The notes under the pieces: model-generated | Seen by the model: the letters and a program-made list of their open reading frames with translations, nothing else | The model's database searches: none | Told to the model about the DNA's origin: nothing | Made by a program: the position numbers and the translations under genes | Part shown: positions 1 through 64,000 of the stretch, piece after piece | Layout of the letters: the number at the start of each line of letters is the position of its first letter | Numbering within the stretch: position 1 is the stretch's first letter | From: Myxococcota bacterium | GTDB taxonomy: Bacteria > Myxococcota_A > SURF-8 | Reading direction: 5' to 3' | Length of the DNA: 64,000 bases | NCBI GenBank assembly: GCA_963674735.2 | Contig: CAXXQS010000001.1 | Coordinates: forward strand, 2,592,001-2,656,000

Positions 1-847
1 CGCGTAATGCCAAGGCGCTCGCGTAATCCATGCCGCCGGGCACGTAACCCAGCAGCAGATCGTGAGCCGACGTCTGGTCGGTCAGGCTATCGGGGGTGAA
101 ACCGCGTTTGACCATTTCCGGCAGAAGCTCGCAGGCATTGCCCAGAAGCCCGATGGAATAAGCCTCACCGGCGGCAGCCTTGGCCTTGGCCAGGTCCAGC
201 GCTTCATCCAGCGACTCGGTCCAGGTATTGAGGTAGCGGTGTTCGATGCGCCGCAGGATGCGTTCGCGGTCCACCTCCACGCACAACGCCACGCCTTCGT
301 TCATGGTAACGGACAACGGCTGCGCGCCGCCCATGCCGCCCAGTCCGGCCGTCAGCACGATGCGGCCTTTGAGCGTGCCGCCGAAGCACTGGCGCGCCTG
401 TTCGCCGAAGGTTTCGTAGGTGCCCTGCAAAATGCCCTGGGTGCCGATATAGATCCAGCTTCCGGCCGTCATCTGGCCGAACATCATCAGGCCTTTTTTG
501 TCCAGTTCGCGGAAATGCTCCCAGGTCGCCCAATGGGGGACGAGGTTGGCGTTGGCGATCAAGACGCGCGGAGCGTCGGGATGGCTTTTCACCACACCCA
601 CCGGCTTGCCGGACTGCACGAGCAGGGTTTCGTCGTTCTCCAGCTTTTTCAGGCTTTCCAAAATCAGCTTGAAGGCTTCGACGTTGCGCGCGGCTTTGCC
701 GCAGCCCCCGTAAACGATCAGCTCTTCCGGTTTCTCGGCCACCTCGGCATCGAGGTTGTTTTGAATCATGCGGTAGGCGGCCTCTTGCAGCCAGCCCTTG
801 CAGGTCAGTTCGGTGCCGCGCGGAGCTTTGATATGACGCAGATCCAT
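1..847 (-). CDS. hutU: Urocanate hydratase, 5' part (runs off the window start)
   Basis: Manual translation from ATG at 847 (GGGGAG RBS upstream) gives [55 protein letters not shown], the characteristic HutU N-terminus. Absent from the ORF track because it is truncated. Confidence 0.95.
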
Positions 848-870
848 GTGACTCTCCCCAAAACAAGCGA

Positions 871-3345
871 TCAGAAGATGAGCGTCACCACCTGGTCGGT
901 TTTCAGGTCGATGACGTACACGATTTCCTCGGACGAATCGACGGCGTACAGACGCGGGAAATTTGGATAAAGATCCAGCAGCGCGGCATCTTCGAGCAGC
1001 GATCCCACGAAACGGTCGGCGCTGTCGGTCAGTGAAATCGCCTGGATTTCATTCGTTCCGCTGAAGGTTCGGAAGGAATACAGGAAGGTGCTTTCCTGCT
1101 TGGCCTGGATATCGACGCTGCTTTCGTCCTGGCAGATCGAGAATTCGATCAGGTCGTTTTTGAAGCTCGCCGGGTAGTCGCCGTCGTCGGATTCGCTGTT
1201 GCGGCAACGGATGCCGTTCACCGATTCCGCCTCTCCCGACAGCGTCATGTCGGTACGGAAACGATACTCCTTGTAAGTCTCTTCCTCGTCGTTGGTCTTT
1301 TCGATGGTGCAGATATAATCCTGCCAGTCATCCTGGTCGAACACCAGCGATTCGAACTGTTCCTGTCCCTGAATCACGTCGCTCTGGCGGAATTCCCCGT
1401 TGACCGCGCGCCCCTGGTAGAGGGACGAGCTGAGACGATTGCCGCCCGAATCCAGCTCGGTGAGACTGACGATGTAGTTGTCGTTGGCGCGCACCAGGTA
1501 TTCCACCGAGGTGCTGAAGCACCGTTTCAGGTCGACGCCACGCGGATCGAACACCAGATATTCGGGGGTGATGTCGATGATCTCCAGACGTACGCTGTCA
1601 AGTTCCACCAGCCGCGTCTCACCGTCGTCCCCGACGATTTCCTCCACGCAGCCCAGGGAATCGCCCTCCGGCGGGTTGGGCGTATCGCGGATCACCAGCA
1701 GATCGCCCTTCAACGCGAAGGGATCGTCCGGATCGCTCGAAGTCGGACGCGCCAGCAATTCCTCGAACAGGGTGAAATCCACTTCCGGATCGTAGAACCG
1801 GTTGTTGGCGAAATCGAAGCGACCCGCAATCGAGCCGTCGCTACCGGGAATCACGCCGTTATAGTGCAGTTCCCACAAGGCATCGGGCGTTCGTTCGGCA
1901 TAAAGGGTGGTATCCAGAGAGGTCAGGCACAAATTGTTGTCGATGGTCAATTCATCATCGCGCAGGTAGCTCAATTCCGGTCCGCTGTCGGGGTTGCTGT
2001 CGTACAACTGATGCAGGTTGCGGTTGAGGTCGATGATCTGGATGTTGCCGTTGTAGCCCACCGAATAGCCGTAGAGCAGAAACTCCAGGTCGTCGGCGAT
2101 CGCGGAATCGTCATCTGAAGCTTCGACTTCGGCATCACCATCGACATCGCCGTCGCCGCTCTCTTCGGCGAACAGCCGCCGCCCGCTCTCGGAGGCGTCC
2201 GTTTCCCCTTCCCCTTCCGACTCGCCCTCCGCCACCTCGCCGTCGCTATCGCCGTCGACTTCGAGATCCTCATCCCCATCCGTCAGCGTCGCGTCGTCAC
2301 CATCGGTATCGCTGTCGTCGGGTTCGGGGTTGGCCTTGTCGAGCATGGCAAACACCACCGTGCGCGGCACCGCCTGCAATTCGATATCGTATTCGAATTC
2401 GTCGCTGGGAGCCGGGGCGTTGTAGTGGCTGGGCAGTTGGGCGTTGGTATCCAGGTAGCGATCGTTGATGAGGTCGTAAACCGCCACCTTGCGCTCGTCC
2501 ACCTTCGAGAGGTAGAGAAAGCGTCCATCGGGGGTTACCGCGACATTGCGCTGGGGACCGTATACATTGCGCACCTGGGCCGGGTAACCCGGATTTTCGA
2601 GATCGACGATGTGGAAGTAGTCATAGGCCATGTCCGCCACATACAGATAGCGGCCATTCGGATGCACGGTCATACCGCTGGGGACCGGTTCGGGCGTAAC
2701 GCCGGTATCGAGCACCGCAAAACCGTCCTCCACCCAACGCTCGCTCTCGTCAGCTCCCTGTTTCACCACCCGCGCCAGCCGGTGCAGATCGGGTAGCGCG
2801 ACCCAAACCTCTCCCTCGGAAGCCGCTTCGCTCGGAGCCACGACCAGCGAGGTGGGACGCGCCGACAAGGGCACGGTATCGCGCAGGGTACGGGCCGATT
2901 CGGTCACGATCACCGACAGGCTGTTCTCGCCCCCGTTTGAAACGAAGGCGCGGGTATTTCCCTCATCGAGGGAAATCGCCACATCCACCGGGAAGCGCCC
3001 GACGGGAATGTGGCTGAACACGAAGGGATTTCCCTTGATGTTCGAATTGACCACGGCGCCGTTGCACAGGTCGATACGCGCCACCGAGTCTCCGCCGGAA
3101 TTGGCGACGAACGCGAATGGCCGCTTGGTTTTGCCTTGGCACTCCTCCCAAACACCCGTCGCGAGTTGCTCGGCATACTGCAGCTCGGCATCCGACGGCG
3201 TCCAGTCGATCACGGCCACGGCAATGGCCACGGGCCGGTCGAGGGTGGAAACGGTGGTATCCGCATCGCCGCTGTCCGAACAGGCAAACAAGCCCAGGCA
3301 AAGGGTCAGGCAGGCAATCCAAATCGCTGAAAAGCGCATCATCAT
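871..3345 (-). CDS. Secreted lipoprotein, YVTN/YncE-like beta-propeller with acidic insertion
   Basis: Lipobox LFAC; repeated [10 protein letters not shown] / [12 protein letters not shown] / LYVAD propeller blades; long D/E-rich insert. Confidence 0.7.
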
Positions 3346-4988
3346 CAGTACTGATCCTCACTATAGAGCTTGGCCCGATTTTCGATCTTGCGATCCACTT
3401 TGTTGATCGGTTCCCCGTTTTCGTCGAATAGCCGCAAAACGGCCACTTCGTGGGCTTCGAAGTTGGAAACCAGCCCCCACACTCCGCCTTGGTTCTCATA
3501 GATCGCGATGTCGTAGGGCTTGGCCTCCTGACGAAAGATTCCCGGCTCCTGAATAAACGCCTCGGGCGCCACGTCGATCACGTCCACCACCTGGCGTAAC
3601 GTCAGATCGATCACGTAAATTTCGTCGGTATCGTAGATGGGGACATACAGCATGTCCTTATAAATCGCCACGTTAGCCGGTTCCGGGGCCAGTTCGATGA
3701 AATCCACCTGTTCATTGCGCTCGCAACTGGTGCTGTCTCCGACGGTCTGATCCTTGCCGCAGGTTTCGTAGCCGAGCGTGGTGTCGAGCACCATGATACC
3801 GGGCAGATCGGCCTTTTCCACGATCAGGTTGCGCGCCGCGACATACAGCCGACTGCCGTCGGCGTTGAAGGCCATGCCACGCGTATCGACGCCTTCCATC
3901 AGCAGAATCTGTTCCACCCGCGCCTGGTAGCCCAGCCCGGACGTGTAATACGGACGCAAAACGCCGAGCAGATTCGAATCGCGGTGGCTGACATACACCG
4001 AGCCGGTCAGGGGCGAAATCACCGCCTGATTGCCGCCGCGCGAGAACTTGCGCTGGGCGATCATGCGGATGGGTCGCACCACCTCGCAACGGTACCCCGA
4101 CGGACAGCCCTGCCGCACCACCTCGCCGTCCTCGTTCAGCACGGTTTCGTCCACTTCGCAGTAAGTGGCACAATAGTTAGAATCGATACGCCGCGGATCG
4201 CTAAGACAGGTGTTTGCCTCTTCGCGCGGTAGTCCGCCGCCATCGCCCGCCACCACGAATTCGGTGGTTCCGCAGTCCAGGTTGGCGTCGCAAGCGCCGC
4301 ATAACGCCCCAGCCGCCGCCCCGCTGGGGCACGACAGATTCTCGGGCAGGCAGCGCCGGATCACTTCGCCGCTTTCGCGTCGCAGGTCATCGGCCGGTTC
4401 GACGAAACGGGCCAGATCGTCTTCCAGCACCGTCATTTCGCCATCGGAAATGTGCGTGACGTAAACATAGCGATCATTGGCGTCCACGACCACACCGAAG
4501 GGATTGGGAGCCACCCCGAAGGCCTGGCGCGTGTCGGCGATGAAAAACGGCTCGTCGCCCTTGGGAGCGGCCGCGACGCGCGCGTCTACGTCGATAGCCA
4601 GCAGAAGATCGGCCGGTTCCTCGGTGATGCCGTCCTGCTCGAAAAACGGACCGCGTGTGGTCACGAACAGGCGGGTTCCGGCATGGTTGAAGGCCACCTC
4701 GCCGCCGAAGCTACCGATGGGCAAAGTCCACTCGGGCACGATGCGATAGGTGGACAGATCCACCACGACCACCGAGCCGTTGCGGTAGGCCTGATTGAAG
4801 TTGGCATTGACCACCGCCGCATAGCGTCCCGCCGGATGAACGGCCACTCCGATGGGGAAATGGATGATATCGGGCGGGGCATCCACACCGGGACGTTCGG
4901 TGATACAGCCCGAGGCGGCCGTCACGATCGCAGCCAGGGTTAAAATTGTCAGAAACAACCGTAATATCGAATGGTTTTTCATGTCCAC
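3345..4988 (-). CDS. Lipoprotein, YncE-like beta-propeller with Cys-rich insert
   Basis: Lipobox ASGC; blades such as VAVHPAGRYAAV and MAFNADGSRLYVA; stop overlaps the next start (TGATG). Confidence 0.7.
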   Translation of the reverse strand: MDMKNHSILRLFLTILTLAAIVTAASGCITERPGVDAPPDIIHFPIGVAVHPAGRYAAVVNANFNQAYRNGSVVVVDLSTYRIVPEWTLPIGSFGGEVAFNHAGTRLFVTTRGPFFEQDGITEEPADLLLAIDVDARVAAAPKGDEPFFIADTRQAFGVAPNPFGVVVDANDRYVYVTHISDGEMTVLEDDLARFVEPADDLRRESGEVIRRCLPENLSCPSGAAAGALCGACDANLDCGTTEFVVAGDGGGLPREEANTCLSDPRRIDSNYCATYCEVDETVLNEDGEVVRQGCPSGYRCEVVRPIRMIAQRKFSRGGNQAVISPLTGSVYVSHRDSNLLGVLRPYYTSGLGYQARVEQILLMEGVDTRGMAFNADGSRLYVAARNLIVEKADLPGIMVLDTTLGYETCGKDQTVGDSTSCERNEQVDFIELAPEPANVAIYKDMLYVPIYDTDEIYVIDLTLRQVVDVIDVAPEAFIQEPGIFRQEAKPYDIAIYENQGGVWGLVSNFEAHEVAVLRLFDENGEPINKVDRKIENRAKLYSEDQY

Positions 4989-5112
4989 GCATCTCTTGAA
5001 AAAGATAAATTCAATCCATGAAGCTATCCCAGCCCCCCTTGGCTGTCAATTGTTTTCCTAACCTTATAGGTACGAGGAAACATCTTCGCAGCCGGGCGAC
5101 GCTCCGCCCGGT

Positions 5113-5143
5113 AAAAAAAACGGGGCCGGTGTATCCGGCCCCG
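5113..5143 (-). terminator. Rho-independent terminator of ppdK
   Basis: 9-bp stem cggggccgg/ccggccccg (5121-5143) followed by T8 on the minus strand, 25 bp after the ppdK stop. Confidence 0.85.
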
Positions 5144-5168
5144 CAAACGACACAGTCGCTAACCAAGC

Positions 5169-7928
<2,760 letters not shown>

Positions 7929-8290
7929 TGTTCATCCCTCCTTAGAATTTATTATCAGAACAAGATGGCCGGCAGATTGCCAATCGAGAATTACAAACCT
8001 ACCGTTCACTTTTTAAGATCGGCCAATTGCCGAAAAAGTTGGCACATCTTAACAGAAGCTTTTCCGCTGTCAATCCTTTTCAAGACGGAATTATTATCGG
8101 GTTTTATTTCTCAAACTTAAGGGATAACGATTGACTTTTTCATGGAAAAACAGGACGATTTTAGGATAAACTAAGTTTGCGCACGACCGATTTAGTAATT
8201 GATACGACAAAAACGGGGTTCCCGTTCTCGGAAAACCTTCCTGAGCCTAGAAAGAGTGTTCGGGGCGGAAGCAAAAAAGGAGGCTGATCC

Positions 8291-10345
<2,055 letters not shown>

Positions 10346-10380
10346 CCGACATCCGCCACCGGGCGGCAGGAGACGCATTC

Positions 10381-11505
10381 ATGGCGCATGTGTTGTCCAT
10401 CGATAAGGACCATAACCGTTTCAAGCAGATCGTGCGCGGCCGCATCAAGCAGGATCTGCGTAAATACATCACCAAGGGCGAAATGATCGGCCGACGCGGC
10501 AAGGACACGATTTCCATTCCCGTGCCGCAGATCGAAATGCCGCGCTTCCGCTTCGGCTCCAAGGAGCAAGGCGGGGTCGGCCAGGGCGACGGCGAGGAAG
10601 GCGATTCCCTGGGCCAGGGCGAAAACGAAGGCCAGGGCAGCGGCAAGGGCGAAGCCGGGGATCAGCCCGGCGAGCACACGCTTGAAGTCGATATCACCTT
10701 GCAGGAGCTGGCCGAGATTCTGGGCGAAGAGCTGGAATTGCCGCGCATCGAGCCCAAGGGCACCGACAAGCTGCGCTACACGGTCGATAAATACCGGGGC
10801 ATCCGCAAAGTCGGACCCGAGTCGCTGCGGCACTTCAAGCGCACCTTCAAAGAAGCGCTCAAACGGCAGATCAGCATCGGCGCTTACAACCCCGACAGCC
10901 CGGTGATCATCCCCACCCGCGAAGACAAGCGTTACCGCTCGTGGAAGACCATCCCCGAGCCGCAGTATAACGCCGTCATCTTCTACATCATGGATGTCTC
11001 GGGCTCCATGGGCGACGAGCAGAAGGAGATGGTGCGCATCGAATCGTTTTGGATCGACACCTGGCTCAGTTCCCAGTACAAGGGCATCGAGTCGCGCTAC
11101 ATCATCCACGACGCCACCGCGCGCGAGGTCGACCGCGAAACCTTCTTCAGCACCAAGGAGAGCGGCGGCACCGTGATTTCGTCGGCCTACAAGCTGTCGC
11201 TGGATATTCTCGACGCGGATTATCCGACCAGCGACTGGAACACCTACTTCTTCCAGTTCTCCGACGGCGACAACTGGTCCAACGACGACACCGCCCAGTG
11301 CATCGATCTTTTGCGCGAGCAGATTCTGCCGCGCGTCAACATGTTCGGTTACGGGCAGGTGCGCTCGTTTTTCGGCTCCGGCCAGTACATCATGGATCTC
11401 AAGGCCGGCTTCGGCGAGGAGACGGAAAACCTGATTCTCTCGGAAGTGCCCGACAAGGACGCGATTTACGAATCGATCAAGGACTTCCTGGGCAAGGGAA
11501 TGTAA
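10381..11505 (+). CDS. yeaH: YeaH/YhbH (DUF444) vWA-like protein
   Basis: [13 protein letters not shown]-like motif, [18 protein letters not shown]; Gly-rich linker. Confidence 0.92.
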
Positions 11506-11572
11506 GGGTTCGCCATCAACCGACACCGCCGGAGCGGCGGACAATCCGCCCCGGCGCAGCAACGAGGATACG

Positions 11573-13108
11573 ATGCTATCTCCCGAATTGCAGCAGTTGA
11601 AAACGGAAATCGAGGGCTACGCCCGCGATTACGGCCTCGATTTCTTCGAAACCATTTTCGAGATCGTGGATGCAAAACAGGTGAGCGAAATCGCCGCTTA
11701 CGGCGGCTTCCCCACCCGCTATCCGCATTGGCGCTTCGGCATGGAGTTCGACAAGCTCGATAAAGGCTACACCTACGGCGGCCAGCGCATCTACGAAATG
11801 GTCATCAACAACAATCCCTGCTACGCCTATCTAATGGCCTCGAATCCCATCTTCGATCAGAAAACCGTCATGGCGCACGTCTTCGCGCACAACGATTTTT
11901 TCAAGAACAACCTGTGGTTCTCGAAAACCAACCGCAAGATGATGGACGAAATGGCCAACCATTCCGCCCGCATCCGACGCTACCAGGATCGTTTCGGCGT
12001 CGATGAGGTGGAGACCTTTTTGGATATCGCGCTGTCACTCGAAAACCTGATCGATCCGCACGCGCCCTTTATCGAGCGCGAAGCCAAGCCGATGAGCGAA
12101 GAGGACGAACGCGCCGAGCTCGACGTGCCCATGCTCAAAGCCAAGAAGTACATGGAGCGCTACATCAACCCGAAGGAGTACGTGGACGAGCAGAAGCTGC
12201 GCCTGGCGGAGAAGAAGGCGGCGCGCGAGAAGCGTTTCCCCGAAGAGCCGGTGCGCGACGTGCTGCAATTCCTGATCGCCCATGCGCCCCTCAAAGAGTG
12301 GCAGCAGGATCTGCTGTCGATCGTGCGCGAGGAAGCCTACTATTTCGCCCCGCAGTGGATGACCAAGATCATGAACGAAGGCTGGGCCACCTACTGGCAT
12401 TCGAAAATCATGACGCAAAAGGCCTTGGCGGACAGCGAAATCATCAATTACGCCGACCACTACGCCGGGGTAGTGGCCACCAGCAAAGGCTCGCTCAACC
12501 CTTACAAAGTCGGCGTAGAACTGTTCCGCCACATCGAAGAGCGCTGGGATATGGGGCGCTTCGGGCGCGATTACGACGAATGCGACAACATGGCCGAAAA
12601 ACACAGCTGGGACAAAAAGCTGATGCTCGGCCGGGAAAAAATCTTCCTCGTGCGCAAGCTGCACAACGACGTCACCTTCATCGATGAATTTCTGACGCCC
12701 GAATTCTGCATCGAACACAAGCTGTTCACCTACGGCTACAACCCCAAACGCGACCAGTGGGAGATCGTCTCGCGCCAGTTCGAGGACATCAAGCAAAAGC
12801 TGTTGCAGAATCTCACCAACGCGGGCAACCCGTTCATTTCGGTGCTCGACGCGAATTTCGAAAACCGCGGCGAGCTGCTTTTACGCCACCAGCACGAAGG
12901 GGTGGACCTGAATATCGCGCATGCCACCGAGACGCTGTCCAACCTGTATCGCGTCTGGTCGCGTCCGACGGCCATTTTGACCATGCTGCAGGACCGGCCG
13001 GTGATGATTCGGTTCGACGGCACGGAGCACGCCGTTTTGGAACTGGAACGCGATGCGGATCAGGAAGCGCCGCCCACCCCGGAAGTCCCGGACCCGGACA
13101 CACCGTAG
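11573..13108 (+). CDS. spoVR: SpoVR/YcgB family protein
   Basis: [40 protein letters not shown]. Confidence 0.95.
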
Positions 13109-13193
13109 ACGCGGGGGGAACCGCTTTACACGGTGGCCATCGCCCGTTTAAATAGGGGTGTCATCCTCGCACGAGTGAAGCTCGGGCTGTGTT

Positions 13194-13225
13194 GCAGGGC
13201 TCTGTCCTGTTCCGCATGTTTGTCT
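13194..13225 (+). repeat. Dispersed REP-like repeat (class C), degenerate copy
   Basis: gcagggctctgtcctgttccgcatgtttgtct is nearly identical to the reverse complement of 25588-25625 and similar to the reverse complement of 13651-13683. Confidence 0.7.
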
Positions 13226-13299
13226 CGATCTTTCATCACAAACGGCCCAGCCGAAACGATAACGTAACGTATTATGCGCACTTTGAGATTTGAATAGCG

Positions 13300-13510
13300 G
13301 AGACTCTCCAATCTATCGATAATGATTGTGACAGCAATAATTTACGATTGAAAGGAGAGCTCCATGTCTAAGGGTACGAGTACGAGCAGTGCAGGTCAAG
13401 GCGAAATCGTCCGTATTGACGAGGGGATCATCAAAGAGCAACTCGGTGAGATGGTTCGCGGTACGGTCGAGGAAACATTGAACGCGATGCTTGATGCGGA
13501 AGCCGAGGCC
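13300..13510 (+). pseudogene. IS256-family transposase 5' remnant with probable left end
   Basis: From ATG 13364 (AAGGAG RBS): IVRIDEGIIKEQLGEMVRGTVEETLNAMLDAEAE resembles IS256 N-termini. Similarity stops after about 48 codons, just before a REP doublet. Confidence 0.7.
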
Positions 13511-13522
13511 CAGCTAAGCCAA

Positions 13523-13595
13523 GTAGGTCGGACAAATTCTTTGTCCGACAATCATAATCTCCCTTTGTGTCGGACAGAAAATCTGTCCGACCTAC
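13523..13595. repeat. GTAG-type REP doublet (REPIN-like), class A
   Basis: GTAGGTCGGACA..TGTCCGAC-spacer-GTCGGACA..TGTCCGACCTAC, 73 bp; inverted copy at 25473-25545 with 2 mismatches. Confidence 0.9.
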
Positions 13596-13650
13596 ATGAC
13601 TTTTTCACCACAACCAGCCCCGCCGGAAACAAGGCAGGAGCCTTGTTTGA

Positions 13651-13683
13651 AGACAAACGAACAGAGCAGGACGGGAGCCCTGC
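13651..13683 (-). repeat. Degenerate class C repeat copy
   Basis: Reverse complement gcagggctcccgtcctgctctgttcgtttgtct aligns with 13194-13225. Confidence 0.55.
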
Positions 13684-13754
13684 TCCGACATCGCCCCTCT
13701 TCCACCGGTGTTCGGCGGGTGGCCGTGACAAGCCCCGAACGTTGAAAACTGGAT

Positions 13755-13843
13755 GGGTGCCATGGGCTAAGCGCAGCTTGCCCATGTGCAGGATCTTCGA
13801 ACACGGGCAAGCTCTACTTCATTCCGCTTGGCCCGTGGCACCC
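13755..13843. repeat. Nested inverted repeat (REP-doublet-like)
   Basis: Outer arms gggtgccatgggctaagcg / cgcttggcccgtggcaccc; inner arms agcttgcccatgtg / cacgggcaagct. Confidence 0.7.
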
Positions 13844-13868
13844 GTTACCCAAGGCGCCCGACCGTTTG

Positions 13869-13920
13869 CCCTCTCCACAAAATGGAGAGGGTCCGCGAAG
13901 CGGAGGGGTGAGGGTTCGAG
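13869..13920 (-). repeat. CCCTCACCC/CCCTCTCC palindromic dispersed repeat (class D)
   Basis: Reverse complement ctcgaaccctcacccctccgcttcgcggaccctctcc..ggagaggg matches 18259-18307. Confidence 0.8.
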
Positions 13921-13957
13921 ACCTGGAGCCCGTCGGGAAACGCGCCAACAGGGATGC

Positions 13958-15451
13958 TTACAGCGGCGTGTTGCGATGCTTGCGCGGCAGCAGCAGTTCC
14001 TGCTTGTTCTTGATGGTTTCGAAGGCGCGGATCACCACCTGCCGGGTCGAATCGGGGCTGATGACGTCGTCGAGGAAGCCGTATTCGGCCGCCATATAAG
14101 GCGTTAAATAAGTGGCCTCATACTCGGCGATCAGATCGGCCTGCAGCTGCTTGAGCTCCTCCGTTTTCCCTTCGGCCTTGAGCGCCTTGAAGGCGCGCGA
14201 ATGCAGGATTTCGACCGCTCCCTGTGCGCCCATAACGCAGATTTGGGAATTGGGCCAGGCGAAGTTGTAATCGGAGCCCACATGTTTGGAGCTCATCACG
14301 TCGTAGGCGCCGCCGTAATTCTTGCGCAGGGTGACGGCGATCTGGGGGACCGTCGCTTCGGCGAAGGCGTAGAGAATCTTAGCCCCATGCATGATAATCC
14401 CGCCGTGCTCCTGGCTGACGCCCGGCAAGAAGCCCGGAACGTCCACAAAGGTGAGCAGCGGCACGTTGAAACTGTCGCAGGTGCGGATAAAGCGCGCGCC
14501 CTTGCGCGAGGCGTTGATGTCGAGGGTGCCCGCCATGACGCTCGGCTGGTTGGCCACGATGCCGAAACTGTGGCCGTTGAGCCGCGCGAAGCCCACCACG
14601 ATGTTTTGCGCGTAATCGGGATGGATTTCCATGAAGGAATCCCGGTCGACGACCGATTGAATCACGTTGCGCACATCATAGCCACGCTTGGCGTCCTCCG
14701 GGACCATGTCCAGAAGCTCCGGGCAGATGCGGTTGGGGTCGTCCTCCGGCTCGACGTAGGGGGGCTTTTCCTGGCTGTTCTGCGGCAGATATGAAAGCAG
14801 ACGCCGCACGCTGTCGATCGAATGGAAGTCGTCTTGACACACCAGATGACACACCCCGGATTTGCCCGAGTGCGCGCGTGCGCCGCCCAGATCCGATTTC
14901 GAAACGGCTTCGCCGGTGACCGCTTTCACAACTTTGGGACCGGTGATGAACATGAAGGCCTGATCCTCGACCATCAAGATAAAATCGGTCAAGGCCGGGG
15001 AGTAAACCGCGCCGCCGGCGCAGTGGCCGCTGATGATCGAGATCTGCGGAATTACGCCGGAACAGCGCACGTTGCGGAAGAAGATATCGCCGTAACCGGC
15101 CAGCGAAATCACGCCCTCCTGCAAACGCGCCCCACCCGAATCGTTGAAGCCGATCACCGGCGCCATTTCGCGTGCGGCCATATCCATCAACTTGCATACT
15201 TTTTTAGCATGCGCTTCACCGAGCGACCCGCCCATGAATGCGGCGTCTTGGGAAAAGGCGTAAGTCGGACGGCCGTTGACCATGCCGAAACCGGTGACGA
15301 CGCTGTCGCCGGAAACCTTTTTGTTTTCCATGCCATAGCCGGTGATGTGATGCGTCACATAGCGGTCGATTTCGTAAAAGGTGCCCGCATCGAAAAAATG
15401 TTCCAAGCGGTCGCGTGCCGATAGTTTCACCCGTTCATCGCTGTTGGACAT
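13958..15451 (-). CDS. Acyl-CoA carboxylase/decarboxylase carboxyltransferase subunit (PccB/MmdA family)
   Basis: GGSLGEAHAKK, NDSGGARLQEG, CAGGAVYSPALTDF, FVDVPGFLPG, C-terminal RKHRNTPL; start placed at 15451 from the AAGGAG RBS. Confidence 0.92.
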   Translation of the reverse strand: MSNSDERVKLSARDRLEHFFDAGTFYEIDRYVTHHITGYGMENKKVSGDSVVTGFGMVNGRPTYAFSQDAAFMGGSLGEAHAKKVCKLMDMAAREMAPVIGFNDSGGARLQEGVISLAGYGDIFFRNVRCSGVIPQISIISGHCAGGAVYSPALTDFILMVEDQAFMFITGPKVVKAVTGEAVSKSDLGGARAHSGKSGVCHLVCQDDFHSIDSVRRLLSYLPQNSQEKPPYVEPEDDPNRICPELLDMVPEDAKRGYDVRNVIQSVVDRDSFMEIHPDYAQNIVVGFARLNGHSFGIVANQPSVMAGTLDINASRKGARFIRTCDSFNVPLLTFVDVPGFLPGVSQEHGGIIMHGAKILYAFAEATVPQIAVTLRKNYGGAYDVMSSKHVGSDYNFAWPNSQICVMGAQGAVEILHSRAFKALKAEGKTEELKQLQADLIAEYEATYLTPYMAAEYGFLDDVISPDSTRQVVIRAFETIKNKQELLLPRKHRNTPL

Positions 15452-16413
15452 CCAGCGTCTCCTTCCGATTGCGGACACGGTGCGCCCCGTGCTTCGGTCG
15501 TGTTTATAGGGTCGTAATGCTGTGGAAAGTCATACAACAAGACGGACGAAAAGGCAATAGTTGTGCGACGCGCGAAAATCGCAACCGAGTTTCTCGGTTT
15601 TTTTTCATACATTTGTATCTATTTTTACGATACGGAGAATGACTTCGCGTTCTCTCTGGGGTCGCCGTCGGGAAGCTCGGGACCGGTCCGCCACCGAGAG
15701 CCTCGGAGGCGCTGCGAACCAGCATTCGTCTGCCCTTGCAGCTTGGAACTAGCTGTAATAACAAAGCAATTATCGATATTTCAGATTATTTTCGGCCGTC
15801 GGTCGTCGCCGCAGGACCGAAACCAACTATCCCTTGTAATATCAACAAGATAAGAGCCTATACATGAATTAGTGGAAGTGTATTATATTAAATATACTAC
15901 TCTATCGAATTTTTTTCGCGTCTGGCCAGCGCCTCCCACCCGCGTCTGGACTTCCGGAATAAGGGGTCTACAAAGTTCTAAGTAACTGTGATTACACGAA
16001 TAATTAGATCTTTTTTTCAATGCGGGATTTTCCTGTGGGAACGCGAGCGACCGTGCGCCGCTCTCGCCCTGCGGTCGTCGGTGTGACGTATTACGCCCAA
16101 CCTAGTTTTCCCCGTGGTTTCCTACTTTACCCCTCGATTTCAGGCCGAAAAACCCAATGATTTCACGAAAACCGAAAAAGCCCCCCGGAAAACGGCGCAA
16201 CGAGCGCTTTGAGCGAATCGAGACCAGGGCAGGTAAAACGGCAAAAATTGGGTCTGTCCACTTGATTTTGCCGAAACGACCCTTTTCGCTTGTCACGGCC
16301 ACTTGCCGCAACGGCGCAGGGAGCGAAAAACGGGCGTGAAGCCTGAAGCCCGTCGGAGACGCGCTCCAACATGGAAAAGCCTGATTCGAGGCCATCAGGC
16401 TGATTGCTGTTCA

Positions 16414-18093
16414 TCATTCTTCCCGAAATGCGTCAACCAATCGCTCGCAATCGACCGGCACAGCGCCTTCCGGATTTTTGAATGGGGAGGCGCAATAGCT
16501 GAACAGGTATCCCATTGCTTCCACTCCCACCCTGTAAATCCGAAGCTCTTCTTCATCGAGGTCATAATCGGAGGGTAACCAGTCGTGCTCGCCGTCCGGC
16601 ACACTATCCGACCAAAGATTCCAGTTTGCGAAAGCTGAATATTCGTCCACGCCGCGGCTGAAGTATTCTTGAATACGACGAACCTCATCGCTCGTCAGCG
16701 GATAACCCGCCCCGGCGGCTTGAAGCTTATTCATATACCAGTCTCGTTCCCAGCGCTCCACCGTGGAATTGACCTTGCTCATATCCAAACTTATATCGCG
16801 CTTAAAGCGTTCCTCCAGACCATCCAGTGAATGGCGCGCCAAATCGTTAAAGCCGCGAACGAGCGCCCACTTGATTGCCGAAATATGGAAGGCGCGCATG
16901 ATGTGACTGTTGGGTGCGTTATTTTGGATCGAGAGTTTTTCATACGTGAGATCGCCTCCGAAATCGCTGCACACAACATCGCGTGGCGACTCGTATGCCA
17001 AGATTTCGGCAACAAGCTTATTGTTGCATTCGGCATTCGGGAAAACCTGGTCCCAGAACACAAAACTCGCCAGATCGCCGCCCCGCTCCGGATCGTACAT
17101 GGTTTCTTTATCGAAGATATAGGGTTGCCCTTCGTCGTCTTTGGTACGAATCTGGTAGCCGCTGTCGACGATGTCTTGGGTGAAGGCTTTCAACAGGTCG
17201 AAGGTTTCGCCGCAGGCCTCAAGCACAGACTCGTCTGTTGCCCGTAACGAGGCATACAGAACCGCCGCCGCCGTATCGAACAGGTAGCCAAGGCCATCCT
17301 TCGAACGCACGCTGGTGACCCACACTTCTCCCCAGTAAGGATTGTTTTCATATTTGAAGCGAGCGCAATTCCACCGATCGTAGGCATGGTACCAGTTGGA
17401 ATAATCGATGCCTTTCTCATAGCCGTCTTGCGTGGTGTATGTGTGATTGCTGGTGATGACGTTTCGGGCCATAAGGTGGGGCGCCGGGTCGTTTTCGTCG
17501 TAGACCATGCCCAGCATCGTTTGCGAAATACCTTTGCAGTACTGCTCGGTCAGGGTGCCGAGAACGGTGTCGCCCGTAAGCAGATACCCTCCGATCACAC
17601 TGGCTAATATGGTCGAATTCACCTTAAGGATATTATGGCCGCCATGCTCTTCCGACCAGTCATGCACGATGCTGACGGTGTTGTCCTGTTTGATCGCGTG
17701 GGTATCGCGCCACCACAGACGATAGTCGCGCATGCCGCTTGAAGCGTCCATGCCGTGGCTCATCCTCAACAGCCAATCGAAATAGTGTTTGCTTTGATAG
17801 AAGTCGATGAGATTCCGGGTAAAATCTGCCAGCTCATCGGTGCTTTGCGGTTGACCATCATCTTCGCGGGAATAGCTGAAGGGCAATGAATTCGGCAAAC
17901 CGTCCCCTGCGAGCTCCGCCTCGATTTCCGAATCGTTTTCCGAAGGATCGGCATCCGGGTTCGTGTCGTCGAACTCGCGATCCGCGTCGCCATCCGGAAG
18001 TTGCGAGGAAGAAGAATCTCCATCCGAACAAGCGAAACCGAACAGAATTGATAGACCGACTACGGCCAAGTATGAAAATGTGCGATACGGCAT
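16414..18093 (-). CDS. Hypothetical lipoprotein
   Basis: 559 aa ORF, lipobox GFAC, PDGD acidic linker; no family recognised. Confidence 0.75.
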   Translation of the reverse strand: MPYRTFSYLAVVGLSILFGFACSDGDSSSSQLPDGDADREFDDTNPDADPSENDSEIEAELAGDGLPNSLPFSYSREDDGQPQSTDELADFTRNLIDFYQSKHYFDWLLRMSHGMDASSGMRDYRLWWRDTHAIKQDNTVSIVHDWSEEHGGHNILKVNSTILASVIGGYLLTGDTVLGTLTEQYCKGISQTMLGMVYDENDPAPHLMARNVITSNHTYTTQDGYEKGIDYSNWYHAYDRWNCARFKYENNPYWGEVWVTSVRSKDGLGYLFDTAAAVLYASLRATDESVLEACGETFDLLKAFTQDIVDSGYQIRTKDDEGQPYIFDKETMYDPERGGDLASFVFWDQVFPNAECNNKLVAEILAYESPRDVVCSDFGGDLTYEKLSIQNNAPNSHIMRAFHISAIKWALVRGFNDLARHSLDGLEERFKRDISLDMSKVNSTVERWERDWYMNKLQAAGAGYPLTSDEVRRIQEYFSRGVDEYSAFANWNLWSDSVPDGEHDWLPSDYDLDEEELRIYRVGVEAMGYLFSYCASPFKNPEGAVPVDCERLVDAFREE

Positions 18094-18258
18094 GGTTGAT
18101 TTCTCCGCATTTCGTGTTGGTAGAGTCCAGTCCGATTTATCATCCGCGGGAGGGTAGCATATTGTATGAAGCAGTCAAGAAATGGCAGATTTCCATATCC
18201 AGTTGATGACGGATGGGTGGGGTTGCGGATTGAAAGGTGGCTGCAACGTCCTCCCGGC

Positions 18259-18307
18259 CTCGAATCCTCACCCCTCCGCTTCACGGACCCTCTCTCATTG
18301 GGAGAGG
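18259..18307 (+). repeat. Class D palindromic dispersed repeat
   Basis: Inverted copy of 13869-13920. Confidence 0.8.
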
Positions 18308-18656
18308 TCGCCGACCGAAGCTCGGCGGGTGGAGGGGCAACCGGTTGCCTATCGTTCGGTCAATGGCGTAACCCTATTTGCATTATGGAGTATTATACGC
18401 TCACCCCGAATAGGCGTTTGAAAAACGGTGTATCGAGGGAACCGGATGTCGGGATAGTCAATCGAAATGATCGATGGCCATGATTTTTGTTTATCAACCC
18501 ACCCCAACCCGAGCATCCCAGCGATTTGCAAACAGCATCCCGCAAAAAATAATAGGTCCATCGGGAAGAAGTGGGCCGCTGAATCGATCTATGCCTAGAG
18601 GTAACCGTATAGTCCCTGACCGTTGGCGTTCCGACGGCACAACAGAGGATGATGCG

Positions 18657-18986
18657 ATGTCCGATTTGACCACGCTGTCATGCATTCCCTGCAAAGGGGG
18701 TGTTCCGCCGCTCACCGGCCCCGCGCTTTCGACCCTGATGGCGCGGTTGGGTCCGGGCTGGCGACTCGACGGCGAGCATCACATCGAAAAGGATTTTGCC
18801 TTTCGGGATTTCAACGATGCATTGGCATTTACGAACCGAGTCGGGGCGCTGGCCGAAAAGGAAGGCCACCATCCCGATATTCACCTGAGCTGGGGCAAGG
18901 TGACGTTGACGATTTTCACGCACAAAATCAACGGACTCAGCGAGAGCGACTTCATTCTCGCGGCGAAAACGGACCAACTGCTGTAG
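18657..18986 (+). CDS. phhB: Pterin-4-alpha-carbinolamine dehydratase
   Basis: CIPCKGG N-terminus, AEKEGHHPDI, THKINGLSESDFILAAK; start ATG 18657 after GAGG. Confidence 0.92.
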   Translation: MSDLTTLSCIPCKGGVPPLTGPALSTLMARLGPGWRLDGEHHIEKDFAFRDFNDALAFTNRVGALAEKEGHHPDIHLSWGKVTLTIFTHKINGLSESDFILAAKTDQLL

Positions 18987-19064
18987 CGCTTCCTCTTTCT
19001 CACCCGTTGCCTCCCCGACCGGCCCTAACCGGCTCAACACGATCATTCAACAGGAGGCCCGACC

Positions 19065-19508
19065 ATGACAACCATCCGCGAAATTTTGAACGATAAAGGA
19101 CCGATTGTCGTTTCGATCCAGGAAAACAGCCATCTGCTCGAAGCCATCGACCGCCTCAACGAATTCTCCATCGGTTGCCTGGTGGTGATGAACGCCCAGG
19201 GACGCATGACCGGCGTGCTGACCGAACGCGACATTTTGCGCAACCTGCACCGCTACGGCAAAACCCTCGACGAGGTGCCCGTCTCCGATGTCATGAACCG
19301 CATCGTCTACACCGGCCGCCTCGACGACAACCTGGACGCGGTGATGGCGACCATGACGGAACGGCGCTTTCGCCATCTGCCGGTGGTCGATCACAACGAG
19401 CTGGTCGGTTTGATTTCCATCGGCGACGTGGTCAAACGGCTCAGCCATGAGCACGCCCGCGAAAACGCCATTCTGAAGGACTACATCAGCAGTCCCTACC
19501 CGGCGTAA
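19065..19508 (+). CDS. CBS-pair protein
   Basis: GVLTERDI, RHLPVVD..LVGLISIGDVVK; AGGAGG RBS. Confidence 0.9.
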   Translation: MTTIREILNDKGPIVVSIQENSHLLEAIDRLNEFSIGCLVVMNAQGRMTGVLTERDILRNLHRYGKTLDEVPVSDVMNRIVYTGRLDDNLDAVMATMTERRFRHLPVVDHNELVGLISIGDVVKRLSHEHARENAILKDYISSPYPA

Positions 19509-19580
19509 CCGGCTGTTTTCGGGGGGAACCGAGCCGAGATGAGCGGGTAATGGCGGATTAGGATGGGTGGAGTTTCAGGG

Positions 19581-19655
19581 GTAGGATGGGCAACAAGTTG
19601 CCCATCGCGTCGTCAAGTAAAGCTTCAAGAAGATGGGCAACAAGTTGCCCATCCT
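19581..19655. repeat. GTAG-type REP doublet (class B), right arm interrupted by IS110
   Basis: GTAGGATGGGCAACAAGTTGCCCATC..GATGGGCAACAAGTTGCCCATCCT; the missing terminal AC lies at 20832-20833, after the IS. Confidence 0.85.
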
Positions 19656-19669
19656 TGTATTATCCCTTT

Positions 19670-19870
19670 CAAGCGACTGTCATCGTTTGTGATGATAAGA
19701 TGAAACGACCTCCCGTAGCAAGCGGGAGGCCGTGGTGGGCGGCGAGATCGTCCCATCCTGGGGCCTGATGAGCCCGTTTTGTAGCCGGATCCGCCGTCCG
19801 TTTCGTCCGGGAAAACCCGAACAGTCGCAGGGGCCATTGTAATCGAAATGAGCCCGTATTGGCAAGGAAG
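19670..19870 (+). ncRNA. Putative IS110 bridge RNA
   Basis: Structured non-coding left end. Target-like guide tcccatcct (19751-59) and gtag (19781-84); donor-like guide acagtcgc (19821-28) and caag (19863-66). Boundaries are approximate. Confidence 0.8.
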
Positions 19871-19878
19871 GGTGCGCC

Positions 19879-20814
19879 ATGAAGAAATGGATCGGGATCG
19901 ACGTCAGCAAAGCCGTTTTCGATGTCGCCGTCGACGGCGAAAGCACGTGCGTCCGCTACGCTTACACCAAAGCCGGCATGACACGCTTCGTCCGTTCGTT
20001 GAAGCGGATCGAGGTGGAGGGCGTCGTGATGGAAGCCACCGGCGGCTACGAACGGGAGCTGTGCAAACGTCTTCAGAAAGCGGGTTGGCCGGTGGCGGTG
20101 GTCAATCCCCGGCGCATCCGGGATTATGCCCGCGCCGTCGGCGTGATGGCGAAAACGGATCGACTCGATGCGGGCATCATCGCACGCTACGCAGCCGCCA
20201 TGCGTCCCGCACCGAACGAAACGCTCGGCGAAACCGCCCTCCTGTTAAAAGCCCTGTCTTCACGGAGGCGGCAGCTGGTCGCCATGCGCACGATGGAGAA
20301 AAACCGCACCGAACACGTGGGCGATCGGACGATCGGACAAAGCCTGCACCGCATTCTGGAGGTGATCGAACGGGAAATCGAGCGGCTGGATCGGGCCATC
20401 GCGGCGGCCATTGCATCGGATCGGGAGCGCAGCGACCGGGCCGCGCGGCTCCAAACGATGCCGGGCGTCGGCGCGTGCACGGCGAATCTTCTGGTGACGG
20501 ATCTGCCGGAGCTGGGGATCTACAACCGGCGGCAGATCGCGGCGTTGATCGGCGTGGCGCCCATGAATCGGGACAGCGGAACGTTTCGGGGTAAACGCAT
20601 GACCGGCGGCGGTCGTCATCGCCTGCGCACGGCGCTCTACATGCCGACGCTGGTGGCGATTCAACACAACCCGGTGATTCGCGGACACTACCAGCGGCTG
20701 GTCGGACGCGGCAAACCGAAGATGACGGCGGTGGTGGCCTGCATGCGAAAATTGGTCCTCATTCTCAACACGATGATGCGGAAAAACGAAGCCTGGAACC
20801 CGAATTTCGCTTGA
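19879..20814 (+). CDS. IS110-family DEDD recombinase/transposase
   Basis: IGIDVSK (D), VMEATG (E), AKTDRLDA (DD), TMPGVG, RDSG (putative catalytic Ser), VACMRKL; 311 aa, intact. Confidence 0.96.
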   Translation: MKKWIGIDVSKAVFDVAVDGESTCVRYAYTKAGMTRFVRSLKRIEVEGVVMEATGGYERELCKRLQKAGWPVAVVNPRRIRDYARAVGVMAKTDRLDAGIIARYAAAMRPAPNETLGETALLLKALSSRRRQLVAMRTMEKNRTEHVGDRTIGQSLHRILEVIEREIERLDRAIAAAIASDRERSDRAARLQTMPGVGACTANLLVTDLPELGIYNRRQIAALIGVAPMNRDSGTFRGKRMTGGGRHRLRTALYMPTLVAIQHNPVIRGHYQRLVGRGKPKMTAVVACMRKLVLILNTMMRKNEAWNPNFA

Positions 20815-20816
20815 CA
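20811..20816 (+). promoter_or_regulatory. -35 half of the IS110 circle-junction promoter
   Basis: Joining the ends gives TTGACA-17 nt-TATTAT (the -10 is at 19658-63). Confidence 0.8.
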
Positions 20817-20892
20817 CCGATAACAGTCGCTACTTTTTTTTCTACGATCAACAAACCCAGTACCCGCCGGAAACGCACTCCGACACCCCCCT

Positions 20893-21672
20893 TCACCCCA
20901 TAAACTGCTCGCGCGCGACCGCGGCCAGCAGCAACACCAGAACCGCAATCGTCAAGGGGCGGATGATCCGTTCGCCGTTGCGCAGCACCAGACGCGACCC
21001 GAGCAGGTTGCCCGCAATACCGCCGCAAGCCGCGTAAATCGCCAGGGGAAACAGCACTTTGCCGTTGAGCAGAAAAATCGTTAGCGAACCGAGGTTGGAG
21101 GCCAGGTTGGCCAGGCGGGCATTGGCGGCCGCCGTCACCAGGTCGAAACGCAGAAGCAAGTAGAACGCAATCGCCATAAACGCCCCGGTGCCGGGACCGA
21201 AAAAGCCGTCGTAGCCGCCGATCAACCAGCCGATGCCGAAAGCCGCCAGCCATTGCCCCCGACGCGACAAGCGCAGCCCCGGCCCCCGCAACCAGCGGTC
21301 ACGAAACCAGAATGCCGCCGCCACGATGGGCACCAGCACCAGCAGCACCTGGCGCACGATCTCCGGGGGAGTCAACAGCGCCAGCTTGGCCCCCAAGGAC
21401 GCCCCAATCAGCGCCCCACCTGCCGCCAGCAAACCGAGCACCAGTTGCACGCGTCCCGCGCGGGCATAGCGGACGACCGCCGTCACCGTTCCCAGGCTGG
21501 ACGAGAATTTGTTGGTGGCCAGCGCCGTGTGCGGCGGCAGACCGAAAGCGAAATAAGCCGGTAAGCTGATCAAGCCGCCCCCGCCCGCAATCGAATCGAC
21601 AAATCCGGCCAGAAAGACCAGCCCCGTCAGCGAGATGATTTGAAGCGTGGAAAAATCGAGCGTTTCATACAT
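20893..21672 (-). CDS. TauE/SafE (TSUP) family membrane transporter
   Basis: AGFVDSIAGGGGLI, ALATNK, GYDGFFGPGTG. Confidence 0.92.
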   Translation of the reverse strand: MYETLDFSTLQIISLTGLVFLAGFVDSIAGGGGLISLPAYFAFGLPPHTALATNKFSSSLGTVTAVVRYARAGRVQLVLGLLAAGGALIGASLGAKLALLTPPEIVRQVLLVLVPIVAAAFWFRDRWLRGPGLRLSRRGQWLAAFGIGWLIGGYDGFFGPGTGAFMAIAFYLLLRFDLVTAAANARLANLASNLGSLTIFLLNGKVLFPLAIYAACGGIAGNLLGSRLVLRNGERIIRPLTIAVLVLLLAAVAREQFMG

Positions 21673-21724
21673 GAAGGCGTTGATCCGACGTTAAAGGAGG
21701 GGCCGATAAAAGCACACGGGAGAC

Positions 21725-22441
21725 TCAGTCGGCCGGATTATCGGGAACCGGCTCCGGCGCCGCCTCATTCGGTTCCCCGACATCGCCGCCATCGGGCGGA
21801 TCGATATTAATGTCCCCGTCCTCATCCCAACCGCGGTTATACATGGTTTGCAGGCAGGTCGAAAAGCGATCGCAGCTCACCGCCTGTACGCAGTCCAGGG
21901 AAATCTCGGGCACCCATCCGTAAAGCAGATCCTGCGCGCATTGTTCCTGACAAGACGGCACGTCCAGCGGCGCGATATAGTCGCAAGCGAGCATGCGACT
22001 GCAAACGCCGGTGCAACTCGCCTCGTAGTCGTCCAGATCATCCGTATCGGGGTCGATGGCGTTGCAGGAATAATCCGCCTCGCCGCCCAGCAACAGGCAC
22101 AGGCGGTAATCGTCGCAGTCGTCCGCATCGGCGCAGGCCAGCGGCGCCATGGACACCGACACGCCCCAGTCGGTATCCCCGATCAGCGCGCAGCCCTCGC
22201 GGCACTGCTCGACGCTGAAATCGAAGCTGTCGCCTTGCGCTTCGCAGGCTTCCTGGCGGTCGCACAGAACCTCGCAGCGCTCGGGACACTCCCCCGGTCC
22301 CGGTTCGCCCGACGGCCCCTCGCCATCTCCGCAGGCACAGAGCAGCAGCCCCATCGTCCAAACAAATCCGCCGACGACGAGGACCCGCCGCCATGACCGA
22401 CTCCCGGTTCCAATCCGTCGCACTCGAACAGGCAAGCCCAT
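21725..22441 (-). CDS. Cys-rich lipoprotein with two repeated Cys modules
   Basis: Lipobox LCAC; two C-x3-C-x5-C...C-x3-C modules; acidic tail; start uncertain. Confidence 0.6.
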   Translation of the reverse strand: MGLPVRVRRIGTGSRSWRRVLVVGGFVWTMGLLLCACGDGEGPSGEPGPGECPERCEVLCDRQEACEAQGDSFDFSVEQCREGCALIGDTDWGVSVSMAPLACADADDCDDYRLCLLLGGEADYSCNAIDPDTDDLDDYEASCTGVCSRMLACDYIAPLDVPSCQEQCAQDLLYGWVPEISLDCVQAVSCDRFSTCLQTMYNRGWDEDGDINIDPPDGGDVGEPNEAAPEPVPDNPAD

Positions 22442-22460
22442 CGCGAACCTCCCTCGTGTC

Positions 22461-23552
22461 TCAGACGACCTGGCCGCTCATCTTTTGAAGTTTGCGGATA
22501 TCGTTCATTTCACCCAGACAGATCAGGGTCATCCCCGGCTCCAAAACAAAACCGGCATCGGGATTGAAATCGTATTTGCGTTTCTTTTTGATTTCGATGG
22601 CCATAACGGTCAGGTTCATGGTGCGCCGGAAATTCAGTTCCATCAGCGTTTTGCCCGACAAATGCGAGCCTTCCGTCACCGGTACTTCCTCGATGCGGAT
22701 GTCCTGAGTCTGCTCGCGCATCATTTTGTCGAGAAAGGTGGTAACGGTGGGGCGCAGCATCTCGGAGGCCATCCGCAACCCGCCGATGAAGGTGGTCGTC
22801 ACCACGCGGTCGGCTCCGGCACGACGCAGTTTGCGCTCCGACTGCAGGCTGACGGCCTTGGTCACCACACGCAGCTTGGGGTTGATCTGCTTGGCCGACA
22901 CGATGATGAAGGCGTTGTCCTTGTCGTCGGTACAGGCAGCGATCACCCCGGAGGCCCGCTCGATACCCGCCGCCAACAGGGTGTCGTCGTCGCTGGCATC
23001 GCCGACGATGTACGGCACTTCTACTTCCAGCGATTCCATCGCCCGCTGCAACCGGTTTTCGTTGAGATCGATCATGACGAAAGGCTTGTGGGTGGCCTTG
23101 AGTTCCTCGGCCACATGCAGACCGGTCTCGCCCATACCGCAGATGATGATATGATTCTCCATCTTTCCCAACCTTTTCAGCATGCGCCGCCGGAACAGAA
23201 TGTCCCGCAGCTGGCCCTCGACGATGAAAGCCGTCAAAGAAGAAATGAAAAACAGAATGGAACCCATGCCCATCAAAATCAGGACCATGGTGAACACTTT
23301 GGCCGACGGATTGTGCCCGATGTCCAGCACTTCGCTGTAGCCGACGGTGGTCAGGGTGATGACGGTCATGTAAGCGCAGTCGAGAAGCGACCAGTGCCCT
23401 TCGCCTAAAAGCGAATATCCGACGATTCCCAAGGCGAACATGGACAGCATCAGCCCACCGGCTAAATACAGTTTTTTCACCGGATCGGCAAAATCGACCG
23501 ACTTGCGAATCCTGTGGGGCGTGTTCGCGCTCTTGGTGCTATTAATCCTCAT
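22461..23552 (-). CDS. Potassium channel protein with TrkA-N/TrkA-C (RCK) domains
   Basis: Pore TLTTVGYSE; Rossmann IICGMGETG; GDASDD; start uncertain. Confidence 0.9.
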   Translation of the reverse strand: MRINSTKSANTPHRIRKSVDFADPVKKLYLAGGLMLSMFALGIVGYSLLGEGHWSLLDCAYMTVITLTTVGYSEVLDIGHNPSAKVFTMVLILMGMGSILFFISSLTAFIVEGQLRDILFRRRMLKRLGKMENHIIICGMGETGLHVAEELKATHKPFVMIDLNENRLQRAMESLEVEVPYIVGDASDDDTLLAAGIERASGVIAACTDDKDNAFIIVSAKQINPKLRVVTKAVSLQSERKLRRAGADRVVTTTFIGGLRMASEMLRPTVTTFLDKMMREQTQDIRIEEVPVTEGSHLSGKTLMELNFRRTMNLTVMAIEIKKKRKYDFNPDAGFVLEPGMTLICLGEMNDIRKLQKMSGQVV

Positions 23553-23748
23553 CTACACTTTCAGCCATTCTCCTACGAGCGATTGAGCTCCCGTTCAAAT
23601 CGGATTTTCCGCACATTATACATGGAAGCAGGAAAAAAAGCGCCGATATCCTGTATGGTCACATGGCTTCTGCGAAAAAATGCATCGCTGTCCGTATATA
23701 TTCGCTATAATGGAATGGTTTGTCAACCCGAAGTATGAAGGAGACGTT

Positions 23749-25431
23749 GTGCTCACCGCCCTCGATCTCGGCATCGTAGCCGTTTACCTCGTCTTTTTAT
23801 TGGGGCTCGGCCTGTTTCTGCGGCACAAAGCCAACCGCGGGGTCAGCCACTATTTTCTTTCGGGCCGCTCCCTACCTTGGTGGGTGGCGGGGACTTCCAT
23901 GGCCGCCTCGGCTTTTTCGGCCGACACGCCGCTGTACGTCACCGACATCACACGCGCAGGCGGAATCGGGGCCAACTGGGAGTGGTGGTGCTACGCCATC
24001 GGCGGCGGCTTTTCGGTGTATTTCCTCGCGCGGCTGTGGCGACGCGCCGGTGTTCTGACGGACGTCGAGCTGACCGAGCTGCGCTATGACGGCCGGGGGG
24101 CGCGCTGGCTGCGGGCGCTGCGGGCGCTGATTATGTCGGTTCCCGTCAACTGCATCGCCATGGCGCTGGTGATCAAAGCCATGACCACCATCCTCTCCGA
24201 CTCCCTCGGAGTCGATCCCGCCTGGCTGATTCCCGTGTGCCTGGCGGTGACGCTGCTCTATTCGCTCTTGTCCGGTTTCTGGGGCGTGGTGGTTACCGAC
24301 TTCATCCAATTCATCCTGGCTTTCGCAGGTGCGTTGATTCTGGCGGGGGCGGCGGTGGCGGCCGTGGGCGGACTCGACAGTCTGGCCACCGAGATGCACG
24401 CGTTACCACCCGAGCGATCCCCGCTGAACCTGCTCCCGCGTGGTGGAGACGGTTTCTGGAGCAGCCTGCCCGCCGCTTTGGCGCTTTTGTTCGGGGTACA
24501 GTGGTGGGCCTTCATCAACGCCGACGGCGGCGGCAAGATCATCCAACGCCAACTCGCCTGCCGCGACGAACGCGAGGCGGTGCGCGCCACCATGTGGTTC
24601 ACCGTCACCCACTACGTCCTGCGCACCTGGCCCTGGATCGTGGTGGCGTTGGCCTCTCTGGTGCTGCTGCCCGACCTGGCCGAAGGCACGCGCGCCTATA
24701 CCGCCGTGATGCTGGAGGTGCTTCCGAGCGGCTGGCGCGGCTTCATGGTCGCGACCTTTCTGGCGGCGTTCATGAGCACCATCGACACCCAACTCAACTG
24801 GGGCTCCAGCTACTTCGTCCACGATTTCTACGCCCGTTTCGTGCGACCCGCGAGCAGCGAACGCCACCTGCTCAAGTTGTCGCGCCTGACAGGCATCGCC
24901 GCGCTGGTTCTGGCAGGCGTTTTCACCTACTTCAGCGACTCGGTGACGTCCATCTTCCGTTTTCTGCTGGCCATGGGCGCGGGGGTCGGGCCGATCTACC
25001 TGCTGCGCTGGTTCTGGTGGCGCGTCAACGCCTGGACGGAACTCGTGGCCATGCTCGCCTCCATGGGCGTCGCGACCGCCTGCCGCTGGGCGGGACTGCC
25101 GCTCGCACCCTCGCTGCTGATCACCCTGGCCGTCAGCCTGCCGCTCGCGCTGGCGGCGACCTTTCTCACCCGCCCGGTATCGGAGGAACACCTGCGCCGC
25201 TTCGTCATGCGCACGCGTCCCTTCGGAGCCTGGAGCCGTTTCCGCAGCGCCGACACGATCCCCGATCCGCTGTGGCCCGCCATCGGCGGCTGGCTGGCCT
25301 TTACGGCTGCGCTCTTTCTGCTGCTGTTCGGCACCGGCTGGCTGATTCTGGGTCCGACCGGCTGGGGTGTCGCCGCCCTCGCCGCTGCCTTGCCGCTGGG
25401 TTATTGGGCGTTACGAACCGCCGAAAGCTGA
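23749..25431 (+). CDS. Sodium:solute symporter family protein
   Basis: YFLSGRSLPWW, GVVVTDFIQF, AAFMSTIDTQLNWGSSY; GTG start after AAGGAG. Confidence 0.9.
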   Translation: MLTALDLGIVAVYLVFLLGLGLFLRHKANRGVSHYFLSGRSLPWWVAGTSMAASAFSADTPLYVTDITRAGGIGANWEWWCYAIGGGFSVYFLARLWRRAGVLTDVELTELRYDGRGARWLRALRALIMSVPVNCIAMALVIKAMTTILSDSLGVDPAWLIPVCLAVTLLYSLLSGFWGVVVTDFIQFILAFAGALILAGAAVAAVGGLDSLATEMHALPPERSPLNLLPRGGDGFWSSLPAALALLFGVQWWAFINADGGGKIIQRQLACRDEREAVRATMWFTVTHYVLRTWPWIVVALASLVLLPDLAEGTRAYTAVMLEVLPSGWRGFMVATFLAAFMSTIDTQLNWGSSYFVHDFYARFVRPASSERHLLKLSRLTGIAALVLAGVFTYFSDSVTSIFRFLLAMGAGVGPIYLLRWFWWRVNAWTELVAMLASMGVATACRWAGLPLAPSLLITLAVSLPLALAATFLTRPVSEEHLRRFVMRTRPFGAWSRFRSADTIPDPLWPAIGGWLAFTAALFLLLFGTGWLILGPTGWGVAALAAALPLGYWALRTAES

Positions 25432-25472
25432 TCACGGCATTTTCCGGGAGCCCGTCGGAGTATTGTAGTATT

Positions 25473-25545
25473 GTAGGTCGGACAGATCTTCTGTCCGACA
25501 CAAAGGGAGATTATAATTGTCGGACAAAGAATTTGTCCGACCTAC
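25473..25545. repeat. GTAG-type REP doublet, class A (second copy)
   Basis: 71/73 identical to the reverse complement of 13523-13595; an 8-bp tandem TATTGTAG overlaps its left edge. Confidence 0.9.
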
Positions 25546-25587
25546 TGAAGACTATTTCGTTGGAGATGAGCTTTAACGCGAAAATCA

Positions 25588-25625
25588 AGACAACCATGCG
25601 GAACAGGACAGAGCCTTGTTCCTAC
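25588..25625 (-). repeat. GTAG-type REP, class C
   Basis: Minus strand GTAGGAACAAGGCTCTGTCCTGTTCCGCATGGTTGTCT: GTAG followed by a hairpin. Confidence 0.75.
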
Positions 25626-25837
25626 TTTTAGAAACCTCACCCACCCGCCGTTTAGTGATATCCCTCAGGTTTGACAACCAGTAGAATAAACTTACTTCTT
25701 TTGGCGGCCTCCAACACGGGAACAGCCGAAAGCGGATCCGTTTTCGCCCCTTTCCCTTGCCAGACACGGATAGGATGGTTAGGTTAGAGGTGGACGCTCA
25801 CGAAGCCGTCGTCACTCCACCGCGAAAGGAGACACGC

Positions 25838-26284
25838 ATGGAACCCACAGATACCAACACCTGCGAAATGCCGGATGCCAATCCGCCCTCGGACGAGATT
25901 CGCCAGCTATTGGAAAGCCACCGCGTCATCGCCATTGTCGGCCTCTCGGACAAACCCGAGCGCGACAGTTATCGCGTGGCCAAATATATGAAAGAGAACG
26001 GCTACCGCATCATTCCGGTCAATCCCACCCAAGACGAAATTCTGGGAGAAAAAAGCTACGCCAGCCTGAATGACATTCCCGAAGCCGTGGACGTAGTCGA
26101 TATCTTCCGCAAGCCCGAGGCCATCCCGGCCGTGGTGGACGACGCCATCGCCATCGGGGCCAAAGCGGTGTGGATGCAATTGGGGCTGGCCCATCACGTA
26201 TCCGCCGAAAAGGCGCGCCAGGCCGGGCTTCAGGTGGTGCAGTCGAAATGTATCAAGGTGGAACACGCCCGGCTGAAGGCCTAG
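25838..26284 (+). CDS. CoA-binding protein (YccU-like)
   Basis: IAIVGLSDKPERDSYRVAKY, IIPVNP, VDVVDIFR, AVWMQLG; AAGGAG RBS. Confidence 0.92.
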   Translation: MEPTDTNTCEMPDANPPSDEIRQLLESHRVIAIVGLSDKPERDSYRVAKYMKENGYRIIPVNPTQDEILGEKSYASLNDIPEAVDVVDIFRKPEAIPAVVDDAIAIGAKAVWMQLGLAHHVSAEKARQAGLQVVQSKCIKVEHARLKA

Positions 26285-26308
26285 CGGTCCGGTCGTTTTT
26301 CGGGTCCG

Positions 26309-27475
26309 CTACCGGAACTTGTAGGTCAAGTCGTAGATGACCTGATTCAGCATGTCGAAGCTGTAGTAGATCACATAAGCGGTCGCCAGCACCATCAAAC
26401 CCGCCAACAGCCAGTAAATCAGTTTGCCCCGCCCGGTAAATGTGGCGCTGCGCAGAAAAACGCCGTTGAGCCAGACAAGAACCAGCGTGGCGACATTCGC
26501 GGTCAAGATGAGGGGAAACATGGCGCGCCCGGAAGGCCCGCCCAGAAAAAGCGTCGCCGCAATAAAGGCGATCACGACGGCCAGAAGCGGCCAGAATTCC
26601 ACCGGTGGCGGCCACGCGGACAACGGAGTCTGCGCCGATCGTCTGATTCCGATGAAAGATAGGGGAATCATCACGATCAAAAACAGCAAAGCCACCCAGA
26701 AAAACGTCTGCTGCTGCCCGGCTTCACCAAGTTGCTTGAGATAGGTCTGGGCCGTCTGCAAACCATAACCTTCGCTGGCCGCCAAGCTTCGCAGAATTTT
26801 CGTGGCCTCGGCTACGCTGCCCAATTCCATCAGGGCTTCCGCCTCGCCCAGCTTGCCGCGACGCTCCTTGTCGGTTCCCGGATTTTCCCGCGCGATTTCC
26901 TCGAAAACTTCCACCGCCTCCGCATATTCTCCGGCGCGCCGGTAATAATTGGCCAGCCAGATCTGGGCGTCGAAACGATAGGGAAAGGTCGGGAACTCCT
27001 CCAGAACGCGCTCGATTTGCGCTTTGGCTTTTTCTTTGCCGAGTTTTTCGGTGTGGGTACGCGCCGTTTCGTACAGGGCCAGCGGCTCCGCACCCGCACC
27101 CAGTCCCTGCTTCAGATAGTCCAGACGCATCCCGATCCGGCGCACCAGGCGGCTGCTCGGGAAACGGGATTGGAATTCCTTGTAAAAGCGGACGGCCGCC
27201 TCGTAATCGGTCTTCTCTTCATCCGCAATCCGGCCCATCTCGTAGAGGGCATCGTCGGCGAAACGCCCTTCCGGCGCTTGCTCGGCCAGCTTACGTAAAA
27301 CTTGATTCGCCTCATCGAACTTGCCTTCGCGCCCCAACGCCACCCCACGGTAGTATTGCTCGCGTCCGCTCGACTCCTCCTCCTGGGAAAAGACGGGAAC
27401 CGCGAGAAGGGCAATCAACAGAAAAGTCGTCAAACATCGGAGAGTTATCCGCAACATATGTCTACTCCAGTTCAT
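26309..27475 (-). CDS. TPR-repeat periplasmic protein with C-terminal membrane helices
   Basis: Signal peptide; TPR-like repeats (ADDALYEMG, FPSS, FPTF); about four C-terminal TM segments. Confidence 0.75.
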   Translation of the reverse strand: MNWSRHMLRITLRCLTTFLLIALLAVPVFSQEEESSGREQYYRGVALGREGKFDEANQVLRKLAEQAPEGRFADDALYEMGRIADEEKTDYEAAVRFYKEFQSRFPSSRLVRRIGMRLDYLKQGLGAGAEPLALYETARTHTEKLGKEKAKAQIERVLEEFPTFPYRFDAQIWLANYYRRAGEYAEAVEVFEEIARENPGTDKERRGKLGEAEALMELGSVAEATKILRSLAASEGYGLQTAQTYLKQLGEAGQQQTFFWVALLFLIVMIPLSFIGIRRSAQTPLSAWPPPVEFWPLLAVVIAFIAATLFLGGPSGRAMFPLILTANVATLVLVWLNGVFLRSATFTGRGKLIYWLLAGLMVLATAYVIYYSFDMLNQVIYDLTYKFR

Positions 27476-27558
27476 GCATCATCTTGACAGAACCTCGCGT
27501 TCTGGTAGATTATCATTGTTTTCAACCGAATAGCAACAGGTGTCAACGAGGAAACACA

Positions 27559-28392
27559 ATGCTCAAAAGCGACCCGCGGGCAAACACGGGGCTCAGGGAA
27601 CTCGAAGAATTGGAAGATCGCATCGAAAAACTGCGCCATTCCTACGATCTTTTCTTCGCGGGAATCGACAATATCGACCCCACCGATAAAAAGGCCGCCA
27701 TCCGACGCTTGATTTCCAAATTGAACGAAATGCGTCTGGCCAACCCCCGTGCGCGCTTTCGTTTTCAGTCGCTGGCGGGGCGCTTTGTCTCGCTCAACCA
27801 ATACTGGACCCGCGTCATGCGCGAAATCGAAAACGGCAATTATCGACGCGACATCTTCCGTTCGCGGATCAACAAACCCGAGGAACCCAAAGCTTTTTTC
27901 GGCAAGGAAGCCCCGATTCTCGAAACCGAAAACGACGAAGGCGAGAGCAAGCGCACCGCATTGAAGGCGGCCACGGAAATGGCCAAAGAGCGTGACAAAA
28001 CGCGCCGTTACGATGTTCGTGTGCGGGAAATCAGCGAAGACGAAATCGATAAACTTAACCACAAACGTCCCCTGCAAGGCCCGGAGCAACCCGCGCCTCG
28101 CACCGCCCCCCCGGCGACTCCGCCCGCAGCCAAACCGACTCCCAAACCGGCGGCCGCCTCCAACGGGTCGAACGGACCGGATATGAATCGCATCTACGAC
28201 GATTACGTGAGCGCCCGCAAACGAGCGAGCCAAAACACCGGCAATATCGACAAGGAAACCCTCCGGCGCGAAATCGACCGCCAGACGCAAACTCTGAAAA
28301 AGCGCTATAAAACAGACCACATCGACTTTCGCGTCGTCGAAAAGGACGGTCGCGTGGTGTTGCGCCCGGTCGTCAAGAAAGGAAGCCGGTAA
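27559..28392 (+). CDS. MXAN_5187 C-terminal-domain-like protein
   Basis: LRHSYDLFFAGID..ARFRFQSLAGRF..YWTRVMREIENG and C-terminal IDFRVVEKDGRVVLRP, recognised from memory as a myxobacterial family. Confidence 0.6.
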   Translation: MLKSDPRANTGLRELEELEDRIEKLRHSYDLFFAGIDNIDPTDKKAAIRRLISKLNEMRLANPRARFRFQSLAGRFVSLNQYWTRVMREIENGNYRRDIFRSRINKPEEPKAFFGKEAPILETENDEGESKRTALKAATEMAKERDKTRRYDVRVREISEDEIDKLNHKRPLQGPEQPAPRTAPPATPPAAKPTPKPAAASNGSNGPDMNRIYDDYVSARKRASQNTGNIDKETLRREIDRQTQTLKKRYKTDHIDFRVVEKDGRVVLRPVVKKGSR

Positions 28393-28396
28393 GCCC

Positions 28397-28909
28397 GTGG
28401 CAACCCGTTATCCTCTCGCACCAAGCGGCGTCATCATGGTGCTCGGCTCCCCCAGTCTGGACGATGGCCGGGCCTCTCCGGTGCAAATCAGCCGTTGTGC
28501 GCAAGCGCTGGCCGTCTGGCGGCGCGATCCGCAGCCGCTCATCGGTCTGTTGGGTGCGGCGGTGAAAAACGAACACCCGGAATCCGTCACCATGGCCGAT
28601 TGGCTGAAACGCGCGGGCGTGCCCGCCGACCGCCTGTGGACGGAAACCGCCACCCGCACCACCCGTGACCAGGCTCTGCTGATCCGTGATTTCATTCAAG
28701 AAACGGACACGCCCAACGTGACGGTGGTTAGCTCGTCGGCACACTTGCGGCGCACACGCATGCTGTTGACACGCGCCAAAGCCGACCTGTCCCGCATCGG
28801 CTTCAGCTCCACAGAAAAACCCCGGCCCTGGCGACAGTTGCGCGATTGGATCTATGAGGCCACGGCCTGGAGCAAAGACTGGACCCGCACCCTGGTGGGA
28901 CGCTGGTAG
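28397..28909 (+). CDS. YdcF/DUF218 family protein
   Basis: IMVLG, ESVTMADWL..GVP, ETATRTTRDQA, VVSSSAHLRR. Confidence 0.75.
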   Translation: MATRYPLAPSGVIMVLGSPSLDDGRASPVQISRCAQALAVWRRDPQPLIGLLGAAVKNEHPESVTMADWLKRAGVPADRLWTETATRTTRDQALLIRDFIQETDTPNVTVVSSSAHLRRTRMLLTRAKADLSRIGFSSTEKPRPWRQLRDWIYEATAWSKDWTRTLVGRW

Positions 28910-28996
28910 ATCATCCAGTGTAAATAAAAGGTGTTGACCCGGAAGCCGTGCGCCGCTACGCTTCCTTCAGTTTTGAAATCAAACACGAGGACACCC

Positions 28997-30454
28997 ATGC
29001 TGCGCCGTATCCATGATTGTTTTCCGATTTTCCTGCTTCTGATTCCCTTTGTCGCCCTCGCCTGCTCGTCCGGCGGCGATTCCGATCCCGGCGACGGCGA
29101 CCGCGAGCTTGCCGCCGAAAACGACGAAGCGGAGACCGGCTGCCTCGATGGCGAAGTGGATTGCGACGGTTCCAAGGCGATCCTGTGCCGCGACCAGGCC
29201 TGGGACGTGCTGAAAGACTGCGCCGATTCGGATATGCAGTGCGACAATGGGCGCTGTATTCCCATCCCGGTCGACGGCGACCCCGATCAGACGGACCATG
29301 ATACGGAAGAAAGCGACCAGGAAGCGCCTCCGGACAACACCGCCCCCGAGGTGATCGGCACCTCGCCTGCCAACGGGTCGAGCGGCATCGATTCCGAAAT
29401 CGGCGAAATCCGCATCAATTTCAGCGAAACCCTCGACACCACGGGATTTTTACCGGCACGCGACATCTCCGTGATCGGCGGCTGCCGCCAGATCGTGTTC
29501 ACCGCCTCCTTCGAAAATGACGACAAGCAAATCGAAATCACCCTGCTCGACCTCCTGGAAACCGGCATTACCTATACCGTCTCGATCGTGGCCGACAAAC
29601 TGCACGATCTCGCCGGAAACCCCTTCGCGGGAATCAGCTTTTCCTTCACCACGTCCGGCGACGTGGACGGCGATTGCGAAGCGGATTGGCAAGACGATCA
29701 AGCGCCCTACATCACCCTGACCAATCCCTACAACGGCCAGTTCGGCGTCGCCACCGACCTCGACGGCATCCAGATCGTGTTTTCGGAAGCCATCGATACG
29801 TTGCTACTGAACACCCAAACGGCGGTCGGCATCCAAGGCGACCCGGCAGACAGCCCGGCCTACACGCCCTCCTGGGTGGCCGACGACACCATCCTCAACC
29901 TCGACCTGGATGACGCACTCAATGCCGATACCGCCTACACGGTGAGTCTGAGCGCCGACTTGATCGACTTGGCGGGCAATCCGCTGGTTCCCACCCAATT
30001 CACCTTCAGCACCCAGGATCCCCCCGATGGCGATTTCGACCTGCCGGAGATCGAGGCCGAACTCGAAGCGGAAGCAACACCCGATGGCGATCTGGATACC
30101 GGCATCCCCAATTCGGGCATTCTGGGCGACACGTCCCGCAGCCAATGCCTGGCGCAAGGCGGAACGGAAACCCTGACGGCCACCGGCAGCAGCGACACCA
30201 TCGGCTATAAAGTCCAGGTCAGCCATGATAATGCGGTTTACGGGGACTGCATCACCAATGTCCGCGTGGACTTTACGCAAGATGGCAGCCTGCTCGAATT
30301 TTTCGAGACGCCTCAGTCCAGTTACACCTGTTCCGCCACCTGTCCGTACGATCTGGATATCACCGTCAACCGGCTCTTCGCCGCCACCTATACCGTGCGC
30401 CTGTGGCCTTTCGAAGCCGCCCAGCCCATCGAAACGACCGTCACGGTTCCCTGA
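28997..30454 (+). CDS. Lipoprotein with two Big_5/SbsA-like Ig domains
   Basis: Lipobox ALAC; DNTAPEVIGTSPANG..FSE..DLAGNP..FTT occurs twice; DGD linkers. Confidence 0.75.
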   Translation: MLRRIHDCFPIFLLLIPFVALACSSGGDSDPGDGDRELAAENDEAETGCLDGEVDCDGSKAILCRDQAWDVLKDCADSDMQCDNGRCIPIPVDGDPDQTDHDTEESDQEAPPDNTAPEVIGTSPANGSSGIDSEIGEIRINFSETLDTTGFLPARDISVIGGCRQIVFTASFENDDKQIEITLLDLLETGITYTVSIVADKLHDLAGNPFAGISFSFTTSGDVDGDCEADWQDDQAPYITLTNPYNGQFGVATDLDGIQIVFSEAIDTLLLNTQTAVGIQGDPADSPAYTPSWVADDTILNLDLDDALNADTAYTVSLSADLIDLAGNPLVPTQFTFSTQDPPDGDFDLPEIEAELEAEATPDGDLDTGIPNSGILGDTSRSQCLAQGGTETLTATGSSDTIGYKVQVSHDNAVYGDCITNVRVDFTQDGSLLEFFETPQSSYTCSATCPYDLDITVNRLFAATYTVRLWPFEAAQPIETTVTVP

Positions 30455-30526
30455 AAAGGGGTTGTTAAACCCTATTCAAACAAACACGCGGCAGCGGTAG
30501 GTTTTTCAATGCATTAGGAGAATCAG

Positions 30527-31732
30527 ATGCAGGCGCAACATCCCCGGCGACACCCCGACCCGATTCGGTCGACCCGACCGCTGGGCCGACTCGCCCTGCT
30601 TGCCTTTCTCGCACTCGCAAGCCTTGTGCTGGCGGCCTGCGGCGGCGACGCTGACAGCGCCCTTGATGGCGACGTGGATGACGACCGGACGGAAGACCCG
30701 CAGACCGACGGCGACAACGACACCCCCGACGGGGACAACGACGCCTCCGATGACGACGGCGAAGAAGCCCCCATCGACTATACCTTCAATGAATTCGATT
30801 GGATGGACACGCCCCCGGACGTCGCCCAGCGCATCTGCGAGGAAACCGCCGCTCCGGAAAACCTCGAAGACCCCGTCAATATCCACTGCACGATCGAAGG
30901 CGAGCATTTCGCCCCGGACAACGTGGCGGCTAAAAACGAAATCGTGGTCATGGCTTACAACATCGAGCGCGGCTATCACGTGGACGAACAGATCGCCGCC
31001 ATTCGCGACGACCCGGCGATTCCCGTCCCCGACGTAATCCTGATCTCCGAAGCGGACCGCGGCTGCAGCCGGACCGACTCGCGCTATGTCATTCGCGAAT
31101 ACGCCCAAGCTTTGGAGATGAACTACGTCTACGCGGTCGAGTTCGTCGAGTTGCCGCGCCAGGCCGGTAGCGGCGGACAGATTTCCGGTGCGTGCGAACA
31201 CGGAAACGGGATTTTGTCGCGCTACCCCATCGGCAACGTCCACCCGATTCGCCACACCACCCAGCGCATCTGGTACGAAGACGAAGGCGAGCCGCGCCTC
31301 GGCGGGCGTATTGCGGTGCGAGCCGACATCCAGGTGGGCGAACGCATCCTGCACGTCTACGCCGTCCATTTCGAATCCGATATCGGTGAACTCATCCGTG
31401 CAGCTCAGGCCGAAGAATTGATCGCCGATGCGGCCGCCCTGCCCTTCACCTCGGTGGTCGGCGGCGACCTCAACAGCGGCTACTATGTCGTTGATCTCAC
31501 TTACGAAACCGATAGCGATCAAACCATCCGGCCCTTCCTGGAAGCCGACTGGGTGGACGCCCATGCGGCACTGCCGACCGAGCAGCGCGTCACCGCCCCC
31601 CACAGCGGGTTCATCCTCGATATCCTGCTGGCCGACGACAATGTCTTCAGCCAGCCGGGAATCGGACCCGAGGATTTATGCGGCGACCTGTCCGACCACT
31701 TGCCGGTCTGGGCCAGCGTCGCACTGCCCTGA
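30527..31732 (+). CDS. Endonuclease/exonuclease/phosphatase family lipoprotein
   Basis: Lipobox LAAC; MAYNIE, LISEAD, GNGILSRYPI, GGDLN, SDHLPV. Confidence 0.88.
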   Translation: MQAQHPRRHPDPIRSTRPLGRLALLAFLALASLVLAACGGDADSALDGDVDDDRTEDPQTDGDNDTPDGDNDASDDDGEEAPIDYTFNEFDWMDTPPDVAQRICEETAAPENLEDPVNIHCTIEGEHFAPDNVAAKNEIVVMAYNIERGYHVDEQIAAIRDDPAIPVPDVILISEADRGCSRTDSRYVIREYAQALEMNYVYAVEFVELPRQAGSGGQISGACEHGNGILSRYPIGNVHPIRHTTQRIWYEDEGEPRLGGRIAVRADIQVGERILHVYAVHFESDIGELIRAAQAEELIADAAALPFTSVVGGDLNSGYYVVDLTYETDSDQTIRPFLEADWVDAHAALPTEQRVTAPHSGFILDILLADDNVFSQPGIGPEDLCGDLSDHLPVWASVALP

Positions 31733-31958
31733 CCCTGGCGCGCCGACCTAATTACGACATAAACACTTGTTTTCAATCCTTTTTTAACCGGCACCAGGTT
31801 TCTCGAAATCTCGGCGTCTTTTTGTTGCCATCCGCTTTTAAACGACTATAATCCGGCGTGAAACGCACCGTTTCACGGTGTGGGATGGTTTGACAGGACC
31901 GCTCAGGTATGCGACCCTGTGAAATGTGAGTTCGGCTGGTCTGAAAAGGAGAAATCCG

Positions 31959-33005
31959 ATGGCACAACCCAAAGGCGATAAGTATGGATTGCACCGCGTC
32001 ATCGAGCCGAAGGGCGTTTTACCCCAACCGGCGATTCAAGTGGACAACGACTTGAGTGTGCTCTACGACAACGAAATTCTATGTGATGTCCGCACCTTGA
32101 ACGTCGATTCGGCCAGTTTCACCCAAATCAAGAAGCAAGCCCAGGGCGATGAAGCGGAAATCCGCCGCATCATGTTCGATATCGTCGAACGCCAGGGCAA
32201 ACATAAAAACCCGGTCACCGGATCGGGCGGCATGTTCGTGGGCAGCGTGGCCAAGATCGGCGACGCCCTGAAAGACCGTATCGATCTCCGAGAGGGCGAC
32301 CCTATCGCCTCGCTGGTTTCGTTGTCCCTGACGCCGCTGAAGCTGAAGGAAATCAAGGAAATCCGTCAATCCACCGATCAGGTGGACGTGGACGCGCAGG
32401 CCATTCTTTTCGAGAGCGGCATCTACGCCAAACTGCCCGCAGACATTCCCGAAAAGCTGGGGCTGGCGGTACTGGACGTGGCCGGAGCACCCGCCCAGAC
32501 TGCCCGGCTGGTCAAACCGGGAGATTCCGTCCTGATCATCGGCGCGGCGGGGAAATCCGGCCTGCTGTGCGCTTACGAAGCCAAACGCCGTAGCGGCGTC
32601 ACCGGTAAGGTTATCGGTGTGAAACATAGTCCGAAAGGTATTGAGCTTCTCGAACGGGCTCCGTTCGTGGATGACATCATCCAAGGGTCGGCCGTGGAGG
32701 CCGTCGATCTCATGCAGAAGGTCGAAGCCGTCACCGACGGCCAACTCTGCGATGTCGTCATCAACTGTGTCAACGTTCCCGACTGCGAGATGGGGTCGAT
32801 TTTGTGCTGCAAAGAGGGCGGCACGGTCTACTTCTTCTCCATGGCCACCAGCTTCACCAAGGCGGCCTTGGGCGCCGAAGGCGTCGGCAAAGACATCAAC
32901 ATGATCATCGGCAACGGCTATACGAAAGGCCATGCCGCGATCACCCTGGAACTGTTGCGTGAGAGCCCCTTCATCCGTGAGGAATTCGAGAAGCGTTATT
33001 TATAA
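31959..33005 (+). CDS. kdd: L-erythro-3,5-diaminohexanoate dehydrogenase
   Basis: YGLHRVIEPKGVLPQPA, NPVTGSGGM, LDVAGAPAQ, FFSMATSFTKAALGAEG. Confidence 0.95.
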   Translation: MAQPKGDKYGLHRVIEPKGVLPQPAIQVDNDLSVLYDNEILCDVRTLNVDSASFTQIKKQAQGDEAEIRRIMFDIVERQGKHKNPVTGSGGMFVGSVAKIGDALKDRIDLREGDPIASLVSLSLTPLKLKEIKEIRQSTDQVDVDAQAILFESGIYAKLPADIPEKLGLAVLDVAGAPAQTARLVKPGDSVLIIGAAGKSGLLCAYEAKRRSGVTGKVIGVKHSPKGIELLERAPFVDDIIQGSAVEAVDLMQKVEAVTDGQLCDVVINCVNVPDCEMGSILCCKEGGTVYFFSMATSFTKAALGAEGVGKDINMIIGNGYTKGHAAITLELLRESPFIREEFEKRYL

Positions 33006-33023
33006 CCTGAATAAGGAGGCTCC

Positions 33024-34301
33024 ATGGAAACGACCGAAACACTCACCCACCCCCCCGTCAAGTCCATCTGGCAGGACGTCAGCCGCGAGGACTGGAACGA
33101 TTGGCACTGGCAAATACACAACTGCCTGCGGGATGTGGAAGCATTGAAAACCGTGATCCCGCTCACGCAAGAGGAAGAGGACGGCGTCAAGACCAGTCTC
33201 AAGAGTTTTCGTATGGCCATCACGCCCTACTACGCCAGCCTGATCGACACCCGGGATGCCACCTGTCCCATTCGCTTGCAGGCGGTGCCGCGCGGTGAGG
33301 AAACCACCGAAGTCCGGGGAGAAATGGACGATTCGCTGCATGAAGACGTGGACATGCCGGTACCGGGCCTGACACATCGCTACCCCGACCGCGTCCTGCT
33401 GCTGGTCACCGAAATCTGCTCGATGTACTGCCGCCACTGCACCCGCCGCCGCAAAGTCGGCGAATCGGATGCCCACTTGGACCGCAAAGGCCTGGAACGC
33501 GCCTTCGATTACATCCGCGAGCACAAGGAAGTACGCGATATCGTGGTATCGGGCGGCGATCCGCTGACCCTGAGCGACAGCATGATTGAATTCGTGTTGC
33601 AGAGCCTGCGCGCCATCCCGCATGTCGAAATCATCCGCATCGGCACGCGCACACCGGTGGTCATGCCCATGCGCATTACCGAAGACCTTTGCCACATGAT
33701 CCAGAAATACCACCCGGTCTACATCAACACGCATTTCAACCACCCGAAGGAGCTGACGCCCGACGCCAAACAGGCCTGTGAAAGGCTGGCGAATCACGGC
33801 GTGCCGCTGGGCAACCAGAGCGTCCTGCTGCGTTACGTCAACGACTGCCCGCACGTCATGAAGGAACTGGTTCAAGGTCTGCTGCGTTTCCGCGTCAAGC
33901 CCTATTACGTCTATCAGTGTGACGACTCCAAGGGCATCCATCATTTCCGCACCCCGCTCTCACGCGGAGTGGAAATCATCGAGTCCCTGCGCGGCCACAC
34001 CTCCGGCATGGCGGTCCCCACTTTCGTGGTGGACGTCCCCGGCGGCGGCGGCAAGGTGCCGGTCATGCCGAATTACCTGGTGTCGCAATCCCCCGGACAG
34101 ATCATTCTGCGCAATTACGAAGGCATGTTCTCGCGGTATTTCGAAAATGCCGATATCGATTCGGGGTGTGGGCGACATGAAGCCTGCCACGATTCGCGTT
34201 ACCAACCGGCGGACGGCCCCGCGCTGATGATGCAACCGAACGGACCGATGAACCTGATTCCGGCCAACACCCAGCGGAAAAGCCGCAAGGACGAGGAATG
34301 A
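33024..34301 (+). CDS. kamA: L-lysine 2,3-aminomutase (radical SAM/PLP)
   Basis: THRYPDR, CSMYCRHCTRRR, SGGDPL, GGGGKVP; operon context. Confidence 0.95.
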   Translation: METTETLTHPPVKSIWQDVSREDWNDWHWQIHNCLRDVEALKTVIPLTQEEEDGVKTSLKSFRMAITPYYASLIDTRDATCPIRLQAVPRGEETTEVRGEMDDSLHEDVDMPVPGLTHRYPDRVLLLVTEICSMYCRHCTRRRKVGESDAHLDRKGLERAFDYIREHKEVRDIVVSGGDPLTLSDSMIEFVLQSLRAIPHVEIIRIGTRTPVVMPMRITEDLCHMIQKYHPVYINTHFNHPKELTPDAKQACERLANHGVPLGNQSVLLRYVNDCPHVMKELVQGLLRFRVKPYYVYQCDDSKGIHHFRTPLSRGVEIIESLRGHTSGMAVPTFVVDVPGGGGKVPVMPNYLVSQSPGQIILRNYEGMFSRYFENADIDSGCGRHEACHDSRYQPADGPALMMQPNGPMNLIPANTQRKSRKDEE

Positions 34302-35317
34302 ACCTGCTCGACCTCATTTCCGGTTCCACACTTCCGTTGGTCCTGATCGGATCGGAAAAGGGTGCGGGCAAAACCGTCACACTCAATCGGCTGCGCGCCG
34401 AAGCCCGGCAGGCCGGGTTGACGGCCTTCGGCCTGATGACCGCCGGGTGGGACGGCGAAAGCCGCGACCACCTGACCGGCAAAGAAAAGCCGCGCGTGAC
34501 GGCCTACCCCGATGATCTGGTGCTCACCGCCGCGAATTGTCTGACAAGCGCCGAAGCGCGCTTCGAGCTGTTGTGGAGCGATTCCATCTCCACACCGATG
34601 GGACGCATGGTATTGGGCCGCTGCAAACGCTCCGGCTACGTCGAGCTCGTCGCGCCTCCTTCCGGCCGACAGATGGCGGAAGCCGTCGCCCGCATGCAAA
34701 CGGAGGGGGTAACCCGCACCCTCATCGACGGGGCGGCCGATCGCCGCACGCATATCGGCATTACGGAAGATGTCGAAGTGGGCCTGGTGTTCCGGCCGCT
34801 GGAAAAAGAATCCATCGAAGCGTTTACACGGCGCGTATCGCGGACCACCGAACTTTTCGGGCTCGACCTCGCCACCGATGCACCGCCGGTCAAACCCCAT
34901 CCGCACCAAATTGCGTTGCACACACAAGGCGGATGGCGCTTGCTGAACGCCTCGACCTTCGAAAGCGATTTCGCGACTCATCAGGGCGAGACGGCCTGGA
35001 TCGGCGGTCCGTTGACCGAACGTCTGCTTCAGGCGCTGCCCAAACGGGGCGTCACCCACATCGTGGTACGCGACCCCTCGCGCTTTTTCATTTCCGAAAC
35101 GCTCGTGAAACGCAGCACCAAACGTGGCCTGTATTTTCACCTGCAACACCGGCCGCGCCTGCGCTTCGTCGCCGCCCGTTGCGACGGAGGAACGAACCGC
35201 AGCCTGCCGCCATTCGACACCCTCGACAGCCTGCGCAACGCCCTGCCCGGCGTTCCCTGTTTCGACCCCTGGTTGTTGGATCCCATCGATCGGGCAACCC
35301 ACGGGAGGACACGATGA
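34298..35317 (+). CDS. KamB-like P-loop protein (putative aminomutase reactivase subunit)
   Basis: GSEKGAGKT, GWDGESRD, LIDGAADRR; lies between kamA and the MutS-like gene; ATGA overlap. Confidence 0.65.
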   Translation: MNLLDLISGSTLPLVLIGSEKGAGKTVTLNRLRAEARQAGLTAFGLMTAGWDGESRDHLTGKEKPRVTAYPDDLVLTAANCLTSAEARFELLWSDSISTPMGRMVLGRCKRSGYVELVAPPSGRQMAEAVARMQTEGVTRTLIDGAADRRTHIGITEDVEVGLVFRPLEKESIEAFTRRVSRTTELFGLDLATDAPPVKPHPHQIALHTQGGWRLLNASTFESDFATHQGETAWIGGPLTERLLQALPKRGVTHIVVRDPSRFFISETLVKRSTKRGLYFHLQHRPRLRFVAARCDGGTNRSLPPFDTLDSLRNALPGVPCFDPWLLDPIDRATHGRTR

Positions 35318-36960
35318 TACCACGCAACCGTTTTATCGACGCCGAGACGTCCCGCTACCTGGGCCTGGACGAAACGCTGGGCGAACTGCAGCCCGATTCC
35401 TCGGCGGGACGACGCGCTCTGCATCGGCTGGAGGCTTATGGCCCCGGCGACGAAGGACCGCTCCAGGCACACATGGAACGCCTGTGCGAAGCGCTGGCCC
35501 TCAAACGAAATCAACCCGGCGTATTCGAACGGCTGCGCCACCACCTGCGTGACACGCCATGGCTGGAAGATGCCTGGGAGGATCGCTGGGGACAGGCCGA
35601 GCTGTCTCTGCTCACCATTTTTCGGCACCGCCACCACAAACTGCACCGGGAATTGCAGGCGTCACCGTTTTTATCGGACTGGCTGAAGCTGGTGGAACCC
35701 GATCAACTGGGAGGCAAGGCCTGGGGCTCCGAGACTCCACCCAGCTTTTATCTCACCGATGACCGCTCCCCCGACTTGGCCGCGCTGCGCCGTGACATCC
35801 GCGATCTCAAGCAAGAATTGGACAGCCATGAAAGCGAACGGCGAGCACGCCTGGCCCAACGGCACGGACTGCCACCTGCAGCCAACCATTGGGTTGTCGA
35901 TCGGCTGCACGACCGCGAACATCTCGACGCCCTGATGACGGACGACGAGCTGACGATCATTGGGGAAACCGTGTCCACCCTGCGGCTAGCGCCGGCTCTG
36001 GACGCGGCACATCTGAAAATGGCCGAGCGGCTGGCGAATCGTTTACAGGCCGAACGCGACTGCGAAATGCGTCTATACGGCGAGATGGCCGCCCTCATTC
36101 GGCCGCAACGCGACCGCTGGTTCGCCGAAGCCGACAAACTCGCCCGGCTCGATCTGCTTCTGGCGCAAGCCCGGCTGGCCGAGCAATGGAACGCGAATGC
36201 CGCCGACATCACCTCCGACCGGGAGGTTCCGCTGGTTATCAACCGGGGGCGTCATCTCGGAATCGCCGACAGCGTCACAGCCGCAGGCGGCGACTATTCC
36301 CCGCTGTCGCTGGAATTCGACCGCCCGGCGCTGGTTCTCTCCGGCACCAATATGGGAGGGAAAACCGTCGTGCTGCAAACGGTCGGCTGGTTGCAGGCGC
36401 TGGTGCAATTCGGATTCATGGTGCCGGTACGCAACATGCGCACGCACTTGATGGACGGCATCGTGTCGGTGGCGGCCTCGACCGAAGGCATCGGCGGCTT
36501 GTCGGGCTTCGGCCGCGAAATCGACCGGCTGGCCACCTTTTTGCCCCTGCGCGAACACCCACATCTGTTTCTCATCGACGAACCGGGACGCACCACCCGC
36601 GTGGATGAAGGCCGCGCCCTCGCCCGCGCCCTGGCGCAGATCGTCACCACCTCGCCTTCACAGTTGTTGATGGCCACCCATTTCGACGGCATCACCGGCG
36701 ACGCCATCGGCCAACGCCGCATGGCCGGACTGCGCCGCGATCGACTGAAAGCCTGGCGCGCCGCCGCCCGGGCCGATCGTCCCCCGCTGCATCACTTGAT
36801 GGACTACCGCGTCACCGACACCAGCGATGGCGCATCCGCAAGCGACGCCCTCGACGTCGCCGAATTACTCGGTCTCGATACCGAGATCATCGCCGAAGCC
36901 CGGCGTTTATTATCGCAAGATCTTCTTCATCCCCCCGATGTACACCGCTCACACTCATAA
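35314..36960 (+). CDS. KamC-like MutS-domain ATPase (putative aminomutase reactivase subunit)
   Basis: SGTNMGGKT, LSGFGREI, LIDEPGRTT, ATHF. True start taken as 35314 (GGAGG RBS, ATGA overlap), not 34537. Confidence 0.75.
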   Translation: MIPRNRFIDAETSRYLGLDETLGELQPDSSAGRRALHRLEAYGPGDEGPLQAHMERLCEALALKRNQPGVFERLRHHLRDTPWLEDAWEDRWGQAELSLLTIFRHRHHKLHRELQASPFLSDWLKLVEPDQLGGKAWGSETPPSFYLTDDRSPDLAALRRDIRDLKQELDSHESERRARLAQRHGLPPAANHWVVDRLHDREHLDALMTDDELTIIGETVSTLRLAPALDAAHLKMAERLANRLQAERDCEMRLYGEMAALIRPQRDRWFAEADKLARLDLLLAQARLAEQWNANAADITSDREVPLVINRGRHLGIADSVTAAGGDYSPLSLEFDRPALVLSGTNMGGKTVVLQTVGWLQALVQFGFMVPVRNMRTHLMDGIVSVAASTEGIGGLSGFGREIDRLATFLPLREHPHLFLIDEPGRTTRVDEGRALARALAQIVTTSPSQLLMATHFDGITGDAIGQRRMAGLRRDRLKAWRAAARADRPPLHHLMDYRVTDTSDGASASDALDVAELLGLDTEIIAEARRLLSQDLLHPPDVHRSHS

Positions 36961-36975
36961 TTCGGAGGACTTGCC

Positions 36976-38559
36976 GTGTCGACCGCTCATCCCCGCACTG
37001 CCAAGCTGAAACTGGATCGCCACAAGATCGACCGTGCCCGCGAACACGCAAAACGTATCGCCGACGACGTGCAAACCAGGTTGAATCGCCACACCACGGT
37101 CACAATCGAACGCACAACTTTGCGATTGTTGGGCCTCAAGGGCGTCAACGAAGAAGACGAACCCCTGCCGAATGTCGTGGTGGATCGGCTGGGCGACCGT
37201 CTGGGCGATGGGGTGGCGACGCCGTTCATCACCGCCGTGGCCCGCAGCGGCAAAGACCCCGAAACCCTGGCACGCGCCCTCGACAGCGGCGATCTCGCCT
37301 TGTTCGACGCCGAGCCGCTCCCCCCGGAGCGTCTGGCCGAAGCAACGACCGATCTGCTGAATCCGCAACTCGACCGCATCCAACGCATGACGGCCATCCG
37401 CGAAGAGAAAATCGCCGACGAGCCGCCGCGTTCGCAACCGCTGCTTTACGTCATCGTCGCCACCGGCAACATCTTCGAAGATATCCTGCAGGCGCAAGGC
37501 GCGGCCCGTCAGGGTGCCGACATCATCGCCGTGATTCGCGCCACCGCCCAAAGCCTGCTCGACTACGTTCCCTACGGCACCACCACCGAAGGTTTCGGCG
37601 GTACCTACGCCACGCAGGAAAATTTTCAGCTCATGCGCGACGCTCTCGATGTGGTGGGCGACGAACTGGGCCGTTACATCCGCCTGGTGAACTACGCCTC
37701 GGGGCTGTGCATGCCCGAGATCTCGGCCATGGGCGCGCTCGAAGGGCTGGACATGATGCTCAACGACAGCATGTACGGCATTCTGTTCCGCGACATCAAC
37801 ATGCTGCGCACCTTCTGCGATCAGCACTTCTCGCGCATGATCAACGCCTATGCGCGCACCACCATCAACACCGGGGAAGACAACTACCTCACCACCGCCG
37901 ACGCTGTGGAAGCGGCGAACACCGTTTTGGCCTCCGACCTGATCAACGAACAGTTCGCCCTTAACTCCGGCCTGACGCCCGACCTGATGGGGCTGGGCCA
38001 TGCCTATGAAATCAAGCCGGAGATCGAAAACAGCTTCCTGCTCGAACTGGCCATGGCGCAGATGCTGCGCGAAGTATTCCCCGAGCATCCGCTCAAATAC
38101 ATGCCGCCCACCAAACACATGACCGGCGACATCTTCCGCACCCATCTGGTCAATGCGTTGTTCAACCTCGTATCGCAATGGACCGGCCAGGGCATCCAAC
38201 TTCTGGGGATGCTCACCGAAGCCATCCACACTCCCTATCTGCAAGACCGCTATCTGGCGATTCAAAACGCCCGCTTGGTGATGAATGCCGTTCGCTCGAT
38301 CGGCGACGAACTGGTTTTCAAGGACGGCGGGTTGATACAAACCCGAGCCGCCCAAGTTTTGGATGAAACCACCACGCTTTTGGAAGAAGTGGCGGCGACG
38401 GGCCTGATGGATTCCATTGCACAGGGACGCTTCGCCGACGTCAAACGTCCCAAAGACGGCGGCAAAGGCCTGACGGGCGTCGCACCGAAAAGCGACCGCT
38501 ATTTCAATCCCATGTTGGATGTATTCAGAACCACGCTTCACGCGGTCATCGACGAGTAG
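36976..38559 (+). CDS. kamD: D-lysine/beta-lysine 5,6-aminomutase alpha subunit
   Basis: YVIVATGNIFEDI, GADIIAVIR, QSLLDYVPYG, NYASGLCMPEI, KYMPPTK. Confidence 0.96.
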   Translation: MSTAHPRTAKLKLDRHKIDRAREHAKRIADDVQTRLNRHTTVTIERTTLRLLGLKGVNEEDEPLPNVVVDRLGDRLGDGVATPFITAVARSGKDPETLARALDSGDLALFDAEPLPPERLAEATTDLLNPQLDRIQRMTAIREEKIADEPPRSQPLLYVIVATGNIFEDILQAQGAARQGADIIAVIRATAQSLLDYVPYGTTTEGFGGTYATQENFQLMRDALDVVGDELGRYIRLVNYASGLCMPEISAMGALEGLDMMLNDSMYGILFRDINMLRTFCDQHFSRMINAYARTTINTGEDNYLTTADAVEAANTVLASDLINEQFALNSGLTPDLMGLGHAYEIKPEIENSFLLELAMAQMLREVFPEHPLKYMPPTKHMTGDIFRTHLVNALFNLVSQWTGQGIQLLGMLTEAIHTPYLQDRYLAIQNARLVMNAVRSIGDELVFKDGGLIQTRAAQVLDETTTLLEEVAATGLMDSIAQGRFADVKRPKDGGKGLTGVAPKSDRYFNPMLDVFRTTLHAVIDE

Positions 38560-38567
38560 GAACCACC

Positions 38568-39305
38568 ATGACGATCGATCTTAAAAAAGTCAAACCCTAC
38601 GGCGACACCCTGGACGACGGGGCGATTCAGCTTTCCTTCACCTTGCCCATTCCCGCCGACGAGCGCGCCCCCGAAGCCGCTCGACAACTGACCGAGCGGA
38701 TGGGTTTCACCGATGTTCTGGTGGTGCACCACCACGACTTGGGAAACGGCTTCACCTTCTTTGTGGTGTATGGCAAAAGCGTCCACACAATCGATGTGGA
38801 ATCCATCGTGGTCCCCAAAGTGGAATCGAACGCCTACAGCTATTACGATGTCAATCGCCTGATCGAAACGCAGATCGGGCGCAAGCTGGTCGTCGTGGGC
38901 GCTTGTACCGGATCGGACGCGCATACCGTCGGTATCGACGCCGTTATGAACATGAAGGGGTATAACCAGCACTACGGGTTGGAACGCTATCCCTGGATCG
39001 AGGCGCTGAACATGGGCAGCCAAGTGCCTAACGACACCCTGTTGCGACGCGCCATCGACCTAAACGCCGATGCGGTGCTCGTCTCGCAGGTGGTGACGGC
39101 CAAGGATTCCCACGTGGAAAACCTGACCGAGTTCATCGAGCTGGCCGAAAGCTACGGCGTTCGCGGGAAAATGATTCTGATCGTCGGCGGTCCGCGGATC
39201 TCGCACCAACTCGCCCTGGAACTCGGTTTCAACGCCGGTTTCGGGCCCGGCACCTATGCCGAACACGTGGCCGGTTTCATCGTGGACGAAATCCTCAAAC
39301 GCTGA
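38568..39305 (+). CDS. kamE: Lysine 5,6-aminomutase beta subunit (AdoCbl-binding)
   Basis: KPYGDTLDDG, DAHTVG cobalamin motif, MNMKG PLP lysine. Confidence 0.96.
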   Translation: MTIDLKKVKPYGDTLDDGAIQLSFTLPIPADERAPEAARQLTERMGFTDVLVVHHHDLGNGFTFFVVYGKSVHTIDVESIVVPKVESNAYSYYDVNRLIETQIGRKLVVVGACTGSDAHTVGIDAVMNMKGYNQHYGLERYPWIEALNMGSQVPNDTLLRRAIDLNADAVLVSQVVTAKDSHVENLTEFIELAESYGVRGKMILIVGGPRISHQLALELGFNAGFGPGTYAEHVAGFIVDEILKR

Positions 39306-39327
39306 ATCGGTTCGTCTTCTGCCAAAG

Positions 39328-39350
39328 AAAAAGGGCGGCTCACGCCGCCC
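39328..39350 (-). terminator. Terminator between convergent kamE and the WG-repeat gene
   Basis: Stem gggcggc/gccgccc with an adjacent A5 tract. Confidence 0.6.
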
Positions 39351-39375
39351 GGATTCGCCAAAAAACGAATACAAG

Positions 39376-40371
39376 CTACAGCTTGACCTTCACTTCCGCC
39401 AAGCCGCTGGCAAACGAACTGGCGAAGTTGTACTGCGGTTGAATGATGAACTGGCCGGATTTTCCGATGAACCCCCACTTTTTCGAGTCGTCCAGAACCG
39501 GCGCGAGACCCTCGGAAAAAGAGCCGACCGCTTTGAAACGCGGGTTGATGATATACTTGCCCGCATCATCGATGAAACCCCACACATTAGCCAGGCGCAC
39601 CGCCGCCAGATTTTCGGAGAACGGCAACACCTCATCGAATTGCGGGTTGATGACGAATTGTCCGCCCGCATTGATGAAGCCCCACAGTTTGTCCACTTTC
39701 ACCGCCGCCATCCCGTTGTGAAAAGGCCGCGCATTCTGAAATTGAGCCTGGATGATCAGCTGGCCATCCGGGGTGATATAGCCCCAGTTCTTCTCAACCT
39801 TCACCGCCGCCAGACCTTCGGTAAACGAGCGGGCCGCTTTGTACTGGGCGGGGATCTTCAGCGAACCACTACGATCGACATACCCCACATCGCCCTTGAC
39901 CTTCACCCAGGCCAGCCCCTGCGAAAACGGTCCGGCCTCATCGAACTGTTCCGGAATGATCTGGTTTCCCGAGGTGTCGATATAGCCCCATTTCTTTTGT
40001 TTGACCGCCGCCGCACCTTCGGAGAAATGTCGAGCGTCTTTGAAAGACGGATTGATCGTGTACAAGCCCCGTCGGTCGATAAACCCGTACAGCTTGCCGG
40101 TTTTGGCCCGCGCCAATTCTTCGCTAAACGGATAGGCTTCGGCAAACTGCGGATTGATGGAGAACTGACCGTCGAGCCCGATATAGCCCCAGCGCTTGCC
40201 GACATACACCGTGGCCAATCCCGCGACAAACGGGCGACTTTTCTCGAATTGCGGCGGAACCACCATTTTGCCGGTTTTGTTGATGTACGCTCCCTTGCCG
40301 CTCACACAGCCAATCAGTAAAGCTACGGCAAGCAGCCCCATCACCCAAGACCCTGCCAATCGCATCGGCAT
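39376..40371 (-). CDS. WG-repeat lipoprotein
   Basis: Lipobox LIGC; about eight FSEGLA.VK...WG(Y/F)I...G...I.PQF repeats. Confidence 0.9.
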   Translation of the reverse strand: MPMRLAGSWVMGLLAVALLIGCVSGKGAYINKTGKMVVPPQFEKSRPFVAGLATVYVGKRWGYIGLDGQFSINPQFAEAYPFSEELARAKTGKLYGFIDRRGLYTINPSFKDARHFSEGAAAVKQKKWGYIDTSGNQIIPEQFDEAGPFSQGLAWVKVKGDVGYVDRSGSLKIPAQYKAARSFTEGLAAVKVEKNWGYITPDGQLIIQAQFQNARPFHNGMAAVKVDKLWGFINAGGQFVINPQFDEVLPFSENLAAVRLANVWGFIDDAGKYIINPRFKAVGSFSEGLAPVLDDSKKWGFIGKSGQFIIQPQYNFASSFASGLAEVKVKL

Positions 40372-40420
40372 CGCTTGTCCTCCCTTTAAATGATTTTACG
40401 ACTTGTTGATTGAGAATAAT

Positions 40421-41125
40421 TTATTTCAGCCGTTCTGTCATCCCTAAAAGCCACCGATGCACCGGCAACATGGCTTCGTAACGCCGGGCGACAAATTCCA
40501 CCAGTCGAGCCGACGTCAGGGAGGCCGGCACCGGCCCGTTCCAACTGACCCACAATCCGTTATATTTCAACAGCTCGGCATGCGGATGTTCCGCATCGAA
40601 TCCACGCGGCACGCGTTTGTAATGCTCTCCCCCAATGGCATAGTCCCCGGCTGCGGCCACCTCGCCGATCGCCGCGACCAGAGCCGGACCGTGTTTGGGA
40701 TGCACCACCTCCTGTCGGTAGGCGTCGAGCAGCGGTTTGGAGAAACAATGAATGCCCGTTCCCAACATCAGGCCGCTTTCCTCCAAATGAAAATAAAACC
40801 CGCTCGACTCCATCTTCTTACCCGCCCCTTCCCACAAAAATATTCCGAGGTGGGTTTTGTAGGGTGTTTTATCTTTCGAAAAACGGGTGTCGCGATAGAT
40901 GCGAAAGATGGACCCATTGATGCGCGGCTCCGCCACGATTCCGGGAGCGCTGGGATGCAGCCGCGCTCCCAGAGCCATAACGAAACGTCGGGCGGGCTCG
41001 ACCAACTCGCGTTCGTAACGCTCTTTGTTTTCGACAAACCAATCCTTCACATTGTTGCGCGCCAGGTCGTGCAGAAAGCCCGTCGCACCATGCCCGAATC
41101 CCACGAAATCCCGTTCATCCGTCAT
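40421..41125 (-). CDS. DUF2461 (TIGR02453) family protein
   Basis: NNVKDWF..NKERYE, IFRIYRDTRFSKDKTPYKTH, KRVPRGF. Confidence 0.9.
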   Translation of the reverse strand: MTDERDFVGFGHGATGFLHDLARNNVKDWFVENKERYERELVEPARRFVMALGARLHPSAPGIVAEPRINGSIFRIYRDTRFSKDKTPYKTHLGIFLWEGAGKKMESSGFYFHLEESGLMLGTGIHCFSKPLLDAYRQEVVHPKHGPALVAAIGEVAAAGDYAIGGEHYKRVPRGFDAEHPHAELLKYNGLWVSWNGPVPASLTSARLVEFVARRYEAMLPVHRWLLGMTERLK

Positions 41126-41167
41126 CGCCGTTCTCCTTGTCTCCCGGCCGCAAGGTCCGGAGACCGC

Positions 41168-41563
41168 TCACAGACTTTCGATGACTTTCTTGAGCTTTTC
41201 GCTGACTCCCGCCGCCACATCGGCCAAGGCCGGATTGCCGATCGCCCCCATGGCAGCCATGGGATTGACGGCCGAGACGGTCGTCGTGCCATCCGCGTTT
41301 TGATAAACGACCACGTTACAGGGCATCATCAGGCCGATATCGGGTTCGGCGCTGATCGACTGATACGCGAAAGGCGGATTGCAGGCACCCAGAATGCGGT
41401 AAGGCCGGATCGTTTTGTCTAGTTTTTTCTTCATGGTGGCCTGCACATCGATTTCACTGAGAACGCCGAAGCCCTCGCGGGACAAGGCTTCGCGTACACG
41501 GATTTCGGCTTGCTCGGGCGATACGCTCATATGCGTTTTGAATCCATAATCCAACGGTTCCAT
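41168..41563 (-). CDS. DUF302 family protein
   Basis: GFGVLSEIDVQATMKKKL, YRILGACNP, IGLMMPCNVVV; start after GAGGAGG. Confidence 0.9.
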   Translation of the reverse strand: MEPLDYGFKTHMSVSPEQAEIRVREALSREGFGVLSEIDVQATMKKKLDKTIRPYRILGACNPPFAYQSISAEPDIGLMMPCNVVVYQNADGTTTVSAVNPMAAMGAIGNPALADVAAGVSEKLKKVIESL

Positions 41564-41866
41564 AACGTCCTCCTCATATCGATCTAACGGGTTGATCACA
41601 TTCGCTTTCACTTGATGATAGAAATACCTCGAAAATTGTCAATCGGATATTGAAAATGAAGAACGGCAAACGTCGCGATTTCTTCCATTTAAGCCACCGT
41701 CTCCGCGAAAAACACTCTTGCCTTAATTATCATCATGATGATTCCGATATTATCTTGTACTATAATTATTTATCCATATCGCGAAATAGGCCTATTTTAC
41801 GACAGGCCTTTGTTTTAAGCATTTTTCGGGCAAAATCGGCCTGAAATTATTTTTTTAATTTGTGTC

Positions 41867-41895
41867 TTGACAGCAAGCCGAATCTCCGATAGTTT
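41867..41895 (+). promoter_or_regulatory. Putative sigma70 promoter of the fis-like gene
   Basis: TTGACA-17-TAGTTT with an AT-rich UP-like tract upstream. Confidence 0.55.
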
Positions 41896-41972
41896 AGAGG
41901 TCGGTGGGGACCGACACCACCCATTCAACCGAAATAACCCATTTTTTCACCCCCATTCATTAATGGAGGCAG

Positions 41973-42323
41973 GTGGAAGTGCATTCAAAATCAAGCAGTT
42001 TTGCTTTCTACTCAGAATCCGTTCAGGAGAAGTCCGCTGAAAGCCTCGGGTTTCCGCACGAACGCGGTGCTTCGGCCTATTCTTTGGAGTCGATCGTTTA
42101 TCAGAAGCTGAAAACCGTCGTCCCAAAGCTGGATCACACCCTGGAAGGCGACCTCTACCAAACGGTCATCAGCATGGTTGAACGCCCGTTGATCGAACTG
42201 GTTTTGCAAAGCACACGCGGCAATCAGTGCAAAGCTGCTGATATTCTTGGAATTAATCGCAACACCCTACGTAAAAAAATCAGCCTCCTGGGCATCGAGC
42301 CCAAATCCTGTAAAGGCCATTGA
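41973..42323 (+). CDS. Fis-family HTH DNA-binding protein
   Basis: LYQTVISMVERPLIELVL..TRGNQCKAADILGINRNTLRKKI. Confidence 0.85.
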   Translation: MEVHSKSSSFAFYSESVQEKSAESLGFPHERGASAYSLESIVYQKLKTVVPKLDHTLEGDLYQTVISMVERPLIELVLQSTRGNQCKAADILGINRNTLRKKISLLGIEPKSCKGH

Positions 42324-42406
42324 CATTCAGTCCGGACCGGCTTACCTTCCCTGAACAGTGAGGATTAATCCGAGTTTAGCCAGCCTTCTCGGCTGCAAAC
42401 TCCTCA

Positions 42407-43225
42407 ATGGGAAGGAACGTCATGCCATCTTCCAAGCAACCTGCCGATGCGTTGCCGCCTTTTTGCCTGACCATCGCCGGTCTCGATCCGACCGGCGGCG
42501 CGGGAGCCACGGCGGATCTGCGCGTTTTCCGACGCCTCGGACGCTATGGACTGACGGCGCTGACCGCCTTGACCCCACAAAACACTCGTGGCGTAAAGGG
42601 AATTCACCCCGTCTCAGCCAAGGCTTTACGCCAGGAACTAACCGCCGTTTTTGAGGATTTTCCGGTCGCCTGCGCCAAAACCGGTCAGATCCCCAATCGC
42701 GACCTGGCCCGCGAGATCGTGAAAGCCCTCAAGGCCCACCCGATTCCATTGGTCATCGACCCGGTCATGGTCCCGACCCGCGGCATGTGGCTGGTGGAAA
42801 AAGAAGCGGTTGCATATATGAAACGCAACCTGCTGCCGCTGGCGACCCTGATCACGCCGAATGTCGAGGAAGCCGCGTTTCTGGCCGAAATACCGATTGA
42901 AAACCTGGCCGACATGGAACGCGCCGCCCGCCTGCTCGTACCGAAGATCACTCCGGCGGTCGTCATCACCGGCGGCGACAGCGTCGAAGAAGGGGCGCTC
43001 GACCTCTTCTATGACGGCGAAACACAACACTATTTCAAGGCCAGGAAACGGCCGGTGGGAGATATACACGGAACGGGCTGCCACTTCTCGGCGGCGGTTT
43101 GCGCATTCATCGCCGGAGGCTTATCCCCCTTCGAAGCGGTCGGACGCGCCAAACAGACCCTGACGGCTCTGATCGACCGTGCCCTGATCGACCCGACCGG
43201 CCAGATGAAAATCCTCAATAGTTGA
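42407..43225 (+). CDS. thiD: Hydroxymethylpyrimidine/phosphomethylpyrimidine kinase
   Basis: LTIAGLDPTGGAG, VIDPVM, LITPNVEEA, HGTGCHFS. Confidence 0.9.
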   Translation: MGRNVMPSSKQPADALPPFCLTIAGLDPTGGAGATADLRVFRRLGRYGLTALTALTPQNTRGVKGIHPVSAKALRQELTAVFEDFPVACAKTGQIPNRDLAREIVKALKAHPIPLVIDPVMVPTRGMWLVEKEAVAYMKRNLLPLATLITPNVEEAAFLAEIPIENLADMERAARLLVPKITPAVVITGGDSVEEGALDLFYDGETQHYFKARKRPVGDIHGTGCHFSAAVCAFIAGGLSPFEAVGRAKQTLTALIDRALIDPTGQMKILNS

Positions 43226-43228
43226 GCG

Positions 43229-44602
43229 TTAGTTCCCGTAGCCCCCGTAGGCGTCGTCGTCTTCGTCCGAGGCGTTTTCGAAAAGCGTGTATTGGCGGAA
43301 GTAGCGAACTTCCGCCTTGCCGGTGGGACCGGATCGTTGTTTGGCCACGATCACTTCGGCGTTGTTTTCCTCTTCCACCTTGTCGGGATTGTAGTAGCTG
43401 TCGCGGTAGATGAAGATGATCACGTCGGCATCCTGCTCGATAGCGCCCGACTCACGTAAATCGGAGAGCTGCGGACGCTTATCCTGCCGTTTCTCAAGAT
43501 CGCGGTTGAGCTGCGACAAAGCCATCACCGGGATTTCCAGTTCCTTGGCCAACCCTTTCAGCGAACGGGAAATCTGGGAAATCTCCTGCTCGCGGCTGGC
43601 ATCGCGCCCCAATCCGACTCCACGCATCAACTGCAGGTAATCGACGATCACCAGATCGAGTCCGTGCATCATTTTCATACGGCGCGCCTTCGAACGCAGC
43701 GCCATAATATTCAGATCGGCCGCATCGTCGATGAAGATTTCGGTTGCCGATAGGCGGTCGGCGGCGGTGCTGAGATCGACCCATTCCTTGTCGTTGAGTC
43801 GTCCGGTGCGGAAATTCTGCGAATCCACCCGCGCCAGCGCGCACATCATGCGAATCACCAGTTCGTTGCGGCTCATCTCCAAGCTGAAGACCCCCACCTT
43901 GGCCCCTACATTCAGGGCCGCATGGGTGGCGATATTGAGGGCCAGCGAGGTTTTGCCCATGGCGGGCCGGGCGGCCACGATGATCAGCTCCGAGGGCTGC
44001 AAGCCGGAGGTCATGCGGTCGAGCTCGTAAAACCCGGTATTGACGCCCCCCGCACCCGGAACATGCGAATCGAGTTCTTCGATCCGTTTGAAGGCTTCGT
44101 GGACCACATCTTTGATCTGCCGATAAGGTTGCTCGATCTTCTCCTGGGAGATGTCAAACAGACGCTTTTCCATACGATCGACGAAATCTTCCACATCGGG
44201 GGGATCGTCGAAGCCTTCCCCGACGATTTCCATGCCTGCGTGGATGATGTTGCGCAACAGCGCCTTTTCGCGGATCAGCCGGGCATAGGCGGTGGCGTGC
44301 GCCGCCGTCGGCACGCGGGCGGCCAGTTCGGCCAGATATTCCACCCCACCCACGGTATCCAGAACACCCGCCTTTTCCATCCGGTCCTTCAAGGTCACCA
44401 GATCGATGGGGGCCGCCTGACTCGACAATTCGAGGACCGCCGTGAAGATGTGGCGGTGGCTTTCCTGGTAAAAATGCTCCGGACGCACGATTTCCGTCAC
44501 CATGTTCAGGGAATTGGCGTCGATCAGGATACCGCCCAGCAACGCCTGTTCGGCATCGATGGAATGAGGCGGAACCCGCTGCAGCAAGGGATCAGATGGC
44601 AT
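43229..44602 (-). CDS. dnaB: Replicative DNA helicase
   Basis: PPHSIDAEQALLGG, AARPAMGKT, VDYLQLM, SDLRESGAIEQDAD; no intein. Confidence 0.98.
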   Translation of the reverse strand: MPSDPLLQRVPPHSIDAEQALLGGILIDANSLNMVTEIVRPEHFYQESHRHIFTAVLELSSQAAPIDLVTLKDRMEKAGVLDTVGGVEYLAELAARVPTAAHATAYARLIREKALLRNIIHAGMEIVGEGFDDPPDVEDFVDRMEKRLFDISQEKIEQPYRQIKDVVHEAFKRIEELDSHVPGAGGVNTGFYELDRMTSGLQPSELIIVAARPAMGKTSLALNIATHAALNVGAKVGVFSLEMSRNELVIRMMCALARVDSQNFRTGRLNDKEWVDLSTAADRLSATEIFIDDAADLNIMALRSKARRMKMMHGLDLVIVDYLQLMRGVGLGRDASREQEISQISRSLKGLAKELEIPVMALSQLNRDLEKRQDKRPQLSDLRESGAIEQDADVIIFIYRDSYYNPDKVEEENNAEVIVAKQRSGPTGKAEVRYFRQYTLFENASDEDDDAYGGYGN

Positions 44603-44634
44603 GTTGTTAATCCTTCGAAGGCCCTACTGTGCAC

Positions 44635-44663
44635 AAAAAAGGCCCCGCTGTCAATGCGGGGCC
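44635..44663 (-). terminator. Intrinsic terminator between rplI and dnaB
   Basis: Stem ggccccgc/gcggggcc followed by T6 on the minus strand. Confidence 0.8.
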
Positions 44664-44683
44664 CGAAGAATCCGTGGTTCCGC

Positions 44684-45127
44684 TTACTTAGCCACAACCC
44701 AGAGTTTCAGAGTCGCGGTAACATCGACATGCAATTTGATGGCGACTTCGTAAACGCCCAGCTCTTTGACCTGATCGTCGAGCTGAATGGAGCGCCGATT
44801 GATGAGGATGCCTTCCTCACGCAAGGTCTCTTCGATATCTTTGTTGGTCACCGACCCGAACAGGCGGTTGTTCTCGCCCACGCGCTTGGCGATGGTGCAA
44901 GACGTCTTGGCGATACGCGCGGCCAACTCCTCCGCGATCTCCTTTTCTTTCTTGAACCGGCTGGCGATGACCTGCCGCTCGTGCTCGACACTCTTGATGT
45001 TTTTACTGGTGGCCGGGCTGACCAGTCCCTGCGGGACCAGATAGTTGCGAGCATAACCGTCTTTCACGTCGATCAAGTCGCCGCCGTTGCCCAGGCCCTT
45101 GATATCTTGCTTCAGGATCACTTTCAT
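44684..45127 (-). CDS. rplI: 50S ribosomal protein L9
   Basis: MKVILKQDIKGLG, VKDGYARNYLVP, LFGSVT. Confidence 0.98.
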   Translation of the reverse strand: MKVILKQDIKGLGNGGDLIDVKDGYARNYLVPQGLVSPATSKNIKSVEHERQVIASRFKKEKEIAEELAARIAKTSCTIAKRVGENNRLFGSVTNKDIEETLREEGILINRRSIQLDDQVKELGVYEVAIKLHVDVTATLKLWVVAK

Positions 45128-45145
45128 GATCGCCTCCTTCCGCTT

Positions 45146-45412
45146 TTATTCGCCCAGGACCATGTAAGGCATCATGGCGATGTTACGCGCCTGCTTGATG
45201 GCCAGGCTCAAACGACGCTGATGCTTGGCGCAGGTGCCGGAAATGCGGCGCGGGACGATCTTGCCGCGTTCCGTCACGAACTGCTCAAGCAGACTGACAT
45301 TCTTATAGTCGATAACAAGCAAGCTATCGGCGCAGAAGCGGCACACCTTCCGCTTCGGATGGGCGCGTCTCTTCTTTCGTTTCTTCTTCATACCGGCTCG
45401 CATGCGTGCCAT
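45146..45412 (-). CDS. rpsR: 30S ribosomal protein S18 (Zn-motif form)
   Basis: [29 protein letters not shown]. Confidence 0.98.
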
Positions 45413-45466
45413 GGAACATCTCCTTCCTATGACTCAACCGCCCAAGGCGGCGTCGTTTTCCGTATT

Positions 45467-46060
45467 TCAGTCCTGTTTCTCGGCTTCGGCGGCGTCGTCA
45501 CCTTCAGCGGCGGCGTCATCTTCGGCGGCGGCGTCATCTTCAGCGGCGGCGTCATCTTCGGCGGCGGCGGGTTCTTCAGTGGATTCGGCATCGCCTTTAT
45601 CGGCTTCCGCGCTTTCATCCGACTTTTCCGCTTTTTCCGCATCGGCTTCCTGAGCTTCGGCACGGGCCTTGGCCTCGGCCGCTTCGCGCTCGGCGCGCTG
45701 GCGACGCTCTTCTTCCTCGCGCTCGCGCTCGGCGGAAATCTCGGCCATGCGCTCTTCGGCCACCACATCGTCTTCCAGCTTGATCGTCTGGTACTTGATG
45801 ATCGGTTCGATCATCTTGATGGTGCGTTCGAGTTCGGCCACGCCGTCGTTGGGCGCCAGATAGCGAAGATAGACGTAGATGCCTTTGAGGTGCTTTTTGA
45901 CTTCATAAGCCAAACGCTTTTTACCCCAATTCTGCTCGTTGATCAGGTGCCCGCCCTTGGTGTCGATCACGCCTTTGACGCGCTCCACCACCGGCGTCAC
46001 GGCATCTTCCCCGATGTCCGGTCGCAGGATGAAAATAGTCTCGTACTCTCGTTGCTTCAT
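45467..46060 (-). CDS. rpsF: 30S ribosomal protein S6 with long acidic C-terminal extension
   Basis: REYETIFILRPD, WGKKRLAYEVKK; start 46060 after GAGGAG. Confidence 0.95.
   Translation of the reverse strand: MKQREYETIFILRPDIGEDAVTPVVERVKGVIDTKGGHLINEQNWGKKRLAYEVKKHLKGIYVYLRYLAPNDGVAELERTIKMIEPIIKYQTIKLEDDVVAEERMAEISAEREREEEERRQRAEREAAEAKARAEAQEADAEKAEKSDESAEADKGDAESTEEPAAAEDDAAAEDDAAAEDDAAAEGDDAAEAEKQD
45507..45569. repeat. 18-bp coding tandem repeat (AAAEDD) in the rpsF tail
   Basis: gcggcggcgtcatcttc(g/a) x3.5. Confidence 0.9.
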
Positions 46061-46398
46061 GCGCAAACTCCTCTCGGCTAAACAGCCTCCCCTTCCGGCC
46101 GAGCGACCTCGGAGAGACAAGGGTTTGCCGGGCCTTTCAGCCCGCCAGATTGTAGTTCCCACGGCGACAGCCTCGCCGCGGACGAAGTAACCTAGCAGTC
46201 CCCCCTTGAAATGGCAAGGTTTTTTTTGATCTTGCCGCCGTCCGCCGGTCAAGGGGTTTTTCATAACCCGGGAGAACGAAAAAGAGCCCTAGGGTGCTTT
46301 GCGAAGTGAAAGATAGCTTTGAATCGTCGCCCCTTGTGACCGGCCCCGGCTCGTGCTAGATTATAGACGAAATCATTACGCGAGTCGCGGAGAAAAAC

Positions 46399-49300
46399 AT
46401 GCGGATCTTCACTCTGTTTGGATTGATTCTACATTTCGGAATAACGGTCTCGCTTTACGCCGCCCCCCTTGTCTCCGAAACGGATGTATCGCTCACCACC
46501 CTCATCGCCGCACACCCGACGGTCTTCGGCCCGAAAACCCGACTGCTGGCCGACCGGCGCTCCGGCAATGCGTTGCAAGTGACGCTATCGCAGGATTTTC
46601 TTCCCCTGACCGCCGACCTGGCACGGGTGGAACAGGTGGTTCAGCTTCTGGCGACCCGAATGGGCGACGCCACACAACTGCATGTCTTCATCGACACCCC
46701 GAACGGTCCGCGCGCACTGGACGACTTCGTCAAACAACCAAGCCCGACGACATTCGTCAATCCGCCTGCGCCGCTACCCTCGCTGGAGGCCGTCCCCGAA
46801 CAGGCGGCCTTTCCGTTCTCCGGCGGTTTGAGCGGCAAACGCATCGTCGTGAGCCCCGGCCACGGCTGGTATTGGGTGGAAAGTCTGGGTGATTGGTATA
46901 CCCAACGCCCGCTGATCAACGGCATCATCGAGGATTTCACCAACTGGCGCATGGCCGCGCACGTGATCACCGCCTTCGAGCACGCTGGGGCGGAGGTGTA
47001 TTCCTGCCGCGAACGCGATAGGAACACCACGGAAATCATCGTGGACGACGAAACCGGCGCTCCTGCCTACCAGGACGGCCCGGAATGGCAAACCAGCGAT
47101 TACACCGGCTTTGTCGGTGACACCTACCGTTTCACCTACACCTCGTCCGAAGACGGCGCGTGGGCCTGGTGGCGGCCCGACTTCCCGAAAACCGACGACT
47201 ACGCGGTTTACCTGGCGTTCCGATCCGGGGAAAACCGCGTCACCGATGCTCACTACATCATTCGCCACGCAGGCGGCGACAGCCGGATTACCGTCAACCA
47301 GGAAATCAACAGCCTGCGCTGGCTGTACATCGGCACCTACCGTTTCCGAGAAGGAAGCGCATACGGCGAGGGCGTGGCCCTCTCCCCCCAATCGGACCAG
47401 GACGGCGCGGTGATTGCCGATGCGGTCAAATTCGGTGGCGGCATGGGCAGCCTTTCACGCGATGGCGCGACCTCGAACAAACCGCGCTGGGAAGAAGCCG
47501 CCCGCTACTGGGTGGAATTCGTGGGCGCACCCCCGGAAGCGTATAATTCCACGATGGAAGACAACTCCGGCGACGTCACCGCCCGTCCCAAATACGCCAA
47601 CTGGCAAGGAGCCGACGCCTACATCTCGCTGCACTCCAACGCCGCCGGGAGCCCCAACCTGGGCTACGGCACCGATACCTTCATGTACAACGGCGACGCC
47701 ACCGAAGGCAGCGAAACCTGGCGCGGCCTCGTCCACGAGCACGTGGTGACGGCCATTCGCTCGGAATGGGATCCGACTTGGACCGACCGTGGCGTTAAAT
47801 CCGCCAATTTCGGTGAGTTACGCGAGCTGGCCAGCATGCCCGGCTGCCTGATCGAAGTCGGTTTTCACGACACCGAATACGACTCGGTTTTCCTGCGGCG
47901 GCCCCCCTTCCGCGAAACGGTCGCCCGCGCCATCGTGAAAGCCGCTTATGACTTCTTCGACGTCCCCGCCCCGCTCTACCCGCTCCCGGTACGAAATCTG
48001 CGCGCCCTGCCGGCGACTCCGGGCGTCTTGAGGCTGATGTGGGAACCGACCTCCGACCGTACCTGGGGCACCGAAACGGCTCCCGATCATTACCGGATCT
48101 ATTTATCGGAAGGCGGACAGGGCTTCGATAACGGCCTCGTGACCACAGCCGAAACACACTATGATTTCAACGATCTCGAAGCGGGTTCGCTCTACGCCTT
48201 CAAAGTTGCGGCGGTCAACGCGGGCGGCGAAAGCCTGGCCTCCGAACCGGTCGCCGTGCGATTGCAAGGCTCCGACTTTCCGCAGATCCTGATCGTCAAC
48301 GGCTTCAACCGCCTCGACCGCTCGGTTCAGGAAGAGGAAAACACGGGCGAGTACGGTCTGATTCACGCGGCCGACATCGCGGCAGGCGGCGACTATTATT
48401 TTGTCTCCGCTTCCGATGAAGCGGTCGAGCAAGGATTGGTGGATCTCACGCCTTTCGATCTGGTGGACTGGATCGCGGGTGAAGAAGCCATGCTTCCCGG
48501 CGAACCGGCGACCTATCGCAGCTTTTCCTCAGCCGCGCGCACTCAGTTGCAAACCTATCTGGCGGCGGGCGGCGCACTGTTCGTCAGCGGCTCCGAAATC
48601 GGCTGGGATATGGCGGTCTCGGCGGAAGGCGAAGCCGATTACCTGGCGTTTTATACCGACACGCTCAAAGCCGCCTATGTGGCCGACGACGCCGACACCT
48701 ACTCTTTGTCCGGAACGGTGGACGGTTTGTTCGATGGCATGACCTTCGGTTTCGACGACGGCAGCCACGGCATCTACGATGTGGACTGGCCCGACGTGAT
48801 TTCGCCAGCCACCGATAGCGGCGCGACCCTCTGTCTCACCTACGAAACACCCTCCAAGGGGGCGGGAATCTGCGCCCCCGACCTCGTCTATCTGGGCATC
48901 CCCTTCGAAACGCTCCAACCGCCAGACACCCGGCGGGAAGTCATGCAGCGCATTCTGGGCCACTTGACCAGTGAAGGGAACCCCCCGGTGGTCCCCGATG
49001 GCGACGCCGACAGCGAACTGGATGGCGACTGGGAGTACGACACCGACTTCGAGGCTTGGCCCGACGGCGATTTCGAATACACGGAATTCGTCGAAACCGA
49101 CGCTAAAACCCCAATCGACGACTTCCCGCTGCCGGATGGCGACGTCGGCCCCAACGACGAAACGGATCCGCCGGACGGCGATGTCAACGGCGAAACCGAC
49201 GGCGATGGCACCGACGAACCGACCACGCCGTCCTCCTGCCTCCCCGGTTACAGTTTACAGGGAGACCGTTGCGTGCAGGATCAGGCAGAGGGTTCGGATG

Positions 49301-49413
49301 GCTGCCGAAACACGGGCGGAAACGGTCCCGATATCGGGTTGGCTTTGTTATTGGCACTCATGGTTTGGCTGCGCCGACGATCGAATTCAAAAAGCGACTC
49401 TTGTTTTTCATAA
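46399..49413 (+). CDS. N-acetylmuramoyl-L-alanine amidase (Amidase_3) with golvesin-like insert, FN3 domain and MYXO-CTERM-like anchor
   Basis: SPGHG, E, SLHSNA, LIEVGF Zn motifs; W..IG.Y.F..VIADAVKF insert; YAFKVAAVNAGGES; C-terminal GC..GG..hydrophobic-RRR. Confidence 0.82.
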   Translation: MRIFTLFGLILHFGITVSLYAAPLVSETDVSLTTLIAAHPTVFGPKTRLLADRRSGNALQVTLSQDFLPLTADLARVEQVVQLLATRMGDATQLHVFIDTPNGPRALDDFVKQPSPTTFVNPPAPLPSLEAVPEQAAFPFSGGLSGKRIVVSPGHGWYWVESLGDWYTQRPLINGIIEDFTNWRMAAHVITAFEHAGAEVYSCRERDRNTTEIIVDDETGAPAYQDGPEWQTSDYTGFVGDTYRFTYTSSEDGAWAWWRPDFPKTDDYAVYLAFRSGENRVTDAHYIIRHAGGDSRITVNQEINSLRWLYIGTYRFREGSAYGEGVALSPQSDQDGAVIADAVKFGGGMGSLSRDGATSNKPRWEEAARYWVEFVGAPPEAYNSTMEDNSGDVTARPKYANWQGADAYISLHSNAAGSPNLGYGTDTFMYNGDATEGSETWRGLVHEHVVTAIRSEWDPTWTDRGVKSANFGELRELASMPGCLIEVGFHDTEYDSVFLRRPPFRETVARAIVKAAYDFFDVPAPLYPLPVRNLRALPATPGVLRLMWEPTSDRTWGTETAPDHYRIYLSEGGQGFDNGLVTTAETHYDFNDLEAGSLYAFKVAAVNAGGESLASEPVAVRLQGSDFPQILIVNGFNRLDRSVQEEENTGEYGLIHAADIAAGGDYYFVSASDEAVEQGLVDLTPFDLVDWIAGEEAMLPGEPATYRSFSSAARTQLQTYLAAGGALFVSGSEIGWDMAVSAEGEADYLAFYTDTLKAAYVADDADTYSLSGTVDGLFDGMTFGFDDGSHGIYDVDWPDVISPATDSGATLCLTYETPSKGAGICAPDLVYLGIPFETLQPPDTRREVMQRILGHLTSEGNPPVVPDGDADSELDGDWEYDTDFEAWPDGDFEYTEFVETDAKTPIDDFPLPDGDVGPNDETDPPDGDVNGETDGDGTDEPTTPSSCLPGYSLQGDRCVQDQAEGSDGCRNTGGNGPDIGLALLLALMVWLRRRSNSKSDSCFS

Positions 49414-49455
49414 TGATTTCCACGATGTCGGCACTTTGCAAGCGGAAAAATCCGC

Positions 49456-49484
49456 TTGACTTGACAAGCGTTTGATCATAAGAT
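49456..49484 (+). promoter_or_regulatory. Putative sigma70 promoter
   Basis: TTGACT-17-TAAGAT, 76 bp upstream of the giant lipoprotein gene. Confidence 0.55.
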
Positions 49485-49560
49485 GATAAAGATAGGAGCC
49501 ACGCGGTATCTCACAATTTATGGAAGTGTTACCTTCATCATGTAGTCCAGGAGCGAACAC

Positions 49561-52500
49561 ATGCACACGATAAGTTTATCGATGGGGCGTCGGACCCTAT
49601 GGGTCCTTCTGTTGGCGCTGCTTCTTTTCGCAACCGCCGCCTGCAGCGATAGTAACAATCAGGCTGTGCCGGGCGACAACGAGGTGGCCACCGACGGCGA
49701 TACCGGTCCAATCGACGATGAATGTACGCTCGACAGCGAGTGCATCGACACGTACGGAAGCGGCTACGTGTGCTTCCTGGGCGCCTGCGTGACACAGAAC
49801 AGTTGCGCCGACACGTCCCTGGGCGACTGCGCCTTCGATAACGATTGCAATGCCGGTGAATATTGCGACGACACCTGCACCTGCACCGAATATGTCGACA
49901 CCGACGGCGACGACCCCTCCGATGGCGACGGCGGTGACGACAATTGGGATTGCAACAAGCAGCCCTGTATCACGATCAGCCCCAGCCGACTCAACTTCGG
50001 AGCCGTGGTGCTCAACGAATCCGGCCTGCAAACCTTCAACATCCGCAACGACGGCGGCGACGTGCTGGAAATCATCTCGATGGAATTCAGCAACGACACC
50101 AGCCCCGACTACGACTGGCAAGCCCGCCCCCAACTTCCCCTGCGCCTATCTCCCGGCGAATCTCAAGGTTACTCGATCCTGCTCACGCCAACCGATCCGG
50201 GTAAAGACCTCGGCAAAGTGGAAATCGTCTGCAACGATTTGAGCCGCACCGCCAATAACGGACAACCAGTGGTGATTCTGGAAAGCGAAGAAAAGGGCAC
50301 CTCCGAGATTTTCGTCTCGCCGACGGAATACGATTTCGGCGAAGTCGAGGTCGGCAGCCAGGAAATCCCCCTGCAGATCACCCTCAAAAACGTGCGCCCC
50401 GACACCCAGGATGAAGTGAACAAAACCCTGAGTATCCTCGGTATTACACTCGATCCGCCACCCTCCCAGCAGCCGAATTTCCGTTTACAGGAGAACCTGA
50501 GCGACAGCATCCCGATTTACCTCGGACCCGAAAACACCGCCTTCTTCTTCGTGTATTACCGGCCGCAAACGGAAGGCGTCCACGACGTGCGGATCGTCAT
50601 CACGCATGATGCCGATACCAACCCGTACTCCCCTCCCAGCCCGAACAACCAAGTGTATGTGGATCTGGAAGGCAGCGGGGTACAACCCTGCCTGGAAGTC
50701 GAGCCCAACCCCATCGATTTCGGAAAAATCACCGTCGGCCAGACCACCTCGAAGGAAGTCGCTTTACGCGCGGCCTGCGGCGGCACGATCGAAATCTGCG
50801 GCATCGAATGGCAGACCCCACCCGACGAGGATGAATTGAAGCTCGACGTCCGCGGCGGCGTGGCCAGCGCCATCATTCCGCCCAATCAATATCAAACATT
50901 CCGCGTGGAGGCATCTCCACAAACGTTGGGTTTCCAGCAATACTTCATCAACATCTGCAGCAACGACATCGACGAACCGACCCAGAAAATACCGGTCCAA
51001 TTTGAAGGCGTCCAGAGCCTGATCGTGGTGCAGCCCACCGTGATCGACTTCGGCCGGGTGTTGCTCGAATCCACCGATTCCGAAACCCTCACCGTTACAA
51101 ACATGGGCACCGGCCAACTCGATATCACCAGTATCACGGTCACCAACCCCACCGAAGACGCGCAAGCGTTTACGCTCGATCCGGTCGACGCGCAGTCCCT
51201 GCCCGTTACTTTGGACTATACCGCATCGGAGACATTCACCATCCGTTACACGCCGCGCCATCAGCAGGAACTGTTCGTCCATGAAGGAAAACTGACCATC
51301 CACACCAACAACCCCACCACACCGCAGTACGACGTTACCGTGCGTGGAACGGCTGTGTGGCCCTGGTGTCAATTCTCCGTGGTCGGCGATCCCAACTTCG
51401 TCGACACGATCGATTTCGGTGAAGTGGCCATCGGCACCTCGAAAACCAACAAACTGCGTGTCACCAATGAAGGCTCTTACAAATGCGAAGTTCCGCAGGT
51501 GAAGGTCATCTCGGGCACCAGCGAGTTTTACACCGTCTGGCCACCGAGCAACACGGGCATCGAACCCGGCGACCACTTCGATTTCGACATCACTTATGAA
51601 CCGCAGCTTTACACCGGTCAACACAACGCGGTATTGCAGGCGCAAACCAACGATTTTCGGCCCGACCATGCCGAGGCCGATTTCAACCTTCATGGTTCGG
51701 GCGTTAACCCTGTGATCGCCGTATCACCGCCGACCACCTTGGCGTCTCCCCACGATTTCGGCGAAGTCGAAAACAACACCTGCAAGGGACCGGTGGAAAT
51801 CCGGGTGCAGAACATCGGCTTCGGAACCCTGGTCATCGATGAAATCGGGATCGCACTGATGAGCGTCGAAGAGGCCTGGCCGATGGTCAACTTCGATCCA
51901 CCCCTGGTGGAATCGGTTGAAATCGCCCCCAATTCCAGCCAGGAACCCAACAAAGAATGGGTATTCACGGTGGATTTCTGCCCCTATCATTACCTCTTCC
52001 AGCACAAGCTTCACCTGTGGATCCACTCCAACGACCCGGTCAACGAGTTGACTTGGGTGTATTTCGAAGGCACGGGCGTGCCCTGCCAGGACGAGCATTA
52101 CACCATCGACCCCGAAGATCCCTGCGGGTACTACTGCTTCCGGCCCACCCCGGAATCCCAGGTGCCGTATGAAATCTGCGACGGCTACGACAACGATTGC
52201 GACGGAAACACCGATGAAGACTTCCCCATCGGCGTGCAGTGCGACGGCGTCGGCGCCTGCGGGCTGGGCACCTATGAGTGCGCGGGCGATCGTTTCTCGG
52301 TGCGCTGCTCCACCGACGTGGGCGGCTCGCAGTTCGTCTACAACGAGGAAGTGTGCGACACCCTCGACAACGATTGCGACGGAGAAACCGACGAAAACTT
52401 CCTCGTCGGCGAAATCTGCGTCGGCGAAGGCGAATGCGGTCTCGGTGAATGGCGCTGTAAAACGGCTTCCGAAGCCTACTGCAACGCCAACGACAACGGG

Positions 52501-54438
52501 GCAGCGGACGACCAATGCGATGGACTGGACAACGACTGCGATGGCGAAGTCGACGAAGATCCTTATTTCGTCGCTTACAAAGGCGATCCGGCTCCCCGCT
52601 GCAACGATAACGGCCACTGCATCGGCGACTTGTGCACCGGTCAGGGCGGTTGCGGCACGGAAGGCTTCGGCTTCATCGAATGCGCTTCGCCCCTGACCAT
52701 CGACGACAAATACTGGGTGCAGTGTTCCTCCGATCCGCACGGCAGCACCAGCTCGAACTCCTATGAAGTCTGCAACGACCAGGACGACGACTGCGATAGC
52801 GAGACCGATGAGGATTATTTCACCGGTCGTTACGATCAGGAACCCCATCTGGTGGGAACTCAATGCCAAGGCCAGGGCGTTTGCGGCTTCGGCGTATGGG
52901 AATGCGACCCGCGCAACTTCCTGCAGGTTATCTGCTCGACCGACATCGGCGGCAGCGACTATATCTTCCAACAGGAAACCTGCGACGGCTTCGATAACGA
53001 TTGCGACGGCATGACCGACGAGGATTTCAGCATCTACGATCCGCAAGGCAACCCGGTATCCTGTTCGGGAACGGGCGAATGCGGACAAGGCGTATGGGAA
53101 TGCCACCCCAACGGCACCACCCGCCGCTGTTCCAGCGATCCGGGCGGCAGCGACTACATCTACTTCCAGGATTTCTGCGACGGACTGGATAACGATTGCG
53201 ACGGGGAAACCGACGAAAGCTACAACATCAACGATCCCTGCATCGGAATCGGCCAATGCGGCTCCGGTGTCTGGGAATGCGACACCACCACGACGGTGCG
53301 CTGCTCCACCAACCCCGGCGGATCCGAAAACATGGCCGAGCCGGAATTATGCGATAACCTGGACAACAACTGCAACGGTCTCACCGACGATTTCATGCAG
53401 GTCGGCCAACCCTGCGAAGGTTTGGGAGAATGCGGACCGGGCATTTACGAGTGTAAAAACTTAAACGAGCAACGCTGCTCCACCGACTATTCCGGCAGCC
53501 AGTACCAAGGCTCCCCCGACATCTGCGATGGGTTGGACAACAACTGCAACGGCCAGACGGATGAAGATTACGGTGCAGGCCAAACCTGTATCGGTATCGG
53601 CGTCTGCGGGGAAGTGCCGGGCGAGTGGGAGTGCGCCAGCACAAACTCGCGCCGCTGCTCCACCATGCCGGGCGGCAGCGCAGACCGCAGTTCGGAAGAA
53701 ATCTGCAACGAGAAGGATGACGATTGCAATGGGTACGTCGATGAGACCTTCGACTTCTCGACCGATCCCAGCAACTGCGGCGGATGCAACATCGACTGTG
53801 AAGCCCCCAACGGCGTACCCGACTGCGACAATGGTCGGTGTGTCGTCGCGGGATGTTCATCCGGTTATTACGACATCGATGGCGAAGCCGATAATGGTTG
53901 CGAATGCCTCGTGGATTCCTCCGACAGCGGAGGCGTCGGAAATTCTTGCGGGAATTCCGTGCAGACCAACCCCCCGATCCTGATCGACAACAACCACCAG
54001 TATGCGCTGGTATCTGGAAACATTGCCCCGCTGACCGATGCCGATTGGTTCCAGTTTCAAGCGCAGGACGGCCCGGAATCGGGCCCGAACTACTGTGACG
54101 AATTCTTCGTATCGGTTCAATTCACGAACAACCCGGACGCCGAATTCGCCTTCGACATCTACCTGAACGACTGCGCGGAGATGGTCTGCACCGGTGAAAC
54201 GAACTACAATTTCGCCACCGACGACAAATTCCCTCCCGTTACGGCGGATGACAAAGCCTGGGGCCGCGGCCATTGCCCGTGCAAACCGACGGCGCAAAGT
54301 GTCACCGGGTTCAACAATTGCGAAACGCAGAATCTGACCTTCTTCGTAAAGGTCTACCGAGCGCTATCGGCGGGCCAAAGCCCGACCTGCAGCACGTATG
54401 AACTGGAGGTATCCAACGGGCTATACAGCAGCCCGTAA
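49561..54438 (+). CDS. Giant Cys-rich surface lipoprotein: about 6 Ig-like (choice-of-anchor D/ASH-like) domains and 9 CDG.DNDCDG.TDE repeats
   Basis: Lipobox TAAC; repeated P...(D/N)FG.V domain starts; nine putative metal-binding (MopE-like) repeats; 1625 aa. Confidence 0.8.
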   Translation: MHTISLSMGRRTLWVLLLALLLFATAACSDSNNQAVPGDNEVATDGDTGPIDDECTLDSECIDTYGSGYVCFLGACVTQNSCADTSLGDCAFDNDCNAGEYCDDTCTCTEYVDTDGDDPSDGDGGDDNWDCNKQPCITISPSRLNFGAVVLNESGLQTFNIRNDGGDVLEIISMEFSNDTSPDYDWQARPQLPLRLSPGESQGYSILLTPTDPGKDLGKVEIVCNDLSRTANNGQPVVILESEEKGTSEIFVSPTEYDFGEVEVGSQEIPLQITLKNVRPDTQDEVNKTLSILGITLDPPPSQQPNFRLQENLSDSIPIYLGPENTAFFFVYYRPQTEGVHDVRIVITHDADTNPYSPPSPNNQVYVDLEGSGVQPCLEVEPNPIDFGKITVGQTTSKEVALRAACGGTIEICGIEWQTPPDEDELKLDVRGGVASAIIPPNQYQTFRVEASPQTLGFQQYFINICSNDIDEPTQKIPVQFEGVQSLIVVQPTVIDFGRVLLESTDSETLTVTNMGTGQLDITSITVTNPTEDAQAFTLDPVDAQSLPVTLDYTASETFTIRYTPRHQQELFVHEGKLTIHTNNPTTPQYDVTVRGTAVWPWCQFSVVGDPNFVDTIDFGEVAIGTSKTNKLRVTNEGSYKCEVPQVKVISGTSEFYTVWPPSNTGIEPGDHFDFDITYEPQLYTGQHNAVLQAQTNDFRPDHAEADFNLHGSGVNPVIAVSPPTTLASPHDFGEVENNTCKGPVEIRVQNIGFGTLVIDEIGIALMSVEEAWPMVNFDPPLVESVEIAPNSSQEPNKEWVFTVDFCPYHYLFQHKLHLWIHSNDPVNELTWVYFEGTGVPCQDEHYTIDPEDPCGYYCFRPTPESQVPYEICDGYDNDCDGNTDEDFPIGVQCDGVGACGLGTYECAGDRFSVRCSTDVGGSQFVYNEEVCDTLDNDCDGETDENFLVGEICVGEGECGLGEWRCKTASEAYCNANDNGAADDQCDGLDNDCDGEVDEDPYFVAYKGDPAPRCNDNGHCIGDLCTGQGGCGTEGFGFIECASPLTIDDKYWVQCSSDPHGSTSSNSYEVCNDQDDDCDSETDEDYFTGRYDQEPHLVGTQCQGQGVCGFGVWECDPRNFLQVICSTDIGGSDYIFQQETCDGFDNDCDGMTDEDFSIYDPQGNPVSCSGTGECGQGVWECHPNGTTRRCSSDPGGSDYIYFQDFCDGLDNDCDGETDESYNINDPCIGIGQCGSGVWECDTTTTVRCSTNPGGSENMAEPELCDNLDNNCNGLTDDFMQVGQPCEGLGECGPGIYECKNLNEQRCSTDYSGSQYQGSPDICDGLDNNCNGQTDEDYGAGQTCIGIGVCGEVPGEWECASTNSRRCSTMPGGSADRSSEEICNEKDDDCNGYVDETFDFSTDPSNCGGCNIDCEAPNGVPDCDNGRCVVAGCSSGYYDIDGEADNGCECLVDSSDSGGVGNSCGNSVQTNPPILIDNNHQYALVSGNIAPLTDADWFQFQAQDGPESGPNYCDEFFVSVQFTNNPDAEFAFDIYLNDCAEMVCTGETNYNFATDDKFPPVTADDKAWGRGHCPCKPTAQSVTGFNNCETQNLTFFVKVYRALSAGQSPTCSTYELEVSNGLYSSP

Positions 54439-54510
54439 ACCGGCGTTTGTGCTGGCTGTTTAAGCTGAATGGAAACACGTACACCCGGATATCGGTAGGG
54501 GATTGGAAAA

Positions 54511-54729
54511 ATGATGCAGGCACGCTTACACAAGAAGCTTTATAGCTCCGCCGGTGTAAAAAATGCAATCTCGGCTTACAGCGAGCTTTGTCATAGCGAA
54601 ATGGCGAAGGATGGCGATCATTATGTGGTAACCTTCTCCGCCATCGACCCCGACATCAAGGATGTTCTGGTCGATGAATTCGCCAACTACGCGCTGTATG
54701 GCACGATTGCAGGAAAGAAGACATGGTAG
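54511..54729 (+). CDS. hxsD: HxsD-like small protein of a His-Xaa-Ser system
   Basis: 72 aa, LYS..V..AI.AY...EFANYAL pattern; overlaps the start of the radical SAM gene. Confidence 0.7.
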   Translation: MMQARLHKKLYSSAGVKNAISAYSELCHSEMAKDGDHYVVTFSAIDPDIKDVLVDEFANYALYGTIAGKKTW

Positions 54730-56204
54730 TCAACCCCAAGAAAATCAATAAATCACTCGCCAATATTCGCTTTCGGCGATTGAACGACCAGATTCTGGTC
54801 ACCAACGATCTCGGCCGCTGGATCTGGCTGTCCGAGGAGCAGTTCGAACAACTTCTGAACGACGATGTCGAGGCGGATTCCGACTTGCATCAATCCCTGA
54901 ACCAAAAGGAATTCCTGCGCGATCCCAATTATCTGCATCGGGCGACCGACATCACACGCTGGCGTAGCGAATTTCTGAACTCGGGTCCGAATCTGCACAT
55001 CATGATTCTGACTCTGCGCTGCAACTACACCTGTCGCTATTGCCACGCCTCGCGCGAAGCCATGGACCGACAGGAATTCGACATGCCGATCGAACGGGCG
55101 CGTCAGGTAATCGACGCGATTTTCGACAGTCCCTCCCCGGCGGTCAACATCGAGTTTCAGGGTGGCGAGCCGCTGGCCAACTGGGATGCATTGCGGTTTG
55201 CGGTGGAATACGCCACCGAGAAAAACGCCCAGGCCGGAAAAGATCTGGCGTTCACCCTGGTTTCCAATCTCAGCTTGATGGACGACGAGAAACTGGCTTT
55301 CCTGTTGGACAACAACGTTTACGTTTGCACATCTCTGGACGGTCCGAAGGAACTCCACGAAAAGAACCGCGTGTGGTGCGATGGATCGAGCTACGACGCC
55401 ACCGTACAATGGATTGAGCGCTTCCATGACGAATACAAAAAGCGCGGCTACGACCTGGACGTCTTTCACGTCGATGCCCTGATGACCACCACGCGCTTCT
55501 CGCTGCCGCTGTGGAAGGAAATCATCGATGAATACGTCAAACTCGGGCTGAAATCCATTCACCTGCGGCCGCTCAACCCCTTCGGTTTCGTCACCAAAAC
55601 CTGGGAGCAGATCGGTTACTCGATGGAGGAGTTCAACGATTTCTACGAGAAATCGCTGGAGTACATCATCCAGCTCAATCTCAAGGGAACCGAATTGATC
55701 GAACGCATGGCAGCCATCTACCTCACTCGCATTCTCACCGACCGCGACCCCAACTACATGGAATTGCGTTCGCCTTGCGGGGCCGGCATCGGCCAGATCG
55801 CCTATAACTACGACGGCAAGGTTTTCACCTGCGACGAAGGTCGCATGATGGATCAAATGGGCGACAGTATTTTCCAGATGGGTGAAATCGAGCATGATTG
55901 CTACAACGACATGATCGAATCGGACGCCGTTCGAACCCTGGTTCTCGCCTCGGTGCAGGATGGCCTGCCCTTCTGCAGCGATTGCGCTTACAAGCCTTAC
56001 TGCGGCGTTTGTCCGATATACAATTACGCCACCCAAGGCGATATCTTCGGCCAGATGCCGACCAACGGACGGTGCAAGCAGGCCATGGCCAGCTTCGACC
56101 GGCTGTTCACGTACTTAATGAAAGAAGATCGCGATATTCAAAGCGTGTTCGAGCGTTGGATCACTGTGAAGTTCCGTCAAATCGACGCGTGTGATCCCTA
56201 TTAA
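54723..56204 (+). CDS. hxsB: His-Xaa-Ser system radical SAM/SPASM maturase
   Basis: CNYTCRYC, IEFQGGEPL, LRSPCGAGIGQIAYNYDGKVFTCDEGRM, CSDCAYKPYCGVCP; adjacent to the HxS precursor. Confidence 0.88.
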   Translation: MVVNPKKINKSLANIRFRRLNDQILVTNDLGRWIWLSEEQFEQLLNDDVEADSDLHQSLNQKEFLRDPNYLHRATDITRWRSEFLNSGPNLHIMILTLRCNYTCRYCHASREAMDRQEFDMPIERARQVIDAIFDSPSPAVNIEFQGGEPLANWDALRFAVEYATEKNAQAGKDLAFTLVSNLSLMDDEKLAFLLDNNVYVCTSLDGPKELHEKNRVWCDGSSYDATVQWIERFHDEYKKRGYDLDVFHVDALMTTTRFSLPLWKEIIDEYVKLGLKSIHLRPLNPFGFVTKTWEQIGYSMEEFNDFYEKSLEYIIQLNLKGTELIERMAAIYLTRILTDRDPNYMELRSPCGAGIGQIAYNYDGKVFTCDEGRMMDQMGDSIFQMGEIEHDCYNDMIESDAVRTLVLASVQDGLPFCSDCAYKPYCGVCPIYNYATQGDIFGQMPTNGRCKQAMASFDRLFTYLMKEDRDIQSVFERWITVKFRQIDACDPY

Positions 56205-56217
56205 GGAGGATCGGCGA

Positions 56218-56622
56218 ATGACCGCCAAAAAGATTCCGGAAATCAAGAAAAAGGTGAACATGTTCCTCCAAGGCGAGGAAGGAAAAATCACCAAGAAGCA
56301 GGCTCTTACCGTTTCAACCACCCTGATCCTCCTGGGACAAACGCTTTCCGCCGAAGCGGCCGAAACGGGCCACAGCGAGGCGGGACACGAGGACATGCAT
56401 ACCTGGGATCCGGGTGCGATGGAACATCCGATGGCCGCCGTGGATGGGCAACTGCACGCCGGACACTGCTCGCATGGTTCCCACGGCTCGCATGGTTCCC
56501 ACGGCTCGCACGGCTCGCACGGTTCGCATGGTTCGCATGGTTCGCACGGCTCGCACGGCTCGCACGGTTCGCATGCTTCGCATGCCTCCCATGGTTCGCA
56601 CGGCTCCCACGGAAGCTGGTGA
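56218..56622 (+). CDS. hxsA: His-Xaa-Ser repeat precursor peptide (HxsA-like), 134 aa
   Basis: AAGGAGG RBS; C-terminal HCS-(HGS)11-(HAS)2-(HGS)3-W; flanked by two radical SAM genes. Confidence 0.88.
   Translation: MTAKKIPEIKKKVNMFLQGEEGKITKKQALTVSTTLILLGQTLSAEAAETGHSEAGHEDMHTWDPGAMEHPMAAVDGQLHAGHCSHGSHGSHGSHGSHGSHGSHGSHGSHGSHGSHGSHASHASHGSHGSHGSW
56464..56616 (+). repeat. 9-bp coding repeat array, 17 His-Xaa-Ser triplets
   Basis: ca(c/t)-gg(c/t)-tc(g/c) units with synonymous variation. Confidence 0.95.
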
Positions 56623-57587
56623 CCGTCGAACGCATGGCAACACCGAGCTTCAGTCGGCTGGCTTTCGTGCTCACCACCCGCTGCAGCTTGCGTTGTCGTT
56701 ACTGCCCGGTCGACAAAGACAATCGCTCGATGGCTCCGGATACGCTCCGACGAGCCATCGAGCTTTTTTATGGACCCGGAATCGAAGAAATCCGCACCAG
56801 CGGAGGCGATCCGCTGCAACGACTCGACCTGCTGGATCTTCTGCTTGAAACACTTCCCCCCCAAAGCCTCCTGCGACTGACCACCAACGGCTTAGGCTTG
56901 AACGAACAATTACTCGATCGTTTCGACGCCGACCCGCGCATACGGCTTGTGGCCAGCGTCGATGGAACCCGCACAAGCCATTGTACCGAACGGCAAGCGG
57001 CATCGGGTGGCGACAGCTACGCCTGGTTCGAACGCTACAGGGCGCGACTTGTCGCCTTTACCCATACCGTCACGCTCAATGTCGTCATCGCTCCCAGCCA
57101 GGCGGATCGCCTGGTTGAGAACATCGCTTATCTGGCCAAATGCGGTTTCCGCCGCTTCAATCTGCTACCGGCTTACTACGTCGAGTGGTCACCGGAAGCG
57201 ATCGGAGCGCTTGCCCGCCAATTCGATAAGCTGGCCAAGTTCTGGGATGGCGCCTGGCGACGCGACCTTCGGCTCGAATGCGTCAACATGGAGCAACAAG
57301 CCGCCCAGCCTCTCTACACCGATGCATTGGTTATCGATACGGATGGCGAGATATACGACAACGACCTCATCACGACCCGTGCGCTTTCCCCCGACCGACA
57401 TCGTTTTTCACTCGGCAACATCCACCAACTTGCCTCAATAAACGACCTTGACGAATCCCGCGCCCCGGTGTCCTGGTGGGAGGTTCTGGAGGCTCGTCTA
57501 GGCTCCGACATTATGGAGGCTACACACCGAGTGGACGAACAGCTCACCGCCTTCATCTTGCGCCTGCAGAATCTTTGCGAGCCATAG
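56619..57587 (+). CDS. Second radical SAM protein of the Hxs cluster (no Cys-rich SPASM domain)
   Basis: CSLRCRYC, SGGDPL, LTTNG, SVDG; GTGA overlap with the precursor stop (alternative ATG 56634). Confidence 0.85.
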   Translation: MTVERMATPSFSRLAFVLTTRCSLRCRYCPVDKDNRSMAPDTLRRAIELFYGPGIEEIRTSGGDPLQRLDLLDLLLETLPPQSLLRLTTNGLGLNEQLLDRFDADPRIRLVASVDGTRTSHCTERQAASGGDSYAWFERYRARLVAFTHTVTLNVVIAPSQADRLVENIAYLAKCGFRRFNLLPAYYVEWSPEAIGALARQFDKLAKFWDGAWRRDLRLECVNMEQQAAQPLYTDALVIDTDGEIYDNDLITTRALSPDRHRFSLGNIHQLASINDLDESRAPVSWWEVLEARLGSDIMEATHRVDEQLTAFILRLQNLCEP

Positions 57588-57624
57588 CCGATTCATCATC
57601 TCACTTCTTTTCTTTTTCGAATGC

Positions 57625-57654
57625 TTGACATCCCAAACAGGGGGACGGTATAGT
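57625..57654 (+). promoter_or_regulatory. sigma70 promoter of the B12 operon
   Basis: TTGACA-18-TATAGT directly upstream of the riboswitch. Confidence 0.75.
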
Positions 57655-57812
57655 CGGGGGGTCTTGTAGGCAGCGAATAGGGAAGATCGGTGAAACACCG
57701 ACGCGGTCCCGCCGCCGTAAGCGAGGACGAAACCGGCATTGGCCACTGGGGTAAACCTGGGAAGGCGCCGGAAGTAGGATGATTCGCGAGCCGGAAAACC
57801 TGTCGCGCCTGC
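57655..57812 (+). promoter_or_regulatory. Cobalamin riboswitch
   Basis: AATAGGGAA, CGGTGAAA..CCG, CCCGCCGCCGTAA, GCCACTG, GGGAAGG and B12-box GAGCCGGAAAACCTG in canonical order; TonB receptor downstream. Confidence 0.93.
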
Positions 57813-58057
57813 TGCTGGGTATTGTCTCCTCGCGGAGGGAGAGTTGCCGGTGCCATCTTTTGGACCAGTCTCCTTTCGCCACGAGTCGACGCGTGTTGCA
57901 ACACCCGTCCTTCGTGGCGTTTTTGTCGAAAGCACAGGTTTCGTCTGTGTATTCTCGGCACTCCTCCCCAAATTGCCAATACCCCATTCATCCGATGCTT
58001 CTATCTGGTCGCGTCCTTCGACGCTTGGAGTGTGTGTCGACGAATAAGGAGAAATCC

Positions 58058-59437
58058 ATGACGAAACGGTTATTGCTGGTTGTCCTACTCGGATGTTTGC
58101 TTTCAGGTCTGTTCTTGACAAGTTGTGGCGACGACTATCTCGAAGATCCACCTGACGGAGACGACAATCCCGACGGCGATGACCCGGATGGTGACGACCC
58201 CGATGGCGACGACCCCGACGGCGACGAGCCCGATGGTGATGATCCCGATGGCGACGAGCCCGATGGTGATGATCCCGATGGCGATGATCCCGATGGCGAT
58301 GATCCCGATGGCGACGATCCCGACGGCGACGACCCGGAACCCCTCGACATCCTCGGCGACTACCTCGACGGCTGGGAGGGCTTCCATCGCATCACGGCTG
58401 ATAGCTGGCAACAGGGCGTCGGTCCTGATGCTTCCTTCTTCAACATCACACAATACGACAACGACACCATGATGCTGATCGCCCAGAACGACAGCGACAA
58501 CACCTGGAACCCCGATCTGTGGAGCCGCTTCGATTGGACATGGACCAGCGCTGGAACCCGAACGCAAACCTTATACTATTGCCAGACCGTCTACGATGCC
58601 GCCAGCGAACAAGCCGCACTCGATACAACCGCCGCCGATGCAACCGATCTCACCACCGGCTGCGGCGGTTTCGCCTGGAGCATGCTGACTCCCGGCGACG
58701 AACCCCTCGCGATTATCGGAAACTACGACGACTCTTGGAGCATGCATCACGACATCACCCAAACCTCTTGGGTACAAAGCGGATACGGAACGCCGTCGGT
58801 TTTCCATATCAGCCAATTCAACAACACAAACCAGGTTCTGATCACGCAAAACGACCACCAGAATACATACAATCCCGGGTTGTGGAGCCGCTTCGATTGG
58901 ACATGGGCCGACAGCGGTACCCGGACGCAAACCTCATATTATTGCCAGACTGCCTACGATGCCGCCAGCGAACAGGCCGCCCTCGATACCGCTCGTGCCG
59001 ACGACAGCGACCTCGCCACCGGCTGTGGCGGTAATGCGTGGAGCTCTCTGACTCCCGGTGATGCATTCCCGATGATTATGGGTGATTTCACTGACGATTA
59101 CTCCATGGCTCATGCCATTAGCGAAACAAGTTGGACTCAAAGCGGCTTTGGCGACCCGAGTATCTTTACCTTCACTCAAATCGACAACCAGATCCAAACG
59201 TTGATCGCACAAAACGACTCCGCCAATCCCTACAATCCCGATTTGTGGAGCCGTTTCGATTGGACATGGAACCTGGATGCAACGAACGGGTGGGAACTGT
59301 ATATCTGCCAAACCACTTACGACGCCGCCAGCGAGCAGGCCGCGCTCGATACCGCTCGTGCCGACGACAGCAACCTCGCCACCGGTTGCGGCGGTTTCGG
59401 TTGGAGTAAACTGACACGCGCGACTTCCAGTCGCTGA
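58058..59437 (+). CDS. Lipoprotein with PDGDD stalk and three tandem ~120-aa uncharacterised domains
   Basis: AAGGAGA RBS, lipobox LTSC; [39 protein letters not shown] occurs three times. Confidence 0.85.
58151..58333 (+). repeat. 15-bp coding repeat, 12 x PDGD(D/E)
   Basis: ccn-gay-ggy-gay-gan units. Confidence 0.95.
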
Positions 59438-59463
59438 TTAGCCAAGTTGAAGAGGAAACGATT

Positions 59464-60774
59464 ATGAATCGCTTCTTAACGAACATGCCCATCTCCGGAG
59501 TTCTCCTCGCCACTACCATCGCCCTATTCCTCGGTTGTTCGGGCGGGGAGGACTCCGGATCCCCCTTATCATGCGATGTCGGCTATCAGAATATCGATGG
59601 GGTTTGTGAACCCATCGACGCGGACGGCGATCGTGAAGACACCGATCTCTGTGCAGGCAGCGACTGCGGAACACACGCCACCTGCGATCCGACTTCCGGC
59701 CAATGCGTCTGCGATGAAGGATATGAGCCCTTAGGCAGCGGCTGTGTGGCGGTCGCTCCCGATGGTGACGATCCCGACGGCGACGACCCCGACGGCGACG
59801 ACCCGGACGGCGACGACCCCGACGGCGACGACCCCGACGGCGACGATCCCGACGGTGACGACCCCGACGGTGACGACCCGCGCCCTCCCTGCCCGGTTCC
59901 ACAGGCTCCAGCCATGCCGATTCTCCCCATCGGTGCCGTTTTATCATTTCATGTCGAGGGTGACACTCCGATTGAAATCGGCACGCAGCAAGGCAAATCG
60001 ACCGATACTCCCGCAAGCTGGACCGAAAAATCGACCATCACCCTCGAAAATGCCGGTCTGATGACCATTTTCGCCCGAACACAAGACGAAGACTGCCGTC
60101 CATTGCCTTTCCGCTATGCTTATGATGTACGCGAAACATTCCCTCCGGCCGCCGGACAACCGGACAGCAGCGCCATCACTAAAGACGATCCGGCGATTAT
60201 CGGCTGGGCCAACTCCGTCGAAAACATCACCTTCGGTACGGAAGTGGATGCGGAATGGAAAGATTCCGACCAAGCGCTGGGAGCGGCGGAAGGCTCTTCC
60301 ACGACCATCGTCAGCCTTGGACGTGGTGGGCTTATCACCTTGGGTTTTGCCTCTTCCATCAAGAACGGAGATGGAGCCGATCTGGCGGTGTTCGAAAACA
60401 GCTTCAACGACACCTTCCTGGAGCTGGCTTTCGTCGAAGTGTCGAGCGACGGCGAAACTTTCCTGCGCTTCGATAACGCCTATCTCGGTGAAACGGCGAT
60501 TGCCGCCTATGGCACACACAATCCGACGCTATTCGATGGCTTGGCCGGAAAATATCGCCGGGGTTTCGGCACGCCATTCGATCTGTCCAGCCTTTCCAAT
60601 CGTCCCGAGGTGCTTGATGGAAGCGTCGATCTCGATAACATTAGCTATGTGCGTATCGTGGATATCGTCGGCGACGGAACCGCATTCGACAGCTTCGGCC
60701 ATGTCATTTACGACCCCTACCCCACCATCGGCAGCGCAGGTTTCGACCTCGACGCCGTGGCGGCGCTGAACTAA
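59464..60774 (+). CDS. Lipoprotein with EGF-like module, PDGDD stalk and C-terminal putative corrinoid-binding surface domain
   Basis: Lipobox FLGC; CGTHATC..CVCDEGY; [45 protein letters not shown]. Confidence 0.75.
59758..59877 (+). repeat. 15-bp coding repeat, 8 x PDGDD
   Basis: Direct inspection. Confidence 0.95.
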
Positions 60775-60795
60775 TCGGGGTAAACGAAAATCGAT

Positions 60796-62958
60796 ATGCC
60801 GCTTGGAAAACGCCCGGACATGATGCTCTTGCTTCTCCTGCTTATGCCGGGCTTGTTGGATGTCCAAGCGTTCGCCACCGAGACGCAAAATGAGTCCGAT
60901 GCAGCAGATACGTCCGATGCGGCTGATACGTCCGATGCGGCTGATGCGTCCGATGCGGCTGATGCGTCCGATGCGGCTGATACGGCAAATGCAGCAGGTG
61001 AAACAGATACGACGAATGCGGCTTACGTACTCGATCCTGTTACCGTGCGAGATGTCCGCGCCTCGCGTGATCTCAAACACGATCGCGCCGCCGCCGGAAC
61101 CGTCCTCTTGCGCGAAGACTTCGACGACGCAGGCGAAACCTTGCCCAGTTTGCTCGACCAGCAAGCCGGGGTTCGTTTAACGCGCCTCGGTGGACCGGCT
61201 TCGTTCGCCGCACTCTCGATTCGCGGCTCCACCAGCGATCAAGTCCAGCTCGTTCTCGATGGGGTCTCGCTCAATTCCGCCGCCGGTGGACCGGCCGATT
61301 TCTCGCATCTGCCCCTCGGCAATATCGAACGCATCGAGATTTATCGCGGAGCCGCACCGCTGGTGTATGGCGGGAGCGCAATCGGCGGCACGGTCGCCCT
61401 CACCACCCGTCGCGCTCGACAGCGCGAACTCACACTTTCCAGTGGAGGCGGTTCTTTCGGCGCACGCGAAGCACGCCTGTTCTATGCAGAACCCCAGGAA
61501 AAATGGGACCTGACCTTGGGATTGGATTACGCGGGTTGGAATGGCGCTTTCGATTATACCAACGACAACGGCACCCGCTTCGATTCCAGCGACGATCGGT
61601 CCGTCACCCGCCAAAACAACGCCTACGACCAGATCAACCTGTTGGGCACGTTCGCCCTTCGTCTTGCTGAGCAATGGCACGTGACCGTAACGGATTGGCT
61701 GTTTTGGCGCGACCAGGGCGTTCCGGGCCTAGGCCAGTTCGAAACCCGCCGAACCCAATACGGCCTGGCCGACAACCTGACGCTCATCCAGGTGGATGCC
61801 ACCGATCTGGGCAGACAACTCGACTGGCATATGCTCGCCTCCTTGCGCGTCAGCCATGCCACCTTCAGCGACCCGGAATCGGAAAGCGGCCTCGAAAACG
61901 ACGACGCCGACGATTGGACCTTAAGCCCGGCCTTGAGCAGCCACGCCTTGTTTCACCTCTTCGACTGGTGGGATCTGACCCTCATGGCGGCCTACCGCTA
62001 CGAGCGTCTTTCACCCGGCGACACGCAAAACCGAGCCGCCGCTTCCAGTCGCCATGACCTGCAAACCGGCCTGGAAACCGGTTTACGCATCGACGCCATC
62101 GATACCTTGATCCTGCCCAGTGCACGCCTGGAGGCGGCATTCAGCCGTCTCTCGACCGGCGCACACGCAACCGCGACCGCCATGCCCGTGGATAACGCCG
62201 ACCAACTCGAATGGACGACTCGGCTGGCGCTGGTCAACACGTCGATTCCCGATACGCGTCTGAGCCTGTCGGGAGGCCGCGCCGTTCGGCTACCCTCCTT
62301 ATTCGAGTTGTTCGGAAACACCGGGCGCGTCCTCGGCAACCCGAACCTGGACGCCGAAACAGCCCTGAGCTTCGATGGCGGTATTGTCTACGATTCCAGC
62401 ATGCTACCCGGCTCCAACCAGTTGCGTCTGGAGGCTTACGGATTTTATTCGCAGGTTGAAAACCTGATTCAATTCGTTCAAACGGCTCAAAATGTCTCGG
62501 TAGCCGAGAACGTCGACCGCGCCCGCCTGTGGGGCATCGAGAGCGGTGCCCGCGCCGATCTGTTTGCCCATTTGCGCCTAGCGGCAAACTATACCCTGTT
62601 GCTGGCGCGCAACACCGGGGACATCGCCGCCCGCAATGGAAACGATCTTCCACACCGTCCGGCATCGAAATGGTACGCCAGAATGGAAGGGTATGCGCGC
62701 GAGATTCCCGATATGGGAGAAGTCAGCCTGTATCTCGATGCCGAATGGATCGCCGGAAACTTTTTGGATAACGCCAATCTGGTGGCCACGGACGACCGCT
62801 TCTTTCTAAACACCGGTGTGGCTTTGACCTTCGGCGATAACGCCGCCACCCTGGCGCTTAGTTTTCGTAATTTGACCGACGAGCGGATTCAAGATCTGGC
62901 CGGATATCCCCTGCCGGGTCGCAGCTTCTCGCTCCTCATGACCTGGAAGGTGTTGTAA
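60796..62958 (+). CDS. TonB-dependent receptor, probable cobalamin transporter (BtuB-like)
   Basis: TonB-box-like DPVTV, plug LSIRGS..LDGV..IERIEIYRG, GNPNLDAE, GYPLPGRSF; downstream of a B12 riboswitch. Confidence 0.88.
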   Translation: MPLGKRPDMMLLLLLLMPGLLDVQAFATETQNESDAADTSDAADTSDAADASDAADASDAADTANAAGETDTTNAAYVLDPVTVRDVRASRDLKHDRAAAGTVLLREDFDDAGETLPSLLDQQAGVRLTRLGGPASFAALSIRGSTSDQVQLVLDGVSLNSAAGGPADFSHLPLGNIERIEIYRGAAPLVYGGSAIGGTVALTTRRARQRELTLSSGGGSFGAREARLFYAEPQEKWDLTLGLDYAGWNGAFDYTNDNGTRFDSSDDRSVTRQNNAYDQINLLGTFALRLAEQWHVTVTDWLFWRDQGVPGLGQFETRRTQYGLADNLTLIQVDATDLGRQLDWHMLASLRVSHATFSDPESESGLENDDADDWTLSPALSSHALFHLFDWWDLTLMAAYRYERLSPGDTQNRAAASSRHDLQTGLETGLRIDAIDTLILPSARLEAAFSRLSTGAHATATAMPVDNADQLEWTTRLALVNTSIPDTRLSLSGGRAVRLPSLFELFGNTGRVLGNPNLDAETALSFDGGIVYDSSMLPGSNQLRLEAYGFYSQVENLIQFVQTAQNVSVAENVDRARLWGIESGARADLFAHLRLAANYTLLLARNTGDIAARNGNDLPHRPASKWYARMEGYAREIPDMGEVSLYLDAEWIAGNFLDNANLVATDDRFFLNTGVALTFGDNAATLALSFRNLTDERIQDLAGYPLPGRSFSLLMTWKVL
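60895..60984 (+). repeat. 18-bp coding repeat, 5 x SDAAD(T/A), upstream of the TonB box
   Basis: tccgatgcggctgat(a/g)cg units. Confidence 0.9.
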
Positions 62959-64000
62959 TGCCTTGGCTGGTATTTCTTCACGATCGGATACGCCTGCCAA
63001 TGCTGTTGTCGCTGCTGCTGATTGCCATTTTCAGCGTAGCTTGCGTCGATCATACGCGCGGATTCGAACCCGCCGGCGACCGTGACGACTCTCTCCCCGC
63101 CCCCGACGGCGACAGCGACAACGGAGAAGCGACTTCCATCGATCCCTGGGCCATCACCGTCGTCGGCACCGATTATCTGTCCACCTCGATATCCATCATC
63201 GACCGCGAAACCCAAACCCTGTTTCGTGAAGGCATTCTGCACTCCGGCTCCACCCCGCCGGGACTATCCATTGCCTTGTCGGGGGATGTGGTTTTTCCAC
63301 GTCAGTTCAATCCGGAGCACTGGATCGTGCTGATCGATCGCTATCCCAATAGCGTGCTCACCTTTATCCGTCCCGACGACCTCAGTGTGGCGGGCCAATT
63401 ATCGGTGGCAACCGGCTTTGCCTCGAATCCCCACGATTTTCTGTGGATCGACAAGCATAAAGCCTATGTGACCCGTTACGAGCGCAACCCGCAACCGCAG
63501 CGCGAAGCCTTCGACGGCGGCGACGACATCCTGATCGTCGATCCGACCGACCGAAACATTATCGGACGCATTGATCTCCGTTCCCTGGCCGACACCGATG
63601 TCCACCCGGACATGCTGGCGCGACCCGAGCAACTGGTGCTCGCCGAAAACCGAGTCTGGGTCACTCTCGACGAAGTCAGCGGCGATTTTCAGCACGCCGG
63701 AACCGGGCGCATCGCGATCATCGACCCCGAAAACGATGAGTTGGTCGGCTGCATCGACCTGGAAGATATCACCAATTGCACCAGCATCGTGCACAGCCCC
63801 AGCCGTCACGCCCTATATGTGTCCTGCACCGGTCTTTTCGAAGAAGGCCCGCAGGAACAACTGCAACGATCGGCCCTCGTCGAAATCGATCTCAACACCG
63901 ACCCACCCGAATCCCGAATCTTGGTCAGTGCCCACGAAGGAGCAGGACAACCCTTCGGTTTCGAACTCGACATCGCCCGACAACGCTACCTGTTGGCGAT
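62958..64000 (+). CDS. Beta-propeller lipoprotein (BtuG/YncE-like), 3' truncated
   Basis: Manual translation from ATG overlapping the receptor stop (TAATG): ..LLLIAIFSVAC..PDGDSD..TDYLSTSISIID..LSGDVV..LIDRYP..SNPHDF..KAYVTRY; runs off the window. Confidence 0.75.
   Translation, partial: MPWLVFLHDRIRLPMLLSLLLIAIFSVACVDHTRGFEPAGDRDDSLPAPDGDSDNGEATSIDPWAITVVGTDYLSTSISIIDRETQTLFREGILHSGSTPPGLSIALSGDVVFPRQFNPEHWIVLIDRYPNSVLTFIRPDDLSVAGQLSVATGFASNPHDFLWIDKHKAYVTRYERNPQPQREAFDGGDDILIVDPTDRNIIGRIDLRSLADTDVHPDMLARPEQLVLAENRVWVTLDEVSGDFQHAGTGRIAIIDPENDELVGCIDLEDITNCTSIVHSPSRHALYVSCTGLFEEGPQEQLQRSALVEIDLNTDPPESRILVSAHEGAGQPFGFELDIARQRYLLA

Follow-up and report, generated by a model that had tools for sequence, protein, structure and literature searches.

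Which kind of mobile element occupies the intergenic space where a CBS-domain gene (19065-19508) and a TauE/SafE gene (20893-21672, minus strand) converge with their 3′ ends, and how does it choose where to insert? The locus lies in a 64,000-nt stretch of a Myxococcota bacterium genome (GenBank GCA_963674735.2, contig CAXXQS010000001.1, positions 2,592,001 to 2,656,000, forward strand), referred to here as the window and numbered from its first letter. A first-pass annotation of this DNA had proposed an IS110-group bridge-recombinase element seated in its REP target, with the loop layout of the IS621 bridge RNA. That reading is supported by loops that match both target and donor, and we consider it very probable that 19656-20831 represents an IS110-group insertion sequence, complete and recently mobile, that works like IS621. 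Coordinates of its features are collected in Table 1.

Table 1 Features of the element and its target site (positions in the window)
Feature	Position	Strand	Details
Upstream partner REP hairpin GTAGGATGGGCAAC-AA-GTTGCCCATC	19581-19606		
Target REP hairpin GATGGGCAAC-AA-GTTGCCCATC	19632-19653	+	3′ arm gives left target CCCATC, 19648-19653
Core dinucleotide CT, target side	19654-19655	+	right target AC after element at 20832-20833; empty sites read ...CCCATC-CT-AC
Left end (LE)	19656-19878	+	223 nt, non-coding, encodes predicted bridge RNA
-10 box TATTAT	19658-19663	+	would join -35 box only after circularisation
CAAGCGACTGT, exact inverted copy of circle junction ACAGTCGCTTG	19670-19680	+	at predicted transcript 5′ end
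5′ stem-loop of predicted bridge RNA (CCUCCCG...CGGGAGG)	19705-19733	+	from left-end alignment and folding
Target-binding loop	19737-19799	+	base stem 19737-49/19788-99, bulged A 19746; upper stem 19761-64/19772-75
LTG CCCAUCCU	19752-19759	+	pairs 8/8 with left target
RTG GUAG	19781-19784	+	pairs 4/4 with CT-AC
Donor-binding loop	19815-19873	+	base stem 19815-18/19870-73; upper stem 19831-38/19847-55
LDG ACAGUCGC	19821-19828	+	pairs 8/8 with ACAGTCG-C
RDG AUUGGCAAG	19858-19866	+	7 donor bases paired, one G-T among them
Recombinase gene	19879-20814	+	311 aa; DEDD RuvC-like domain residues 5-146, Tnp domain residues 189-272
-35 box TTGACA	20811-20816	+	overlaps TGA stop codon 20812-14; read from sequence
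Right end (RE)	20815-20831	+	17 nt; sub-terminal ATA 20820-22, left donor ACAGTCG 20823-29, core CT 20830-31

A search of the 5.26-Mb, 3-contig genome with 19656-20831 (+ strand, 1176 bp) returned 8 places, each 100% identical across all 1176 bases, with zero substitutions over 8 × 1176 bases of element copies. The first-pass annotation had named other copies with different ends or targets as a point against itself; all eight have identical ends and sit between GATGGGCAACAAGTTGCCCATC-CT and AC, with the same 24-nt left flank, GATGGGCAACAAGTTGCCCATCCT. The base after the right-hand AC is T in seven copies and G in one, and beyond these limits the flanks are unrelated, except in two copies that share a further repeat. 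Because the common 24-nt left flank and AC give way to unrelated sequence farther out, the borders of the element are placed at 19656 and 20831. A second CT forms its last two bases (20830-31), and excision of 19656-20831 in silico restores GTTGCCCATC-CT-AC. Insertion uses this short shared CT core without target duplication, the 16 empty sites in the genome carrying a single CT and being scarless. The left end begins TGTATTAT (19656-63), with the right donor TGTAT at 19656-60 and sub-terminal TAT at 19661-63. Its 223 nt, the short right end of 17 nt and the ATA/TAT sub-terminal repeat are those of the IS110 group, which is delimited in PMC11208160 by a long left end, a short right end and a 2-3 bp sub-terminal repeat around the donor.

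The protein encoded between these ends contains hits to both Pfam domains of the family, PF01548 (79.5 bits, cut-off 29; residues 5-146) and PF02371 (68.2 bits, cut-off 21.3; residues 189-272). Over residues 4-300 it matches the solved structures of ISCro4 (9t56, E=3e-37) and IS621 (8wt6, E=1e-34). D8, E52, D94, D97 and S233-G234 stand opposite D11, E60, D102, D105 and S241-G242 of IS621, as counted along the alignment allowing two extra N-terminal residues in the chain, S233-G234 matching the conserved Ser-Gly of the Tnp loop; D11, E60, D102, D105 and S241 are the composite active site reported for IS621 (PMC11208158). The recombinase is a singleton in its 90% cluster, the nearest other protein being 64% identical. 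Matches at E≤1e-20 comprise 7944 of 8000 scored candidate proteins, and the recombinase family is therefore huge. Among 61 related genomes, nine including its own contain a match at E≤1e-30, with identities of 62% in G008 (8 copies), 59% in G001 (1 copy), 57% in G004 (1 copy) and 49-54% in G009 (several copies). The nearest named relatives are encoded in Gemmatimonadales, Terriglobia and Chloroflexota MAGs (43-46%), and the nearest plasmid-borne ones, from Nostoc, Sinorhizobium, Deinococcus and E. coli, reach ~42-44%.

How the element might recognize its site can be read from the left end. The first-pass annotation had listed four guide-like tracts there, tcccatcct, gtag, acagtcgc and caag, which lie at 19751-59, 19781-84, 19821-28 and 19863-66; the two intervening stems it described are the upper stems of Table 1, and a re-reading of the window sequence confirmed all of its sequence statements, on excision and ends as well as on tracts and stems. 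LTG is complementary to the target's bottom strand and RTG to its top strand, while LDG and a discontiguous RDG are complementary to the RE-LE junction: AU..GCAAG pairs with CT-TGTAT of the joined ends as CT-TG-T(G.T)-AT. The matches exceed chance: when the 223-nt left end was put through 200,000 mononucleotide shuffles, CCCATCCT occurred in 452 of them, ACAGTCGC in 735 and the two jointly in 1. For the left target, the earlier 8/9 match is better taken as an 8-nt guide, with U19751 in the position of the C-G-U linker of IS621; the 8-nt length is supported by sister elements, in which the target base opposite this U may be G, A or T.

The order of elements within each loop can be set beside that of IS621, using the nucleotides named in the text of PMC11208158. 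From 5′ to 3′ the target loop reads C-G-U (19749-51), LTG, G19760, a stem-loop (19761-75), G-U (19776-77), UUU (19778-80), GUAG and CC (19785-86), where the IS621 loop has linker C47-U49 (with G48 in syn), LTG A50-U58, linker U59, a stem-loop, linker G72-U73, RTG G77-G80 and handshake 81-82 (PMC11208158). The donor loop reads G-A (19819-20), LDG, A-G (19829-30), a stem-loop (19831-55), G-U (19856-57), A-U-[U-G]-G-C-A-A-G (19858-66) and G-A (19867-68); its IS621 counterpart consists of linker G121-G122, LDG A123-C130, linker A131-U132, a stem-loop, linker G155-U156, RDG A157-U158/C162-G165 with G161 on dT12 and U159-U160 flipped out, and handshake 166-167 (PMC11208158). At the handshake positions, G19867 is able to pair with target C19653, A19868 with target T19652 and C19785 with donor G20829; the second handshake base of the target loop, C19786, faces donor C20828, where no pairing is possible. 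The two loops agree with the IS621 scheme at almost every nucleotide, including their linkers, an RDG patterned A-U-(2 flipped)-G-C-A-A-G and the places of the handshake bases.

Comparative evidence supports the prediction that the left end encodes a bridge RNA with a 5′ hairpin followed by two internal-loop stems. The left ends of nine elements align well from ~19735 onward, and RNAalifold predicts two stems with internal loops in this region; upstream, every close relative has a hairpin at the position of 19705-33, unrelated in sequence. An RNA model (R1), built by writing the RNAalifold structure onto the trimmed alignment, found exactly the 8 copies and nothing else in the own genome; in a 151-genome sample of the phylum, 14 genomes had matches. 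Covariation was scored on 20 distinct R1 matches, aligned to the model. Standard pairs made up 93.4% of 530 cells in these 20 related left ends, against 73.4 ± 1.2% in shuffles; fitting the alignment to the model biases this score toward the structure, yet the margin is large. Changes on both sides were found in 24 of 28 pairs, none of 500 shuffles attained any of the five covariation measures, and sliding the partners by 1-3 columns left 28-51% paired. Folding energy over 19700-19878 is unremarkable (z=-0.68; 46 of 200 shuffles fold equally well). A search of Rfam returned no family at gathering score, the best hit being RF02234 sX15 on the opposite strand (23.5 bits against 55).

REPs are short imperfect palindromes that occur as many intergenic repeats, often together with a RAYT transposase flanked by copies. 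The target hairpin is a probable REP, and in this genome its 16-nt core GGGCAACAAGTTGCCC has 29 exact occurrences: 8 with the element, 11 empty and followed by ATCCTAC, and 10 with other tails (5 CTCCTAC, 2 CTCCTTC, 1 ATCCTAT, 1 ATCTTAC and 1 ATCGCG). The 11-mer GCCCATCCTAC is found without the element at 16 sites, against ~2.5 expected for a 5.26-Mb genome, all at the foot of the target hairpin or a close variant; an empty cognate target of this sequence lies on the minus strand at 19581-19591, within the upstream partner hairpin. A second REP family, GTCGGACAG-AAAATC-TGTCCGAC-CTAC, is present in 21 copies (GTCCGAC left arm), and further non-cognate sites comprise 3 GCCCGAC-CTAC and 6 GCCCCTC-CTAC. 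These non-cognate REPs share the core and right target with the cognate sites and differ in the left arm. Across the whole genome the element occupies 0 of the 30 non-cognate REPs (21 GTCCGAC, 3 GCCCGAC and 6 GCCCCTC, all before CTAC), compared with 8 of 24 cognate sites (Fisher p=0.0007). Two Y1_Tnp-like (RAYT-like) genes are bordered by inverted copies of the second family, GTCCGAC-CTAC; no RAYT-like gene was found in the genomic neighbourhood of the targeted family.

Sister genomes show the LTG changing together with the host REP variant, as judged from the sequences of guides and occupied sites. In the own genome (G000) all 8 targets are CCCATCCT and the LTG is CCCAUCCU, as at the single site in G001 (1/1). 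In G008 the LTG is CCCGACCU and all 8 targets are CCCGACCT, one of them with TC instead of AC on the right; G009 has the same LTG, with 5 of 6 targets CCCGACCT and the other ACGGACCT. The G004 element has LTG UCCGACCU and its single copy sits in ATCGACCT, a 6/8 match, while the neighbouring REP arm is TGTCCGAC. In Terriglobia, target ACCGCCCC(T) accompanies LTG ACCGCCCC in 3 of 5 copies, and the other two sites are one base off (variant b mismatch). Guide-target matching is imperfect in relatives, namely in the G004 copy, in one of the six G009 copies, in the G008 copy with TC and in Terriglobia variant b. For the donor loop, the closest four elements are not independent, because all share one LDG and donor. 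In this comparison two G000 copies that share the first 10 right-flank bases count as one printed row, and left out are the G052 copies (L024, L031), which are in tandem with one in-frame TAA and ambiguous ends, L014 (its left end contains a stretch of N), L016 (a contig starting at the element, without left flank) and L017, L018 and L025-L027 (partial or very distant).

Joining the two ends is predicted to reconstitute a near-consensus sigma-70 promoter across the circle junction, TTGACA-N17-TATTAT, with a spacer composed of 20817-20831 (15 nt) and 19656-57 (2 nt). Hexamers split in this way are also present at the ends of the G001, G004, G008, G009, Terriglobia and Gemmatimonadales elements. 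In the integrated state, a promoter scan recovered only TGGGCA-18-TATTAT, a 9/12 match. Weak expression from integrated copies has been reported for IS621 (PMC13626964), and by analogy the 9/12 promoter fits such weak expression here.

Near the predicted start of the transcript, the inverted copy of the circle junction adds a feature of its own. When this leader is included, the fold of 19668-19878 pairs 19673-80 with LDG in both the MFE and the centroid structure (z=-3.11; 0 of 200 shuffles), so that the MFE ties LDG to 19673-80 and does not leave it free. The junction copy is kept in G004, in G001 with one G-U, and weakly in G008; shuffles did as well as the donor mimic in 0/500 cases for G000, 1/500 for G004, 5/500 for G001 and 53/500 for G008. 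Among more distant left ends it is at chance in 15 (19 of the 20 left ends scored, 1 skipped for gaps). Because G000, G001, G004 and G008 share one LDG, the pairing is without covariation. Three readings of the copy at 19670-80 are conceivable: regulatory pairing specific to this clade, the vestige of a sub-terminal repeat, or chance conservation by descent. That the bridge RNA of this clade has a built-in switch, in which a 5′-end donor mimic (an exact 11-nt copy of the donor bottom strand) closes the donor loop, is highly doubtful as a model. The purine run AAGGAAGGG of the donor loop (19864-72) resembles a ribosome-binding site of the recombinase ORF; if the switch existed, the 3′ half of the donor loop would be the ribosome-binding site, and RNA folding, donor binding and translation would be coupled in cis. 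A separate observation is that the element, despite its IS110-group placement, has a 13/14 inverted repeat between 19672-85 and the right terminus (20818-31), which includes 19672-80 of the junction copy. As an alternative to the switch at the level of DNA, this repeat could be a second, inverted pseudo-donor site.

Taken together, these features suggest the following cycle. Occasional excision would yield a circle in which the right and left ends are joined and whose junction would build the strong sigma-70 promoter; transcription of the left end from this promoter would give a bridge RNA of ~200 nt and probably continue into the recombinase mRNA. The first internal loop of the RNA would pair with the REP target and the second with the circle junction (LDG ACAGUCGC with ACAGTCG-C, RDG AU..GCAAG with CT-TGTAT). 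A tetramer of the 311-aa DEDD/Ser recombinase, with S233 as the nucleophile, would then exchange strands at the shared CT, leaving the element inserted just 3′ of the REP hairpin without duplication.

A different account of site choice accepts a genuine IS110 copy and has the recombinase mainly read the REP hairpin, or hairpin and RNA together, in which case the loops would not be freely reprogrammable. We consider this somewhat unlikely. All 24 cognate sites, 8 occupied and 16 empty, stand at the foot of one hairpin, so sequence and structure are inseparable here, and the target stem-loop is described as a second specificity determinant in the ISPpu10 preprint (10.64898/2026.03.19.712850). 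Against it, REPs with an equally good hairpin and a CTAC tail preceded by another left arm are never used (0/30), and in sister genomes the LTG shifts together with the REP arm, which fits RNA reading of the arm. A contribution of the hairpin beside such RNA reading is possible. Another reading of the shared flank would make the hairpin GATGGGCAAC-AA-GTTGCCCATCCT part of a longer element that carries its own "REP". The left 24 nt are indeed identical in all 8 copies, but the same hairpin with CTAC occurs 16 times without the element and 29 exact hairpin cores exist overall, which refutes this, and the sister REP family flanks RAYT-like genes; we rejected the hairpin as part of the element and regard the idea as next to impossible.

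Whether the element still moves bears on how the eight copies are understood. The first-pass annotation had called it probably active, and its 8 identical copies, intact ORF and conserved catalytic residues agree; the element is real and probably active. Identical copies point to recent movement, which is not proof of present activity, and transcription, circle formation, catalysis and present-day activity are features we infer from the family. The copies could instead be relics of a past burst, immobile in this host through a lack of excision or through silencing by the leader or an antisense RNA, a view we hold to be distinctly unlikely. It would accord with the 16 cognate sites that are still empty, with the inefficient excision reported for IS621 (PMC13626964) and with the result that neither a circle junction nor an empty-site variant nor a transcript end was seen in assembled contigs from the three runs found to contain the stretch, all of them DNA-type and from one study, a kind of data that misses rare junctions. 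The absence of substitutions among the copies speaks against it, as do the intact ORF, catalytic residues and guides and the near-consensus split promoter. The element makes up a separate unitig of 1202 bases (19632-20833) whose word depth is above that of the flanks, a depth that is not a copy number.

Under the favoured reading of an IS621-like element, every feature of IS110-group bridge elements that can be tested by sequence is found at this locus. It is a reasonable candidate for a programmable recombinase, as the first-pass annotation had also proposed, a description that applies equally to thousands of catalogued orthologues. As a tool, it would be one more natural bridge recombinase, compact at 311 aa and with all of its guides readable. 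Its genome supplies a natural control, in which two REP families share the same core and right target and are separated only by the 8-nt left guide, and the sister genomes form a small natural reprogramming series, with the guide tracking the host REP variant. The picture of bridge recombinases drawn in 2024 is unchanged; the value of the locus is confirmatory, together with a clean annotation of 8 loci.

The closest known parallel is IS621 of Escherichia coli, described in 2024 by Durrant et al. (PMC11208160) and Hiraizumi et al. (PMC11208158; PDB 8wt6). Both have a two-domain DEDD + Ser recombinase, a long left and a short right end, a CT core, a REP target ending in C-CT-AC, the right donor TGTAT, an ATA/TAT sub-terminal repeat and a split sigma-70 promoter. 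The RNA, predicted here and described for IS621, has in both cases a 5′ hairpin together with loops for binding target and donor, and the two share a 4-nt RTG GUAG, an 8-nt LDG starting ACAGU, an RDG of the form A-U-(two flipped)-G-C-A-A-G, G as the first DBL handshake base and a bulged A in the stems. They differ in that the protein match is distant (E=1e-34) and the recombinase has 311 aa instead of 326 aa, and in that the LTG pairs over 8 nt here and 9 nt in IS621. The predicted RNA of the element also ends 5 nt before the start codon, with its 3′ stem overlapping a likely ribosome-binding site, and has an extra leader hairpin and the inverted junction copy at 19670-80. The different target specificity claimed in the first-pass annotation applies to the left target, GCCCATC-CT-AC here against ATCAGGC-CT-AC in IS621 (PMC11208160), and does not extend to the core and right target, which are the same; the left donor is ACAGTCG here and one ending in AT in IS621.

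ISCro4 (IS622; PDB 9t56, bioRxiv 10.1101/2025.05.14.653916), the best solved match (E=3e-37, residues 4-300), belongs to the same family with the same domain order; this orthologue, which comes from another host and was engineered as a tool, is likened to the element here by protein alone. ISPpu10 of Pseudomonas putida has all its insertions in identical intergenic repeats whose 5′ extension folds into a GC-rich stem-loop, according to its preprint (10.64898/2026.03.19.712850), which put a role of that hairpin to the test; the target described here likewise lies at the 3′ foot of a hairpin. Elements of the IS1111 group, with a seekRNA or bridge RNA in the right end, share the recombinase family and the RNA-guided logic, and are distinguished by a left end that is short, a right end that is long and sub-terminal inverted repeats of 7-17 bp (PMC11208160). 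With a left end of 223 nt and a right end of 17 nt, the element is therefore assigned to the IS110 group and not to IS1111. Since Durrant et al. have already predicted thousands of bridge RNAs across IS110 orthologues (PMC11208160), it represents a new case of an already known kind of bridge recombinase.

Searched against Rfam, the bridge-RNA locus at the left end of the IS110-group element gave a single near-match, below the gathering threshold, to sX15 (RF02234) on the opposite strand. Model R1, built from the bridge RNA, matched the sX15 locus of the Xanthomonas plasmid pXCV183 (L083), on the strand opposite sX15, with 54.9 bits (E=4.6e-13). Experimental detection has been reported for both sX15 and its complement asX7, along with 10 homologues in Stenotrophomonas (PMC3300014). 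Because R1 matches the strand opposite sX15 and both RNAs have been detected, asX7 looks like an IS110-type bridge RNA, with sX15 as its antisense. Among the titles and abstract openings of three papers on sX15 in Xanthomonas, none refers to a bridge RNA. Within the studied element, a promoter-like TTGCCA-18-TACAAT (10/12) faces into the bridge RNA in antisense orientation. Across the 1.7-kb region there are 4 such promoter-like sites, where shuffled sequences give 0.6 +/- 0.7.

Coordinates of the features described (window positions unless a contig or plasmid is named)
Feature	Position	Strand	Source
RF02234 sX15 near-match	19733-19865	minus, opposite bridge RNA	Rfam, 23.5 bits
R1 match at sX15 locus	L083 1897-2024 = pXCV183 116396-116523	minus	model R1
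Promoter-like site	19865-19836	minus	promoter scan
Purine run	19864-19872		
Inverted repeat, sub-terminal left / right terminus	19670-19685 / 20818-20831		
Second REP family, window	about 13523-13595; 25473-25545		
Second REP family, genome	C1:276646-277398; C2:349963-350609		
Right-flank repeat	C1:2103626-2103680; C1:317533-317587		
Right-flank repeat, variant	right of C2:304755		
1004-aa protein	46399-49413		
1625-aa protein	49561-54438		

The conserved purine run AAGGAAGGG comprises the right donor guide (RDG) core, the handshake guide and the 3′ strand of the donor-loop stem, and lies 6 nt ahead of the recombinase ATG, in a ribosome-binding-site-like position. Since it belongs both to the donor loop and to this position, RNA folding or recombinase binding could mask translation initiation of the recombinase.

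A related genome (G052) encodes an IS110 relative, 41% identical, in three tandem copies ~2.5-3.5 kb apart (L024, L031 and L035), each with one in-frame TAA. Their right target guide (RTG) appears lengthened to 7 nt, UAACAAG against CT-TGTTA. For the related element in another genome (G004), the left target guide (LTG) has as its cognate sequence a second REP family of the studied genome, GTCGGACAG..CTGTCCGAC-CTAC, which the studied element never uses. In the studied genome the 11-mer of this family occurs in 21 copies; the family is frequently arranged as inverted doublets, and copies flank two Y1_Tnp-like (RAYT-like) genes. The right flanks of two element copies share ~55 identical bases containing GGAGCGTGTCTCCGACGGGCTC, and a variant is found beside a third; the shared sequence represents a further family of short repeats next to the REPs.

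Elsewhere, the window encodes a protein with HYDIN/VesB-like Ig domains and MopE-type metal-binding motifs (1625 aa) and one combining Golvesin_C, Amidase_3 and fn3 (1004 aa); several ORFs of 500-950 aa have no Pfam or NCBIfam match.

At the ends of the studied element, a sub-terminal left segment and the right terminus form a 13/14 inverted repeat, within which 11 nt reproduce the circle junction exactly in inverted orientation. Such a repeat is out of the ordinary in the IS110 group, whose sub-terminal repeats are described as no longer than 2-3 bp (PMC11208160).

Follow-up and report, generated by a model that had tools for sequence, protein, structure and literature searches.

The window analysed here, a 64,000-nt stretch of DNA from a Myxococcota bacterium, contains a small gene set in which a peptide rich in His-Xaa-Ser triplets is encoded between two radical SAM enzymes. 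What is made at this locus, and what is it for? The canonical His-Xaa-Ser (HXS) system is said to have been defined in silico by Haft and Basu in 2011. The preliminary description of the window held that such systems have no established product, which is now out of date. Li et al. (Nat Commun 2026, PMC13128918) report that the canonical HxsD-B-C-A set is an antiphage system that blocks phage DNA entry in E. coli and that its HxsA carries a +8 Da change.

Gene order and the maturation proteins

Four abutting genes on the + strand (54511-57587) encode an HxsD-like protein, HxsB, the HxsA4 precursor and a second radical SAM enzyme, rSAM2 (Table 1). The preliminary description had placed a His-Xaa-Ser cluster here, with 17 triplets in the core, a pair of radical SAM enzymes and this overlapping or abutting gene order. 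The cluster was recovered as described, and an ORF check reproduced its coordinates and strand. The stop of the hxsD-like gene and the start of hxsB overlap by 7 nt. The precursor ATG at 56218 lies 13 nt after the end of hxsB and 8 nt downstream of a Shine-Dalgarno sequence (AAGGAGG, 56203-56209), and the precursor stop overlaps the GTG start of rSAM2. In an HMM comparison with the Hxs models, three of the four genes match curated NCBIfam models.

Table 1 Features of the locus and its surroundings (window coordinates)
Feature	Position	Strand	Details
Cys-rich protein gene, possible associate	49561..54438	+	1625 aa; ends 72 nt before hxsD-like
hxsD-like gene	54511..54729	+	72 aa; small adaptor protein
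hxsB	54723..56204	+	radical SAM/SPASM maturase, 493 aa
hxsA4 precursor	56218..56622	+	134 aa; ORF open from GTG 56191
HxsA4 Lys-rich leader, residues 1-27	56218..56298	+	Pro7, Leu17 and Glu21 invariant
HxsA4 hydrophobic core (29-43) and Ser-Ala-Glu-Ala (44-47)	56302..56358	+	Sec signal-like h-region, AxA site
Acidic His-bearing linker, residues 48-82	56359..56463	+	8 Asp/Glu, 5 His, 0 Lys/Arg
Core, 17 His-Xaa-Ser triplets and C-terminal Trp	56464..56619	+	Xaa = Cys 1, Gly 14, Ala 2
rSAM2	56619..57587	+	322 aa from GTG 56619; 317 aa from alternative ATG 56634
Promoter-like site	57625..57654	+	11/12 consensus matches; directly after cluster

HxsB scores 554.3 bits against TIGR03978 (cut-off 370), spanning profile positions 3-466 of 466, and is the single copy in the genome above that cut-off. 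Its CxxxCxxC cysteines (Cys100/104/107) are invariant in all 15 sequences aligned; 12-14 of the 15 also retain the SPASM cysteines at 352, 370, 418, 421, 427, 430 and 451. By sequence profile the nearest solved structure is CteB (5wgg, E 2e-32), and the best secondary NCBIfam matches, at 116-124 bits, are maturases of the thioether type. The cyclophane-maturase models score far below their cut-offs (YhhB 50.6 against 445, GrrM/OscB 45.9 against 310). By sequence, HxsB is nearer to the thioether formers than to the cyclophane maturases. Its small partner scores 74 bits against NF038315 HxsD_rel (cut-off 41) and 16.2 bits against the canonical HxsD model TIGR03976 (cut-off 50); the AF2 model (pLDDT 95.5) has a beta-alpha-beta-beta-alpha topology. 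The hxsD-like gene sits directly upstream of hxsB in all hxsB loci examined except two, one in which none was detected and one cut by the contig end. This adjacency holds even where the second radical SAM gene sits elsewhere.

rSAM2 takes the role of HxsC in the cluster yet is not HxsC. It scores 20.1 bits against TIGR03977 (cut-off 267.9), and the best match to that model anywhere in the genome, 110.7 bits, is also below the cut-off. The best NCBIfam match of rSAM2 is PapB at 67 bits (cut-off 340), with 30.7 bits for YhhB (cut-off 445) and 25.3 bits for FxsB (cut-off 370). None of the 36 members of the rSAM2 family reaches a cut-off-level score for any NCBIfam model; 26 of them match TIGR03977, but none better than an E-value of 9e-13. 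The conserved cysteines are those of the CxxxCxxC motif alone, without auxiliary-cluster cysteines. The AF2 model of rSAM2 (pLDDT 94.5) has CteB and anSME as its top Foldseek matches (TM 0.73), with SuiB and SkfB, which crosslink peptides, also among the structural relatives. rSAM2 belongs to an unnamed radical SAM family that has the SPASM peptide-maturase fold minus its auxiliary-cluster cysteines. The family bears on how SPASM-like enzymes function without such clusters.

The neighbours of the cluster are housekeeping genes, and no metal transporter, metallochaperone or metal regulator adjoins it. Pfam, NCBIfam and PADLOC gave no protease or exporter among the window ORFs tested, in agreement with the preliminary description. 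The absence of a dedicated exporter is likely explained by the signal-peptide-like hydrophobic core and AxA site of HxsA4. A TonB-dependent receptor is encoded 3 kb downstream; this synteny is not kept in relatives. The promoter-like site that follows rSAM2 likely marks a separate downstream transcription unit; in relatives, synteny between the cluster and the genes downstream is not kept. Upstream, the 1625-aa Cys-rich protein has a lipoprotein-like N-terminus, Ig-like domains, repeats of PF11617 ('putative metal-binding motif') and a C-terminal domain (Pfam, NCBIfam). Homologues of its C-terminal 295 residues adjoin Hxs genes in genomes of five families, and we tentatively associate the protein with the cluster. 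We note that the metal-binding label of PF11617 is itself putative only.

The HxsA4 precursor and its repeats

Read from the ATG at 56218, the precursor contains 22 His, one Cys and two Trp. It scores 80.9 bits against NF038313 (cut-off 55) and 22.9 bits against the canonical HxsA model TIGR03979 (cut-off 121.65); no peptidoglycan-binding domain is found by Pfam. A second hxsA4 copy in the genome scores 85.8 bits against NF038313. The HxsA4 family has already been named by NCBI, and at least one public homologue bears the name; our literature search found no paper mentioning it.

The three invariant leader residues are shared by all 18 sequences, among them forms from CPR and distant forms from Myxococcota, and we propose that the Lys-rich leader may be the maturase recognition sequence. 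Inspection of the sequence places a 15-residue hydrophobic core after the leader, then Ala at -3 and -1. At 28 residues, the n-region has an unusual length for a Sec-type signal. Sixteen of 18 homologues have a similar hydrophobic stretch; it is missing from the other two, and export of HxsA4 is therefore not universal. The mature part has no Lys or Arg, eight Asp/Glu and all 22 His (the linker count ran over 38 residues from residue 45, with the counted residues all within 46-82). The 13 same-order homologues are alike in this respect, each having at most one Lys/Arg and 4-12 Asp/Glu after residue 45.

The core reads HCS(HGS)11(HAS)2(HGS)3W, its 17 triplets lying at 56464-56616. Both this formula and the count of 22 His in 134 aa, given in the preliminary description, were exact on recount. 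All 18 aligned homologues keep the H-x-S frame, their longest uninterrupted runs counting 6-19 triplets; the terminal Trp is likewise present in all 18, and 16 have a Cys where the tract starts. Conservation of the frame is far beyond chance, and the frame is under selection at the level of the peptide. The triplets are encoded by nine different 9-nt units, one of which is used five times, and the codons are mixed (CAC 10, CAT 7; GGT 7, GGC 6, GGA 1; TCG 12, TCC 4, AGC 1). TCG makes up 71% of Ser codons in the repeat vs 20% in neighbouring genes, and Tandem Repeats Finder detects a 45-nt higher-order DNA repeat in the core (2.8 copies, 90% matches). This higher-order repeat, the recurrent unit and the TCG bias indicate that DNA duplication also shaped the array. 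The codon mixing had earlier been read as peptide selection and not slippage. The mixing and the selected frame are real, but DNA duplication contributed too.

Distribution and proposed function

We searched 201 genomes of the phylum for HxsA4 (at the model cut-off), HxsB (E<=1e-80) and full-length rSAM2 orthologues (at least 250 bits). HxsA4 was found in 65 genomes, HxsB in 75 and both in 63; the genomes are related, and the co-occurrence counts are therefore not independent. Thus 63 of 65 HxsA4 genomes carry HxsB, and 63 of 75 HxsB genomes carry HxsA4 above the cut-off. In the two genomes with HxsA4 only, hxsA4 is on a short or cut contig. Full-length rSAM2 orthologues occur in 26 genomes, 25 of which have HxsA4; the exception is 79% complete. 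Since an rSAM2 orthologue is missing from 40 of the 65 HxsA4 genomes, this enzyme is not essential to the HxsA4 family. HxsA4, HxsB and rSAM2 co-occur across genomes even when unlinked. Often hxsA4 lies apart from hxsB; three genomes have the hxsA4, hxsB and rSAM2 genes at three separate places, and three have a second, unlinked hxsA4. The same-order genomes other than the host carry HxsB and rSAM2 in nine of nine cases and HxsA4 in eight of nine. Prevalence within families is high (18/18 in one, 10/11 in another). The D-B-A-rSAM2 order is also seen in seven further genomes, two CPR loci and another Myxococcales locus.

We tentatively favour a reading in which HxsA4 is matured by radical SAM enzymes in the cytoplasm, exported by Sec and deposited as a His-rich envelope peptide, with metal binding preferred over an antiphage DNA-binding role. 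The precursor would be translated with a composite N-terminus, a Lys-rich leader recognised by the maturases being followed by the Sec-type hydrophobic core and AxA site. rSAM2 and HxsB, the latter together with the HxsD-like partner to which it is translationally coupled, would then carry out radical chemistry on the His/Ser tract in the cytoplasm. This modification is proposed by analogy with the +8 Da change reported on one SHRSS motif, inside an HxS motif, of E. coli HxsA (PMC13128918). Export and removal of the signal would leave an acidic peptide of ~87 aa in the periplasm or envelope, free of Lys and Arg, with 22 His and a C-terminal Trp. There it may bind or buffer metal ions multivalently, as a conserved housekeeping trait of the lineage.

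Metal binding is a plausible function, and the one we prefer. In keeping with a metal and envelope role, the PF11617 Cys-rich protein (lipoprotein-like in the window) adjoins Hxs genes in several families. The envelope location is suggested by the signal-like segment of HxsA4 and by canonical HxsA, described in PMC13128918 as signal-bearing, N-terminally processed and periplasmic. Bufferins, Sec-exported periplasmic RiPP metallophores (PMC11626156), are a precedent for the metal role. On the other side, the only tested homologous system is antiphage, and plain His-rich tails can bind metals with no need for a pair of radical SAM enzymes.

A bolder form of this proposal, which we consider unlikely as a whole, is that HxsA4 systems are non-immune and constitute an envelope trait, widespread and vertically inherited, in Myxococcota and in some lineages of CPR, Omnitrophota and Spirochaetota. 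Through two radical SAM enzymes, one with a SPASM fold that shed its auxiliary clusters, most if not all of the 6-19 triplets would become a repeated, modified His/Ser unit, giving a Sec-exported, protein-sized 'poly-ligand' that binds or buffers metal ions beside Cys-rich envelope proteins. If true, Hxs chemistry would have a second function outside defence, and ribosomal metallophores would gain a new chemical class.

Seventeen near-identical triplets would multiply the modification signal, which could bring the reaction within reach of MS and NMR. The variant also probes whether 'HXS' denotes a single function or a platform for maturation that serves several kinds of effector. The HxsA4 effector is without defence-linked features, and its genes are housekeeping-like in one third of the Myxococcota genomes sampled.

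The principal alternative, possible though on balance doubtful, is that the locus is an antiphage system like that of E. coli, with matured periplasmic HxsA4 blocking phage DNA entry. HxsB is an equivalog-level member of the canonical family, and the logic is shared: an HxsD-type protein, two radical SAM enzymes, an HxS-repeat substrate and an export-like signal. The canonical system stops 110 of 113 coliphages and requires every HxS repeat, the His and two flanking Ser of SHRSS being essential (PMC13128918). The non-mobile context does not exclude defence, because 77% of E. coli HXS operons lie outside predicted prophage regions according to the same paper. Several features nonetheless argue against this role. 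Mutation of the peptidoglycan-binding domain is reported to abolish canonical defence and basic residues in the HxsA repeats are tied to it (PMC13128918), whereas HxsA4 has no such domain by Pfam and its mature part is acidic and free of Lys and Arg. HxsC is absent from the genome. Canonical systems are 99.7% from Pseudomonadota, according to PMC13128918. No defence genes were found nearby among the 39 window ORFs tested with PADLOC-DB 2.0.0 (2023; predates the HXS paper): 37 had no match, and the other two gave weak radical-SAM-core matches to pVip (42.3 and 28.1 bits). Near-universality within whole families, together with chromosomal scatter, is also unusual for defence systems.

It is improbable that each His-x-Ser triplet becomes a three-residue cyclophane (-2 Da), giving a rigid poly-macrocyclic RiPP, as the preliminary description had suggested. 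The aromatic-x-x triplet repeats do resemble triceptide substrates. HxsB has a full SPASM domain, and rSAM2 counts the crosslinkers SuiB and SkfB among its structural relatives. Against this, HxsB and rSAM2 fall far under all the cyclophane-maturase cut-offs (YhhB, GrrM/OscB, FxsB), the mature product would be protein-sized, and a leader protease and dedicated exporter are lacking. The suggestion also sits poorly with the sole measured Hxs modification, +8 Da at one site and not -2 Da per repeat (PMC13128918). Search settings there treat this shift as +12.000 and -2.016 Da changes; the site was the only one mappable, and in vitro reconstitution is reported to have failed.

Processing of the C-terminus has a still smaller claim. 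MftC, a radical SAM/SPASM enzyme, processes the C-terminus of the mycofactocin precursor; by analogy the key site here would be the invariant Trp, possibly with the tract-start Cys, and the His tract only a spacer or handle. The Trp is present in 18/18 homologues and the Cys in 16/18, whereas the longest triplet run varies. However, the mycofactocin model reaches only 27.2 bits (cut-off 265), a peptidase and downstream tailoring genes are lacking, the Cys is missing from two paralogues, and the E. coli modification maps inside the HxS motif (PMC13128918). Finally, a collagen-like Gly-X-Y tract, or a slippage-made low-complexity ORF without specific maturation, has Gly in 14 of 17 triplets, a just sub-threshold Pfam Collagen score (PF01391, 26.7 bits; cut-off 27.2) and the 45-nt repeat to recommend it, but is negligible given that Gly, whose replacement a collagen helix does not tolerate, is replaced in three triplets here (Cys, Ala) and by Cys, Ala or Ser in most homologues, that leader, frame and terminal Trp are conserved across phyla, and that HxsA4 and HxsB co-occur so tightly.

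Comparison with known systems

The locus precursor and small protein pass both cut-offs of NF038313 (HxsA4) and NF038315 (HxsD-like), which are naming models only; the partner radical SAM enzyme is captured by no NCBIfam model. Thioether-forming maturases (CteB, SCIFF maturase, PapB, QhpD) and anSME supply the best secondary NCBIfam matches of HxsB, with all scores of the locus enzymes far under the family cut-offs. Unlike the substrates of thioether maturases, HxsA4 has a single Cys, missing from 2 of 18 homologues, and rSAM2 is without the auxiliary clusters that those maturases and anSME carry. In triceptides, radical SAM/SPASM enzymes act on repeated aromatic-x-x motifs to give three-residue cyclophanes. 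HxsA4 also combines such motifs with a radical SAM/SPASM enzyme, but the locus enzymes fail the cyclophane-maturase models and a -2 Da series is reported for no Hxs protein.

Bufferins are MNIO-modified, Sec-exported periplasmic copper-binding RiPPs (PMC11626156). They share in outline what we propose for HxsA4: a long precursor with a Sec-type signal, cytoplasmic modification and no dedicated exporter. A periplasmic metal-binding product and a conserved chromosomal trait are also common to both, metal binding being proposed for HxsA4. The enzymes are unrelated (MNIO/DUF2063 vs radical SAM), and the ligands are Cys-derived thiooxazoles in bufferins vs, as proposed, His in HxsA4.

The closest relative is canonical HXS. 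Common to both are HxsB above the equivalog cut-off with a small HxsD-type gene just upstream, two radical SAM enzymes, a tandem His-x-Ser substrate with an N-terminal export-type signal, and the lack of a dedicated protease or exporter. The order differs, D-B-A-rSAM2 here vs D-B-C-A, the latter found in 99.6% of canonical systems, and the HxsA4 components are often unlinked. Canonical HxsC binds HxsD, is modelled as the modifier and contains a second Cys pair, mutation of which lowers processing (PMC13128918 for these points and the gene-order figure), whereas rSAM2 has no auxiliary-cluster cysteines. The substrate has 17 contiguous, mostly Gly-centred triplets vs five basic ones, no peptidoglycan-binding domain, an acidic mature part and an invariant C-terminal Trp, and the host is labelled Myxococcota vs Pseudomonadota. 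By its sequences, the locus is a variant His-Xaa-Ser maturation cassette, a cousin of canonical HXS.

Organisation of the cluster and its precursor

The cluster consists of four open reading frames on the forward strand, arranged head to tail (see table). Gene identities were scored against NCBIfam models with the cut-offs of those models. Gene 1 passes NF038315 'HxsD-like protein' (74 bits vs 41) and lies below canonical HxsD (16.2 bits vs 50). Gene 2 passes TIGR03978 HxsB (554.3 bits vs 370). Gene 3 passes NF038313 'HxsA4' (80.9 bits vs 55) and lies below canonical HxsA (22.9 bits vs 121.65). Gene 4 encodes a radical SAM protein scoring 20.1 bits against the 267.9 of HxsC; among NCBIfam models PapB comes closest, with 67 bits (cut-off 340). 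The ORF reading and these matches confirm the four-gene cluster and 17-triplet core called in the preliminary description, and the comparison with Hxs models that it proposed places genes 1 to 3 in named families and gene 4 outside HxsC.

Coordinates of the Hxs cluster and of other features in the window
Feature	Position	Strand	Description
PrkA / SpoVR region	8291-13108		PrkA, unnamed opposite-strand ORF, SpoVR
IS110-family transposase	19879-20814		34 kb from cluster
B12 cluster	33024-39305		lysine-2,3-aminomutase and D-ornithine-aminomutase-like
Cys-rich protein gene	49561-54438	+	1625 aa; Ig-like domains, PF11617 'putative metal-binding motif' repeats, lipoprotein-like N-terminus
Gene 1, hxsD-like	54511-54729	+	72 aa
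Gene 2, hxsB	54723-56204	+	493 aa; start overlaps gene 1 stop
Gene 3, hxsA4	56191-56622	+	143 aa from GTG; 134 aa from ATG 56218
Shine-Dalgarno AAGGAGG	56203-56209		strong; 8 nt before hxsA4 ATG
17-triplet array of hxsA4	56464-56616		HCS(HGS)11(HAS)2(HGS)3W
Gene 4, second radical SAM enzyme	56619-57587	+	322 aa; GTG start overlaps gene 3 stop
Promoter-like site	57625-57654		after cluster; strong, 11-of-12 match
Two putative lipoproteins	57779-60774	+	long Asp-Pro-Asp-Gly repeats; weak LIC13354/LIC13355-family matches
TonB-dependent receptor	60796-62958	+	follows the two putative lipoproteins

The 134-residue hxsA4 product contains 22 His, one Cys and two Trp, and its C-terminal end is exactly the tabulated array. 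Nine distinct 9-nt units are found among the 17 triplets, a 45-nt higher-order repeat recurs in 2.8 copies with 90% matches, and Ser and Gly codon usage is unlike that of the neighbouring genes. The array therefore arose by block duplication, its peptide pattern being kept by selection. An earlier reading of the codon mixing, as selection on the peptide rather than DNA slippage, holds as to the mixing and was incomplete in that the 45-nt repeat shows block duplication too.

The HxsA4 alignment comprises 18 homologues, drawn from the window and its relatives, from further Myxococcota families and from two CPR genomes. Pro7, Leu17 and Glu21 are invariant and lie in a Lys-rich leader segment. Sixteen of the 18 (all but loci L024 and L026) continue with roughly 15 hydrophobic residues and an Ala-x-Ala-type site; a variable acidic linker comes next. 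The tract begins with Cys in 16/18 homologues, its longest uninterrupted His-x-Ser run ranges from 6 to 19 triplets, and the C-terminal Trp is found in all 18. Beyond residue 45 the 13 same-order homologues have at most one Lys/Arg and 4-12 Asp/Glu; the window copy has 0 and 8. As judged from sequence, the layout looks like a maturase leader joined to a Sec-type signal, whose putative n-region, at 28 residues, is unusually long. Such a fusion would account for a system that does without an exporter or protease gene. A collagen reading of the repeat was rejected. The Falkowbacteria homologue (L062:5223-5996, +; 257 aa, 19-triplet tract) carries a Cys- and aromatic-rich insert of about 130 residues between hydrophobic segment and tract.

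The predicted maturation enzymes

In alignment, HxsB retains the CxxxCxxC motif and seven SPASM cysteines. Among solved structures the thioether-forming maturase CteB comes closest to it, and part of the roughly 90-residue N-terminal extension of HxsB aligns with the N-terminal region of CteB. In one relative (G009; L038:1453-2598 and 2585-2986, both -) HxsB is split into two overlapping ORFs, possibly a frameshift, pseudogene or assembly error. The HxsD-like fold has no PDB match at E<=0.001 in Foldseek; its best VIA-align hits (Z 7.2, to common ferredoxin-like alpha/beta domains) are within noise, and neither method gave any sign of a PqqD-type recognition fold or a functional lead. In a complex prediction with HxsB and the second enzyme, the HxsD-like partner score was 0.00, which speaks neither for nor against a complex.

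HxsC is absent from the whole genome of the window, where the best match reaches 110.7 bits. HMMER, run over the full set of 1.84 billion representatives, detected 38 relatives of the second enzyme with E<=1e-30 and 465 with E<=1e-10; a word-index search returned four proteins. In an alignment of 36 full-length members no cysteines are conserved beyond the SAM-cluster three, and NCBIfam has no dedicated model that any of the 36 matches. The alternative ATG of gene 4, 15 nt past the GTG, agrees with homologue N-termini about equally. The AlphaFold model is confident (pLDDT 94.5) and aligns over its whole length with CteB and anSME (TM 0.73), followed by ChlB, SkfB and SuiB. This fold match, taken with the SAM-only cysteines, argues from the predicted structure for a peptide-maturase-type radical SAM protein with a SPASM-like C-terminal region devoid of cluster ligands. 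In canonical HxsC, by contrast, mutating a second Cys pair lowers processing, according to PMC13128918. Three relatives (P0010, P0013 and P0018, 1231-1324 aa) contain three matching stretches each, which suggests tandem fused radical SAM domains. A protein-atlas feature search with the second enzyme gave a second-ranked cluster that is 56% viral (Uroviricota), a lead only.

Distribution, linkage and neighbourhood

The second enzyme has full-length orthologues in 5/5 same-family, 4/4 same-order and 3/31 other same-phylum genomes. A separate search for related loci, run with a 10-sequence alignment of the enzyme, gave 14. The complete gene order is also found in G003 and G004, and in G015, G021 and G036 with a leader that has no hydrophobic segment. 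The precursor sits at another place in G001, G005 and G008, which keep hxsD, hxsB and the second enzyme together; G002 has hxsB next to the gene of the second enzyme, its contig being cut upstream; and G006, G007 and G009 use three separate places, one for hxsD-hxsB, one for the second enzyme and one for hxsA4. Outside the phylum the same four-gene order is present on a Moraniibacteriota and a Falkowbacteria contig, and the order without the precursor on a Spirochaetes contig. In Omnitrophota and Elusimicrobia, further members of the second-enzyme family have different, radical-SAM-rich surroundings.

The window's genome, G003 and G004 each have a second, unlinked hxsA4, which in the first two is missing the Cys. 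In the window's genome this copy (contig C2, about 1.271 Mb; L046:1438-1851, -) encodes 137 aa with 17 triplets, scores 85.8 bits against NF038313 and has Ala in place of the start-of-tract Cys. Directly downstream (L046:459-1328, -) is a 289-aa protein with no match in Pfam or NCBIfam, which also adjoins the unlinked hxsA4 of G001 (L031) and G004 (L050).

We searched 201 evenly sampled genomes of the phylum for HxsA4 at its cut-off, HxsB at E<=1e-80 and the second enzyme at >=250 bits. The sampled genomes are related to each other, so the counts describe a pattern and not independent trials. HxsA4 was found in 65 genomes, HxsB in 75 and both in 63; in the two HxsA4-only genomes the gene sits on a short or cut contig. 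Second-enzyme orthologues are present in 26 genomes, 25 of them with HxsA4 (the exception is 79% complete), and 40 HxsA4 genomes are without one. All 18 genomes of family f12 have HxsA4 and HxsB and none has the second enzyme; many carry two HxsB copies, and the duplicate may fill its role. Two HxsB-class genes score above cut-off in, for example, G017, G038, G053, G058, G093 and G108. Of the 20 best HxsA4 loci in genomes other than the window's, three hold the full cassette and four only hxsD, hxsB and hxsA4. In the remaining 13, HxsB is missing up to about 7 kb away; contig ends truncate two of these 13.

Housekeeping genes (DnaB, ThiD, PrkA/SpoVR, carboxyltransferase, aminomutases) and a single transposase occupy the window. 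The Cys-rich protein gene ends 72 nt before the cluster. The C-terminal 295 aa of the protein have homologues beside Hxs genes in families f1 (G001, G003, G004, G005) and f2 (G006, G009) and in G128, G098 and G149; the G164 locus is bordered by a different PF11617 protein. With only about 11 genes of this kind in the window's genome, such adjacency seems to exceed chance. With its conserved C-terminal domain the protein is a neighbour of Hxs genes in five or more Myxococcota families (instances at L072:5371-7590, L077:4099-6282, L084:12048-13337, L036:3381-4403 and L038:3377-4093), the lipoprotein-like N-terminus being that of the window's copy, and it may be a functional partner. The downstream lipoproteins and receptor were rejected as cluster members: they are syntenic in 0/12 relatives' loci and, given also the promoter-like site, appear to form a separate unit. 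Since canonical HxsA has its own peptidoglycan-binding domain we also note L065:7811-10621 (+), L066:3825-5819 (-) and L074:9089-11020 (+), where the observation may be one of family-level synteny only.

Proposed function and relation to known Hxs systems

In the scheme we propose, the maturases would recognise the HxsA4 leader. In the cytoplasm the His/Ser tract would be modified by the second enzyme and by HxsB together with the HxsD-like protein to which it is translationally coupled. Sec would then export the product with cleavage after Ala47, leaving an 87-aa acidic, His-rich envelope peptide that binds or buffers metal. We hold the whole scheme tentatively, at a little under an even chance. 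The recurrent PF11617 neighbours and the make-up of the peptide (25% His, acidic, free of Lys/Arg) speak for metal, and bufferins, described in PMC11626156 as Sec-exported RiPP metallophores, are a precedent. Against the metal reading, no metal-handling genes adjoin the cluster and the PF11617 label is itself putative. His tracts, moreover, bind metals without the help of enzymes.

As to the chemistry, the preliminary description proposed a cyclophane in each triplet. This is possible, yet neither the family scores nor the one published mass shift support it. In the E. coli system, according to PMC13128918, a +8 Da change was located on one SHRSS motif and in vitro reconstitution failed.

A role in phage defence would follow the E. 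coli hxsD-B-C-A operon, which protects against 110 of 113 coliphages by blocking DNA entry (Li et al., Nat Commun 2026, PMC13128918) and which supersedes the earlier statement that no established product was known for Hxs systems. We consider defence the less likely role for the window's system. Of 39 window ORFs screened, none matched a defence model (PADLOC, 2023 library) apart from weak radical-SAM-core similarity of both cluster enzymes to pVip, and no defence neighbourhood was found around the cluster; the genes are near-universal within families, scattered over the chromosome and multi-copy; and the effector has neither the peptidoglycan-binding domain nor the basic residues linked to defence in E. 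coli. Metal binding or buffering is therefore favoured over defence.

The literature searched contained no mention of HxsA2, HxsA3, HxsA4, TIGR03978/9 or NF038313, and its functional data on His-Xaa-Ser or HxsA-D were confined to the 2026 study and its preprint. The window's system offers a substrate repeated 17-fold for a chemistry still unsolved, an unnamed radical SAM partner with a SPASM fold free of clusters, and evidence that Hxs machinery may serve a non-defence purpose in Myxococcota. The canonical systems, according to PMC13128918, are 99.7% in Pseudomonadota and 99.6% in the order D-B-C-A, with an HxsD that is pulled down by HxsC and an HxsA that bears the peptidoglycan-binding domain. 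Rather than the wholly uncharacterised class first supposed, the present cluster is a variant of this NCBI-named, lately characterised kind.
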